Of a stretch of DNA of 42,236 bases, positions 1 through 42,236 are shown piece after piece; position 1 is the stretch's first letter; each line of letters starts with the position of its first letter. The notes beneath the pieces were generated by a model that saw nothing but the letters and a program-made list of their open reading frames with translations, ran no database searches and was not told where the DNA came from. This stretch comes from a virus. The stretch lies in the UHGV virus genome UHGV-0797471; one strand, given 5' to 3'. The position numbers and the translations under genes are program-made.

Positions 1-472
1 ATTCTCAATCCTTATCTGCGTAGGCGCAGAAAACAAGCACACACATACAAGTCTTTTCTACGGGACAAAATGCAATGTGTTGCGGCTTTGTGTTACTGGA
101 CTGAGTTTATCAAGGTTAAATACACTGGATCAACATACAGTAAGTTAATGACAGTAAAGCATACAAACTCGATACAACTTACTGATTTTTAAAATGATTT
201 AACGGTAATTCATTGAAATGTCTTTACTAATTACTAAACGCTGTATTAATTGTGATATGTGTGAAATTAAATAAAAATACATTTATTTTCATGGTGATGC
301 AGTAATGTGTTATTGAATGTGTTATTGAATTTATGGTGCAAAAAAATTTTGCATACGTTCAGCAACACAAAGAGCTCCCCTTTCTATAAAGGTTCATTTG
401 AGACTCCCCCTTGACTCCCTCTTCGAAATTGAAGACCATTAACTGTACATAATTACAGTCCTGGATAATATT

Positions 473-739
473 ATGCGCAGAAAAGAATCAAACGTTAGCA
501 GTTTGCCGGAACTCACCAATTTTGAGGTAAGCTATTCCCTAGTTACCAATGAAGTTTACTTGTCTGCATCCTTCACTGATAACATGGCCTGTATACCAAA
601 CTGGCCCTTACAAGAATTTCCGGATCAACTAATATGCATTTCTCGAGCAAAAGCTATTGCCCTAATCGAAGAGCTCCAGAAGACCATCGACTATATGGAC
701 GCAGGAATCGATCGACAATCAGGTAGCCTGCTCCAGTAG
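473..739 (+). CDS. Hypothetical small protein (88 aa) in AT-rich cargo region
   Basis: ORF in six-frame track; no recognisable motif; weak ribosome-binding site; AT-rich context. Confidence 0.25.
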   Translation: MRRKESNVSSLPELTNFEVSYSLVTNEVYLSASFTDNMACIPNWPLQEFPDQLICISRAKAIALIEELQKTIDYMDAGIDRQSGSLLQ

Positions 740-1040
740 CTGGCGAGTTTTATACTCGTTCCCTGCAACAATGGGCTTTTGGTAAGGCACTCACAAATAA
801 GGAATTCGTTAAGGCTTTTGTTCTGGAGACTCTGAAAGATACAAGGAATCAGTTGATGGCTGGTTTGATCATACTAATTAATATATTGTCAAACTCACAA
901 TATATTAATTAGTGGTAGAACATAAAACCGAGTTCTTGACTTTCAATAGCTATTATATGCGATCAACAACCTTAACCATCTCCTTATATTTTATGAGATA
1001 CTCAAACAATTTAAATTTATGAGCAAAGGAAAATAATAAA

Positions 1041-1886
1041 GTGAATAAAAATCCCTGGGATATTCCAGCATGGCACGCTCTGGGCCGAGAAGCATCTTTA
1101 GTTACACAGCTCATTGGTTCTGGGGCAACAGCCATAGGTAAAGCCAATTATGCAGACAAAATAGGTGAATATTACACAGCATTTTTTGGGCTTTCTGTAG
1201 GTTTTGAGAGACTTGCTAAACTAATACTTGTTGCACACTATGCCATTGAACACAAAGGGAAAATGCCTGATGAGAATATTGTAAGAAAATTTGGACATAA
1301 GCTCATTGAATTAACCAACGAGGTTGATAGTATTTCTAAAAAAATGCAACTATCTCTGAGATATTCACGTCCTACACATAAAATTACCTACAAAATACTT
1401 GAATGTTTAGATTCCTTTGCTGATGCCCGACGGGGACGTTACGCAAATTTCTCCTCATTAAGCAGCCCCAATTTAACCAATAATGAACCTATTAATAAAT
1501 GGTGGGGAGAAGTAGCCGAGAGTATCCTTGAAAAACATTATTATTATACAGTTGAACAAAGACGTGTTGAAGAAAATGCTAGGTTTATCAATGCCACTCT
1601 TTCACCGTATACAACGGTCATGTATATGAATGAAAGTACCAACATTATGCAAGACCTTATATCAGCCTCCATCCGTACTGGACAAAATACCATTGTTCAA
1701 AAGTGGGGAAGATTCTATTCTCTTAGCATCGCTCGTTGGCTTGCCACAGTATTAGCAGAACTGTCTGATATAGCTTCTCATAAATATGGAATAATTAGTT
1801 TTTATGGCCTTAGTGAACATTGTTGCAGTTATATAGTTGAAGATAGTTTTTTAAAAAACAGAAAAATATGGCCACTTCGCCAATAG
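1041..1886 (+). CDS. Hypothetical cargo (moron) protein, 281 aa, function unknown
   Basis: GTG start with AAAGGA Shine-Dalgarno about 9 nt upstream; AT-rich compared with tail genes; ends 5 bp from the truncated invertase stop; no family recognised by eye. Confidence 0.5.
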   Translation: MNKNPWDIPAWHALGREASLVTQLIGSGATAIGKANYADKIGEYYTAFFGLSVGFERLAKLILVAHYAIEHKGKMPDENIVRKFGHKLIELTNEVDSISKKMQLSLRYSRPTHKITYKILECLDSFADARRGRYANFSSLSSPNLTNNEPINKWWGEVAESILEKHYYYTVEQRRVEENARFINATLSPYTTVMYMNESTNIMQDLISASIRTGQNTIVQKWGRFYSLSIARWLATVLAELSDIASHKYGIISFYGLSEHCCSYIVEDSFLKNRKIWPLRQ

Positions 1887-1890
1887 TTAA

Positions 1891-2205
1891 CTAGAAAATC
1901 TGCATAAGGGGGAGAAATCCCCCACCTGTAATAACATAACTACTAAAATTAACACCTTGTTCGCACAACTCCTCCACCAGCACGACAAGATGCCGCACAC
2001 TGCGCCCCAGCCGATCCAGCTTCCAGACAACCAGAGTGTCACCTGCCGATAATGTCCTGAGCAGTTTTTTCAGTCCCGGCCTTTCGGACTTTGTACCGCT
2101 TATCTTGTCTTCAAAAAACAGCTCGCATCCTGCACAGTTCAGCGCATTACGTTGTAGATCTGTGTTCTGGTCATTTGTTGACACACGTACATAGCCAATA
2201 AGCAT
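1891..2205 (-). pseudogene. Truncated serine recombinase / DNA invertase (Gin/Hin/Pin/Cin family), catalytic N-terminus only
   Basis: MLIGYVRVSTNDQNTDLQRNAL...GDTLVVWKLDRLGRS matches the invertase catalytic domain. The ORF stops after about 104 aa where full-length invertases are about 185-195 aa. No C-terminal HTH segment in any minus-strand frame; a G/C homopolymer sits at the divergence point. Confidence 0.7.
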
Positions 2206-2231
2206 AGTGGATCCCTCTGACAAAAGCAGGA

Positions 2232-2630
2232 ATGATGCCATTTGCTCGTTATTTCTGCATTTTCATAAACGTTGGTTTGGGAGAAGCGGCAAAACGGAAT
2301 GTGGGCACAGGAGATAATCAGATACCGGATATGGGAGCATTCGCTTCTGGTTCGGGATGGTTCAGGCTACCAGGTGGATATATTGTTCAGTTTGGCACTT
2401 TTTCAGGAAACACGACCCGCTTTATCAGTGGACACTTCCCTATACCATTCCCTAATCAGCCGATGATTTCAGTCAGTGTTATGTCTGATGCCGTTCAGTC
2501 AGACCCGTCGAATCCTGCCCCGCAGGTTTTGTCTGTAAATTTTGAACATATCAGTAATTCAGCGTGGCGTGTGGCAACCAGTGATATCTCACAGCAATAC
2601 AGATTCAGTTATATTTCGATAGGACGGTAG
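2232..2630 (+). CDS. Alternative tail-fibre C-terminal cassette (silent orientation; would fuse to the constant N-terminus after inversion)
   Basis: Shares the NxGLGE junction with tail fibre 3638-4450 at the inverted-repeat crossover; followed by a tail-fibre assembly gene; lacks its own N-terminal constant part. Confidence 0.5.
   Translation: MMPFARYFCIFINVGLGEAAKRNVGTGDNQIPDMGAFASGSGWFRLPGGYIVQFGTFSGNTTRFISGHFPIPFPNQPMISVSVMSDAVQSDPSNPAPQVLSVNFEHISNSAWRVATSDISQQYRFSYISIGR
2261..2286. repeat. Invertase crossover site (hix/gix-like), left copy
   Basis: Reverse complement CTTCTCCCAAACCAACGTTTATGAAA. The 15-mer CTTCTCCCAAACCAA is a perfect inverted repeat of 4081-4095. Resemblance to the hix/gix consensus is judged from memory. 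Confidence 0.55.
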
Positions 2631-2632
2631 AA

Positions 2633-3073
2633 ATGCAGAAATATATTTTCAGTGCCGATAAAAATGCGTTTTTCCCTGTGGAGCTTAAAATCGCTTATCA
2701 GGAATCCGGCGAATGGCCCGATGATGGAATCGAAATTGACGACACTGTTGCTGCCGAATTTATGAAGGAAGCACCAGAAGGAAAATACAGAGGTGTCATC
2801 GACGGAATGCCTGCATGGATTGATATTCCACCGCCAACTCATGAGGAACAAATTGCCGCAGCCGAACTGAAAAAGCAGCAATTGATTAATCAGGTCAACG
2901 AATACATAAACAGTAAGCAATGGCCTGGTAAAGCGGCGATTGGTCGCCTGAAAGGTGAGGAACTGGTGCAATATAATTTGTGGCTGGATTATCTGGACGC
3001 ACTGGAACTGGTCGATACTTCCGGTGCGCCAGATATTGAATGGCCTACGCCTCCGGCAGTTCAGGCCAGATGA
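2633..3073 (+). CDS. Tail fibre assembly protein (alternative copy)
   Basis: C-terminus ...[14 protein letters not shown] parallels the ...[14 protein letters not shown] end of the convergent assembly gene; position mirrors Mu U'. Confidence 0.6.
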   Translation: MQKYIFSADKNAFFPVELKIAYQESGEWPDDGIEIDDTVAAEFMKEAPEGKYRGVIDGMPAWIDIPPPTHEEQIAAAELKKQQLINQVNEYINSKQWPGKAAIGRLKGEELVQYNLWLDYLDALELVDTSGAPDIEWPTPPAVQAR

Positions 3074-3641
3074 CATCCGGCGCGGTGCTGGTATCTGTTG
3101 CCGTCACCGCGTCAATGTAATCCAGCACAGCGTTAAGCCGGGTTGTTTCTGCCTGCGTCAGTTTCCGCCCGGCTTGTAATTTCAGCTGAATCAGACTAAT
3201 GGAAGCCATTGCTGCATCAATCAGTGACTGGCGCTGTGCTTCTGACGCGTCTACTGCGGCGCTATGCTGTGCCTCGGTATCCGTCACCCATTTCTCACCA
3301 TCCCATTTATCGTATGGCGTTAACGGTGAAAGCGTGACATAACCATCTTTGATGGCACCGATATAATCCACTGTAACAGCTGCGCCATTTTCGATTGAGT
3401 AAACAGTCTCATTGCGATGGTCCTCTTCATGGCTCCATCCCTTACCTGTAAATACAGCCACTTTTCCCGGAATGTTTTCGCCAGGGTTAATTCCAGTGGA
3501 ACAGGCGGGCATACTTACGCCAGTATTAATATATTCATCAGACCAGCCCGTATACTCAGATGTTTCAGCATCATAATAAAAACAACGCATATCGCCCGGC
3601 ACTGTAGCCAGTCCATTTTCATCAAAAATTGGGGTCATCAT
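3045..3641 (-). CDS. Tail fibre assembly protein
   Basis: Conserved C-terminal assembly-protein motif; immediately downstream of the tail fibre gene. Confidence 0.7.
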
Positions 3642-4450
3642 TTAGCCCTCACCAGAAAGTTAAATGCAATATTTCGCGGTCTGACGGCAACAAAATTCAC
3701 ACCATCACCCACAGAGTTACTGGTGAAATTAAATCGTGAAAATCCTGGCTGATTTCCGGCGATACCATCATGAAAATTAATTGTGTGGCCCGCACCATCG
3801 CCTATATTCCCGGCAAACTGAGAAAAGTTTGTAGCTGCCTGCCAGCTTAATAATTCGCGACCACCGTCTGCACCTCGCCCGTCATCCCAGATACGAATGA
3901 AATCACCGCGGGCTTCAGGTAATACCAGCGAAGGAAACACTTTCGCCAGCACAGGGTAATCAGAGGCAGAAAATTTCGCCCCGTTAAACTTCAAAAACAC
4001 CATACCGGACCAGCTGTCGATGACAGAATTTGGCATTGCAGCGGACGGCCAGAAGAACGGAACGCCAATAGCTGGGGCACCTTCTCCCAAACCAAGGTTT
4101 TCGAGAGCTGTTTTCACCGTGCCGTCCGATTTGATATCGCCAAACGGATTCTTGCGGCTCAGGTATTCAACAGCAAACCCCGATCCCAGCAATTCAACAA
4201 AACCGGGCAGATCACCATTATCAAGCACATCCCGTTGCGTTTTATCACTTACAAACTGGGCCAGAGCTGCAGCAATAAAGCTGGCCTGCCGAATAACCTT
4301 ATTGACTTGCGCACTGGAGGCTTTCCCTGCTGTAAATCCAGATAAAAGCGCGGGCAACGCTTCCCATTCCTCCTGCGATATAACATTGGCATTTCGATCC
4401 GTTGCAAACGCTTTAAAGTCATTTTTCGCCATCAGAGTAATACTCCCCAT
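3638..4450 (-). CDS. Tail fibre protein (constant N-terminus plus currently expressed variable C-terminus)
   Basis: Position between baseplate genes and assembly protein; crossover site lies inside the ORF at codons 117-124. Confidence 0.65.
4082..4107. repeat. Invertase crossover site (hix/gix-like), right copy
   Basis: TTCTCCCAAACCAAGGTTTTCGAGAG; inverted partner of 2261-2286, about 22 of 26 positions matching. Confidence 0.55.
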
Positions 4451-5112
4451 GCTCCTACATCAAAACCACTGATGAATTCGTTATCCATATCAAAACCAAA
4501 AAATTTTGAGCCTTCCGATGGGGTTTCCACCGAAGGTGTTTCAATGCCACCCGCCCATACCCCGGCGGCTTTTACTGTGAGATACCCCTGTTTAATTGCC
4601 GCAATTAACTCACGCGATACATCTGAAATATCAGTATCAGGAAAGACCCAGACCGATATCGTCATGTCCTGGTTATCGACTATCTGCATTCGCAGCCCGG
4701 ATCCTGCTGTTGCCGCGTCAAGAATTGCCGGAAGCGAATCATTCCGTCCGTCCCAGTTATTAATCGCAATCTTCGCTTTAAGAATGACACGATAAGTTTC
4801 ATCGCTGAGATACATGTATCCTGAATCAGGATCGTATGGTCCCTGCCATACCCCCTGATCATATCCAAGCCCGTCGGTATCCCAGCTGAAATAGACACCT
4901 GAGATAGGCTGGCTGACAACACGGCTACGTCCGATCCACAATCCAAGGATGTCAAGTTGCACACCAACCGCAGAGTCAATATCAAATGCACTAATCAGCC
5001 CTCTGGTGGCAGCCGCAACATCAATAAGTGGCCGGGTCATCAGATCAACATGCGCAAGAAATTTAGGTTTGGTGGCGTGGTAGTTCGTGATTAGTTCGGT
5101 GTATTTGCTCAT
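4432..5112 (-). CDS. Tail/baseplate protein (wedge-like)
   Basis: Position between baseplate J-like gene and tail fibre; 19-nt overlap with tail fibre start. Confidence 0.45.
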
Positions 5113-6308
5113 GACTCCACCGTTATAACGATATTTTTCGGGGTACAGGACGCAGATTCGTTGTATCTGATATCAATGTTTGATGACGACAAAGCCCCCG
5201 GGGATTTCCCAATCGTCAGTTCCTGAATATCGTAATAGCGTGCATTCCCGCCACTCACCACGCCAAGATTCGCCGGTGAGTAAATGCGACTTAAAAGGAC
5301 CGAATCACCAATCATCAGACTATTGATATAGTCGGAAATAGCCTGCTGGATCTGCTGCCCTATCTGTGAGGTATAACCCGTAAAAACTTTTAATTTAATC
5401 AGGGCATAAACAGGCACATCACTGGAACGCGAGAATTTGATTACATGGGGATTGCCGTATTTATCCGGAACCGTAACGGATGTTGTACCGTGAGTGGCTG
5501 TCCCCTGGCCTTTATTCCCTCTGATAGCCTGAGCAATATCCGTTACATCACCGCCATCCACAATTACAGCAACAGAGTGTGGCGGTAACCCGTTACCGTC
5601 CTCCGAACCAGTATCGTTTTCATAGAGTTTGTGGCGGGTTACACCGGTAACATTAGAAACAGCACCATCCAGTGCTTCAAATGGGGTTATTGATGGCAAC
5701 GCAACACTTTGCGACTGGCGGATACGTAACTCAGCGTCAGTTTCTGCCGGAGTGCCCACAGTGGCTGCAGCAGGATTGGTTACCGAAACCCAGCCACGGG
5801 TTGGCGTATTAATTTCAGTGATAGTTCCAGCCAGCGCCGCCACTGCACCACTGACGGAACATGTTGCGGTCACCATCACTGTACCATCCACGCCTACCAC
5901 CACTGAAGCAGGCAAACGCCATATCACATTATTACTGTCTTTCACGCTGCCATTAATGATGGTTGTTCCGGCAGTTCCTGTAAGAAGCAAATCAACCGTA
6001 GAGTTCGTCGCGCCTTTACGTGAAATACCATTTATTTTCACGTTACAGGTCAGTGCAGCCCCATAGCCGGTTGCCGGTGAAAAACAGTTGTAGACAGTTA
6101 TCGCAGTATTATTGGCATCATGAATCGCCAGCGCCATCAGAGCCACCATCTGGCCGTCTTTGCTGTCCGGTTCGAGGTAGGCATCACTGCCATAAATCTG
6201 CTGAAAATAGCTAATCAGGGTGCTGAGTATCGTCTGATAATCAGGCGCACTGATCCCCTCCGCGGTTACCTTTGCAGATAAACCGAGAGAATCAAGGTTC
6301 AGAGCCAT
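5109..6308 (-). CDS. Baseplate J-like protein
   Basis: Size (399 aa) and position in baseplate cluster; overlapping stop/start with neighbours. Confidence 0.5.
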   Translation of the reverse strand: MALNLDSLGLSAKVTAEGISAPDYQTILSTLISYFQQIYGSDAYLEPDSKDGQMVALMALAIHDANNTAITVYNCFSPATGYGAALTCNVKINGISRKGATNSTVDLLLTGTAGTTIINGSVKDSNNVIWRLPASVVVGVDGTVMVTATCSVSGAVAALAGTITEINTPTRGWVSVTNPAAATVGTPAETDAELRIRQSQSVALPSITPFEALDGAVSNVTGVTRHKLYENDTGSEDGNGLPPHSVAVIVDGGDVTDIAQAIRGNKGQGTATHGTTSVTVPDKYGNPHVIKFSRSSDVPVYALIKLKVFTGYTSQIGQQIQQAISDYINSLMIGDSVLLSRIYSPANLGVVSGGNARYYDIQELTIGKSPGALSSSNIDIRYNESASCTPKNIVITVES

Positions 6309-6661
6309 TACGCCTCCGATGTAACAGTCGTTATTCCATAAAGAGTGTCGATTTCAGCGGAAAACATGACACGTCGGGTCGTGGTATCCAGCGTCGTATT
6401 GAAAGAGAGGATTGATTTAACGCCCTGCGTTTCGAGGATGCGCTTACGGATCGCCAGGTTGTAGGTTTCCGGCTTCTGCTTACCGAGTACGGACTGGATC
6501 CACGGAGTCCCCTCGGTGGTGTCGAGAAACCATTGCCCATACCACAATTCGAATCGCGTTTTTACCGCCTGCGCCACGGCCTCCGGTGAGTTAATCAGCC
6601 AGGTGTCATCACCGCTGCCAAAGGTGTAATCGCCATCGGCGTCTTCACGTCTGTATCGCAT
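6308..6661 (-). CDS. Small baseplate protein (gp46/W-like)
   Basis: 117 aa, tightly coupled between the V-like and J-like genes. Confidence 0.45.
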   Translation of the reverse strand: MRYRREDADGDYTFGSGDDTWLINSPEAVAQAVKTRFELWYGQWFLDTTEGTPWIQSVLGKQKPETYNLAIRKRILETQGVKSILSFNTTLDTTTRRVMFSAEIDTLYGITTVTSEA

Positions 6662-7413
6662 CAGTTTACCCCGTCGGTACTGCTTCCACCGCGCTGAACA
6701 CCACCATGAGTGTGCGTATCATCGATTGGCTTGCCGTTAGCCTTCACGCTCCCCAAAAACTCAACAGCACCAGTGATTTTTGAAGCCACACCAGAAACCA
6801 CAGACCCCACCATGCCCCCCATCCAGGTTAACAGGCCATGAATGGTTACTTTCTCAGAAAAATCAGCCAGGGGGGCAACCACATCAAGCCCCCCCGGAGC
6901 GACAATTTTAATTTTCCTGGTATCAGGATTAAGCTCAAAATAGGTGCTGCCGTCGTCACTACGCAACTGTGTGGCACTGGTATTAATACCGCTAATCTTC
7001 CTAGCCTGCGACTGGGGACCGACAATACAAAACGCATCCGATAAATCATGCATTCTGTCATCAACCGTCTCCTGTATCCCGCCGCTCTGCCACCAGAAAT
7101 CAATACAACGATCGGCAAAAACGACAAGACACTCATCCCCAGCTTTTACCGGAAAAGTCAACGTACAGCCTCCGCCGCGCGGGAATACCACTGGCACATC
7201 CACCAGCAATGGGTAATTTTTGGTAATGCGGTTACCGTCGTTATCCTTTTCAACTGACCGGATAGCTGGCTGCACAACCGCCGTCACCGCGTCAGGATCG
7301 AATGACTGAATAATGCCAGGCAAGGCGACACGGATCTGGTTCTTTGTTGTTTCCCGTTCAGATTTAAATGTTTCGGCAAGATCGCCACTGCGGGTCTGGT
7401 CAGTTACTGCCAT
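6661..7413 (-). CDS. Baseplate assembly / spike protein (V-like)
   Basis: 250 aa with Gly-rich C-terminal stretch; position in baseplate operon. Confidence 0.45.
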   Translation of the reverse strand: MAVTDQTRSGDLAETFKSERETTKNQIRVALPGIIQSFDPDAVTAVVQPAIRSVEKDNDGNRITKNYPLLVDVPVVFPRGGGCTLTFPVKAGDECLVVFADRCIDFWWQSGGIQETVDDRMHDLSDAFCIVGPQSQARKISGINTSATQLRSDDGSTYFELNPDTRKIKIVAPGGLDVVAPLADFSEKVTIHGLLTWMGGMVGSVVSGVASKITGAVEFLGSVKANGKPIDDTHTHGGVQRGGSSTDGVN

Positions 7414-7420
7414 TGGTAGG

Positions 7421-7457
7421 CTCCAAAAAGCAAAAAACCCGCCGGGTGGCAGGTTTT
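7421..7457 (-). terminator. Intrinsic terminator downstream of moron cassette
   Basis: Minus-strand RNA AAAACCUGCC-ACCC-GGCGGGUUUU followed by UUGCUUUUU; about 9-10 bp stem. Confidence 0.5.
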
Positions 7458-7473
7458 ATCTCATGAAGAATGA

Positions 7474-7986
7474 CTATCGGTGGATAGTATTAAAGTATTC
7501 AGAAAGCTGATTATCAGTTATCAAACACAACTGCATCAAATAAATAGAGTATTTCAATAACTTTTCATCACGAACGGGGGCGGGACGTAAATACTTCCCG
7601 CCGTGAAAGAGATTATTTCTTATATACGGGATCTGCTTTAATGCTTCAGCAAGAGAATGAGGTTCGATTGGAGGTTTATCCTCCCACGAAAAATCATGCC
7701 TCTGCTGCTTCACAGGTTGCTGACATAGATACTCAACTGCCCTATCGACATTTCTATTTCCAGTAGGATATAAAGGCCGCGTATCATCAGTAGCGTAGCG
7801 GCTCCAGTCAGCACCGATTAGATAATTTCTACGATCAGTTTTTTTGAAATTAATTCTTTTTAACGCATATTCGAAACGCGAAAAATAATTAAAAAACCTT
7901 ATAACAAGAGTAATATCAATTCCGCCGAGAAGTTCCTGAAAGTCAGGGTCTTGAAATGAATTCAAAGGATCATCATCAACTGTCAC
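7474..7986 (-). CDS. Moron protein with HEPN-like R-x4-H motif (candidate RNase-type toxin / abortive-infection protein)
   Basis: RNNLFH at residues 123-128 of 170 fits the R-x4-6-H HEPN signature; AT-rich; inserted between baseplate genes; ATGA overlap with the upstream gene. Confidence 0.4.
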   Translation of the reverse strand: MTVDDDPLNSFQDPDFQELLGGIDITLVIRFFNYFSRFEYALKRINFKKTDRRNYLIGADWSRYATDDTRPLYPTGNRNVDRAVEYLCQQPVKQQRHDFSWEDKPPIEPHSLAEALKQIPYIRNNLFHGGKYLRPAPVRDEKLLKYSIYLMQLCLITDNQLSEYFNTIHR

Positions 7987-8318
7987 TTGCTGCTCACTTT
8001 TTTACACGGGAAAGATCCAATGATTTTCGGCGCGTCCATGCTGTTCTGCAGCAGCTGGACGTTCAGGAAAGCTTTTCCGTTACGTTTCACAAACTCAAAG
8101 CCGTAATTGTTACCATCACGGGAAGGCATCAGGCCCATGTCCATTTTCATGTTTGAATAGTCACCATCTTTTCCCAGAAATTTTATCTTCTGTGATGTGA
8201 CAGTTTCACCGTTAATAACAGTCATTCCGTCACCGGTCATCGTGTAGTTGCCGCACTGAATTGCAGCCATCGCCGGAGCAGTAACCATCATAACTAACGC
8301 CAAACATAACCGTTTCAT
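7983..8318 (-). CDS. Small secreted/periplasmic protein (signal peptide), moron
   Basis: N-terminus MKRLCLALVMMVTAPAMA is a typical Sec signal peptide; 111 aa; not a structural-protein pattern. Confidence 0.5.
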   Translation of the reverse strand: MKRLCLALVMMVTAPAMAAIQCGNYTMTGDGMTVINGETVTSQKIKFLGKDGDYSNMKMDMGLMPSRDGNNYGFEFVKRNGKAFLNVQLLQNSMDAPKIIGSFPCKKVSSK

Positions 8319-9382
8319 TAAAGCCCTCTTTCCCTCGCTGATGAGGAAACAAGATCCGCCGCGCCACGCGCTTCACACATCATATCCATGTACCACGCCT
8401 GGCCCCTTGTGTCGCCAGTGTACATAATCCCGCGCACAATATAAACGCCATCCGTTGCGATGCTGGCAGGCTGCGATGTGGTGCCGCTGAGCGTGATATT
8501 TCCGTCCGTGTTCTGGTCGGTGATCTGACCACCAGCCATCGCAATATCGTTGTTCGACAACGCGGTACGATAGACGGAAGCCTGATCCAGCTGAATGAGC
8601 CCGTTAACCCGGATGTTCGGATTAATAAGCGCGCGGACGTTTACGCCGTTACCGATAGTCTGCTGCGGCATTCCAATAAGCCCGGTAGCGCTGTTGAGCA
8701 CAATCGCTTCGTGAACATATTCGTTATTCACCACCATCTGGCGCTGACCGTCCACGAATTGCCATGTTGCGCCACATTGTCCGGCTACGTTATCCATTAG
8801 ATGCCGCGTCATGCCAAAGAGTACCCGCCCCCGGGGGAATACAGTAGCAGGCATTTCAGGCGTCAGGCCTTCGGTCGCGCCTTTGGCTTCGAAGTCTTTC
8901 ATCAGCGCACGGTTCACATCAGCGACCGTGTAACCGGCAGCCAGCGTCTGTGAGGTTATACTGGTAGCAAAAGCCAGATCAGTATCTGCTGCCTGAATCA
9001 GGACGTAGGTATCAACCGGACTGTCTTTTCCTGTGACCGAGTAGCGAATTTCACCGCTGAAAATCAGTCCGTAGTTGCGGCCATCTCTCTGGCCCACGTC
9101 CGCCGCGTCAACTTCCCGCACGGTCCCTACGTCGCTTGCTGACACCTCCGGCGCGATACCGTCGTAACCGGCAATCAGACGCACTTTCGAAAACTCCTGC
9201 CCGGTAATTCGGTTCACAGTATCTGCCGAGAGGTTATAAATTTTGATAGTCCCTACCCGGGACGCGCTGCTGATGTTGAACCAGTCGATCGTAAAGGTGA
9301 CTTTGAAATCACTTAGCTCAATTCCCTGACCGTTCCCGTCCACAAGCTGCAGCTCGAAATGTCTCATCCAGTTCTGTGACAT
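8318..9382 (-). CDS. Tail/baseplate hub-like protein
   Basis: 354 aa between tape-measure-proximal genes and baseplate cluster. Confidence 0.45.
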   Translation of the reverse strand: MSQNWMRHFELQLVDGNGQGIELSDFKVTFTIDWFNISSASRVGTIKIYNLSADTVNRITGQEFSKVRLIAGYDGIAPEVSASDVGTVREVDAADVGQRDGRNYGLIFSGEIRYSVTGKDSPVDTYVLIQAADTDLAFATSITSQTLAAGYTVADVNRALMKDFEAKGATEGLTPEMPATVFPRGRVLFGMTRHLMDNVAGQCGATWQFVDGQRQMVVNNEYVHEAIVLNSATGLIGMPQQTIGNGVNVRALINPNIRVNGLIQLDQASVYRTALSNNDIAMAGGQITDQNTDGNITLSGTTSQPASIATDGVYIVRGIMYTGDTRGQAWYMDMMCEARGAADLVSSSARERGL

Positions 9383-9384
9383 GC

Positions 9385-9687
9385 TTACTCCGTTGATACC
9401 AGTAAATGGCTGCGACCGCCCAGGTCAGTTTTTGTGGGGTAATCCTGTGTGTTGTCATCACAGACCACCACCAGCTTAAAACCAAGCCCCATACAGGCGT
9501 ACTGCGCCAGCAGGTCAGCACCAGTGACGAGAGGAATACCGGAGATTACCGGCTCCCCTCTGTCGTTCTGCAGGTCCATAATCCAGTACAGATCGCGCCA
9601 TATGATGCTAATCCGCCAGGTGACACCACCCAGGACGATGCTGAACTGCTGGTTGTCCGCTGTCAGCGGAATTTCCTGAATTGTCAT
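9385..9687 (-). CDS. Tail protein (small)
   Basis: 100 aa, translationally coupled within the tail operon. Confidence 0.4.
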   Translation of the reverse strand: MTIQEIPLTADNQQFSIVLGGVTWRISIIWRDLYWIMDLQNDRGEPVISGIPLVTGADLLAQYACMGLGFKLVVVCDDNTQDYPTKTDLGGRSHLLVSTE

Positions 9688-10274
9688 TAGCCGCCCCCCA
9701 GTAATGACGCCACGTTACCCGTGATGCTTTTCAGCAGTGAAGTATCTGGAGGCTTTGTGGTTTTGTTGCCGCTGTTCTGTACCGCCGACGTGCTGGCCCC
9801 TTCCTTCATGTTGGTTTTATCCGCGACGGTAATCTGCTGTGTCCGGGAGATAATGACCTCCCTCAGGGTGAGGACGGCGGACAGGACGTTTTCGGTTGTC
9901 TTGTCCGTCGTCACTTCCAGCGCCCGGATCAACATGTTGCTGTACAGCCGTTTACCGGTTACCACATCGAAGGGGATACGGCTTTCCTGCAGACCCAGTA
10001 GCTCCTGATACGTCTGCTGAGGACTCAGGCCGAGCAGGCTGGTAGCCGTCAGGTTACTGGCAAAATCCAGCAATGCGCCGCCACCGGCGAAACCAACCTC
10101 CATCACCACTTCTGACGGTTTTTTATAGGCATGATCAGCGACAGCGGCCCCGACCTCTACCGGATGCTCTGTTATTTCAAGCATATCTGTATGCTTCTCT
10201 GAAATAACAACACTGGGAACAATCATTCCTATTTTTCTGCTCTGCTGATGAAAAAGTGTAGAGAGAATATCCAC
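9687..10274 (-). CDS. Tail protein downstream of tape measure
   Basis: 195 aa; start abuts tape measure stop. Confidence 0.4.
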   Translation of the reverse strand: MDILSTLFHQQSRKIGMIVPSVVISEKHTDMLEITEHPVEVGAAVADHAYKKPSEVVMEVGFAGGGALLDFASNLTATSLLGLSPQQTYQELLGLQESRIPFDVVTGKRLYSNMLIRALEVTTDKTTENVLSAVLTLREVIISRTQQITVADKTNMKEGASTSAVQNSGNKTTKPPDTSLLKSITGNVASLLGGG

Positions 10275-12280
10275 TAACCCACCCTCACCTGATTACTTCG
10301 CATGACCTGAGCATTTGCAGACTGTTGCCGACGTGCAACCTCATTACCGACAGCGTGCGGATCTCCGCCACCGTAAATGTGGTAGGTATTTTGCTGGTTA
10401 ACCTCTGTCACTTTGCCACTAATTCCCGCCACGGCAGCCTTATTAATCAGCTCTCGAGAATAGATATTTCTTCCATTCTCATGCTGGATAATGCTGCTCA
10501 TCAATGCTGACATGGTTTGCGGATCGCTCATATTCAGGGCAGCCCGGGGATCCACTCCCAGTCGTTGCGATACAGCCCTGATATACGCTGTTGTGTTGTT
10601 ATTATCAGACGCAGGTGCCCAGGTAGAGATAATTTTCTCCACACTGTTTATTCCCCGTCCGGCGTACAGCATTAACTGACGAGCAAGAGCCCGTAATCCA
10701 TCAAAGGCAGTTTCAAATCTGGCAAATCGCCCGCCCGGGCGTTCAAGAGAAGCCCCTGCCTGACCAGCAAAATTAAGGTTTCCCGGATTGTTATTCCGTT
10801 CTCCTCGTTTCGTAGCCTGTGCATATTGTTCCGGCTCAGCACCTGGAATATCTGACTGAATATTTGCGCCTTTTACGGTATGAGGATTACGACCAAAATC
10901 GGTATCAATGCCAAGCCAGCGCAATGAATCTCCAATATTTTGTTTCGTGTAATCCCAGGATGACTTCGCACTGGCACCAATATTTTCGCGATCAGAGTAC
11001 AAATACGCAGCATAAGCCATCCAGCCTTTTAACCACGGCGGGACCGGCAAACCTGATATTTTCCCGAAAGCCCCCAGAACCCTGGATACCCAGACACCCG
11101 CGATGAATGTACCAAGGATTTCCAGTGCATTTTGCCAGCCGCCAACACCATCTTTTAGTTCCAGAAGGTGATCACGAAGCCAGGTGATCGCATCCTTCGC
11201 TTTATCTATTGCCGGTTGCCATTTTTCCCAGTCGATAAGACTGTTACCGCCTTCTTTCCATGTTTTGTAGTCTTCCCACAAGAGACCGAGAGCCACGATC
11301 AGACCGGTAATCAGCCCTATAGGTGACATCCAGAAAGTAGAGTTAAGTATCCGCATGGCGACAACCAGACCGCCGATAACCTCTATCAGGGTTTTCGTTT
11401 CGGCATCCAGTTTCCCCCACCACTCGATGATATCTCCGACACCATCGACTATCCGAAATGCTACCCGCCCGACTATCTCACCCAGCCAGAGGATCCCCTT
11501 TATGACCTTTGTGATGGTGACTTCAATTTTGGGAAAATTTTCAATTATCTTTTTGCGCAGGTTATCAATCTGCCCCGCCAGTCCGTCCGCAAGATTCGAT
11601 CCGATTTTGTCCCGCGCCATCCTGGCCATTTCACCGAGCGATTTCAGCGAGGTCATAAACCGGTTTGACGATAAGGCAGCCTGATCGGCATTAAATCCGA
11701 TCGCTTTCACCATTTCTGAATACTGAGCGCTGAACTGCCCCACTCCGCGACGCATAGCCATCAGGGTATTTTCGTCAATGCCCAGCATCTGCGCATACTG
11801 GTTAGCCCGGTAATACGGCATGCTGCTGAGTTTCTGTCCAACGCCCGTAAAGATAGCAGCCATGTCACGCATGTTACCGCTGGCATCACGGGTCTGTACG
11901 CCCAGGCGATTCAGAAAGCCTTCTGCTCCGGGATTGTTACGAATAAACCGGGAGAGGCTTTCCAGAGAAGATCGCGCAGCGTCCACACTGCCGCCAACCT
12001 GCGAAACCGCATAGCCAATAGACTGAATTCCCTGGACCGTCGCGCCGGTGCGCTGTGACGCCCAGTAAAGATTATCCAGGCCGGAGGCGATCTTAGCCGT
12101 GAAGGCCACCACGGACAGCGCAGCCCCTTCAACAGCCAGCCCCATTTTGATGACATTTGCAGTTGTACCGGCGAGGACAGAACCGAACTTTTTCGCTCCT
12201 GCATCATCCACACGGAAGCCAAGCGAGACGAGGAAATCTTTAATAGTTTCAGCGTTCATTATCCTCTCTCCATTTCTCAA
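10274..12280 (-). CDS. Tail tape measure protein
   Basis: 668 aa; Ala/Gly-rich helical N-terminus with hydrophobic segments; sits after tube and chaperone. Confidence 0.7.
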   Translation of the reverse strand: MRNGERIMNAETIKDFLVSLGFRVDDAGAKKFGSVLAGTTANVIKMGLAVEGAALSVVAFTAKIASGLDNLYWASQRTGATVQGIQSIGYAVSQVGGSVDAARSSLESLSRFIRNNPGAEGFLNRLGVQTRDASGNMRDMAAIFTGVGQKLSSMPYYRANQYAQMLGIDENTLMAMRRGVGQFSAQYSEMVKAIGFNADQAALSSNRFMTSLKSLGEMARMARDKIGSNLADGLAGQIDNLRKKIIENFPKIEVTITKVIKGILWLGEIVGRVAFRIVDGVGDIIEWWGKLDAETKTLIEVIGGLVVAMRILNSTFWMSPIGLITGLIVALGLLWEDYKTWKEGGNSLIDWEKWQPAIDKAKDAITWLRDHLLELKDGVGGWQNALEILGTFIAGVWVSRVLGAFGKISGLPVPPWLKGWMAYAAYLYSDRENIGASAKSSWDYTKQNIGDSLRWLGIDTDFGRNPHTVKGANIQSDIPGAEPEQYAQATKRGERNNNPGNLNFAGQAGASLERPGGRFARFETAFDGLRALARQLMLYAGRGINSVEKIISTWAPASDNNNTTAYIRAVSQRLGVDPRAALNMSDPQTMSALMSSIIQHENGRNIYSRELINKAAVAGISGKVTEVNQQNTYHIYGGGDPHAVGNEVARRQQSANAQVMRSNQVRVG

Positions 12281-12436
12281 TGCGTCGCTGGTTATCCGCT
12301 TTTACCGCCAGATGGTCATTCAAGAGAGCAATGTCATACAAATCGACAGAGCCATCTTTAAGTGCTGTATAAGGAATTAACCCGGCGTCAACCGGATTGA
12401 GAAGGTAGGACAGCCCGTCCGGCAGGCTGTTAAACG

Positions 12437-12889
12437 TCAGCCCTGTTGCAGGCTCTGCGTCGTGCTGGTAAGGGGTGTAGGCAAAAAATTTCCCAGCGAA
12501 TCGGCGACCACCCGCGCCACCAGCTGCAGCATGACCAGCAAGTCAATATCATCAAACATCAGTTCGCCCTGGGTAAATACCGGCACCCATCCGTCCATAT
12601 GACGCCGCGATACCACCGCAAGACAGGGATGAATAATCGCATCGGTGTCATCTTCGGTCAGGGAAGACAGTTCCTCAGCGATACGCGGGAGCATGGTTTC
12701 AAACACCGGTTTTAACTGTTCGAATTTCACGGTGTCGATTTTGCCGTCAGCAGGCAAACGGGAGCGAATACTCCCGAAATCTGACATCATTCCTGCCAGC
12801 ACCGGCAGAAGTTTGCGGGTCACTTTCAGCTGGTCAAAAACGCTGAGTTTTGCCGTGCGATATTTCACGCCTTTAATTTCGAATTCCAT
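12437..12889 (-). CDS. Tail assembly chaperone (G-like), possible -1 frameshift extension
   Basis: 150 aa between tube and tape measure; slippery heptamer A_AAT_TTT at 12485-12491 (minus strand) opens a -1 frame running to 12358. Confidence 0.5.
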   Translation of the reverse strand: MEFEIKGVKYRTAKLSVFDQLKVTRKLLPVLAGMMSDFGSIRSRLPADGKIDTVKFEQLKPVFETMLPRIAEELSSLTEDDTDAIIHPCLAVVSRRHMDGWVPVFTQGELMFDDIDLLVMLQLVARVVADSLGNFLPTPLTSTTQSLQQG

Positions 12890-12892
12890 GCA

Positions 12893-13333
12893 TTAAAACT
12901 CCCCGAGAACCTGGTCAATCTTGCCGCAGTCAAACACCCACGGCATCGTATTACCGGTTTTAGCGTTGGCGTTATCCGGTTGTTTCTGGAACGCAACACT
13001 GCGTGCCGTGATGATGTCGCCGCTGACCTTGTTGCGGATAACGATAACGTTATTCCCCCATGTGGCAGAAGACTGGCTCTGTGCGTTATACGCCAGCGAC
13101 AATTTTTTATTTGTCGGTGATGTCTTCAGAAGGTTAACGGTAATCGTCCCGCTTTTATCTGCATGGAGGCTGTGCATCACTTCACCATCAGCACCGATGG
13201 TCATGGTGTTTTTAGGACCGCCCATCGCAACCACAATCCCCTCTTCAGAACTTGCCGAACCGTACCCGAGGTCAATCGAACCGGTCGGCCCGGTCAGCGT
13301 CGCAGTGACATCCATAAAAGAATAGGTAGACAT
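12893..13333 (-). CDS. Tail tube protein
   Basis: 146 aa immediately downstream of the sheath gene. Confidence 0.6.
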   Translation of the reverse strand: MSTYSFMDVTATLTGPTGSIDLGYGSASSEEGIVVAMGGPKNTMTIGADGEVMHSLHADKSGTITVNLLKTSPTNKKLSLAYNAQSQSSATWGNNVIVIRNKVSGDIITARSVAFQKQPDNANAKTGNTMPWVFDCGKIDQVLGEF

Positions 13334-13343
13334 TCACTTCCCC

Positions 13344-14489
13344 TTAGCGAACAACGTTAATCTGTACGTCAGCGTAATGAACCGCGCCTGCAAGTTTTAT
13401 TGCAGCCTGAATCACCGGAGCCTTACGGGCTTCACGTTCTGATTGTGCCTGTTCATCCAGCGGCTGGGCGTATACGTAATAACCTTTGGGCAGCGTGTCA
13501 CCTGATGACAACTGGCCAAGGTCGCCACCGTTCCATACGCCCGGAGCAATCAGTCCATTCTGAACGGCCTGATCCAGTGATTTTTCAACATTTGATAACA
13601 GTCGGGTAATACCGGCTTCAGTCTGGGGAACCTTCGTGGTGCTGGTATAAAGCAGGTTATAGAGGTTGGTCTGCACATAATTCTGTAACCAGTCCAGGCC
13701 GTGGCGTTCATCAAAGAAATCGCCGTTAGCCATCACTCCCTGCTGGAGGATAGCTGTATCATTCTGGTAGTACACGAACACATTGCAGTTTTTTGCATCA
13801 AGTGCCGATGCCTGGCTGACTGTCAGTGTTTCATACCCGACACCCGGCTCCTGCTTAAACTTGAGCGTAATCGCGGTATTACTGCCATTGAAATTAACCG
13901 TGAATGCCCGGCCAAATGCAGATAACGCAGCGAATTTATTACCCGATGAATATTGTATAAAACTGCGTGAATATCCGGCGCTTTTCAGTTTTGATGCCAA
14001 ATCATCTCTGGATGCAGTCTGCAGGCATTTCTCATCGCTTGTCGTAATCGCCAGAATACGGCTTACAGAAGAGGATTCGATCGCCGCAGCCACTTTCAGC
14101 CAGTCTGCATCCGGAATATCTGCATCGTCTGCAATCCCCAGCCCATACCATGAAGTATAATCAAGCATGGCATTCACAGCCTGCTCCAGCGTCTCAGGCG
14201 TGGCCTGTTCGCTGTCTCCCTTCGTTTTCACCCAACGACCAACAAAAACCTCCTGAGGTTTCGGTGATTGTGAGAAAAACACCTGCGCAGCTTTATATTC
14301 TGGTGATTCCACGCCAAAATCTTTTCCAATATCTTCCGCGGCAGAATAACGGCGAATGCGCTCACTTACCGGAATGATTGTGGACGGGCCGAGAATGAGT
14401 AATGCACCAAAATTTCGCCCTGATGCTGCACGCGGCGACATGATCACATCAACATTAACAACGTTTGATACAGGCAAGCCCTGTGCCAT
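13344..14489 (-). CDS. Tail sheath protein
   Basis: 381 aa, upstream of tube, typical sheath-tube pairing. Confidence 0.65.
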
Positions 14490-14492
14490 AGC

Positions 14493-15059
14493 TTAATCTC
14501 CGAAAAAGATGACTGGTGCTTCCACCAGCGATTTAATACCGTACTCGCGCACAACCTTCCGGCGCAGGCGCACCGTCATATCGTAGCGGCGGACCCATTG
14601 CTGATTAATAAGTTCAGGGAAGGGAGTCAGACCTGTGTAATCGCCAAGAGACAGCCCCAGCGCATTCAGTGCTGCATTGTTCTGCGGCACAGATATACCG
14701 TCACGAAACCGGGACGCATACACCATCCCCGCCGGTCCATAAAACGAAGCCATACACTCAATCGTTTCATGCCGCCAGAGCTGAGAGCCATCATCGGTCT
14801 GTCTGGTGAATGCCGGACTGTCATCACCTGACCATCCGATAACCCCAAACGCACACCAGTTCGTTTCAACCGGTAGCAGTGGCGGCTGCTCTTTCTGCCA
14901 GCGCGGGCGAACCATCCCGGCAGACAGGCCGGAAACGTTACGCATCCACTGGCTTAACAGCCTGTCGAGCGCTTCGTCATAATCCGGATCGCCACTGGTT
15001 GGTATTAACCATCCGCGCTCTGTACTGGTGTTATTGCTCAACCGGAGTTCCCCCATCAA
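14493..15059 (-). CDS. Head-tail joining / tail completion protein
   Basis: Position between connector genes and sheath. Confidence 0.4.
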   Translation of the reverse strand: MMGELRLSNNTSTERGWLIPTSGDPDYDEALDRLLSQWMRNVSGLSAGMVRPRWQKEQPPLLPVETNWCAFGVIGWSGDDSPAFTRQTDDGSQLWRHETIECMASFYGPAGMVYASRFRDGISVPQNNAALNALGLSLGDYTGLTPFPELINQQWVRRYDMTVRLRRKVVREYGIKSLVEAPVIFFGD

Positions 15060-15420
15060 ACGGCATCAACTCACAATGCGCCTGAACGAATCCGGCACCA
15101 TACGCTGTATACGGGTCGACGAAAGTCACACGATAATCACGGCCCTGATACGTCACGATATCGGCATCACGGCCAGTCTGTCCCTGTGTCAGTCGCTCAG
15201 TCGTCACAATCAGAATTGCACCACTGATTACCTGCCCGGCCTGCATACGACGGTTTTCCAGAGAGCGATCAACAGTTACGACTCCGGCAAACTGCTTTTT
15301 AACTTCACTGTCGCTGCCGATCCCGTCCTCATCCACCGTTTGCACTCGGCGTGTTACCCACAAATTGAAGCCGCAAAAATCGGGGTCAAAAAGCACATCT
15401 GTTACATCAAGAGTCGGCAT
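15031..15420 (-). CDS. Head-tail connector protein
   Basis: 129 aa, overlapping neighbours in late operon. Confidence 0.4.
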   Translation of the reverse strand: MPTLDVTDVLFDPDFCGFNLWVTRRVQTVDEDGIGSDSEVKKQFAGVVTVDRSLENRRMQAGQVISGAILIVTTERLTQGQTGRDADIVTYQGRDYRVTFVDPYTAYGAGFVQAHCELMPFDGGTPVEQ

Positions 15421-15961
15421 CTTTATCCCTCACTACATGGGTAATAGCTCTGCGATATTGCCCGGTGTCAATTAATGGTTTCGCCAGATCGGTTCCGGGA
15501 GATTCGCCAGCAACACGCCGGGCAAGTTCCAGTGTTGCCCCCTTGCGCCCCCGACGAGCCCGGGCTTCAACAGTGCTGTCAGCAAGCGGCGTAAAGCCGG
15601 TAATAGTCATGTAACGCCTGACGCCATTAGCGGCCAGCGTTCCGGCACGGTTGAGTGCGCGTTCTGCTCCCGCAGCATTACCATCAAGAGCAGCCTGCGC
15701 CGCGGTTTTGAGCTGCGGCACCGTCTGCTCTTCTGCCGATTTAACGCCGGGGACCAGGTGAGGTCGTGGCGGGATGTTCTGCTCTGGTGAGCCGTATTCG
15801 TTGAGGTAACCGATGCCCGCATTACCAAACGGAACATCATCCCGCCCGCTGTCTTCCGAAGGGATGCCGACCAGCACATCTTTTTTGGTTAACGACCTGA
15901 GCGCATCCAGAATGGCCTTAGCGTTATCCACCCTCGTTGTTACACCGCTTTTGAAACTCAT
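15407..15961 (-). CDS. Virion morphogenesis / connector protein
   Basis: 184 aa, Ala/Arg-rich; late operon position. Confidence 0.4.
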
Positions 15962-16365
15962 AGCTGGCGACCGCCTGCACCGAACATCGTGATCAACTGA
16001 TAAAATTCAGCGCCATATCGGGTGTTATTCCAGAAACCTGCATCAGGATTCAGCGTCGCGCTGGTGTCATAGCTGACGCTTACCTTGTCAACGGACTTTG
16101 AGGACTGAACACCATTGGTTGAACCGCCCGGCCCGCCAGCCAGCATCGCCCGGCTGTCTGCCGCCCAGAGCGTCATGTAGTGTGCAACGAACAATCCGGC
16201 AAAATACGGAAACAACTTTTTGCCGGTGACGTTTTCGCTCAGCAGTTCATCGGCCAGATTCAGACGAAACTGGATTTGCGCTTCGGGATATTTGGCAGGG
16301 TCAGCAAACTGCGGGAAGTCGCGGCGAAAATCACTTACCGCTGGCAGATTTTGATTCTTTGGCAT
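15958..16365 (-). CDS. Head-tail adaptor-like protein
   Basis: 135 aa downstream of capsid genes. Confidence 0.4.
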
Positions 16366-16552
16366 TTTTTACCTCGTTACGCGCGTCTGTGGCTTTGCCA
16401 ACGGATACTTCCGCGTGCGCACGAGTGAACCAGTGCGTGGCAACGTCTTCCTCCACAGCATGACGGCCTTTAACAAACTCGCGCCGTGAACCGTCGGGAA
16501 GCGTGAGCACAAACGGGGTATGTACGTGTATTACTGCATTATTTTTTGCCAT
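16331..16552 (-). CDS. Small head-associated protein
   Basis: 73 aa ORF tightly following major capsid gene. Confidence 0.35.
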
Positions 16553-16593
16553 CGGGTCATCCTTAATGGCCCCGCCAGGGGGCCATGTGGCTG

Positions 16594-17535
16594 TTAAATG
16601 CCATCAACGTACGAAATGGTTTCTTTGTACACTGGCTCAACCGCACCCAGCTTGCCGTAGTAAGTGACGATCTGATACAGACCGCGATACTGCACCGGCA
16701 CGCTCTGAAGCGGAACCAGCGGGTAGCGAACGTATTTTTTATCGTTGGTGTACGCAACCATGCGATCCTTTTTCCTCACACCACGGCCTTTCAGCCATTT
16801 AACCGCGCGGATATTCAGCGGAACACCGTTCTGGTGATAGCTGATGGTGTTGGTCTGAAGATACGTCAACAGGGACTGGTTACCCGCAGATGAAACGATG
16901 ATGCTGGACAACAGAGCAAACTGCTCAGGCGGGATCAGCAAATCACGCGGAACCACAGAGTAACCGGAAGCGGCCCACGCATCAGACAGCACCTGGTTAA
17001 TGCTTGCGCGGATTTCGTCCGGTGTTGAGGTTGCCCACGTTTTGGCAGCGTTGTTGACAGGCACGCCGTCCAGGGTAACAAGGCCTTTCAGGTTTAATGC
17101 GGAATCGCCAACATATACCTGTTCATCGTTATCCATCTGCCATTTCAGTTGCATACCGTCATACTTCTGCGTATCAATCGGGCGGCCGACCTGCTGAGCA
17201 GCCTGCAATTCTATGACCGTCCAGCCAAGTTCCATCCCCCACAGGTTCAGCGGGTTACCGGATTTGCCGATATCCACGTTCACGCCAGCAATAGCGGTTG
17301 AGTCTTTGCCTACCCAGTTTTTGCCATTCGGATTTGCACCAGTACCCGCAGCGGCGAAGCTGGTATTCGTCCAGCTGGAAATGTCATCTGCGATAGAGAC
17401 ATCTTCACGCAACTGAATATCGCGGGTCCAGGTGTACCCCACCAGTGGCAGGTTCAGCGTCTGGTCGAGTCGCTCCAGCTCCCCGATGAGAAAGGCACCA
17501 GAGCTGTCAACGGTTGCCTGATCAAAAGTAATCAT
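16594..17535 (-). CDS. Major capsid protein
   Basis: 313 aa, follows scaffold/protease and decoration-like genes; typical size and order. Confidence 0.6.
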   Translation of the reverse strand: MITFDQATVDSSGAFLIGELERLDQTLNLPLVGYTWTRDIQLREDVSIADDISSWTNTSFAAAGTGANPNGKNWVGKDSTAIAGVNVDIGKSGNPLNLWGMELGWTVIELQAAQQVGRPIDTQKYDGMQLKWQMDNDEQVYVGDSALNLKGLVTLDGVPVNNAAKTWATSTPDEIRASINQVLSDAWAASGYSVVPRDLLIPPEQFALLSSIIVSSAGNQSLLTYLQTNTISYHQNGVPLNIRAVKWLKGRGVRKKDRMVAYTNDKKYVRYPLVPLQSVPVQYRGLYQIVTYYGKLGAVEPVYKETISYVDGI

Positions 17536-17546
17536 TCGTCTGTTCC

Positions 17547-18053
17547 TTAAATCTTCCAGGAAATTTCTGCATTGCCGTCAGCATCACCGGCACCTGTGAA
17601 TTCAGCGTTGGTCAGCACCACATTTTTGCCACTGACTGACGTGGACATGAATCCCCCCAGCGGCACTTTGATGGATTCATCAGTGGAGACGACAACGTAT
17701 ACCGGGTCGCCTTTTTTGATGGTGCTGGCATCAAAATCAGAACCGAGATTAACAGTCACGTAGCCACGCTTCATGGCGTCGCCCGGGAAGTTCTTGCCTG
17801 TTCCCACCTGGCGAACCATGTCCGGCTGCGACGTGGTCGGATAAGGGCGCACGTAGATCCCCTTTACCTTGTCTGCGGTATCACCATCTGCCAGCGGCAC
17901 GAAAAAACCGTCATCATCGTATTTACCAGCCAGGCCATAGGCAGCGAAGGCGTTATCGGATTTAAGGACCACCGGTTCGACGGTTAAGTCCTGCGGGCGA
18001 GAGACAGCCCCGGCAATGCCAACAGGCATCCGGTACAGAAATACATTATTCAT
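17547..18053 (-). CDS. Head structural/decoration-like protein
   Basis: 168 aa between scaffold and capsid genes. Confidence 0.4.
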   Translation of the reverse strand: MNNVFLYRMPVGIAGAVSRPQDLTVEPVVLKSDNAFAAYGLAGKYDDDGFFVPLADGDTADKVKGIYVRPYPTTSQPDMVRQVGTGKNFPGDAMKRGYVTVNLGSDFDASTIKKGDPVYVVVSTDESIKVPLGGFMSTSVSGKNVVLTNAEFTGAGDADGNAEISWKI

Positions 18054-18056
18054 TTT

Positions 18057-19277
18057 TTACCCTTTACGGTTTGCCCAGAATTCAGCGTTTTGTTTGTTCA
18101 GGGAAGCGATACTGGTCATGCCCATGTTTAGGCGCTGTGCATCGCCGGTGGTGGCGCGGGTGTTTCGCCCTTTGGCAATCTCAGACACGGCATTAAACGC
18201 CATGTCGACCGATTGTTTCGGCAATTTGCGGATATCCGCATCACCGACAATCTGGCGAACCAGCGTTTTATCTGCGGAAGCCAGAACCTCGCGTTTGAAC
18301 TCGGTCGGTTTCATCTTACGGCTCAGATCGATACCCGGAACGATAACTTCGGCACGCCAGGCTGAGTCACCAGTAATCGTGGTTTCCTCTTCATCGTCCT
18401 CGCCGTCACCGGTCGGATTATCGTCAGGCTTATTATCGTTATCGCCCGTGGCATTTCCTTCCAGCTTAGCCAGCAGGGCTTTCAGTAATGTTTTGAGGTC
18501 ATCATCACTGTCGCCGGTTGGACCTCCACCCATCTCTGGTGCTTTGTCCGGTAGTGGTTGCTGCGGGGACAGGTTGATGTTGAGATTAACGCCCTGCGGC
18601 AAATCCCCCTCATCTCCTGTAACCGATGCGGGAGCCGACTCCACCAGTTCGTTCATGGTGTCGGCATCTCCTGTCTTGATGGCTGCACGCATGCGGTTCC
18701 ACCAGTTTTTCTTTTGATTTGCCATTGTGTCTCTGTCTCCAATTGCACAACGATTTCCGGCTCTGCCTTTGGGGACAAGAGCCACATGGTTTCCGGTAAT
18801 ATCGACCTGCCCGGCTTTACCTGGCTCGGTCTGCTCGTACTCCGCGTCATAGCCGCACGACACTTCTCGCAGGCCATCTTCGATAAGCTGAATGGCGTTT
18901 TCGTCTTTGACGATAAGGTCAGCCAGCATCAAATCAGACTGCTCACCCGTCCCGCGCCGGACATTCTGGAGGTGCCCGACAGCAAGCTCTTTCCAGTTCT
19001 CGGGATTTACCAGCCGCACATTCCCGTTTTCATCTTCAGGATGCAGGATCGTGATGCTCATCCCTTCGAATGAGGCGAGCGTGGCCGGATGGAATACCTG
19101 CTCAGGAGAACGCGTGACGACTATTTCACCGAACTTATCGGGTTTCAGTTTTGGCAGGTCATCAGCACCATAGAGCTGCTTACCTGTTCGTCCTATCGGC
19201 ACGTCTTTGCACAGCAACGAGCCGTCAGCCAGCTGATAGCGGGTTTCCCCCAGCCGGGTATTGAAAAAATATTTCAT
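18057..19277 (-). CDS. Prohead protease / scaffold protein
   Basis: 406 aa with acidic low-complexity C-terminal half (GDSDDD, DDEEE), typical of scaffold/protease fusions. Confidence 0.5.
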   Translation of the reverse strand: MKYFFNTRLGETRYQLADGSLLCKDVPIGRTGKQLYGADDLPKLKPDKFGEIVVTRSPEQVFHPATLASFEGMSITILHPEDENGNVRLVNPENWKELAVGHLQNVRRGTGEQSDLMLADLIVKDENAIQLIEDGLREVSCGYDAEYEQTEPGKAGQVDITGNHVALVPKGRAGNRCAIGDRDTMANQKKNWWNRMRAAIKTGDADTMNELVESAPASVTGDEGDLPQGVNLNINLSPQQPLPDKAPEMGGGPTGDSDDDLKTLLKALLAKLEGNATGDNDNKPDDNPTGDGEDDEEETTITGDSAWRAEVIVPGIDLSRKMKPTEFKREVLASADKTLVRQIVGDADIRKLPKQSVDMAFNAVSEIAKGRNTRATTGDAQRLNMGMTSIASLNKQNAEFWANRKG

Positions 19278-19291
19278 GTGTTACCTGCGAT

Positions 19292-20065
19292 TCAGGCGGG
19301 ATAAGAATGGGAGGTGGGAAAAACGATTTCTTTATAACAGCGGCAATTCGGGAGCTCGCCAGCGTGACCGGTCATGCCATCAAGCGTTGGAGGTTTGCCC
19401 CATTCGACAAATTTACCTTCCATTTCCCGATGAGAATGCCTGACGTCACCATCTTCGGCTGTACGCCAGATATAACCATTCGAACCAATTGCCAGCGCAC
19501 GCGCCTGATCCAGCGCGCCGGTTGCACGTCCAAGTTCAGTACGGGCAATCAGGTCAGCTCTGGACTTTGCTATATCACCCGATGCGGCTATTTCTTTAGC
19601 AAAATGTTCCGCTCTCCCACCGGTCACAACAGCTTCAATCGCCCGATTCTGGATGTCGTACACCCTGTCAGCCGCCTCGAGGGGTAGCGATTTAATGTAC
19701 TTAACCTGTTCAGCAACGATGGATTTCATCACCTGCCCTGGCGGGGCACTGTTTACCAGATTGCGTAGCTCACGGCTGATGGTTTTGCTGTGTTTACGCC
19801 ACTGCTCATCATTCTTGCGCACAATATCGGCGGTAAAGTTTTCCGCGACCTTTGTCGCCCAGGGGGTGATGATTTCACTGTAGCGCTCCAGCGCCTCAAT
19901 AATTTCCGTGATACTGTCATTTGAACCATCGTAGTGACCATTTACGATGTCCCCGACCGCCCGCGCTATCCTGCGTAGGCTGGTTCGATACCGGATTTCC
20001 GCCTGACGGTTCCTGCGGTTCGTCATCAGGTTCGCCGATGCCGGGCGGCGCTTCATCTTCGGCAT
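19292..20065 (-). CDS. Head morphogenesis protein (Mu F-like / SPP1 gp7 family)
   Basis: C-terminal motif ...YIWRTAEDGDVRHSHREMEGKFVEWGKPP...ELPNCRCY is characteristic of this family. Confidence 0.65.
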   Translation of the reverse strand: MPKMKRRPASANLMTNRRNRQAEIRYRTSLRRIARAVGDIVNGHYDGSNDSITEIIEALERYSEIITPWATKVAENFTADIVRKNDEQWRKHSKTISRELRNLVNSAPPGQVMKSIVAEQVKYIKSLPLEAADRVYDIQNRAIEAVVTGGRAEHFAKEIAASGDIAKSRADLIARTELGRATGALDQARALAIGSNGYIWRTAEDGDVRHSHREMEGKFVEWGKPPTLDGMTGHAGELPNCRCYKEIVFPTSHSYPA

Positions 20066-21383
20066 TCTCGATGTCCTCGTCGGTAATGGATGCCCCGATG
20101 CCGGTTACGTCAGAATTTTCTCGCAAATCAGTCATAGCGGCTTTCAGTGTCATCAGACCATCACCCAGCGCTGTACTGATTGCGTTGGTAGTGTTTAACG
20201 CCACCGTTGAGCGATCGACATCAGACATTTGCCAGAGCGGGTTAAACTCAAACGTGAAATCGTCCGGCAGCGGCTTGCCAAGTTCCGAACGATGCATGAT
20301 GTCCAGTATCCGCCGCACCGGAAGACGTAAACGCCTCTCCTGCAACGAGCTTACCCGGTCGTAATAGTTGGCAAGGTCTGCATCGCCGGTAGAAAATCCC
20401 TTCGGGGACTGTCCGAACAACCGCACCAGTGGGATACCAACAGCGCCACTAATCTGTTCTGCAAACTGTGAAAGGATGTCATCCAGACCACTGAAGCTGT
20501 ACTGATGGGTTTCAAACTTATCCCGCGAGTCCATGAGAGTCATGCCTTCATTGCTCTGGAACTGTCGAATCAGGTCAATATTCTTCAGCAACGCTTCATA
20601 CGCAGGACCACCAAGTGCGATAAGCTCGCGTAGCTTCTCCACGCTGTAGGTACGCAAATGCGCTTTGTAGACCAGCTGCGCCGCGCCGACAGTAGCGCTG
20701 TCGAACGCGGTAAGACGATCCCAGATACGCTCTACAACCGACATTCCCCATTCGTTCTCGGTCATCTTCTGCTGAAATGGCAGCGTGACGCCATCAAAGC
20801 GAATCAGTCGACTGTGATGAATGCGCCAGGCAGGAATTCCCGTTGCTGTGGTCACCACATCGTAAAACTCAGGTTTACCCAGGTCCGGCCCCATATCTTT
20901 AATGCGGCGGGTCAGTACCGGGTCAATCATCCAGCGGTCGAGCGGGAGAATTCCCTTAAACTTGCCCTTACCGATGGTTTCGGGTCGCAGCGGGGTCATT
21001 GGTGCCTGCCCCTCAATCATGATGAAACCCACCGCGCCGCCGTAGAGGCGCGACCATTTCAGCACGTCATTCAGCGCATCCCAGATTTGCAACTCATCCA
21101 GTTGTGATTCGAGAATGCCACGATCTTTTGCATCAATTTCCGAAGTGATGCGAATGCCTTTGCGGGTCATATCATCCGGGATAGCATCGACTGCTTCGCC
21201 GATGATCCAGGACGAACGATAGGACCATTCCACCAGCATGCGGTTACGACTGGTGAAATTAGCCCGGTAGGTGGATGCTGAGTGCTGGTTAGGTGTCTGC
21301 ATCCCTACGCGGGCAATAAAATTCTCATAACCATCAGCTGTGGCCTGCGCAGTTCGCCGCAGGGCTTGTTTGTTTCGTGCCAT
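19917..21383 (-). CDS. Portal protein
   Basis: 488 aa directly downstream of large terminase; acidic C-terminal tail. Confidence 0.65.
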   Translation of the reverse strand: MARNKQALRRTAQATADGYENFIARVGMQTPNQHSASTYRANFTSRNRMLVEWSYRSSWIIGEAVDAIPDDMTRKGIRITSEIDAKDRGILESQLDELQIWDALNDVLKWSRLYGGAVGFIMIEGQAPMTPLRPETIGKGKFKGILPLDRWMIDPVLTRRIKDMGPDLGKPEFYDVVTTATGIPAWRIHHSRLIRFDGVTLPFQQKMTENEWGMSVVERIWDRLTAFDSATVGAAQLVYKAHLRTYSVEKLRELIALGGPAYEALLKNIDLIRQFQSNEGMTLMDSRDKFETHQYSFSGLDDILSQFAEQISGAVGIPLVRLFGQSPKGFSTGDADLANYYDRVSSLQERRLRLPVRRILDIMHRSELGKPLPDDFTFEFNPLWQMSDVDRSTVALNTTNAISTALGDGLMTLKAAMTDLRENSDVTGIGASITDEDIENAEDEAPPGIGEPDDEPQEPSGGNPVSNQPTQDSAGGRGHRKWSLRWFK

Positions 21384-23005
21384 CAGGCCTGTCTCCCTAG
21401 CAGCTCCCAGATGTTCAGGGCTGAATTCATTGGGGCATAGTTGATCATCACCGAGTCGGCAAGGTTTGGCGATCGGGTTCCATCAGGCTGTTTATCAATA
21501 ACTATTTTTCCCACACCATTAATGGAATAGGTCGGCTGCGAAAGCTCGATGATGAGTTTATCTTTGAGTGCCATGCTACTGCTGATTGAGATGATTTCGT
21601 CCGGGTTGTAAGCCATACCTTCAACCACGGCGCGCCAGGTATTCTGAAAAAGTTTACGTAACCGCCACCAGCTCTGGGCTTTGGCGTTAGCGAAGAAGTC
21701 CTTGTTCAGACGTGCGGCTTGCCCGTTGTCCCCGCGAACAGCTTCATCATCCGGATCAAATACCGCGCCACTACCTCGAAACGGTGTGGCAAGTATTGAC
21801 GGTCGACGCGCAGCGTTACGCAGTTCGTTGATAGCGCGTGCATCGCCGCGAACGCCAGCGCCCAGCCCGTCCTCGTCAAAGCGAAACTCTTCGAGGTTGT
21901 CCTGTTCGCAAAAGCCGAAAACCTTCTTGACGGACTGATAAATGTCGCTGCCCACACCGGACCATTCCCGCACATTTTCCAGGAGGAAGCCATGACGGGT
22001 GGAAAAGGCATTTTTGTCCCTGCCTTCGTCGGCGACATCCATCGCGCCAAGTCGTTTGCCTGTTGGCTGGATACCCAGTTTGATATGCGCATCAACGGCA
22101 GCCTGTACCCATTCGGATGGAATCAGGACGCCTTCCGCTGATGCGCTGTAGTTCAGATCAAGTTCCTGTGCCACCACCACCGGATTATCGATTTTCTCGC
22201 ATTCCCTGCGATACCACTCTTCATCCTTGCGAGGATCATCCCGCCAGTGGAATGTGAATACCGGTATCTTCCCGCCATGACGCTTCTGAGCGAACGGGTT
22301 AGCCATGCCGTTAACTGAACTCAGGTCGATACGGCAACGCGTCGTTTGTGACAACGCCGCATCAATCAGCAGAGGACGCTGAAGGAATGCAGCCTCATCA
22401 ACCAGATAAAGCGTGGTACGGTCACCACGACCAATATTATCGCCAGCCTCGCCTTTGATAACGGCACCAGTTTCAGGAAACTCAACACGCATATATGGCG
22501 CGTGCTTCTTCTCGCTCCACGAACCGCGAAACTCTACAGGCAGTGTTTCCACGAACTTGCGCGCCTTCCAGAACAATGCTTTCGGGTCACCGGTGCTGTC
22601 GACGTATTCCTCTTTACGGGAGCCGAAACCGATAACCATTTCTTTGTTGAAGAGACAAAGCGAACATGCCAGTCCGATCGCGGTCCAACTGAGCCCCATT
22701 TCACGGGATTTTTCGGTAATACCATTCTCCCGATTGCCCCAGCGTTCCATAATCCAGTGGATCCACTCCTCCTGCTTAGGGAAGAGTAAAAACGGAATGG
22801 TCACCGGCAGGCCATAATCAATATTACGCGGGTCCGTTGTCATGCCCCAGTCGATGATGAACTGAGCCGGATTGGTTCGGTAAAACTGTTTTAGTGCAGG
22901 CAATATTTCAGGATTCTGGCGAATGCGCTGTAGGCGTTCCATCCGCCATTCAAAAACCATCTGGTAATCAGGATGTTTAAAATCGAAGGGGAATGGTAAC
23001 GGCAT
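21383..23005 (-). CDS. Terminase large subunit
   Basis: 540 aa; LYLVDEAAF Walker-B-like motif; sits between small terminase and portal. Confidence 0.75.
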
Positions 23006-23007
23006 AC

Positions 23008-23580
23008 TTAGCCCATCATTTTTCTATACGCCTCTGCAGCCTGCTCCGGCGTTAAGTTGGTAATTTCTGTTCTGACTGGTCCTCCATCAGCGCCAGTCAC
23101 TTCATTTTTGACGTTGTCTTTAAACGCCTGAACAGAAACATGACGCCCAAGCAACTCAAGGTTTTTAACCTTATCAGGCCACTTAATCTTTTTAAGGATC
23201 CCGACCATTTCTCTGTCATCTCCTCGCCCCTCAAACATTTCAGCGAGGTTAAATCCACTCAGGTACCGACGCCACGATTCCGGCCACGCAGACAGAGGCT
23301 TAATACTTAAATCGTCCTCTAGGATGTCAGCCACATCGAGCCTGTCGATCTCAACCAGTCGCATCAGCACATAATTCGCATCAATGCCCAGTTGATCAAT
23401 ACGCTCCTGCTTTAGCTCGTTAATACGGGCGCGTATCTCAGGTTTACCGTATAGTTCAGCCCCCGTAACATGTGCTCGCCTGGAGACGTAGCCTGCGCGA
23501 ATAGCTGCTTGTGTAGCATTCAGATCGACAAGAAACTCGCGACAAAACACCTCGTGTTTTGCTTTCAGCTTCTTAGTCAT
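23008..23580 (-). CDS. Terminase small subunit
   Basis: N-terminus [24 protein letters not shown] matches the conserved terminase small subunit HTH region. Confidence 0.75.
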
Positions 23581-23641
23581 TTTATTTTCCAGTTATCAGG
23601 TCATTATCGAAGCCCCTCCTGGAAGAGCTTCTGTAATGCTA

Positions 23642-24166
23642 TTACCGGGACTGTTCTATTTGTCGGACACCAGCCAACTGGTTATTCGCCTTCTCGATGG
23701 CTGCCAACAATGGGTTAATCCACAGAACAGCCTGGCAATATGTCAACGTTCTGGTGGTAGTGGCACGATCACCGGCTGGGTCAATGTACCCGGAATCGGC
23801 GTGCAATGCGCTGGCGCGTAAACGGTTCGCGTAGTTGAGCAACCCGACAGCAATATCAGCAGGAACAGGGAAATCACAGTTCTTTTCACGGAGCAGAACC
23901 TCACGGTATTTGATGACTGTCTTCTCGTGACCGATGTCGACCAGAGAATTTAATCGGCTTGCGTTTTCTGCTATCTGGTTAAAACGATTGAAGTTTAATG
24001 CCTGATTAGCTATCACTTTCCCTTGATATTCAGCTTCACCTTCCGCTTTATCAGCCCGCAACTTTTCTGCCTGATACTTGCTGTGGTAATGGTTTGCAGA
24101 CCAGACGAGCGCCCCAAAGGCAGAGAAGAAAAATGCCGCGATGACAATCTTATAAGTCAGCTTCAT
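23642..24166 (-). CDS. Putative spanin (Rz-like), N-terminal membrane anchor
   Basis: N-terminal TM helix then coiled-coil-like region; immediately downstream of endolysin, overlapping its stop. Confidence 0.45.
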   Translation of the reverse strand: MKLTYKIVIAAFFFSAFGALVWSANHYHSKYQAEKLRADKAEGEAEYQGKVIANQALNFNRFNQIAENASRLNSLVDIGHEKTVIKYREVLLREKNCDFPVPADIAVGLLNYANRLRASALHADSGYIDPAGDRATTTRTLTYCQAVLWINPLLAAIEKANNQLAGVRQIEQSR

Positions 24167-24626
24167 TTACCACCCCACCAGCATCTTTAAACCTGGAAAT
24201 CAGGTCACCGATTTTATGTTCATACTGACCGTAACCTGCACCAGGTAACGACGCCCAGATATTGCTGCAACGGTCGATTGCCTGACGAATATCGCCACGG
24301 TCAATCATCGGTAAAGCGCCACGCTCTTTAATCTGCTGCAGCGCCACAGCGTCCTGACTTTCTGGCGAAAAATCTTTCAGGCCAAGCTGCTTGCGGTAGG
24401 CATCCCACCAGCGTGAAAGAAGCTGATACCGGCCTGCGGCTGTTGATTTAAGCTTCGGGTTTAGCGTGACAAGTTTGCGAGGGTGATCGGAGTAATCAGT
24501 GAACAACTCACCTCCGACGATAACGTCATAACCGTGATTACGTGTCGGTTGTCGCCCGTTATCCGTTCCTTCTGACCATGCCACCATATCCAGGAAAGCT
24601 TTACGTTGGGAATTTAGTGTCTGCAT
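24150..24626 (-). CDS. R: Endolysin, lambda R-type lytic transglycosylase
   Basis: Near-identical to lambda R as recalled: NSQRKAFLDMVAWSEGTDNGRQPTRNHGYDVIVGGELFTDYSDHPRKLVTLNPKLKSTAAGRYQLLSRWWDAYRKQLGLKDFSP. Confidence 0.9.
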   Translation of the reverse strand: MQTLNSQRKAFLDMVAWSEGTDNGRQPTRNHGYDVIVGGELFTDYSDHPRKLVTLNPKLKSTAAGRYQLLSRWWDAYRKQLGLKDFSPESQDAVALQQIKERGALPMIDRGDIRQAIDRCSNIWASLPGAGYGQYEHKIGDLISRFKDAGGVVNEADL

Positions 24627-24629
24627 GAA

Positions 24630-24971
24630 TTACTCCTTAGAGCCACCAAACTTGTTACCGATTACTCGCATTGCAGCCCCACGAATAGCATCGACACCGA
24701 TCAGCCCAACACCACCACCAATGGCAACAGAAAGCGATTTAGGCCATCCGACATACTCAAGAGCGGATGCAAAAGTCAGCGTCAGAGCACCACAGAGCAA
24801 AATCTCAAGCGTTTTTCGTTTCCAGCCGCCGCCACCGCCAAAATAGGCAATGCGCAAGCCAGCCATAACAATTGACATAACCACTGCGCCCAACGGCGTA
24901 TCTCCACGCCACCAACTTTGTAAGAGTTCCAGTAAGTCAGGCCAGGAATGAGGAGCATTGTGCATTTTCAT
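24630..24971 (-). CDS. Holin with dual-start (MKM) motif
   Basis: GGAGGTGGGAAG Shine-Dalgarno precedes ATG-AAA-ATG (M-K-M), as in lambda S holin/antiholin dual start; 2-3 predicted TM helices. The six-frame ORF extends to 24989 but lacks an SD there. Confidence 0.6.
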   Translation of the reverse strand: MKMHNAPHSWPDLLELLQSWWRGDTPLGAVVMSIVMAGLRIAYFGGGGGWKRKTLEILLCGALTLTFASALEYVGWPKSLSVAIGGGVGLIGVDAIRGAAMRVIGNKFGGSKE

Positions 24972-25070
24972 ACTTCCCACCTCCGCCATTACGGGGTGTT
25001 GTTGAAAGGCGGGCCCTGCGTATACGCCCGTAGGATTGGGTTATGAGCCGTCCTTCGGTGGGCCCTGAAT

Positions 25071-25095
25071 ACAAAAAAAGTTCGCCATAGCGAAC
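25071..25095 (-). terminator. Intrinsic terminator between Q and holin (proximal to holin)
   Basis: Minus-strand RNA GUUCGC-UAUG-GCGAAC followed by UUUUUUU. Confidence 0.55.
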
Positions 25096-25323
25096 CTTGT
25101 TAAATTTGTTAAAAAAGGAAGTTATTTAACATAATGTACGTTATAGGAACCACACGATCCCCGCTCGCAATAGATTTGCGATGAAAGGCCTATTTAATCA
25201 ACTTAAGTGGTCCAGAATGACGAAATTCGAGTGAATAAAAGGTGCATAAAAAAGGGCAAAAACTGCATAGCGTTTTTTCGCAGCGAAAGCCCTGTTTTAT
25301 TAACTTTTCCCCAGAATGGGGCA

Positions 25324-25350
25324 ATAAAAAAGGCCCCCTTGCGGAAGCCT
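25324..25350 (-). terminator. Intrinsic terminator (candidate tR'-like) downstream of Q
   Basis: Minus-strand RNA AGGCUUCC-GCAA-GGGGGCCU (8-bp stem including two G-U pairs, GNRA loop) followed by UUUUUUU. Confidence 0.55.
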
Positions 25351-25503
25351 CTTCGTGATGAACTGTTTTCAACAGATATCAGGCTAATCGGCTTTTTGGA
25401 ATTCCACAACTATTTTTTATCTTACCTTGATACCTGAAGCCGTCAGGTGTTTACGGCAATCCTGAATACCATCTGATTCCCTTACGTGATTGATTACTGG
25501 ATA
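25351..25503 (-). promoter_or_regulatory. Candidate late promoter / Q-utilisation region
   Basis: Non-coding stretch between Q stop and first terminator; contains TTGTGG-17nt-TAGCCT on the minus strand. Assignment is by analogy to lambda pR'-tR'; exact promoter not resolved. Confidence 0.3.
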
Positions 25504-25926
25504 TTATGCCGCCGGGCAGCTCCTTCGCAAAGTCCTGATAGCCTTAGGCTTTGACTGAACTGCTTGATCCATTTCCAGAACCACGTCCAGCATAGCCAGG
25601 CAGCCGTCGATAAATCCCTCTGCAGCCTGGAGCCTCTTCAGAACTTGAGTGTGTGATACGCCGAGCTTCACACCCATAGCCCTCACAGGCATCGCCTGGA
25701 TGTAATGCCACTCAAGGAGCGTACACAGGTACGGATCTTTTTTCTTCAGGCAGTTCATAGCAGAGCTGATGATCAGACCGTCATTGTCACTGCACTTCAG
25801 CCGCCCGGCTTGCGTTGCAGGTAGCAGATTCTTAAATCCAGCGGAAACAGGTGGATAGTAGACACTGCAACCTTCGCTCGCAGCCCAGCCCCCCCATCGC
25901 TCTAAAACCAGTCGAATATCACGCAT
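25504..25926 (-). CDS. Q: Late-gene antiterminator Q (phage 82 / QuuD-like family)
   Basis: N-terminus MRDIRLVLERWGGWAA...AGFKNL... and C-terminal KRLQAAEGFIDGCLAMLDVVLEMD match the Q82/QuuD family as recalled; located immediately upstream of the lysis cassette. Confidence 0.75.
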   Translation of the reverse strand: MRDIRLVLERWGGWAASEGCSVYYPPVSAGFKNLLPATQAGRLKCSDNDGLIISSAMNCLKKKDPYLCTLLEWHYIQAMPVRAMGVKLGVSHTQVLKRLQAAEGFIDGCLAMLDVVLEMDQAVQSKPKAIRTLRRSCPAA

Positions 25927-25951
25927 AGCTCTGACCTCTACGTTTTGCTAC

Positions 25952-26242
25952 TTACCGTTCATCTTTCATTTTGAGGTTAGAAAGATGTTTAAGCCGCTGG
26001 CAATACGCTTTCCAGTAAGCCTCAGAGTGCATCGGGTGCTCGATATCGCTATACAGCCATACACAGTCGTCGCGCTGAGTTACCGGCGGTGGCGCCAACA
26101 CATCTCGAGTGGCCTGCGTTAGTGCTCTTTTGAAGAAAAAAGCCTCCCCTAAGGGCTGGTAGTCTCTGTTGAATGCTTCCCAAGCCCCCTCAGCTGTTTT
26201 GCGGATACCGTAAGGCATACATTGGCGGAATATCTTTGACAT
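25952..26242 (-). CDS. Hypothetical early protein
   Basis: 96 aa ORF between the ori-like repeats and Q; no motif recognised. Confidence 0.45.
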   Translation of the reverse strand: MSKIFRQCMPYGIRKTAEGAWEAFNRDYQPLGEAFFFKRALTQATRDVLAPPPVTQRDDCVWLYSDIEHPMHSEAYWKAYCQRLKHLSNLKMKDER

Positions 26243-26288
26243 CGTCGTATCCTCATTTAGTTATTTGCTAATTTTTTCAAGTTAATTT

Positions 26289-26554
26289 CCGGGTGACGGC
26301 TAGGTGACGCGTAATTACATATCCGTCACCTGCTGCAAAGCGCGCCATATAAGGCCTGAAGATGTTTTAGGTGACAGGTGACGGTTGATTTTAGTTCTCT
26401 ATATATAAGCGATCGTATAATACCTAAAATACACACTATCGCGTATATAGTTTTAAATTCTGCCGTCACCTGTCACCTTTAGCACATTTCCCATTGTTTT
26501 ATATATACTTTTTAAGGTGACGCTTAAGCGTTTTGCCGTCACCTAGCCGTCACC
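26289..26554. repeat. Palindromic iteron array (about 10 copies of GGTGAC/GTCACC) flanking an AT-rich core; candidate replication origin
   Basis: Mirror-symmetric clusters: 26291-26309 vs 26536-26554, 26323-26332 vs 26515-26523, 26369-26384 vs 26463-26478. AT-rich, itself near-palindromic centre at 26386-26462. Lies just downstream of the primase/helicase gene. Confidence 0.55.
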
Positions 26555-26557
26555 TTT

Positions 26558-28819
26558 TTACAATCCAGATTGCAAAATTTCGCAAGATTTATATATTTCG
26601 CGCAATTCTTCGTTGCTGAAATCGTTATTTTTTACAAGAATCCAAATCCTATATACAAACCCGTCAATTTTTACGCGTACGGGTTCCCGCTTTGTTCTTT
26701 CTTTCAAAATGCGAGTAATATGCTTCTGGTTAATTTCTACATCCATTCCTGCTTCTGCCAGTATTGCGTTAACAATTTGTTGATAAGTCATTGCTGGCAC
26801 AGGCGGATTATCCAGGATTTCAATAAGAGCAGCCTCCACATCGCTCTTATTGCTTTCAATCATCAGAAGGCGTTCTTTCGTCTCGGGGGCGCGCTGCCAG
26901 TTAAAGCGAGACAGGTCAACGCCCATCAGATACCAGTACACCTGGGCGATAAAGTCGCTGTCGCTTAGCGCACCGTACAGGCTGGCGTAATGCTCTTCAG
27001 TTGCGGCGAAGTCAGGGCCCCCCAGCACAGCGATACGTCGGTCTTCCTCTGGCAGCGCCAGCGCATCAAAGTGGTTGGTGTAGAACAGAAAGCCGGTGTA
27101 TATATCCATCGTTTTTTTGCTGCCATATTTGCGGTTCACTTCAAACCGTGGTTCTGTCAGCACGTCACGGATCTTATCGTTCACCTCATACCGCTTATCA
27201 TTTTCGCGCACCTCGTCAATGGTGCATAGAAGCGTATTGTACAGATAGTCATGGAACTGGTTATCGCACAGGATCTTCATGCGAGTACGAGCACAGTTCC
27301 ACGGACCAAGCACGCGCTCCATTAACTGGCTGACCCATCCTCTGCCCGTACCATGTGCGGAAGCCACATGCAGAATAGAAATCGGGCATCGACGCTCCGG
27401 ACGCTGAACCATCCACCCCAGACGGGCGATGAAAAACTCGCGCTGCCAGGCATCAGGTACCAGATACGCCATATGATTAAGGAACGTGGACACCTTACTT
27501 GTATCCGCTGTACGTGGATGCTCAGGCATATAAAATTCGTTTATCTCAAACCGCCCGTCGAAACGCTCGATAATACGTCCCGCACCGGGCTTATAGCCTG
27601 TCGTCTCAGCAATCTTCTTATGCCGATGCTCTATCCACCGTTTGGTTGCGGGAGTTGGTTGCCCTTTCCCTTCTGGCGGGAACTGGTAAGGCGCCATCAG
27701 GTTTTTGAACGACTTCATATCCATCATGCACTGATATGGCGGTCGGCTAAGATCACATACCTGGTCACCCTCGATGACGTAGATAAAGCGTTCCAGAAAA
27801 TGAGCTGTCATATCTGTATTAATATCGGTAAATTCAGGCTTATCGCCATCTTCAACCACCGTGAGATCTTCGAACAGGGATTGCGTATAGCCGTAGCCTT
27901 CCAGCCAGTCGGCATCAGTAAGCCCCGCATCGGTGTTGTGCATGCTTTTAAAATGTCCCTGTTCAAATCCCCCCGTCCCTTTTGGGAAATACTTAATGGA
28001 TGTTTCGCTGCAACCGTTGCTGTATTCTGACTCATCCCGAAACGGTTTCAGATTGCGGGAACCATCAGAGCTGACTGACAGAGTCCACCCGTTCGCGTCA
28101 AGCCAGTCGGCGACATCATCTGTCGCGGAAGGATCAACACAGGAAAGATCACGCTGACGTCCTGCACCTGCGGTATAGCTGTCTTTCACGGGTAAGTTAT
28201 CCGCCAGACGCTGCCACAGGCTTTCGAGCTGTTCAGATGTAATTTTCAGAGGTTCGCCGGGCAGACCGCAGTCCCACTGAATACGTTCGCCTGCCGGATG
28301 GGTACCACAAGCCACAAACTGCTGGCCCTTAGCGAGCAGCTCTATTTGTTTGTTTTCGCCTTCCAGGCGGTGACCACGTTTACGGTAGTCGCCATCAACA
28401 GCAATCAGGTACAGGCATTTATGACTGTCAGCCCGCCAGCGACGTGGCGGAAGTTCCCCCAGGCATGACAGGATAATATTGCGTACGATCTCCTGCATCC
28501 CGGCGTCATTGATATCGCAGTCCAGAGCCACCACCCCGTCGCCAGTACGAACGCAAATACCGTAATCGGGTTCGTTCGACCACCGGGCAAAATCGTTTTC
28601 CGTAACAACATAGTTAGCCCAGTCGGGGATACCAACAACCTTACGTTGGCCATTGTAGCGACTGGGGGTTTTGCCGAAATTATGAGACAGCTTGCTATTA
28701 GGCGACAGTTCTGCACAGGGATTGGACACCACAGGTAAAAGCCTGTCTGTCATCCCCAACACCAGATCGAAGTGGAACCACTCATCGGGCGTAGCTCCCC
28801 ATGGTTTGTTATCAGACAT
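26558..28819 (-). CDS. Replication protein: primase (Prim-Pol-like N-terminus) with D5/P4-alpha-like NTPase C-terminus
   Basis: 753 aa; N-terminal VALDCDINDAG-type acidic motif; C-terminal degenerate P-loop HVASAHGTGRGW; first gene after cro in the early operon. Confidence 0.6.
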   Translation of the reverse strand: MSDNKPWGATPDEWFHFDLVLGMTDRLLPVVSNPCAELSPNSKLSHNFGKTPSRYNGQRKVVGIPDWANYVVTENDFARWSNEPDYGICVRTGDGVVALDCDINDAGMQEIVRNIILSCLGELPPRRWRADSHKCLYLIAVDGDYRKRGHRLEGENKQIELLAKGQQFVACGTHPAGERIQWDCGLPGEPLKITSEQLESLWQRLADNLPVKDSYTAGAGRQRDLSCVDPSATDDVADWLDANGWTLSVSSDGSRNLKPFRDESEYSNGCSETSIKYFPKGTGGFEQGHFKSMHNTDAGLTDADWLEGYGYTQSLFEDLTVVEDGDKPEFTDINTDMTAHFLERFIYVIEGDQVCDLSRPPYQCMMDMKSFKNLMAPYQFPPEGKGQPTPATKRWIEHRHKKIAETTGYKPGAGRIIERFDGRFEINEFYMPEHPRTADTSKVSTFLNHMAYLVPDAWQREFFIARLGWMVQRPERRCPISILHVASAHGTGRGWVSQLMERVLGPWNCARTRMKILCDNQFHDYLYNTLLCTIDEVRENDKRYEVNDKIRDVLTEPRFEVNRKYGSKKTMDIYTGFLFYTNHFDALALPEEDRRIAVLGGPDFAATEEHYASLYGALSDSDFIAQVYWYLMGVDLSRFNWQRAPETKERLLMIESNKSDVEAALIEILDNPPVPAMTYQQIVNAILAEAGMDVEINQKHITRILKERTKREPVRVKIDGFVYRIWILVKNNDFSNEELREIYKSCEILQSGL

Positions 28820-28822
28820 GGG

Positions 28823-29023
28823 TTACGCCTTTTGTCTAGCTGTCACTTCCTGAAAAAGCTTTTCTATCGCACGTACTGTAGAAAAGCGAGGGTCAGAATG
28901 AACCCCGGTGAGAAGCCGACTAATAGAAGACTGCTTCACGCCTGCAATTTCGGCAATTTGGTTTTGGGTATACCCTGAATCAATCAAGCTTTTGACCATC
29001 TCTTGTGGTGTTAGTCCGGACAT
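28823..29023 (-). CDS. cro: Cro-like HTH transcriptional regulator
   Basis: 66 aa; helix-turn-helix TQNQIAEIAGVKQSSISRLLTG; divergent from CI repressor; GGAG Shine-Dalgarno. Confidence 0.65.
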   Translation of the reverse strand: MSGLTPQEMVKSLIDSGYTQNQIAEIAGVKQSSISRLLTGVHSDPRFSTVRAIEKLFQEVTARQKA

Positions 29024-29164
29024 ATTTAAGTCTCCACTTTCGTCTATAGCGCAAATTTATACGAAAACGGATTATTCAGCAATACGGCAATTCTATATCA
29101 TCCTGGATTAAAATATCCGATAACGCATAATCACCGTCCCTGTATACAACATGGATGAATCCAA
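29024..29164. promoter_or_regulatory. Immunity switch region: divergent cro and cI promoters with candidate operators
   Basis: Minus-strand TTGCTG-16nt-ATAAAT candidate cro promoter; repeated ATACGAAAACGG / ATAACGCATAAT motifs, with related copies downstream of cI near 29940-29975. Confidence 0.5.
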
Positions 29165-29839
29165 ATGATTGATACTACCGATATCCTTTCTCAAAACATC
29201 AAGTACCTGATGGACAAAGCCAAGATAAGCTCGATAACTGAGCTGGCACGTCGGTTACAACTGAACCAACCAACGCTACACAGGCTGGTATCAGGAGAGG
29301 TGAAAGATCCGAAATACGCAACGTTAAAGCAGATCGCCGACTACTTCCACGTGTCACCAATAGACCTGGCAGAAAGGAGCCTTCAAGAAATGGAGAAAGA
29401 GGACGCGACGGGTATAAAAACGTATATTTCTCTTAGGTTTAATAAAGTACCTGTTTTGGGAAACACTCAGCTAGGCGTTGGAGGACTTTGGAGCGACACC
29501 CAATATTCAGTAGGTAGCAGTGATGGTTTCATATACTGGCCGACAAAGGATGAAGATGCATACGCCCTGAAATGTGTTGGTGATTCAATGATGCCTAGAA
29601 TCAAAGAGGGTGAGTTCGTAATCGTCGAACCCAACCACGACTACACTCCTGGTGATGAAGTACTTGTGGTTACCCGGGACGGTGAGGTCATGGTTAAAAC
29701 CTTCTTGTTCGAACGCGATGGCCTGTTCCATCTAATGTCTGTAAATGAAGATCATCCACCAGTCAGAGTACCACGCGAAAACATTGAAAAAATCCATTAC
29801 GTGGCGGGGATCGCCAAATCCGCGCTACGCATGTACTAA
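29165..29839 (+). CDS. cI: CI-type prophage repressor (N-terminal HTH, C-terminal S24 LexA-like autopeptidase)
   Basis: HTH ITELARRLQLNQPTLHRLVSG; S24 catalytic motifs GDSMMPRI (Ser) and VMVKTF (Lys); divergent from cro. Confidence 0.85.
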   Translation: MIDTTDILSQNIKYLMDKAKISSITELARRLQLNQPTLHRLVSGEVKDPKYATLKQIADYFHVSPIDLAERSLQEMEKEDATGIKTYISLRFNKVPVLGNTQLGVGGLWSDTQYSVGSSDGFIYWPTKDEDAYALKCVGDSMMPRIKEGEFVIVEPNHDYTPGDEVLVVTRDGEVMVKTFLFERDGLFHLMSVNEDHPPVRVPRENIEKIHYVAGIAKSALRMY

Positions 29840-29870
29840 CCTTTACAGTCTGATAACTTACTTCTGATCA

Positions 29871-29900
29871 AACCGCTCTCCACAAGGGCGGTTTTCTTAT
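29871..29900 (+). terminator. Intrinsic terminator after cI
   Basis: CCGCTCT-CCACA-AGGGCGG stem-loop followed by TTTTCTTATTT. Confidence 0.5.
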
Positions 29901-29923
29901 TTGCAAAATAATTCATTTTCGTA

Positions 29924-29952
29924 TTGACGCAAAATCCCATAACGCATATAAA
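29924..29952 (+). promoter_or_regulatory. Near-consensus sigma-70 promoter (TTGACG-17nt-TATAAA) firing rightward into a non-coding region
   Basis: Hexamers at 29924-29929 and 29947-29952 with exactly 17-nt spacing; no plus-strand ORF downstream before 31009. Confidence 0.5.
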
Positions 29953-30135
29953 TACGATACCGCATAATTAATGCGTTTTTTAATACCAGCTCTTTAACAA
30001 ACTGAACCGCGTGACAGGTAAGCCGCAGTACTCCTGGCAAAATGAAATGGCACCCGATGGGATCGAGGTAAGCGCCGAGTCCGTATGCGTACGGTAAGCG
30101 TAGAGGACAACACCGCGACGAACTGATAAGTCACG

Positions 30136-30163
30136 CAAGTTGAAACGCCCCGACGATGGGGCG
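30136..30163 (-). terminator. Possible terminator hairpin downstream of the zinc-ribbon gene
   Basis: CGCCCC-GACGAT-GGGGCG hairpin; only a weak U-tract on either strand. Confidence 0.3.
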
Positions 30164-30214
30164 CTTAGTTCCTTTAACTCTGGGTGGCCGGAAGGGTACC
30201 CATGCTTAAAGAAA

Positions 30215-30784
30215 TTACTGGTTGTAAGGATCGTAATCCGTGATTGCCTTCCCCGGATTTTCATCTTCAGCAGGCAGTCTGGCCTCTAAAGCATTTCGGT
30301 TGAACAGATAGGAAGCCCTACAGTGCGAACAAACCATATTAACGGCTCGCCCAAGGCCTGGCTTAATAACCAGACCTTCCGCTTGCAATATAGATTTTCT
30401 CTTTTGCTCGTAGCAATTGGGACAAATATAAACCGGAGATTGGTCAGTATCTGCAGAAAGCTTGCTGCGATAGACCAGAGTACCCCGCATAGGCTGGTAA
30501 AGTTCATAGCTCGCCGCTTCAGCGGCCCAGTTCTCTTGCTTTACTTTCTCATTTTCCAGTTCAACAATTTTCTCCTTAGCCGCAATCAGCAGCTCCTGAA
30601 GCGACATTTGCTGCATCTGAACATCCATTAGCTTATCGAGTAAGGTGTGCGTCTTCTCTTTAACTGCATAGTCGACAGTCAGATTCTGAATCTCTCTTGC
30701 TGCTCCAACCGCGCCTTTAATTGCTCCTCCCACGCCGGATAACGATTCAGTTATCCGGGAAAGAATTCCTTTTTCTTCAGACAT
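30215..30784 (-). CDS. Coiled-coil plus Cys4 zinc-ribbon protein, unknown function (candidate antirepressor/regulatory or exclusion protein)
   Basis: 189 aa; N-terminal heptad-rich region; C-terminal CPNC...x25...CSHC; transcribed toward cI from the divergent promoter region. Confidence 0.5.
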   Translation of the reverse strand: MSEEKGILSRITESLSGVGGAIKGAVGAAREIQNLTVDYAVKEKTHTLLDKLMDVQMQQMSLQELLIAAKEKIVELENEKVKQENWAAEAASYELYQPMRGTLVYRSKLSADTDQSPVYICPNCYEQKRKSILQAEGLVIKPGLGRAVNMVCSHCRASYLFNRNALEARLPAEDENPGKAITDYDPYNQ

Positions 30785-30920
30785 ATCTAATCTCTCTCAA
30801 ACTGTAGGGGTGAAGAGATATTAGACGATTTCTCACTGTAGGGGTACAAGGAGAACCACCTCGCCTGATGTGGTTAAAAGCAGGCACTCGATGATATCCA
30901 TGTAATTGCTGTGTGTAGTC

Positions 30921-30950
30921 TTTGCCCGCCGCAAATGACGGGCTTTTTTA
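30921..30950 (+). terminator. Intrinsic terminator upstream of the rightward operon
   Basis: GCCCG-CCGCAAATGA-CGGGC followed by TTTTTT. Confidence 0.5.
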
Positions 30951-31008
30951 TGTCTGAAAGCGCACTCGCAACAGCGCGCTCCCCGATATGAAAAAAGGAA
31001 TACAACCG

Positions 31009-31158
31009 ATGAAACCTGAACACCTCTATCGACTGACGGGGCGCGATGTTCTCCGTTATCGCCGTAAAAACTTCGATTTGATGACCGGTCTGGCCGTTGC
31101 CACTGCGCTCGGTCTGATCATCACTTTCATTCTCCTTGTAGCGAGGACCACAGTATGA
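31009..31158 (+). CDS. Small membrane protein (49 aa), first gene of rightward operon
   Basis: AAGGA Shine-Dalgarno 9 nt upstream; [49 protein letters not shown] has one C-terminal TM helix; stop overlaps the next start (ATGA). Below the 60-aa cutoff of the ORF track. Confidence 0.4.
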   Translation: MKPEHLYRLTGRDVLRYRRKNFDLMTGLAVATALGLIITFILLVARTTV

Positions 31159-32057
31159 GTTTAGAAACCAGTCTCGAACTTAATAATCAACTTCTGGCAC
31201 AACATAATGCGCTGCTTGAACGTCTTATCCGCACAATGGCATCAGGTATTGTTATGCATCCTGACACGATTTCACGAGTGCAGGAATGTCGGGATACAGC
31301 AACTGAAACTGAAAATATGTCAGCGGCAATGACACTGGATGATCTGGAGTTCAGCGACGTTATCGCACTGGCTGGTTTCTACCCAGTAGCCACCCCTATC
31401 ACAGAAGACATGCTGCAACGTGCTGTTGCCTACCGTGATGCTGAAGGCGATAAACGAGTAGTTCAGATTGATGCTCTCGACAGCGCATTGCAGGGCGTCA
31501 AACGAGCCAGGGCGCTGCTTAAACCTGCTCTCCTGGACCTGTCCCGTAACATCCTTAAGTTCTGGGACGACCTGCCAACCATCGGCGAGCGACGTGCTTT
31601 TGCCGAGCAGCTACTTGATGCACCTGCGGATGGGCGTGATGAAGTTAAGCCGAAAAAGGCCAGTAACAAAGATGGAGAACGCACGGGGCCGTTTTACGTC
31701 AAAAATGTATCCGGCACAGCAGCCAGTGAACTCCACACCTTACGCAAGTTGAACGAGATGCTGAAAAAAGGCCATATCGAGACCAACCGTGTTGAGTACC
31801 TTCAGCTGCAGGAAGAATTTGCACGCAGAGACACAGCAAATTCCAGCCAGAATAATGACGCCAAAGATGACCATACAATTGATTTCGCGGCACTACGCAA
31901 ACAAGCTGAAGGGTTGATCCTCCAGTTAGCAAAAGGGGGTTACCGGGCAGAAGCTATTGCAATTCTGGAAAAACAGGGAGCCAGGAAACTTGGTGAAGTA
32001 ACGGATGAAAATCTCGCTGAAGTAATCACCCTGGCTGAAAAAGCACTGGAGGGTTAA
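31155..32057 (+). CDS. Hypothetical acidic early protein
   Basis: 300 aa; translationally coupled to flanking genes; no motif recognised. Confidence 0.5.
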
Positions 32058-32059
32058 TC

Positions 32060-33361
32060 ATGCCAGACGTTCATGCACAACTTTCTCCATCATCAGCGCA
32101 TCGATGGATGCGCTGCCCAGGAAGTCTGGCGCTGGAGGCCACACAACCGGATAAAGAAACAACTTTTGCAATCGAGGGCACTGCAGCGCACGCGCTTGCT
32201 GAAAAAGTTCTACGAAACAGGCAAAGCCACCCGGAACACTACGCCGGATGCAATGTTTCTATGTTTCTCGGCTCATACCCCCTTCGCGAAAATCCTGATG
32301 ATACATCTGGCCCACAGGTGGATGATGAAATGGTCGAAGCCGTTGGCCGGTATGTTGATACGGTCTGGACTCTTGCACAGAATAATGAACTATTGGTTGA
32401 ACAACGTGTTGATTTCTCACATATAACGGGTGTGGAAGAATCTTTCGGAACTGCCGACGGCATAATCATCGCTGGTAGCGAATTACAAATCCACGACCTG
32501 AAATATGGCAAAGGCGTCCGCATTGATGCAGAACAAAATGAGCAACTACAACTGTATGCTCTGGGTGCTCTCGAACAATTCAGCATGCTGTATGACTTTG
32601 AGACTGTAAGATTATTTATTCACCAGCCAAGGCTCAACCACGTTTCAGAATGGTCGTTAACCGTGCAGGAACTTCAGTCTTTCGGTAAACGAGCACAGGA
32701 GGCCGCAACCAGTGCGATCCTTGTTCTCAATATTGCTGAATGCGAAGGCATTGAGACACTACCGCTGGAAAACTTCATACCTGGAGAAAAGCAGTGCCGC
32801 TTCTGTAAAGCAAAAGCTATTTGCACTGCCCAGAAAATGCAGCATTTACAAACAGCGGCCAGCGACTTTGAAGATCTGACAAAGCCTGTCAGCGAAATAA
32901 TCACCAATGCCAGCGCACGTGTACCTCTGTTAACCATTGAGCAGCTTGCGGAGATCTATAGCCAGGCCGACTTTATTGAGTCCTGGCTAAAGGCAGTACG
33001 GGACCGGGTTCACAATGAACTCAATGCCGGACATCCGGTACCGGGGTTTAAACTGGTAACAGGAAAACAAGGTAACCGGGCCTGGAGTGATGAAGAGGCA
33101 GCTCGCGCACTTCTGAAGGACCAGTTCAGGTACAAAACTGAAGAAGTATTCGACTTTAAACTTATTAGTCCCACAAAAGCCGAAAAACTTATCAAAAAGG
33201 CCAGTCCACGCCGTTGGTCAAAAGTCGAGGCACTGATAACACGAGCTGATGGTAAACCAACCGTCGTTCCCGAGTCAGACCCACGCCCCGCACTCAATAT
33301 CAACCCTGTAAATGATTTCGACGACGTATCCGACGATACGCTAACCGCAGACCTCATCTGA
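32060..33361 (+). CDS. PD-(D/E)XK nuclease, DUF2800 / Cas4-RecB-like
   Basis: N-terminal [15 protein letters not shown] signature of DUF2800; C-terminal Cys cluster [10 protein letters not shown]; upstream of DUF2815 and PolA as in the known phage module. Confidence 0.7.
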
Positions 33362-33376
33362 TTTAAGGAAATACCC

Positions 33377-33925
33377 ATGAAACTGAAGCTGAACAATGTT
33401 CGTCTGGCCTTCCCGTCTCTGTTTGAAGCTAAAACTGTAAACGGCGAAGGCGATCCGCGTTTCTCCGCAGTATTTTTAATGTCTCCCAAACACCCACAAC
33501 TGGAAGAAATCCGTAAAGCTATGAAGCAGGTAGCGAAGGAAAAATGGGGAGAGAAGTGGGAGCCCATTTATAACCAGCTGGAGAAAAAACTCAATCTGTG
33601 CCTGCATGATGGTGATGAAAAAGCAGAGTATGAAGGCTTCCCCGGCAATTTCTTCCTGAATGCTGCTAACAAAGCGCGCCCAGCTGTTCTTGATCGCGAT
33701 CGTTCGCCACTTATTCAGGCTGACGGACGTCCTTATGCAGGGTGCTATGTAAACGCCGTTATCGATATCTGGGCACAGGACAATAATTTCGGTAAACGCA
33801 TTAATGCCTCACTCGGCGGAGTCCAGTTCCTGCGAGACGGCGATGCATTCGCTGGCGGCGGAGTGGCAAGCGCTGACGATTTCGACGATATCAGCGAAGG
33901 TGCTGATGCTGAAGCACTAATTTAA
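33377..33925 (+). CDS. DUF2815-type phage ssDNA-binding protein
   Basis: MKLKLNNVRLAFPSLFEAK... N-terminus typical of DUF2815; acidic C-terminal tail DDFDDISEGADAEALI. Confidence 0.65.
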   Translation: MKLKLNNVRLAFPSLFEAKTVNGEGDPRFSAVFLMSPKHPQLEEIRKAMKQVAKEKWGEKWEPIYNQLEKKLNLCLHDGDEKAEYEGFPGNFFLNAANKARPAVLDRDRSPLIQADGRPYAGCYVNAVIDIWAQDNNFGKRINASLGGVQFLRDGDAFAGGGVASADDFDDISEGADAEALI

Positions 33926-33977
33926 CCCTACTTCATAGACGCCCGGTTAAACACCGGGCTACTGATTAGGCGTATAA

Positions 33978-34607
33978 TCACTCAGGAATCTTAATCTTTC
34001 TCAATTCTTTATTTAGTTCACAGATCTTTTTCTTAGACGGGAAAGTATCATACATCCAAAAACCAACAGTCTCTAAAACTATTATCATAACCATATACAC
34101 AAGATAATTTAAAAGGCCTTCATTTTGCCCTATGGAAATAATGCAGATAATAGAAAAAAGGGTAAACAGCACAAAACACAGAAAGGAAAACAGACGACTA
34201 ATAATAAATAAAAAACCTGAAAAATCAACATTAATAAAAAACACTCCGTTATCTTTCTCTATATAATTCTGAAGCTTAATCAACTGATTTATATACTGTC
34301 TTTTTTCTAATCTATTGCAAATGTAAATAACATCTCTTCGGTTATAAGAGGATTGCAATTTCAGCGCATCACGAATAATTTTATCATTTATTCTTTTTTC
34401 TATGGCTTTCTTATCCTCCTTATCCAGATAACGTTCATACTTAATTAAATATAAAATTAACTTCTTGACATATTTAGGCTCTTTATACTTATAATTAAAA
34501 ATGATCTTTCTTATCCAGACTCCCATAACAATCAAACATGAAAAAATATATCCAGCTATTTTCTCCAGATGCTCTGTATGGTCAATCAAGTATTGGATCA
34601 TATGCAT
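33978..34607 (-). CDS. AT-rich multi-pass membrane protein (moron; candidate superinfection-exclusion / abortive-infection protein)
   Basis: 209 aa with N- and C-terminal hydrophobic helices and a Lys-rich middle; strongly AT-rich; antisense to the replication operon between the SSB and polymerase genes. Confidence 0.5.
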   Translation of the reverse strand: MHMIQYLIDHTEHLEKIAGYIFSCLIVMGVWIRKIIFNYKYKEPKYVKKLILYLIKYERYLDKEDKKAIEKRINDKIIRDALKLQSSYNRRDVIYICNRLEKRQYINQLIKLQNYIEKDNGVFFINVDFSGFLFIISRLFSFLCFVLFTLFSIICIISIGQNEGLLNYLVYMVMIIVLETVGFWMYDTFPSKKKICELNKELRKIKIPE

Positions 34608-34653
34608 AATTAATCTTTTAATCAGTTAATAGAATAAAAACCTAGGTAAACAC

Positions 34654-36717
34654 ATGTCCAATATACTATGGGGCGACCTGGAAACCTATTGCGAAATCCC
34701 TATTACGAACGGTACCCATGCGTATGCCGAAGGCGTTGAAGTGATGCTTTTCGCATGGGCTATCAACGACGGGCCAGTAAACGTGTGGGATATCACTGCC
34801 GGTGGTGGTATTCCACACGGCTTATACGAAGCAATCGCAGACCCTGAAACCCTGCTTTATTTCCATAACTCTCACTTCGACCGCACCGTTCTGCGTTATG
34901 CAATGCCGCGACTGGCACCGCCAGTCGAACGTTGGCGCGACACGATGGTGCAGGCGCTGGCGCACGGTCTCCCGGGGTCTCTGGGGGAACTCTGCGAAGT
35001 ACTAGGCGTCCCGCAAGACAAAGCGAAGGACAAAGAAGGTAAAGCGCTGATCCAGCTGTTCTGTAAGCCACGTCCGAAAAACAGCAAACTGCGTCGGGCC
35101 ACCAGTAAAACCCATCCGGAAGAATGGCGGCGCTTTGTTGCTTACGCCGGACTGGATATCGAAGCAATGCGTGAAGTCTATAAACGTCTGCCGAAGTGGA
35201 ATTATCAGGGGACAGAGCTGGCGCTCTGGCATCGTGATCAGCAGATCAACGACCGGGGCGTCTGCATGGACATGCAACTCGCGCGCGCTGCGATCGAAGC
35301 GGTAGACCAGGAGCAAAAGCGCCTGGCAAAGCGTACACAGGAAATGACTGATGGCGAAGTGCAGGCAGCCACACAACGGGACGCGTTGATTAAGCACATC
35401 GTTGAATCCTACGGTGTGGAGCTACCAGACATGCAACGCAGTACCCTGGAACGTCGTATGGCCGACCCCGATTTATCATCTGCCGTGAAAGAACTGCTGG
35501 CTATCCGCCTGCAAGCCAGTACTACCAGCACCAGTAAATACAAGGCACTGATGAAAGGCGTAAGCCACGACGGGCGCTTACGCGGTACGCTACAGTTCTG
35601 CGGGGCGTCACGTACCGGTCGTTGGGCCGGACGGCTATTCCAGCCCCAGAACCTTCCCCGCCCTTCACTAAAACAGGAACAAATAGACGAAGGCATCGAA
35701 GCACTGAAAGCCGGATGTGCAGACCTGCTGTTTGACAATATCATGGAACTAACCAGTTCAGCGTTACGTGGCTGCATTATCGCGCCAACAGGCAAAAAAC
35801 TAGTGGTAAGTGACTTGTCAAACATTGAAGGCCGTATGCTGGCATGGCTGGCGGGAGAAGAATGGAAACTGAATGCATTCAGAGAGTATGACGCTGGAAC
35901 GGGTCCGGACTTATATAAACTGGCGTATGCAAAAGCTTTCGATATTGCACCAGATGATGTTGATAAACACATGCGTCAGATCGGTAAAGTCATGGAACTC
36001 GGTCTGGGTTATGGAGGTGGTGTATCGGCTTTCATCACTTTTGCTCTGGTTTACGGTCTCGATCTCGACGAGCTGGCGAACGCCGCACTGCCAAACATTC
36101 CCCGCGATGTTATCCGCGAGGCAAAAAGCTGGTACGACGAATCGGTTAAGCGTAAGTCGACCTTTGGCCTGTCCGAGCGTGTATTCATCGCATGTGACTC
36201 GCTCAAGCGCCTGTGGCGCAGGGCGCACCCGGCGACCTGCGATTTCTGGTACGAGCTGGAGCGCACTGTCCGCACAGCAATCGCCACACCGCAAAAAACA
36301 TTGTATTGCGGCTATCTTAAAATCCGACGTGATGGCGCGTGGCTGCGCATACAGCTACCATCCGGACGCGCTGTATGCTACCCGTCTCCGGTTATCGAAC
36401 AAGGGAATATCACCTACATGGGTGTTAACTCTTATTCGCGTAAATGGCAACGACTCAAAACCTACGGCGGAAAGCTGGTGGAGAACGTCACCCAGGCGGC
36501 CGCCCGCGACGTTCTAGCCAGAAACATGCCGCTGATCGAGGGTGCCGGTTACAGCATTGTGCTAACGGTACACGACGAGGTGATCACCGAAGCACCAGAC
36601 ACAGAAGATTTCAACGATAAAGCGCTTTCCGCGCTTCTCTCCACTAACCCCGAATGGGCACCCGATATTCCGCTGAACGCTGGCGGCTTTGAGGCGTACC
36701 ACTACAAAAAAGATTGA
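34654..36717 (+). CDS. Family A DNA polymerase (Pol I-like with 3'-5' exonuclease domain)
   Basis: N-terminal exo motif WGDLETY; polymerase motifs [16 protein letters not shown] and [11 protein letters not shown]; 687 aa. Confidence 0.85.
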
Positions 36718-36781
36718 TATAACTCACCTTATCGAGCTATGGCGACATGCTGAATTCGAGTAAATTAAAGGTACAATACTT

Positions 36782-37543
36782 ATGCAGGAACTAACTGAAA
36801 TGCCGATCAACTATCCATACCCGAGAGAATCTTTTCCTGACTTTTTGAGGGAGTGTGGGTTCACCAATTTTTCCCACGAACAGCGTGAGACTTATGACTG
36901 CTATCGTTTAACGAATGGCGTAATTGTTAACCTTTACACCACCCGGACCATTCAGTTTCAAGGGAACCCTCAAGAACGTCCCAATGTTGAAACTGCAATA
37001 ATGTCCCATTTAGGAACGCCCCCCACGGCAACACCACTAGCCGTAGAACAGCCATCTGAGCTTCCCAAAAAGATATTCATTGTTCACGGCCATGACCATA
37101 CTGCAAAGGAACAACTTGAGCTAATCCTTCATAAACTTGGATTACCAGACCATTTCATTTTGCAGAATACGGGAGGGACTGGACTCACCATTATTGAAGA
37201 GCTTGAACGTGAAATTGGGCAAGGACAAACTGCTACTCGTTTCGGGATTGTTCTTTTGACACCTGATGATATGGGATACTCAAAGCGCGCCGGTGAAGCA
37301 GAAATCCAACCCCGCGCAAGACAGAACGTTGTACTCGAGATGGGTATGCTTCTTTCGTCCTTAGGGCGCAGCAATGTAGCAATCCTTCAGAAACAGCACC
37401 TAGAACAGCCTTCTGATGCTAACGGGATTTTGTATCTGAATTTCAACGACCATGTACGTGAAACAGTTCCTCGTCTAGTGCAACGGTTACAAAATTCTGG
37501 TTTCGAATTTACACAAGCTCAAATAGCTAACGCTTCCTCGTAA
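36782..37543 (+). CDS. TIR-like domain protein (COG4271 / PF10137-type nucleotide-binding TIR-like), with 95-aa N-terminal extension
   Basis: KIFIVHGHD...GIVLLTPDDMGY...ARQNVVLEMGMLLSSLGRSNVAIL matches the hallmark motifs of this family as recalled; AT-richer than flanks; followed by its own terminator. Confidence 0.6.
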   Translation: MQELTEMPINYPYPRESFPDFLRECGFTNFSHEQRETYDCYRLTNGVIVNLYTTRTIQFQGNPQERPNVETAIMSHLGTPPTATPLAVEQPSELPKKIFIVHGHDHTAKEQLELILHKLGLPDHFILQNTGGTGLTIIEELEREIGQGQTATRFGIVLLTPDDMGYSKRAGEAEIQPRARQNVVLEMGMLLSSLGRSNVAILQKQHLEQPSDANGILYLNFNDHVRETVPRLVQRLQNSGFEFTQAQIANASS

Positions 37544-37565
37544 TTACCCCCTTATTGTTGATTAC

Positions 37566-37590
37566 AACCCTGCATTGCGGGGTTTTTTAT
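37566..37590 (+). terminator. Intrinsic terminator after the first TIR-like gene
   Basis: CCCTGC-ATT-GCGGGG stem-loop followed by TTTTTT. Confidence 0.55.
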
Positions 37591-37778
37591 TTGGGAATAA
37601 AAACCCTATGTCATTTAAATACCGGGACAGTCCGCTTTATTACCGGACTGCACGGGAGGCTTTGCGCCTTGAACAGTCCAGCGGGTACGACCGGGCGATG
37701 CAGGTCTGGGCCAAAGCGAACGTCGGTTTGATTTTTGTCTGATGCAGAACATGCGCGAAAAGCGTAAGGAGGTGGACG

Positions 37779-37973
37779 ATGTCTAATATCGATAATAAAG
37801 GTTGGGGGTTCCCCGCCCTGTCGAAAAAAGCACATTTCTTTAATTCGGGGGAAGCCATATCACTATGCGGAAAATGGATGTTCACAGGTATCAGGATTGA
37901 CGAATGGCATGACCATCCTGAGAACTGCGCTATCTGCATGAAGAAACGCAAAAAGCAGGAAGGCGAAAGCTAA
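37779..37973 (+). CDS. Small Cys/His-rich protein (putative zinc-binding), 64 aa
   Basis: Strong TAAGGAGGT Shine-Dalgarno 7 nt upstream; C-x..H-x-H..C-x2-C pattern; stop overlaps the VRR-NUC start. Confidence 0.4.
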   Translation: MSNIDNKGWGFPALSKKAHFFNSGEAISLCGKWMFTGIRIDEWHDHPENCAICMKKRKKQEGES

Positions 37974-38257
37974 TGGCCTATGAACGTGAAAACCTAATCG
38001 AAAAGCACCTCGTCGCTGAAGTAAAAAAGGCTGGCGGGGTTGCCTTTAAGTTCGTATCTCCCGGTCTCCGCTCGGTACCAGATCGCATTGTTCTGCTACC
38101 CGGCGGTCGCATCGTCTTTGTCGAATGCAAAGCACCAGGCAAACCACCACGACCTGATCAGTTGCGCGAGCATGAACGTCTGCGAAAACTGGGCTTTACC
38201 GTGGTAGTACTGGATAGTAAGGAGCTTTCATGTATATTAGGCAAAAAATTACAATAG
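37973..38257 (+). CDS. VRR-NUC domain nuclease
   Basis: PDRIVLLPGGRIVFVECKAPGKPPRPDQLREHERLRKLGFTVVV matches the VRR-NUC core. Confidence 0.75.
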   Translation: MAYERENLIEKHLVAEVKKAGGVAFKFVSPGLRSVPDRIVLLPGGRIVFVECKAPGKPPRPDQLREHERLRKLGFTVVVLDSKELSCILGKKLQ

Positions 38258-38272
38258 GAGTCTGTGTAAGCT

Positions 38273-39190
38273 ATGGCTAAGCAACAAACGAAAGAAATAA
38301 ACCAAGATGATGTAAAAGACAACAAAAATATGCCACCTCATATATGCGGCATTATTATGCCAATTGCGGACATAGAAGGTTATCCCACTGGACATTGGAG
38401 AAATGTTCATGACATTATTTGTGAAGCATCAAATGATGCCGGATTCAAGGCAAATTTGGTAAGTTCAGATGATGATGTTGCAGTAATACAAAAACGAATT
38501 GTTCAAAATCTTTATGAAAACCCCATAGTTGTTTGCGATATAAGTGCTCGAAACGCTAATGTAATGTTTGAATTAGGAATGCGTCTCGCATTTGACAAAC
38601 CGACCGTAATTATTAAGGACGAGCGCACTCCTTATAGCTTTGACATTTCATCAATTGAACATTTAGAGTACCCTTCGGATTTAAGATACCAATCAATCAA
38701 TTTATTCAAAGAAAGACTTGCGAGCAAGATAAAAGAAACATATTTAAAGTCAGTAACTGATCCTGAATACACAACATTCCTCAAACATTTTGGCACTTTC
38801 AAAGTTGCACAACTAGACCAGAAAGAAGTATCAGAAACTGAGTATCTGGCATCTGAGATTAAAGATATCAAATCATTATTGATATCTCTTAGGGCAACAG
38901 CAACGACAAAATCCAGATTTTTCGACTCACCGAAAAATTACTCGCAGCAGGAAATTGACAACTCTGTAGATATTATTAAAAATGGAGTTGCCAGTTATAC
39001 TATAAGGAGTGAAGGATTTAGTATATCAAAATCAGCACTAGAAAAGTTACGCCAAAGACTACACAACGCAGGATTTCAAGTCGAGCAAATAGTATTGACA
39101 GGAAAAGAAGTAATTATTCATCTGTCATCACCTTTAATAAATGAAGAAGAAAATATTTTTAAAGATGCAATAGTAACAGCACTATTATAA
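38273..39190 (+). CDS. Second TIR-like / nucleoside 2-deoxyribosyltransferase-like fold protein with about 150-aa C-terminal extension
   Basis: IVVCDISARNANVMFELGMRLAFDKPTVII parallels the ARQNVVLEMG core of 36782-37543; clearly AT-rich; own hairpin terminator downstream. Confidence 0.5.
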   Translation: MAKQQTKEINQDDVKDNKNMPPHICGIIMPIADIEGYPTGHWRNVHDIICEASNDAGFKANLVSSDDDVAVIQKRIVQNLYENPIVVCDISARNANVMFELGMRLAFDKPTVIIKDERTPYSFDISSIEHLEYPSDLRYQSINLFKERLASKIKETYLKSVTDPEYTTFLKHFGTFKVAQLDQKEVSETEYLASEIKDIKSLLISLRATATTKSRFFDSPKNYSQQEIDNSVDIIKNGVASYTIRSEGFSISKSALEKLRQRLHNAGFQVEQIVLTGKEVIIHLSSPLINEEENIFKDAIVTALL

Positions 39191-39202
39191 ATAACATTTT
39201 TA

Positions 39203-39238
39203 AAACAACAAAAGGTCTAAATTGGCCTTTTGTTGTTT
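39203..39238 (+). terminator. AT-rich hairpin terminator after the second TIR-like gene
   Basis: AACAACAAAAGG-loop-CCTTTTGTTGTT, about 12-bp stem. Confidence 0.45.
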
Positions 39239-39252
39239 AGGAGCCATATTAT

Positions 39253-40647
39253 ATGCCCCCAAAATATATACCTCGCCCCTACCAAGTTCTCATTATCAAC
39301 CACGAAACCGAAACCCTGCGCGGCAACATCTGGGCGGGGATGGGAATGGGTAAAACCGTGGCAACGCTCACTGCGCTGGAAGATCTCTTTATGGCAGGGG
39401 CAGAAACATGCCCCGCACTGGTCCTCGCGCCGCTGCGCGTGGCTGCCAGCACATGGCCGGATGAAGCACTGAAGTGGGGACATTTGCGCAATATCGAGGT
39501 GCAGCCAATTATTGGTAATGCCAAAGCGCGCTCTATGGCGCTGACGAACAGCAACGCAAGCGTGTTCACCATCAACTACGATAACCTTGTCTGGCTGATT
39601 GAAGAATTGGGAGAACGATGGCCGTTCGGTACTGTCATTCCAGATGAAAGCACCCGGCTAAAATCCTTCCGGCTGCGCGGTGGTGGTAAGCGCGCGGCGG
39701 CGCTGGGCAAAGTGGCGCATAAGTATGTCCGGCGCTGGATAAATCTCACCGGTACGCCAGCACCGAACGGCCTGGTAGATTTGTGGGGACAATCGTGGTT
39801 TGTGGACCAGGGGCAACGTCTCGGGCGCACTTACGGCGCGTTTACCTCACGCTGGTTCAACTCGATACAGTTTCCGGGGCAGAGCTGGACCAAACTGGAG
39901 CCTTTTGCTCACTCACAGGGTGAAATACAGCGAGCGTTAGCCGATGTAACCCTCTCGCTGGATGCGGCCGACTGGTTCGATATCAAAGACCCCATCCATA
40001 ACGTAATCCGCGTGGATATGCCACCGAAGGCCCGTCAGCAGTATCGTGAAATGGAAAAGGAAATGTTCCTCGAGCTGAATGGCGAAGGCATCGAAGCACC
40101 GAACGCCGCGGCAAAGACACTGAAGTGTCTGCAAATCGCCAGCGGCGCAGTATACACAGATGACACCGGAAGTTGGTCAGAACTGCATGACACCAAACTA
40201 CAGGCGCTGGACAGCATACTGACCGAAGCAGCTGGCGCACCTGTGCTGGTTGCTTATCACTGGAAACACGATCTTGAACGCTTGCTTAAAGCATTCCCTC
40301 GCGGTCGTCACCTCGACCAGGATCCACAGACACTGCGCGACTGGAATTCCGGAAAGATTCCTGTTCTCTTTGCACACCCAGCCAGCGCGGGCCACGGCCT
40401 GAACATGCAGGACGGCGGAAATATACTGGTATTTTTCTCACACTGGTGGGACCTGGAGCAATATCAGCAAATTATTGAACGTATCGGCCCCACCAGGCAG
40501 ATACAGGCCGGACACAATCGTCCGGTATTTATTCACCACATTATTGCTGCCGACACTATGGATGAAATGGTGATGGAGCGGCGCAACTCAAAACGAACAG
40601 TGCAGGACATCCTGCTCGATGCCATGAAAAAGAGAGGTATAGCATGA
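39253..40647 (+). CDS. SNF2-family helicase
   Basis: Walker A GMGMGKTV; DExx-like IPDESTRLK; 464 aa; follows VRR-NUC as in the known phage module. Confidence 0.8.
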   Translation: MPPKYIPRPYQVLIINHETETLRGNIWAGMGMGKTVATLTALEDLFMAGAETCPALVLAPLRVAASTWPDEALKWGHLRNIEVQPIIGNAKARSMALTNSNASVFTINYDNLVWLIEELGERWPFGTVIPDESTRLKSFRLRGGGKRAAALGKVAHKYVRRWINLTGTPAPNGLVDLWGQSWFVDQGQRLGRTYGAFTSRWFNSIQFPGQSWTKLEPFAHSQGEIQRALADVTLSLDAADWFDIKDPIHNVIRVDMPPKARQQYREMEKEMFLELNGEGIEAPNAAAKTLKCLQIASGAVYTDDTGSWSELHDTKLQALDSILTEAAGAPVLVAYHWKHDLERLLKAFPRGRHLDQDPQTLRDWNSGKIPVLFAHPASAGHGLNMQDGGNILVFFSHWWDLEQYQQIIERIGPTRQIQAGHNRPVFIHHIIAADTMDEMVMERRNSKRTVQDILLDAMKKRGIA

Positions 40648-40844
40648 GCGAGAAACCCGACGATTTACTCACCCCGGATGAAGTATGCCAAAAGTTAGGT
40701 ATTACACAGAAAACGCTATGTGAGTGGAATATTAAGCATCGTCATCGGGCTATCCTGGCACCAATTCGTTTCAGTGCAAAAGTAGTTCGTTATGAGCGCC
40801 GAAATATCGACGCTTTTATTCAAAAATGTCGCAGCCAGTATTAA
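40644..40844 (+). CDS. AlpA/MerR-type HTH DNA-binding protein (possible excisionase / regulator)
   Basis: 66 aa; LTPDEVCQKLGITQKTLCEW HTH; adjacent to integrase. Confidence 0.55.
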   Translation: MSEKPDDLLTPDEVCQKLGITQKTLCEWNIKHRHRAILAPIRFSAKVVRYERRNIDAFIQKCRSQY

Positions 40845-42133
40845 CCTCGCCGCCGTAGCAATGCCACCTGCGCAAGTATGCTCCGCTCGTGAGCCTCGAA
40901 AGCTTCGCGCTTCAACGCAATCTCTTCCTGTAAAATCTCATCAGAAAAGTCGTAATGTTCTGCCATCGGGTCATCTGACTTGCTGGAGTGGTGAAGGCAA
41001 AGGAGGCTGATTTCCCTTCGGTCTGAGCGGGAATAGCCTCTTTCCTTCATCAAGGCAATAACATTGCTCTTAAGGAATTTACGGCACATCGTATTAAATG
41101 CACCGTCTTTCCCTTTAACAGTCCCATCATGTTTTATTCCTTTTACAGCCCCGTCCGGGCTGTATGTTTTCACCAGCTTATCCAGTGATCGTTTTGAAAA
41201 TGGCTGCATTGGATCACGTGGCTGCAAAAATACATAATCCCTGTTGCACTCAGGAACTGAATCACGCCAGGCTTTCTGCTCGTCGATAATCCGCCGGATC
41301 TCAGGGGTTATCGGCAGGCGGAAAGCCTTTTGTGTTTTCATAGCCCCTCGCATGCCGATAACCCCTTCCGGATAAACAATTTCACCAGCCTCCTCGTGAA
41401 CGTAGTCCCAGCGCAGGTTATGGACATTAATCGGACGAACACCAGTGATGATCATGAAGCGAACAGCATTCTTCTGGTGTACAGAGGTGCAGGCAGCAAC
41501 ATTGAGCCAGAGTCGGGCGATTGATTCAATATCGGTAAAAAGCCGTGTGGGGGTAGGTTTCTGTACGCGGGAGGAAACATAATCATCTGGCAGACTGGCG
41601 GCAACATTGCGGCCGTTGCAAAGAGTAGGTGCGCAGAACTTCCAGAACCGACGGAGCTCGGCAAACAACTCCAGGGCGTTATTGTTCGAGCGAGTAGCGA
41701 TCCACTCGTCCAGCACTTCCACCAGCCGATTGTATGTTACGTCGCTGAACACCTCGCGCTCGCCGAACGTTGCTTTAATCCGGTCGATACGCACCCCGTA
41801 GGTTGTGAAACTGTCCGGGCTCAGCTTCTGCCGGGCGACTTTGGCTTTGAGGTCATCCCGGTACATTTCCAGCGCTGCATGTACGGACTCTGCCCGCAGG
41901 CCACCGTCAGCCATACCTAGCGCTTTTTCGCGCGCCAGCTGGATAGCGAGCTCCGGCCACTCGCCGAGCTTTTTACCTTTGAGGCCCATCTTTTTTGGAA
42001 ACTCGGCGTAAAATGTAACCTTACCGGCTTTGCTGAAATCGATACGGAGATAGTTCTCTTTTTCGTATTTGGAACGGCGAGCCACGCCGGAAGCAGCGAG
42101 GATGATTTTGGCGGCAGCAACACAGATTTTCAT
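40841..42133 (-). CDS. int: Tyrosine integrase (P4-like, divergent)
   Basis: 430 aa; N-terminal arm-binding-like segment (KYEKENYLRIDFSKAGKVTFYAEF...LAREKA); ITGVRP box-I-like motif; C-terminal His/Tyr-containing region; terminal position in prophage. Confidence 0.65.
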   Translation of the reverse strand: MKICVAAAKIILAASGVARRSKYEKENYLRIDFSKAGKVTFYAEFPKKMGLKGKKLGEWPELAIQLAREKALGMADGGLRAESVHAALEMYRDDLKAKVARQKLSPDSFTTYGVRIDRIKATFGEREVFSDVTYNRLVEVLDEWIATRSNNNALELFAELRRFWKFCAPTLCNGRNVAASLPDDYVSSRVQKPTPTRLFTDIESIARLWLNVAACTSVHQKNAVRFMIITGVRPINVHNLRWDYVHEEAGEIVYPEGVIGMRGAMKTQKAFRLPITPEIRRIIDEQKAWRDSVPECNRDYVFLQPRDPMQPFSKRSLDKLVKTYSPDGAVKGIKHDGTVKGKDGAFNTMCRKFLKSNVIALMKERGYSRSDRREISLLCLHHSSKSDDPMAEHYDFSDEILQEEIALKREAFEAHERSILAQVALLRRRG

Positions 42134-42236
42134 GTGTGCGCTGGTATAGGGGGGTTTACAGGCGTCCCATTTTTCAGATGCGGCTAAAACATCGTCATTA
42201 TTGGGGCTATCCGGATTATGTGTTACAGTGCGCGGC

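What the first reader, a model, noticed from the sequence alone, without database searches (positions are those of the whole stretch)
33926..34653. AT-rich antisense membrane-protein gene inserted between SSB and DNA polymerase
Seen in sequence: a 209-aa ORF on the opposite strand to the whole replication operon, much more AT-rich than its neighbours, with hydrophobic helices at both ends and a Lys-rich centre. A perfect 7-bp stem hairpin (GCCCGGT-TAAAC-ACCGGGC, 33938-33956) lies at the junction.

Inference: horizontally acquired moron; membrane proteins in this position are often superinfection-exclusion or abortive-infection factors.
Basis: partly seen in the sequence, partly recalled or inferred. 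Interest (0 to 1): 0.55.

Follow-up and report, generated by a model that had tools for sequence, protein, structure and literature searches.

The report
Swappable prophage membrane-protein gene, likely anti-phage
A small, very AT-rich gene for an inner-membrane protein sits backwards in a swappable slot between two replication genes of an E. coli prophage; it is probably a phage-exclusion or defence gene from an unnamed family, but that function is untested.

Summary
A 209-aa ORF (33978-34607, minus strand; GC 0.287 vs 0.491 for the window, the lowest in 42 kb) fills the gap between the SSB stop codon and the DNA polymerase ATG. The hairpin is real but lies at 33941-33959, 3 nt right of the stated position.

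The window is an E. coli temperate phage (100% identical to vB_EcoM-606R2). In 159 E. coli genomes with the same flanks, homology breaks at the SSB stop and the pol start. The slot holds five different cargos: this gene (67 genomes), a 199-aa distant homologue (13), Nmad5 plus other genes, or BRO-N. It was not seen empty.

The protein has three TM helices, an N-out/C-in topology and a ~90-aa basic cytoplasmic domain. Its family is tiny and restricted to Enterobacterales. It has no Pfam, NCBIfam or PADLOC model and no informative fold match, and shows no homology to SieA or SieB.

Homologues always travel as single genes into other cargo sites:
- a P2-like tail-gene slot;
- next to dGTPase and GAPS4 genes in a lambdoid prophage;
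- next to Septu-like genes and type I R-M in a Serratia island.

DefensePredictor lists it as a predicted, untested defence gene.

Verdict: the moron reading is strongly supported. The exclusion/defence function is plausible (about 0.5) but unproven.

The parts
33978..34607 (-). 209-aa ORF for a 3-TM inner-membrane protein. Predicted N-terminus out; basic ~90-aa cytoplasmic domain; TM hairpin; conserved cytoplasmic C-terminal helix.
   Evidence: The start at M1 is supported by N-terminal conservation in homologues, against the M28 start implied by phrog_10579.
33926..34653 (.). Variable cargo slot between the SSB stop codon and the polymerase start codon. The whole interval is replaced in relatives.
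33941..33959 (.). Perfect 7-bp hairpin (GCCCGGT/TAAAC/ACCGGGC) 16 nt after the SSB stop and 18 nt beyond the ORF's stop, so 3' of both convergent genes. It is shared with the BRO-N cassette, where it is longer and followed by a U-tract.
34631..34660 (-). The only sigma-70-like match upstream of the ORF (TGGACA-18 nt-TATTCT, 9/12). Its -35 overlaps the pol start codon. Weak and unverified.
33377..33925 (+). Left flank: DUF2815 / Enc34-type (Gp2.5-like) ssDNA-binding protein.
34654..36717 (+). Right flank: family-A DNA polymerase.

Best explanation
The interval is a one-gene cargo cassette (a moron) in a recombinational hotspot of a BPP-1-like replication module in an E. coli temperate phage. 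The gene encodes an inner-membrane protein with these parts: a short acidic periplasmic N-tail, TM1, a basic ~90-aa helical cytoplasmic domain with a beta-hairpin, a TM2-TM3 hairpin, and a conserved cytoplasmic amphipathic tail.

I think it is most likely expressed from the resident prophage, with its own promoter reading against the repressed early operon. I think it protects the lysogen from other phages by acting non-enzymatically at the cytoplasmic face of the inner membrane. Of the two usual modes, I favour a block of incoming genome delivery, as with P22 SieA (about 0.3). Infection-triggered membrane permeabilisation, as with SieB or RexB, is less likely (about 0.2).

Shown: the ORF, its composition, the topology signals, the slot and its breakpoints, the family and its contexts, and the lack of homology to known families.

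Inferred: expression in lysogens, any anti-phage activity, and the mode of action.
For: Cassette and hotspot:
- The flanks occur in 159 of 5426 complete E. coli genomes, and 67 of them carry this gene, always in this slot.
- Breakpoints fall at the SSB stop and the pol ATG.
- Alternative cargos are BRO-N, Nmad5 plus an 89-aa 2-TM protein, Nmad5 plus a 229-aa protein, and a 199-aa protein. No empty slot appeared among the records examined.
- The same junction is variable in BPP-1, YeP5, APSE-2 and Acinetobacter phage 4316.

A real protein under selection:
- P(open by chance) is ~3e-9.
- Homologues at 23-43% identity keep the length, the TM pattern and the motifs.
- The 199-aa occupant of the same slot is a distant homologue (hhalign 96.5%, E 7e-10, 190 columns) and is present in 13 more genomes.

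Topology:
- K/R counts are 0 in the N-tail, 22 in the centre, 0 in the loop and 7 in the C-tail.
- The AF2 model built with the family alignment has pLDDT 77.

Non-enzymatic:
- Only N199 and L202 are invariant across the family.

Defence association:
- The Serratia homologue (44% identity) lies between an integrase and a Septu-like PtuB/PtuA pair (PtuA hit E 8e-31) plus a type I R-M S subunit.
- The P0007 homologue lies beside a dGTPase (PADLOC E 5e-144), a GAPS4-type gene and a methylase-HNH pair, upstream of Q in a lambdoid prophage.
- The P0005-type homologue fills the S-V tail-gene slot of P2-like prophages. P2 tail genes contain a reported defence hotspot (PMC13586616).
- This window itself carries a TIR PDC-S35 gene directly after pol.

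Independent prediction:
- DefensePredictor Table S10 lists WP_000551021.1, the allele found in L008/L009/L011, as a 'Predicted novel defense gene'. Mean log-odds is 6.1 against a cut-off of 4. In that study 45% of tested units validated (PMC13092281).

Architectural precedent:
- In P22, sieB lies antisense inside the early-left operon with its own promoter, and sieA lies antisense after gene 16. Both are AT-rich relative to the genome.
- SieA is a 3-TM inner-membrane protein with a conserved cytoplasmic C-terminal motif (PMC10883804).
Against: - There is no phenotype, transcript or protein evidence.
- There is no homology to any known exclusion or defence protein. PADLOC found none for six family members. 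The Pfam SieB, Imm and RexB models were not hit even at E <= 10. hhalign against SieB gave 0.08% and against a SieA family profile 0.24%.
- Fold searches gave only generic helical matches.
- Expression signals are weak: one 9/12 promoter match and no Shine-Dalgarno. At 29% GC the gene could be H-NS-silenced (established knowledge, not tested here).
- The gene is dispensable. It carries a K63 stop in O55:H7 DEC5B and a frameshifted 158-aa form in EPEC C342-62 (P0002).
- DefensePredictor uses neighbouring genes, so it is not fully independent of the prophage context. Its minimum model score for this protein is 2.9, below the cut-off.
- The other cargos in the slot (BRO-N, Nmad5) are not established defence genes.
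Confidence: 0.5

Rival explanations
1. Abortive-infection effector. The cytoplasmic domain senses a phage product, and the three TM helices oligomerise to depolarise or permeabilise the inner membrane, killing the infected cell before phage release (works like SieB or RexB).
For: - Nearly all the soluble mass, and most conserved positions, face the cytoplasm, where a trigger could be sensed.
- A Glu inside TM3 is conserved in the 209-aa-type subgroup.
- The family occurs in generalist defence islands next to Septu-like, R-M and dGTPase genes, and in four kinds of mobile element. That fits a broad-spectrum system better than a blocker tuned to one injection machine.
- The P22 sieB precedent shares the same antisense early-operon placement.
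Against: - There is no homology to SieB or RexB.
- The TM3 Glu is absent from the 199-aa subgroup.
- The family is very narrow taxonomically, whereas general Abi systems are usually widespread.
- Most characterised small multi-TM prophage proteins of enterobacteria block DNA entry rather than abort infection (my own knowledge).
Confidence: 0.2
2. A cargo gene with a role other than anti-phage defence. Examples are another lysogenic-conversion function (envelope or stress physiology, colonisation), an addiction-type membrane toxin, or a modulator of the prophage's own lysis or induction.
For: - No known domain was found.
- Evolution looks relaxed or fast. pN/pS is ~0.38 in the one allele pair with synonymous differences, and other pairs show 3-8 nonsynonymous and 0 synonymous changes. 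The flanking SSB and pol genes give ~0.05-0.14.
- There are occasional pseudogenes.
- One homologue is a lone chromosomal gene between an SLT gene and thrS, with no mobile-element genes in view.
- More than half of DefensePredictor candidates did not validate.
Against: - The repeated placement in recognised phage cargo and defence hotspots, and next to bona fide defence genes, is what defence genes do.
- No partner gene (antitoxin) travels with it in any context.
Confidence: 0.25
3. A replication accessory protein that tethers the phage replisome or DNA to the membrane, in the way phi29 p16.7 does. This would explain its position between the SSB and polymerase genes.
For: - It is located inside the replication module.
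- It has a strongly basic cytoplasmic domain on a membrane anchor.
Against: - It is antisense to the replication operon.
- About half of otherwise near-identical prophages carry unrelated genes in its place.
- Homologues sit in tail-gene, Q-proximal, island and chromosomal contexts with no replication genes.
- It is present in only 3 of 50,697 phage records, although 1247 records carry a related SSB.
Confidence: 0.03
4. Not a functional gene: a fortuitous ORF in AT-rich spacer DNA.
For: Weak translation and transcription signals.
Against: - P ~3e-9 for 209 stop-free codons at this composition.
- Homologues are conserved at full length down to 23% identity, with shared motifs and topology.
- The ORF is annotated as a CDS in 29 of the 30 E. 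coli records listed.
Confidence: 0.02

Closest known systems
P22 SieA (superinfection exclusion protein A; Pfam PF26849)
   Same: - A small inner-membrane protein with an N-terminal TM helix, a charged cytoplasmic segment, a further TM hairpin, and its most conserved motif in the cytoplasmic tail just after the last TM.
- A single gene is sufficient for exclusion.
- AT-rich relative to its phage (0.337 vs 0.471).
- Placed antisense to the adjacent lytic operon.
- Sequence types are highly diverged.

   Different: - No detectable homology: hhalign 0.3% with the single sequence and 0.24% profile against profile.
- Ours is longer (209 vs 162-164 aa), with a larger structured cytoplasmic domain.
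- It occupies a different genomic slot.
- The family is spread over several kinds of mobile element rather than one phage type.
P22 / lambda SieB (Pfam PF14163)
   Same: - The gene is embedded antisense in an early operon with its own promoter, and is expressed from the prophage.
- Membrane-anchored with a cytoplasmic domain.
- About 190-210 aa.

   Different: - No Pfam SieB hit for any family member, while P22 SieB scores 4e-29 against the same library.
- hhalign probability 0.08%.
- SieB has its hydrophobic segment(s) only at the N-terminus, whereas ours has TM helices at both ends.
P2/P4 defence hotspots and other phage cargo ('moron') slots
   Same: - A fixed site between two core genes.
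- Not seen empty.
- Unrelated cargos are swapped between elements with near-identical core genes.
- Pseudogenes are rare.
(PMC13586616; here)
   Different: - A different phage lineage (BPP-1-like replication module) and a different site (SSB-polymerase junction).
- The literature searches run here did not find this hotspot described.
- Most of the cargos in it have no proven function.
DefensePredictor 'predicted novel defense gene' clusters (Table S10, PMC13092281)
   Same: The allele WP_000551021.1 is literally one of the 1,041 listed clusters, with mean log-odds 6.1.
   Different: - It is a prediction only.
- It was not found in the tables of cloned or validated systems, as far as those tables are held as text.
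- Nothing about its structure, slot or family is described there.

Membership tests
SieA (PF26849) | Sequence or profile homology to P22 SieA and its types, including the cytoplasmic FxRYPxEAxxFNK motif. | tested here: not met
   hhalign of the family profile A3 against P22 SieA gave 0.3%, and against a 9-sequence SieA profile 0.24%. The superficial C-terminal NKE[LF]xK resemblance is not supported. The local Pfam copy lacks PF26849, so hhalign is the only test.
SieA (PF26849) | [quoted passage not shown] | not testable with these tools
   Only hydropathy and the positive-inside rule and the AF2 model are available. Fractionation and K+-efflux or DNA-entry assays are needed.
SieB (PF14163) | Match to the SieB profile. 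| tested here: not met
   No hit at E <= 10 for any of 10 family members. The positive control, P22 SieB, scores 4e-29. hhalign 0.08%.
Known anti-phage defence proteins (PADLOC-DB v2) | Match to any of the 5027 defence-protein models. | tested here: not met
   No hits for the window protein or for the L004 199-aa protein, P0004, P0005 and P0007.
Other membrane exclusion/Abi families with Pfam models (T4 Imm, RexB, F TraS) | Match to the family profile. | tested here: not met
   The permissive Pfam scan of 10 members gave nothing for Imm or RexB, and a single noise-level TraS hit (E 0.1, one member).
Phage moron / hotspot cargo | Present or absent, or replaced, at a fixed site between conserved core genes in close relatives. 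| tested here: met
   159 genomes have the flanks and 67 have this gene. Five cargo types occupy the slot, with breakpoints at the stop and start codons.
Phage moron / hotspot cargo | Composition distinct from the surrounding genome. | tested here: met
   GC 0.287 vs 0.491, z -4.0, the lowest region in the window. The same holds for family members elsewhere.
Phage moron / hotspot cargo | Own promoter and terminator; expressed from the repressed prophage. | tested here: inconclusive
   One weak sigma-70-like site. The hairpin 3' of the ORF has no U-tract. Expression is not testable here.
phrog_10579 | Match to the PHROG profile. | tested here: met
   E 7e-107 over residues 28-209. The PHROG has no assigned function.

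The most novel reading that the evidence does not exclude
This protein and its 199-aa relative define a new single-protein, non-enzymatic inner-membrane anti-phage family, unrelated to SieA, SieB, Imm or RexB. It moves as a one-gene cassette between the cargo hotspots of at least four kinds of mobile element. On this reading, the SSB-polymerase junction of BPP-1-like prophages is a previously undescribed defence hotspot, analogous to the P2/P4 hotspots. Its other occupants (Nmad5, BRO-N, an 89-aa 2-TM protein, a 229-aa protein) would then be further untested defence or counter-defence genes.
Probability: 0.4. Interest if true: 0.55.

Novelty: new member of a known kind. Interest (0 to 1): 0.42.

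Why it matters
If the protein does exclude phages, it adds a new, structurally simple family to the short list of membrane proteins that stop infection at the inner membrane, a step that is still poorly understood. The two diverged alleles (209 and 199 aa) in the same slot of near-identical prophages would be a natural specificity-swap experiment. Separately from the protein's function, the sharply bounded SSB-polymerase slot is a ready source of further cargo genes in a prophage lineage present in about 3% of complete E. coli genomes (159 of 5426). If the protein has no anti-phage activity, this is simply one more uncharacterised prophage moron.

Tried and rejected
- **SieA homology through the C-terminal motif.** P22 SieA ends ...YPGEANGFNKEFIKTIK and ours ...FPSKKKICELNKELRKIKIPE. 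I rejected this link after the profile-profile comparison (0.24%).
- **Fold recognition.**
  - The single-sequence AF2 model was poor (pLDDT 53).
  - The alignment-based model was usable (pLDDT 77).
  - Foldseek against BFVD gave nothing at E <= 0.001.
  - The afdb50 library was unavailable.
- **Family libraries.** Pfam at E <= 10, NCBIfam and PADLOC gave nothing meaningful. The Rex-repressor and RbsU NCBIfam hits score 17-19 bits against cut-offs of 198-375, so they are noise.
- **Other reverse-strand membrane proteins in the slot.** The L003 89-aa protein and the APSE-2 179-aa protein are not family members.
- **Transposon-like ends.** There are no convincing direct or inverted terminal repeats. 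The 10-nt GGT(T)AAACAC similarity at the two slot ends is probably chance.
- **Rfam.** No RNA family was found anywhere in the window.
- **Internal start at Met28** (an Esc-like truncated product, as in sieB/esc). Met28 is not conserved in homologues, so I dropped this idea.
- **Literature.** The phage names, the protein accessions in main texts, and DUF2800/DUF2815 hotspot searches returned nothing relevant.
- **The search for related loci with the full family alignment.** It failed because the alignment is too divergent. I reran it with the closer subgroup.

Full report
**1. What is there**

The window is almost an entire E. coli temperate phage. A 3.2-kb stretch around the finding is 100% identical to Escherichia phage vB_EcoM-606R2, -689R2 and -611R5. 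The landmark genes are:
- an S24/HTH repressor at 29165-29839 (+);
- a Prim-Pol/DUF5906 protein, the Q antiterminator, and lysis and structural genes on the minus strand;
- an integrase at 40841-42133;
- a plus-strand early operon carrying DUF2800 (32060-33361), a DUF2815/Enc34-type SSB (33377-33925), a family-A polymerase (34654-36717), a TIR protein, a VRR-NUC protein and an SNF2 helicase.

It holds one ORF, 33978-34607 on the minus strand, of 209 aa.

**2. Checking the observation**

- Composition. The ORF's GC is 0.287 against 0.491 for the window. Every 630-nt window with GC <= 0.30 starts between 33906 and 34097 (z = -4.0).
- Chance. At this base composition, 209 stop-free codons have a probability of ~3e-9.
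- Shape. Hydropathy gives TM1 at ~16-37, TM2 at ~128-159 and TM3 at ~165-187 around a central 90 aa with 22 K/R. Some of the Lys-richness simply reflects AT-rich codons, since 56% of residues are F/L/I/N/K/Y.
- Hairpin. It exists but at 33941-33959, 3 nt to the right of the stated position. It is stable on both strands (-17.0 and -20.4 kcal/mol; z -2.6 and -3.1). It has no U-tract and was not called as a terminator. Such stems are not rare in themselves: 8 hits in the window against 3.4 +/- 2.1 in shuffles.

**3. The slot is a cargo hotspot**

The flanks occur in 159 of 5426 complete E. coli genomes, and 67 of those carry this gene, always in this slot. The remainder carry one of these:
- a BRO-N protein;
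- Nmad5 plus an 89-aa 2-TM protein on the reverse strand;
- Nmad5 plus a 229-aa soluble protein on the reverse strand;
- a 199-aa protein on the reverse strand.

Homology runs up to the SSB stop codon and resumes at the polymerase ATG. I saw no empty slot, and no transposon-like ends.

Each cassette brings its own hairpin immediately after the SSB stop (z -2.6 to -5.9). The window's hairpin and the ~15 nt before it are shared with the BRO-N cassette. There the stem is longer and is followed by GUUUUU, so it looks like a proper terminator. The hairpin is therefore best read as the 3' end structure of the SSB message, with the AT-rich insert proper beginning at about 33960.

The same junction is also variable in distant relatives of the replication module:
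- BPP-1: a 62-aa ORF;
- YeP5: two ORFs;
- Acinetobacter phage 4316: three ORFs;
- APSE-2: a tRNA-Lys plus a tail-anchored coiled-coil membrane protein on the reverse strand.

The APSE-2 protein and the 89-aa protein are unrelated to our family. Reverse-strand membrane proteins have therefore been recruited to this slot at least three separate times.

**4. The protein family**

The family is very small.
- The word-indexed search found three clusters.
- An exhaustive phmmer scan of 1.84 billion representatives found ten, at 26-43% identity and 209-218 aa for the full-length ones.
- A scan of 185,579 species-representative genomes with the closer subgroup found two loci, both Enterobacterales.
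- IMG/VR held 15 loci.
- Only the three vB_EcoM records among 50,697 phage genomes have the protein.

The 199-aa occupant of the same slot is a distant homologue (hhalign 96.5%, E 7e-10, 190 aligned columns). It has its own subgroup in E. coli, Klebsiella aerogenes and Enterobacter and occurs in 13 more E. coli genomes. About half of these prophages therefore carry one or the other allele.

The alignments show these features:
- a conserved N-terminus from Met1, which supports the 209-aa start over the Met28 start implied by phrog_10579;
- a central motif YLxKYxxYLSxxDKxYIKxxINxEIMR...NRxxLIYIxN;
- a Glu in TM3 in the 209-aa-type subgroup;
- a C-terminal PxxxxIxxINxELxK helix that holds the only invariant residues, N199 and L202.

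With no invariant catalytic-type residues, an enzymatic role is unlikely (inference).

Charge distribution predicts an N-out/C-in topology, with almost all the soluble mass in the cytoplasm. The AF2 model built with the family alignment reaches pLDDT 77 and pTM 0.57. It shows TM1, a four-helix domain with a beta-hairpin, a TM hairpin and a terminal helix. Fold searches were uninformative, and afdb50 was unavailable. No Pfam, NCBIfam or PADLOC model matches.

**5. Selection**

Among four alleles, pN/pS is ~0.38 in the window-L008 pair, the one window comparison with synonymous differences. The pairs among window, L010 and L012 show 3-8 nonsynonymous and no synonymous changes. The flanking SSB and polymerase genes give ~0.05-0.14. 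The counts are small, but they point to faster protein evolution than in the core genes.

The gene is dispensable. It has a K63 stop in O55:H7 DEC5B and a frameshifted 158-aa form in EPEC C342-62. Conversely, it is intact in ETEC H10407, where the polymerase is frameshifted.

**6. Contexts elsewhere**

The family always appears as a single gene with no constant partner.
- In P2-like prophages it sits between tail gene S and baseplate gene V: Rahnella (per the record accession), an Enterobacterales MAG, and probably the four IMG/VR contigs with the 38%-identical type, whose contexts I did not check. A defence hotspot within the P2 tail genes is reported in PMC13586616.
- In a lambdoid prophage it lies just upstream of Q, beside a dGTPase (PADLOC E 5e-144), a GAPS4-type gene and a methylase-HNH pair.
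- In Serratia sp. Ag1 it lies between an integrase and a Septu-like PtuB/PtuA pair (PtuA hit E 8e-31), followed by a type I R-M S subunit.
- It is antisense between a PAPS-reductase-family gene and recT in a phage contig.
- It lies beside TraG_N and HTH genes in an ICE-like region.
- It lies in a prophage remnant with Tad2-like and HicA genes.
- Once, it is a lone gene between an SLT gene and thrS.

The genes are AT-rich in every setting: 0.28-0.34 GC in nine of ten contexts, 12-25 points below their flanks. Low GC is therefore a property of the family, not only a trace of a recent insertion.

**7. Comparison with known systems**

The annotated P22 genome shows sieB antisense inside the early-left operon between ral and gene 24, with its own promoter, and sieA antisense after gene 16. 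Their GC is 0.392 and 0.337 against 0.471 for the genome. [quoted passage not shown] That is the closest functional analogue in layout and placement. Membership, however, fails:
- hhalign against SieA gives 0.3% with the single sequence and 0.24% profile against profile;
- hhalign against SieB gives 0.08%, and there is no PF14163 hit, while the P22 SieB control scores 4e-29.

**8. Independent prediction**

DefensePredictor (PMC13092281) lists WP_000551021.1, the allele present in L008, L009 and L011, in Table S10 as a 'Predicted novel defense gene'.
- Its mean log-odds is 6.1 (sd 2.4; range 2.9-9.5).
- It has no HHblits or Foldseek link to known defence.
- The stringent cut-off is 4.
- 42 of 94 cloned units (45%) validated.

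I did not find this cluster in the tables of tested systems, as far as they are stored. The model uses neighbouring genes, so it is not wholly independent of the prophage context.

**9. Interpretation**

Shown:
- a real, conserved, AT-rich gene for a 3-TM membrane protein;
- a sharply bounded, never-empty, swappable slot;
- a small mobile family that keeps landing in cargo and defence hotspots.

Inferred:
- The gene is transcribed from its own promoter in the lysogen, against a repressed early operon. The only candidate is a weak TGGACA-18-TATTCT match whose -35 overlaps the polymerase ATG.
- The protein protects the lysogen against other phages.

I put the anti-phage reading at about 0.5. Within it, I favour a SieA-like block of genome entry at the inner membrane (~0.3) over infection-triggered membrane permeabilisation (~0.2). 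My reason is that most characterised small multi-TM prophage proteins of enterobacteria act that way (my own knowledge) and that the family is taxonomically narrow. Its presence in generalist defence islands pulls towards the Abi reading. A non-defence cargo role remains quite possible (~0.25). A replication role or a spurious ORF is very unlikely.

**10. Verdict**

The 'moron' inference is well supported. The exclusion/abortive-infection inference is plausible but unproven. The find is a new, unnamed member of a familiar kind of element: prophage hotspot cargo, probably a membrane exclusion protein. It is moderately interesting, and most useful as a clean candidate for a plaque-assay test and as a pointer to an undescribed cargo hotspot.

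Noticed in passing
window 36782-37543 (+): A 253-aa TIR-domain protein sits directly after the polymerase. It matches the PADLOC candidate system PDC-S35 (E 1e-108) and Pfam CAP12/Pycsar TIR (3e-31). Close relatives (L003-L005) carry an ANR regulator, DUF4406 or DUF7446 genes at this position instead, so this is a second variable cargo slot in the same operon.
   Followed up: partly
window 38273-39190 (+): A second AT-rich island (GC 0.344) encodes a 305-aa protein between the VRR-NUC and SNF2 helicase genes. It has a weak PADLOC TIR-effector hit (1e-6) and matches phrog_3634, but has no Pfam or NCBIfam match. It is probably another cargo gene.
   Followed up: partly
window 1-1886: The left end of the window is AT-rich (GC 0.35-0.39) and holds a 281-aa ORF (1041-1886, +) with no Pfam, NCBIfam or PADLOC match.
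   Followed up: partly
window 30215-30784 (-): A 189-aa ORF (phrog_1244, function unknown) lies antisense between the repressor gene and the start of the plus-strand early operon. It has a coiled-coil-like N-terminal half and two CxxC pairs near the C-terminus.
   Followed up: no
L002 2427-2470; L003 2437-2457; L004 2436-2468; window 33941-33959: Every alternative cassette begins with its own stable hairpin right after the SSB stop codon. The sequences differ but the position is the same. The BRO-N version has a U-tract and looks like an intrinsic terminator. This suggests a conserved need to end or stabilise the SSB message before the polymerase gene.
   Followed up: partly
L006 1877-2392: In E. 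coli O121 strain 201805972, an HNH endonuclease gene is inserted between the DUF2800 and DUF2815 genes of the same module. This looks like a homing-endonuclease insertion at another junction.
   Followed up: no
L026 4333-4954 (APSE-2): The aphid-symbiont phage APSE-2 carries, in the equivalent SSB-polymerase slot, a tRNA-Lys(UUU) and a reverse-strand 179-aa protein. That protein is made of repeated (S)AEIADVRKDL units with a C-terminal membrane anchor, and is unrelated to the family studied here.
   Followed up: partly
L007 (E. coli O55:H7 DEC5B); P0002 (EPEC C342-62); L008 (ETEC H10407): Natural knock-outs exist. DEC5B has a K63 stop and EPEC C342-62 has a frameshifted 158-aa form. In ETEC H10407 the ORF is intact while the neighbouring polymerase is frameshifted. 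These strains would serve as ready-made controls.
   Followed up: partly
window 33945-33954 and 34645-34653: A short similarity, GGT(T)AAACAC, occurs at both ends of the slot: in the hairpin loop region and just before the polymerase ATG. It is probably chance, but could be a microhomology footprint of the cassette exchange.
   Followed up: no
L013, L016, L018, L020, L021, L023, L029, L030: Family members are AT-rich wherever they occur (0.28-0.34 GC in 9 of 10 contexts, 12-25 points below their flanks), despite protein divergence down to ~25% identity. The low GC therefore seems to be maintained rather than transient.
   Followed up: yes
L029 4805-5404: In the Serratia island, the gene immediately upstream of the homologue is a 199-aa DUF6338 protein of unknown function, between the integrase and the homologue. 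I did not examine it further.
   Followed up: no

What the first reader, a model, noticed from the sequence alone, without database searches (positions are those of the whole stretch)
36718..39252. Pair of paralogous TIR-like genes bracketing VRR-NUC inside the replication module
Seen in sequence: ORF 36782-37543 carries KIFIVHGHD and ARQNVVLEMGMLLSSLGRSNVAIL. ORF 38273-39190 carries the same core, IVVCDISARNANVMFELGMRLAFDKPTVII, at its N-terminus with an unrelated C-terminal half. Both are AT-richer than the flanking polymerase, VRR-NUC and SNF2 genes, and each is followed by its own hairpin plus T-run. A small Cys/His ORF with a strong Shine-Dalgarno (37779-37973) sits between them.

Established knowledge: these motifs are the signature of the COG4271 / PF10137 TIR-like fold, related to nucleoside 2-deoxyribosyltransferases. 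Bacterial TIR and TIR-like domains act as NAD+-consuming or nucleotide-processing effectors in Thoeris, CBASS and related defences.

Inference: a prophage-encoded two-gene TIR-like cassette acting as superinfection exclusion / abortive infection, or as a counter-defence module. I do not recognise this arrangement as a named system.
Basis: partly seen in the sequence, partly recalled or inferred. Interest (0 to 1): 0.75.

Follow-up and report, generated by a model that had tools for sequence, protein, structure and literature searches.

The report
Two independent TIR/NDT-like prophage cargo genes
Two unrelated, separately acquired single-gene cassettes in an E. coli prophage's replication operon each encode a TIR/nucleoside-deoxyribosyltransferase-type enzyme domain fused to a variable domain; one is a catalogued phage-defence candidate, and the other belongs to a large unnamed family that is probably also a stand-alone anti-phage gene.

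Summary
The sequence features are real. ORF1 (36782-37543) and ORF2 (38273-39190) exist, carry the quoted motifs, are AT-richer than their neighbours (GC 0.45 and 0.34 against about 0.54), and each ends in a hairpin.

ORF1 is a clear PF10137 (Cap12/Pycsar-type) TIR-like protein and a full-length match to PADLOC candidate PDC-S35 (E 1e-108). It has a small, variable N-terminal domain.

ORF2 is not a detectable paralogue of ORF1 (BLASTP E 0.01-0.04; profile-profile probability 47-59%). It belongs to a separate family with no Pfam or PADLOC model and more than 4,400 clusters in at least 8 phyla. Its N-domain is strongly conserved and NDT/TIR-like. Its C-terminal third is hypervariable.

The two genes are not a two-gene system. 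They occupy two of three independently varying cargo slots in this yfhL-integrated prophage family; relatives carry SIR2, BstA, methyltransferase or DUF4406 in those slots. ORF1 occurs with four other slot-C contents. ORF2 relatives occur alone in lambdoid prophages, small islands and as a single Vibrio integron cassette.

The most likely function is two separate single-protein abortive-infection defences. No activity was tested. ORF1 is ordinary; ORF2 is the interesting part.

The parts
36706..37604 (+). Cargo slot B cassette (ORF1 plus its hairpin). In relative L004 it is absent and PolA abuts the ANR gene.
   Evidence: blastn break-points against L004; annotation of L004
36782..37543 (+). 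ORF1, 253 aa: PDC-S35-type single-gene defence candidate (variable N-domain plus PF10137 TIR-like domain)
   Evidence: PADLOC PDLC05003 E 1.2e-108, full length; PF10137 E 2.9e-31; phrog_16442; RefSeq name 'TIR domain-containing protein'
36803..37015 (+). ORF1 N-terminal domain (about residues 8-78): confidently modelled small alpha/beta domain, variable across the family, with weak RnlA-NTD / RNase HIII-N (TBP-like) profile hits. Proposed sensor.
   Evidence: pLDDT above 90; PF15935 hit in 12/47 members (best E 8.5e-4) and PF11858 in 4/47, all sub-threshold; 35% mean pairwise identity against 73% for the TIR domain
37070..37447 (+). ORF1 TIR-like (PF10137) domain, residues 97-222. Invariant motifs are HGHD, TPDD and RARQNVVLEMG, including the putative catalytic E186.
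   Evidence: aligned to Cap12 'NVVFEFG' (7un8, 9lmq); Foldseek top hit is Cap12 TIR-STING
37566..37594 (+). Hairpin (8 bp, 5 GC pairs) plus T-run: terminator-like site closing the ORF1 cassette
   Evidence: -11.3 kcal/mol, z -1.7
37608..37786 (+). Frameshifted ANR-family regulator pseudogene (prophage backbone, not part of either cassette)
   Evidence: RefSeq annotation; intact in L004 and L005
37779..37973 (+). Small Cys/His ORF (64 aa) with a strong SD. Its end overlaps the VRR-NUC start. Backbone or variable gene of unknown function.
   Evidence: phrog_2358 E 2.6e-25
37973..38257 (+). VRR-NUC / PD-(D/E)XK nuclease (backbone replication/recombination gene)
   Evidence: phrog_93 endonuclease E 3.4e-31; PF08774 E 0.002, sub-threshold; RefSeq name
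38221..39270 (+). Cargo slot C cassette. Homology with relatives stops inside the VRR-NUC 3' end and resumes just inside SNF2. It contains ORF2 and its hairpin.
   Evidence: blastn break-points at 38220/38227 and 39271-39289 against L002-L005
38273..39190 (+). ORF2, 305 aa: member of a large unnamed family (conserved NDT/TIR-like N-domain, helical linker, hypervariable C-domain)
   Evidence: 4,466 clusters at E<=1e-3, none with a Pfam domain among the 120 listed; model pLDDT 73.7
38330..38797 (+). ORF2 N-domain (about residues 20-175): flavodoxin-like, NDT/TIR-like. Invariant residues include D89, S91, N94, N96, E100, G102, R104, D108, K109, E129, H130, Y133, P134, D136 and R138.
   Evidence: invariant columns; weak PF05014 and PF10137 hits; PADLOC TIR effector in 52/52; fold; hhalign against the ORF1 family
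38945..39187 (+). ORF2 C-terminal domain (residues 225-305): confidently modelled beta-beta-alpha-beta-beta-alpha unit, hypervariable. Proposed sensor or autoinhibitory domain.
   Evidence: pLDDT 85-91; 16% mean pairwise identity in the family against 69% for the N-domain; only one representative cluster in 1.84 billion
39203..39238 (+). 15-bp AT-rich hairpin with a U-rich 3' arm, immediately upstream of the SNF2 ribosome-binding site
   Evidence: -20.8 kcal/mol, z -4.8, 0/200 shuffles; sequence read

Best explanation
The region holds two separate, independently acquired single-gene cargo cassettes ('morons'). They sit in two of three variable slots of the early replication/recombination operon of a temperate E. 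coli phage integrated next to yfhL.

ORF1 is a PDC-S35-type protein. It has a variable N-terminal sensor domain fused to a Cap12/Pycsar-type TIR-like domain. By analogy with Cap12, that domain is expected to hydrolyse NAD+ through the conserved Glu (E186) once activated.

ORF2 belongs to a different, unnamed family. It has a very conserved NDT/TIR-like N-glycosidase domain (putative catalytic E100), a helical linker and a hypervariable C-terminal domain.

My proposal is that each acts alone as an abortive-infection defence. The variable domain recognises a component of an infecting phage. That recognition relieves inhibition or drives oligomerisation of the enzyme domain. The enzyme then destroys NAD+ (ORF1) or NAD+ or a nucleotide (ORF2) and stops phage replication.

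Shown here: the domain identities, cassette boundaries, independent assortment and genomic contexts. Inferred: enzymatic activity, substrate, trigger, expression in the lysogen and the defence phenotype.
For: Independent cassettes:
- Break-points are at 36706-37604 and 38221-39270.
- L004 lacks ORF1 and has BstA-C in slot C.
- ORF1 is paired with Arc/Rha genes, a minus-strand hypothetical and DUF6338.
- A 70%-identical ORF1 sits in the same PolA slot of a Serratia prophage with other slot-C genes.
- The slots elsewhere hold SIR2, BstA-C, Nmad5, methyltransferase, DUF4406 and YfbU.
- The two cassettes have different GC, 0.45 against 0.34.

ORF1:
- PF10137 at 108 bits and PDC-S35 at E 1e-108.
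- The Cap12 alignment includes the NVVxExG motif, and Cap12 is the top fold hit.
- Relatives lie in islands with an integrase plus an SMC/AAA gene, or with Mrr and PemK.

ORF2 domain identity:
- All 52 sampled members hit a PADLOC TIR-effector model.
- 48/52 weakly hit PF05014.
- BFVD hits are NDT and CMP-hydrolase proteins, including a 303-aa full-length analogue.
- The D..N.N..E.G motif is invariant.

ORF2 architecture and context:
- The N-domain is 69% identical across the family against 16% for the C-domain.
- The C-domain is unique among 1.84 billion representatives.
- Gene length stays at 260-330 aa across phyla, with median intergenic gaps of 247 and 145 nt.
- A homologue is a single-gene attC-flanked cassette in a Vibrio superintegron.
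- Other homologues sit in the nin region of Klebsiella lambdoid prophages and in a small Pseudomonas island.
- No neighbour family occurs in more than 3 of 146 immediate neighbours. Those neighbours include MADS, PARIS, SoFic, AbiU, AbiLi, dCTPase, pVip, TIR_2, ParE and integrases.

Precedent: Swarozyc is a single TIR-like protein with helical stalks and an auxiliary domain that binds the phage portal and depletes NAD+ (bioRxiv 10.64898/2026.05.01.722283).
Against: - No activity, phenotype or expression data exist for either gene. I found no paper that tests PDC-S35. 'PDC' only means candidate.
- ORF2 is below the curated cut-off of every Pfam family (16.2 against 24.7 bits for PF10137; 13.2 against 28.8 for PF05014).
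- Both models have only moderate confidence (pLDDT about 73).
- Neither cassette has a convincing promoter of its own (11 sites found against 10 expected), and both are co-oriented with the early operon. They might therefore be expressed only during lytic growth and serve the phage.
- The same slots also hold DNA-modification-type genes (methyltransferase, Nmad5, DUF4406).
- The neighbour survey had no matched control, so enrichment for defence genes is descriptive only.
Confidence: 0.6

Rival explanations
1. One reading: ORF1 and ORF2 work together as one two-gene TIR-like system, for example with one sensing and signalling and the other executing, as in Thoeris.
For: Both lie within 2.5 kb on the same strand. 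Both have TIR/NDT-type cores. In E. coli every ORF2 copy (24/24 genomes) lies beside ORF1.
Against: - Those 24 copies are one near-clonal prophage (at least 99.9% identity), so they count as a single event.
- ORF1 occurs with four other slot-C contents.
- ORF2 relatives occur with no PF10137 gene nearby in Klebsiella, Pseudomonas, Vibrio, Aeromonas and Serratia, and as a one-gene integron cassette.
- No neighbour family recurs in more than 3 of 146 neighbours.
- Three backbone genes separate the two ORFs.
- The two cassettes have different GC.
- There is no Thoeris ThsA-like partner and no Thoeris hit in PADLOC.
Confidence: 0.05
2. ORF2, and possibly ORF1, serves the phage rather than the host. 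It could be a nucleotide-metabolism, DNA-modification or counter-defence enzyme, such as an NDT/MilB-like hydrolase that reshapes nucleotide pools or destroys immune signalling nucleotides during lytic growth.
For: - PF05014 is the most frequent weak Pfam hit (48/52).
- Related prophages carry DUF4406 (an NDT-like family), Nmad5 and a methyltransferase in the equivalent slots.
- Both genes are co-oriented with and embedded in the early operon, without a clear promoter of their own.
Against: - ORF2 relatives occur outside phages, in a chromosomal integron cassette and in small islands.
- A metabolic enzyme would not be expected to carry a hypervariable, lineage-specific C-terminal third.
- Neighbours are often defence or toxin-antitoxin genes.
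- One lysogen tolerates an IS1 insertion in ORF2. This is compatible with an accessory gene but not diagnostic.
- ORF1 matches a defence-island-derived candidate model over its full length.
Confidence: 0.2
3. The genes are selfish addiction or toxin modules: a fused toxin-antitoxin with an NAD+/nucleotide-degrading toxin domain kept in check by its own variable domain. They would stabilise the element and play no role in phage defence.
For: The architecture is a conserved enzymatic domain plus a variable appended domain. The genes are mobile and stand alone. ParE, BrnA and PemK toxin-antitoxin genes are among the neighbours.
Against: Fused toxin-antitoxin proteins studied so far (for example CapRel; from my own knowledge) are themselves defence proteins, so this rival overlaps with the main model. 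Addiction normally needs an unstable antitoxin, and nothing here suggests one. The IS1-disrupted copy shows the gene can be lost.
Confidence: 0.1
4. ORF2 is not an enzyme of this superfamily at all. The flavodoxin-like fold and the short motif would be convergent, and the protein would be a regulator or scaffold, for example receiver-like.
Against: - The weak hits are consistent: 52/52 members hit one TIR-effector model (down to E 1e-8) and 48/52 hit NDT.
- The two best solved-structure hits and most viral hits are Cap12, MilB or NDT.
- The invariant residues coincide with the catalytic D...E-x-G helix of these enzymes, and the PF10137-type HLExPSD motif is also shared.
- No helicase motif or helicase Pfam hit exists.
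Confidence: 0.05

Closest known systems
PADLOC PDC-S35 (single-gene 'phage defence candidate')
   Same: ORF1 matches model PDLC05003 end to end (residues 10-253 on model positions 3-245 of 245, E 1.2e-108). It also matches the four other PDC-S35 models through its TIR-like half. Like the candidate, it stands alone, with no conserved partner.
   Different: Nothing differs structurally. However, PDC-S35 is only a candidate inferred from genome context, and I found no paper naming or testing it. ORF2 does not match it.
Cap12 (TIR-STING / TIR-SAVED CBASS effectors) and PycTIR (Pycsar effector), Pfam PF10137
   Different: Neither protein has a STING, SAVED or cNMP-binding sensor domain. There is no CD-NTase or pyrimidine cyclase in the early region of the prophage. 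ORF1 scores 35 bits against the 450-bit cut-off of the NCBIfam Cap12 equivalogs. These are therefore not CBASS or Pycsar effectors.
Swarozyc (DUF4062 TIR-like single-protein defence; bioRxiv 10.64898/2026.05.01.722283)
   Same: The logic matches what I propose, especially for ORF2. An N-terminal TIR-like/NDT-related NADase domain with a catalytic Glu near residue 100 is followed by helical stalks and an auxiliary domain. That auxiliary domain binds a phage structural protein and triggers NAD+ depletion and abortive infection.
   Different: ORF2 and its 51 sampled relatives show no DUF4062 hit among the families listed (the 25 most frequent of 35 at E<=1), and ORF2 itself has none of its four hits there. 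Their conserved motifs also differ. No trigger or activity is known for ORF2.
Nucleoside 2-deoxyribosyltransferase superfamily (PF05014; MilB CMP/hmCMP hydrolase; phage NDT-like proteins; DUF4406)
   Different: All scores are below the family cut-off. ORF2 has an extra helical linker and a hypervariable roughly 80-residue C-domain that these small metabolic enzymes lack. Its distribution is that of mobile cargo.
BstA and other prophage 'moron' defences (BstA: PMC8585504; HepS: PMC13043305)
   Same: These are single prophage-encoded proteins proposed or shown to cause abortive infection of other phages. In a sister prophage a BstA-C-domain gene occupies exactly the slot that ORF2 occupies here. 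A BstA_C cassette also lies about 4 kb from the Vibrio ORF2 homologue.
   Different: The effector chemistry is unrelated and there is no sequence similarity.

Membership tests
Pfam PF10137 (CAP12/Pycsar TIR-like domain): ORF1 | Profile match above the curated gathering score | tested here: met
   108.4 bits against a cut-off of 24.7, residues 97-222 on model positions 1-118 of 119. All 47 sampled relatives also match.
Pfam PF10137: ORF1 | Conserved catalytic Glu in the NVVxExG helix | tested here: met
   E186 is invariant in 47 sequences. It aligns with the Glu of 'NVVFEFG' in Cap12 chains 7un8 and 9lmq. That this Glu is catalytic comes from established knowledge of TIR NADases (see for the general statement).
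Pfam PF10137: ORF1 | NAD+ glycohydrolase activity | not testable with these tools
   Needs a biochemical assay.
PADLOC PDC-S35: ORF1 | Full-length match to the candidate's HMM and a stand-alone gene | tested here: met
   PDLC05003 E 1.2e-108, covering 243 of 245 model positions. No conserved neighbour across four contexts.
PADLOC PDC-S35: ORF1 | Demonstrated anti-phage activity | not testable with these tools
   No paper in the held library names PDC-S35. 'PDC' means candidate only.
CBASS Cap12 / Pycsar PycTIR effector: ORF1 and ORF2 | A cyclic-nucleotide sensor domain (STING, SAVED, cNMP-binding) fused to the TIR domain | tested here: not met
   No such Pfam domain in either protein. NCBIfam Cap12 equivalogs score 30-35 bits against a cut-off of 450. 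The ORF1 N-domain gives only weak RnlA-NTD and DUF3378 hits.
CBASS Cap12 / Pycsar PycTIR effector: ORF1 and ORF2 | An adjacent CD-NTase or pyrimidine cyclase gene | tested here: not met
   Neighbours are PolA, ANR, VRR-NUC, SNF2, DUF2800, SSB, prim-pol and the repressor. No cyclase appears in Pfam or PADLOC scans.
Thoeris | A ThsB-type TIR protein together with a ThsA effector (SIR2 or Macro/TM plus SLOG) | tested here: not met
   No Thoeris model is hit in PADLOC. There is no SIR2, SLOG or Macro gene in the region.
Pfam PF10137 or PF05014: ORF2 | Profile match above the curated gathering score | tested here: not met
   PF10137 scores 16.2 bits against 24.7, and PF05014 scores 13.2 against 28.8. 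Across 52 relatives the best E-values are 0.011 and 0.0037.
TIR/NDT superfamily (Pfam clans STIR and Nribosyltransf): ORF2 N-domain | Flavodoxin-like fold closest to TIR/NDT enzymes, with a conserved Glu on the helix after the central strand | tested here: inconclusive
Swarozyc / DUF4062: ORF2 | DUF4062 (PF13271) domain | tested here: not met
   ORF2 has four Pfam hits at E<=1 and none is DUF4062. DUF4062 is also absent from the 25 most frequent of the 35 families hit by the 52 members. The resemblance is architectural only.
   They co-occur only in one clonal E. coli prophage lineage. They are separable everywhere else.

The most novel reading that the evidence does not exclude
ORF2 may represent an unrecognised, very widespread single-protein immune family. 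It has more than 4,400 90%-identity clusters and was found in at least 335 species spanning Proteobacteria, Bacteroidota, Acidobacteriota, Verrucomicrobiota, Planctomycetota and others. An unusually conserved NDT/TIR-like N-glycosidase domain (50-66% identity across phyla) is coupled through a helical linker to a hypervariable, lineage-specific C-terminal sensor. The gene moves as a one-gene module between prophage moron slots, integron cassettes and small islands. Its substrate might not be NAD+ but a nucleoside monophosphate, as its closer resemblance to MilB and NDT enzymes hints.
Probability: 0.4. Interest if true: 0.7.

Novelty: new variant of a known kind. Interest (0 to 1): 0.5.

Why it matters
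ORF1 adds little. It is one more copy of an already catalogued but untested candidate (PDC-S35), although its fixed position after PolA in prophages of two genera makes it an easy system to test.

ORF2 matters more. It belongs to a large, cross-phylum family with no Pfam or PADLOC model. It has the hallmarks of a stand-alone immune protein: a conserved catalytic domain, a hypervariable appended domain, monocistronic mobility, and prophage, integron and island contexts. If confirmed, it would add a new family to the growing set of single-protein TIR/NDT-type abortive-infection systems, and it might reveal a new substrate or trigger.

The work also defines three cargo hotspots (SSB|PolA, PolA|ANR, VRR-NUC|SNF2) in a common family of E. 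coli prophages integrated next to yfhL. These slots exchange SIR2, BstA, TIR-like, methyltransferase, Nmad5 and DUF4406 genes. They offer a convenient place to mine further defence or counter-defence genes.

Tried and rejected
- Pairwise BLASTP and two hhalign runs gave only a short core match, so I rejected paralogy.
- Sequence searches of ORF2 and of its family profile against PDB chains found nothing meaningful.
- Searching 1.84 billion representatives with the ORF2 C-domain returned only its own cluster. I could therefore not test whether that domain is shared with other effectors.
- Literature searches for PDC-S35, PF10137 plus prophage, the phage names and COG4271 found nothing relevant.
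- DefensePredictor and a domain-centric discovery paper do not mention these families. The mobile-integron defence preprint mentions neither TIR nor NDT.
- Brenes & Laub 2025 (E. coli prophage defences) is not held, so I cannot exclude that one of these genes was tested there.
- The promoter scan showed no excess of sigma-70-like sites (11 found against 10 expected).
- The Rfam scan of 33800-40900 found no RNA family.
- My first blastn script failed because loci are stored in one file. I repeated it correctly.
- I considered CBASS, Pycsar and Thoeris membership and rejected each for lack of a sensor domain, cyclase or ThsA partner.
- The neighbour survey has no matched control, so I do not claim statistical enrichment.

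Full report
**1. What is in the sequence**

The window is an E. coli prophage integrated beside yfhL. The 36600-39300 stretch is 100% identical in about 21 complete E. coli genomes. It is at least 80% covered in 24 of 5,426 genomes, and it matches three deposited phage records (vB_EcoM-689R2, -611R5, -606R2).

The finding lies in the early replication/recombination operon, which reads as follows:
- DUF2800 nuclease, 32060-33361
- Enc34-type SSB, 33377-33925
- an AT-rich minus-strand ORF, 33978-34607
- PolA, 34654-36717
- ORF1, 36782-37543
- a frameshifted ANR-family regulator, about 37608-37786
- a 64-aa Cys/His ORF, 37779-37973
- VRR-NUC, 37973-38257
- ORF2, 38273-39190
- SNF2 helicase, 39253-40647
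- an HTH protein, then the integrase on the opposite strand

GC content is 0.451 for ORF1 and 0.344 for ORF2 (GC3 0.258). The flanking genes are PolA at 0.541, VRR-NUC at 0.491 and SNF2 at 0.546.

ORF1 is followed by an 8-bp GC-rich hairpin and a T-run at 37566-37594. It folds at -11.3 kcal/mol with z -1.7. ORF2 is followed by a 15-bp AT-rich hairpin at 39203-39238, whose U-rich 3' arm runs into the SNF2 ribosome-binding site. It folds at -20.8 kcal/mol with z -4.8.

**2. ORF1**

ORF1 is a well-supported PF10137 protein. It scores 108.4 bits against a cut-off of 24.7, covering residues 97-222. It also matches PADLOC model PDC-S35 end to end (E 1.2e-108). 'PDC' stands for 'phage defence candidate', meaning a gene inferred from context and not tested. 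I found no paper naming PDC-S35.

Its nearest solved relatives are Cap12 TIR-STING proteins. The alignment runs through the helix NVVLEMG (ORF1) / NVVFEFG (Cap12). Cap12 is also the top Foldseek hit for the model.

In 47 relatives the TIR-like half is 73% identical on average, with invariant HGHD, TPDD and RARQNVVLEMG motifs. The N-terminal roughly 80 residues are only 35% identical.

That N-domain is modelled with pLDDT above 90. It gives only weak hits to the RnlA N-terminal domain (12/47 members, best E 8.5e-4) and to the RNase HIII N-domain (4/47). I treat a TBP-like nucleic-acid-binding fold as a lead, not a result.

ORF1 has no STING, SAVED or cNMP-binding domain, no cyclase lies nearby, and it scores far below the NCBIfam Cap12 cut-off. 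It is not a CBASS or Pycsar effector.

Relatives sit in other mobile contexts:
- a V. cholerae island with an integrase and an SMC/AAA gene
- an island with an integrase, an Mrr nuclease and PemK
- the same post-PolA slot of a Serratia prophage

**3. ORF2**

ORF2 has no above-threshold Pfam, NCBIfam or PDB sequence match. Its only PADLOC hit is a CBASS 'Effector TIR' model (E 1.1e-6). It nevertheless belongs to a large family: 4,466 clusters at E<=1e-3, almost all unnamed, a few labelled 'RNA helicase'.

Residues 20-190 are 69% identical on average and contain many invariant positions:
- C25 G26 M29 P30
- H41 W42
- D89 S91 N94 N96 E100 G102 R104 D108 K109
- E129 H130 Y133 P134 D136 R138

Residues 191-305 are only 16% identical.

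All 52 sampled members hit the same PADLOC TIR-effector model (best E 1e-8). In addition, 48/52 weakly hit PF05014 (nucleoside 2-deoxyribosyltransferase) and 17/52 weakly hit PF10137.

The AlphaFold model (pLDDT 73.7) shows three parts:
- a flavodoxin-like N-domain
- long helices at 139-162 and 188-211
- a compact, confident C-domain at 231-304

Profile-profile comparison with the ORF1 family aligns NVMFELGMRLA...IEHLEYPSD with NVVLEMGMLLS...QHLEQPSD, at E 9e-5 to 2e-4 and probability 47-59%. I conclude that the ORF2 N-domain is a divergent member of the TIR/NDT superfamily with an intact Asp...Glu-x-Gly catalytic helix. It is not a member of any defined family and not a recent paralogue of ORF1 (BLASTP E 0.01-0.04).

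**4. Are the two genes one system?**

No. Alignment with sister prophages places sharp homology breaks at three segments:
- 36706-37604, containing ORF1
- 38221/38228 to 39270/39288, containing ORF2
- 33926-34653, containing the AT-rich minus-strand ORF

These are three independently varying cargo slots. Slot contents in relatives:
- L004 has no gene in the ORF1 slot, a BstA-C-domain gene in the ORF2 slot and Nmad5 in the first slot.
- L005 has SIR2, a divergent TIR-like gene and DUF6338.
- L002 pairs ORF1 with Arc/Rha regulators.
- L003 pairs ORF1 with an unrelated minus-strand gene.
- Other relatives carry a methyltransferase, DUF4406 or YfbU after PolA.

In E. coli, ORF2 exists only in the 24 genomes carrying this near-clonal prophage. 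In one of them it is split by IS1.

Outside E. coli, ORF2 relatives have no PF10137 neighbour. They occur in:
- the nin region of Klebsiella lambdoid prophages
- a small Pseudomonas integrative element
- beside an integrase remnant in Serratia
- a Vibrio parahaemolyticus superintegron, as a one-gene cassette bounded by attC-type repeats (L012 5849-5975 and 6823-6959), a few cassettes from a BstA_C cassette

**5. Wider survey of ORF2 relatives**

A scan of one genome per species found 335 loci. The 80 retrieved loci span Proteobacteria, Bacteroidota, Acidobacteriota, Verrucomicrobiota, Planctomycetota, Lentisphaerota, Nitrospinota and Bdellovibrionota. N-domain identity to ORF2 is 46-69%.

Gene length is nearly constant at 260-330 aa. 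Median intergenic gaps are 247 nt upstream and 145 nt downstream, and only 5 loci have a tightly coupled neighbour on either side. This indicates a monocistronic unit.

Among 146 immediate neighbours, no family occurs more than three times. Neighbours include:
- MADS, PARIS (AriA/B), SoFic, AbiU, AbiLi, dCTPase, pVip and several PDC candidates
- TIR_2, ParE, BrnA, Fic, integrases and transposases
- ordinary housekeeping genes

This survey has no matched control, so it is descriptive. It is nevertheless what one sees for stand-alone defence genes.

The C-domain of this allele has a single representative cluster among 1.84 billion proteins. This underlines how fast that part of the protein turns over.

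**6. Mechanism**

Shown:
- two separate mobile one-gene cassettes
- each encodes a conserved TIR/NDT-type catalytic domain plus a fast-evolving second domain
- both occupy slots that hold known defence genes in relatives

Inferred: each protein is an autoinhibited N-glycosidase. The variable domain (N-terminal in ORF1, C-terminal in ORF2) would sense a phage component and license oligomerisation or activation. The result would be NAD+ depletion (ORF1, by analogy with Cap12) or NAD+/nucleotide hydrolysis (ORF2, substrate open), and then abortive infection.

The closest worked example is Swarozyc. It is a single DUF4062 TIR-like protein with helical stalks and an auxiliary domain that binds the phage portal and depletes NAD+; an E97A mutant is inactive. 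ORF2 resembles it in layout but shows no DUF4062 match.

The main rival is a phage-serving nucleotide-metabolism or counter-defence role for ORF2. The NDT/MilB-like fold matches favour it, as do the modification-type genes in sister slots and the lack of an evident promoter. Against it stand the non-phage contexts and the hypervariable C-domain.

**7. Verdict**

It is wrong about paralogy and about a two-gene cassette.

ORF1 is a new copy of a known candidate. ORF2 is the valuable lead: an unnamed, cross-phylum family that looks like a new variant of the single-protein TIR/NDT abortive-infection theme. Nothing functional has been tested here.

Noticed in passing
window 33926-34653 (ORF 33978-34607, minus strand): This is a third cargo slot between SSB and PolA. 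It holds a very AT-rich ORF (GC 0.287) of 209 aa with a hydrophobic C-terminus. It matches phrog_10579 and has no Pfam or PADLOC hit. Sister prophages carry SIR2, Nmad5, DUF4145 or an antirepressor in this slot, so it may be another defence or accessory gene.
   Followed up: partly
window 37608-37786: The ANR-family regulator gene is frameshifted in the E. coli prophages that carry this ORF1 allele (L001-L003). It is intact in L004 (no ORF1) and L005 (divergent TIR-like gene).
   Followed up: partly
NZ_AP045179.1 1259624-1261318 (hit H69): In one E. coli genome, ORF2 is interrupted by an IS1 insertion. The gene is therefore dispensable for the lysogen.
   Followed up: no
L012 1-12822 (Vibrio parahaemolyticus contig JBCIHY010000022.1): This is a superintegron array with 19 attC-type repeats. 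The ORF2 homologue (6001-6822) is exactly one cassette. A BstA_C-domain cassette lies at 10681-11553, alongside acetyltransferase and other small cassettes.
   Followed up: partly
ORF1 residues 226-245 (window 37457-37516) and ORF2 residues 253-272 (window 39029-39088): There is a short local similarity, RETVPRLVQRLQNSGFEFTQ against KSALEKLRQRLHNAGFQVEQ (BLASTP E 0.01). The two stretches lie in different structural contexts: the last helix of the TIR-like domain and a helix of the ORF2 C-domain. It may be chance and is unexplained.
   Followed up: no
L024 (Serratia marcescens LSOB01000017.1) 5001-5762: A 70%-identical ORF1 homologue sits in the same post-PolA slot of a related Serratia prophage. 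DUF4145 is in the first slot and unrelated genes precede SNF2. The association of this TIR-like cassette with the PolA slot therefore crosses genera.
   Followed up: partly
L018 (ON470588.1) whole record: The deposited 'phage genomes' start inside the SNF2 helicase gene and end in host genes (yfhH-like regulator, pgpC, tadA). They look like prophage extractions rather than packaged genomes with true termini.
   Followed up: no
loci L026-L105: In 64 of 79 loci the nearest upstream neighbour of the ORF2 homologue is on the same strand, against 41 of 67 for the downstream neighbour. This may reflect integron-like arrays or read-through expression. I did not examine it further.
   Followed up: no
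window 39253-40647: The backbone SNF2 helicase gives weak PADLOC hits to DpdE, ZorD and DrmD helicase models (E 1e-12 to 1e-6). These are most likely generic SNF2 similarity, not a defence role.
   Followed up: no
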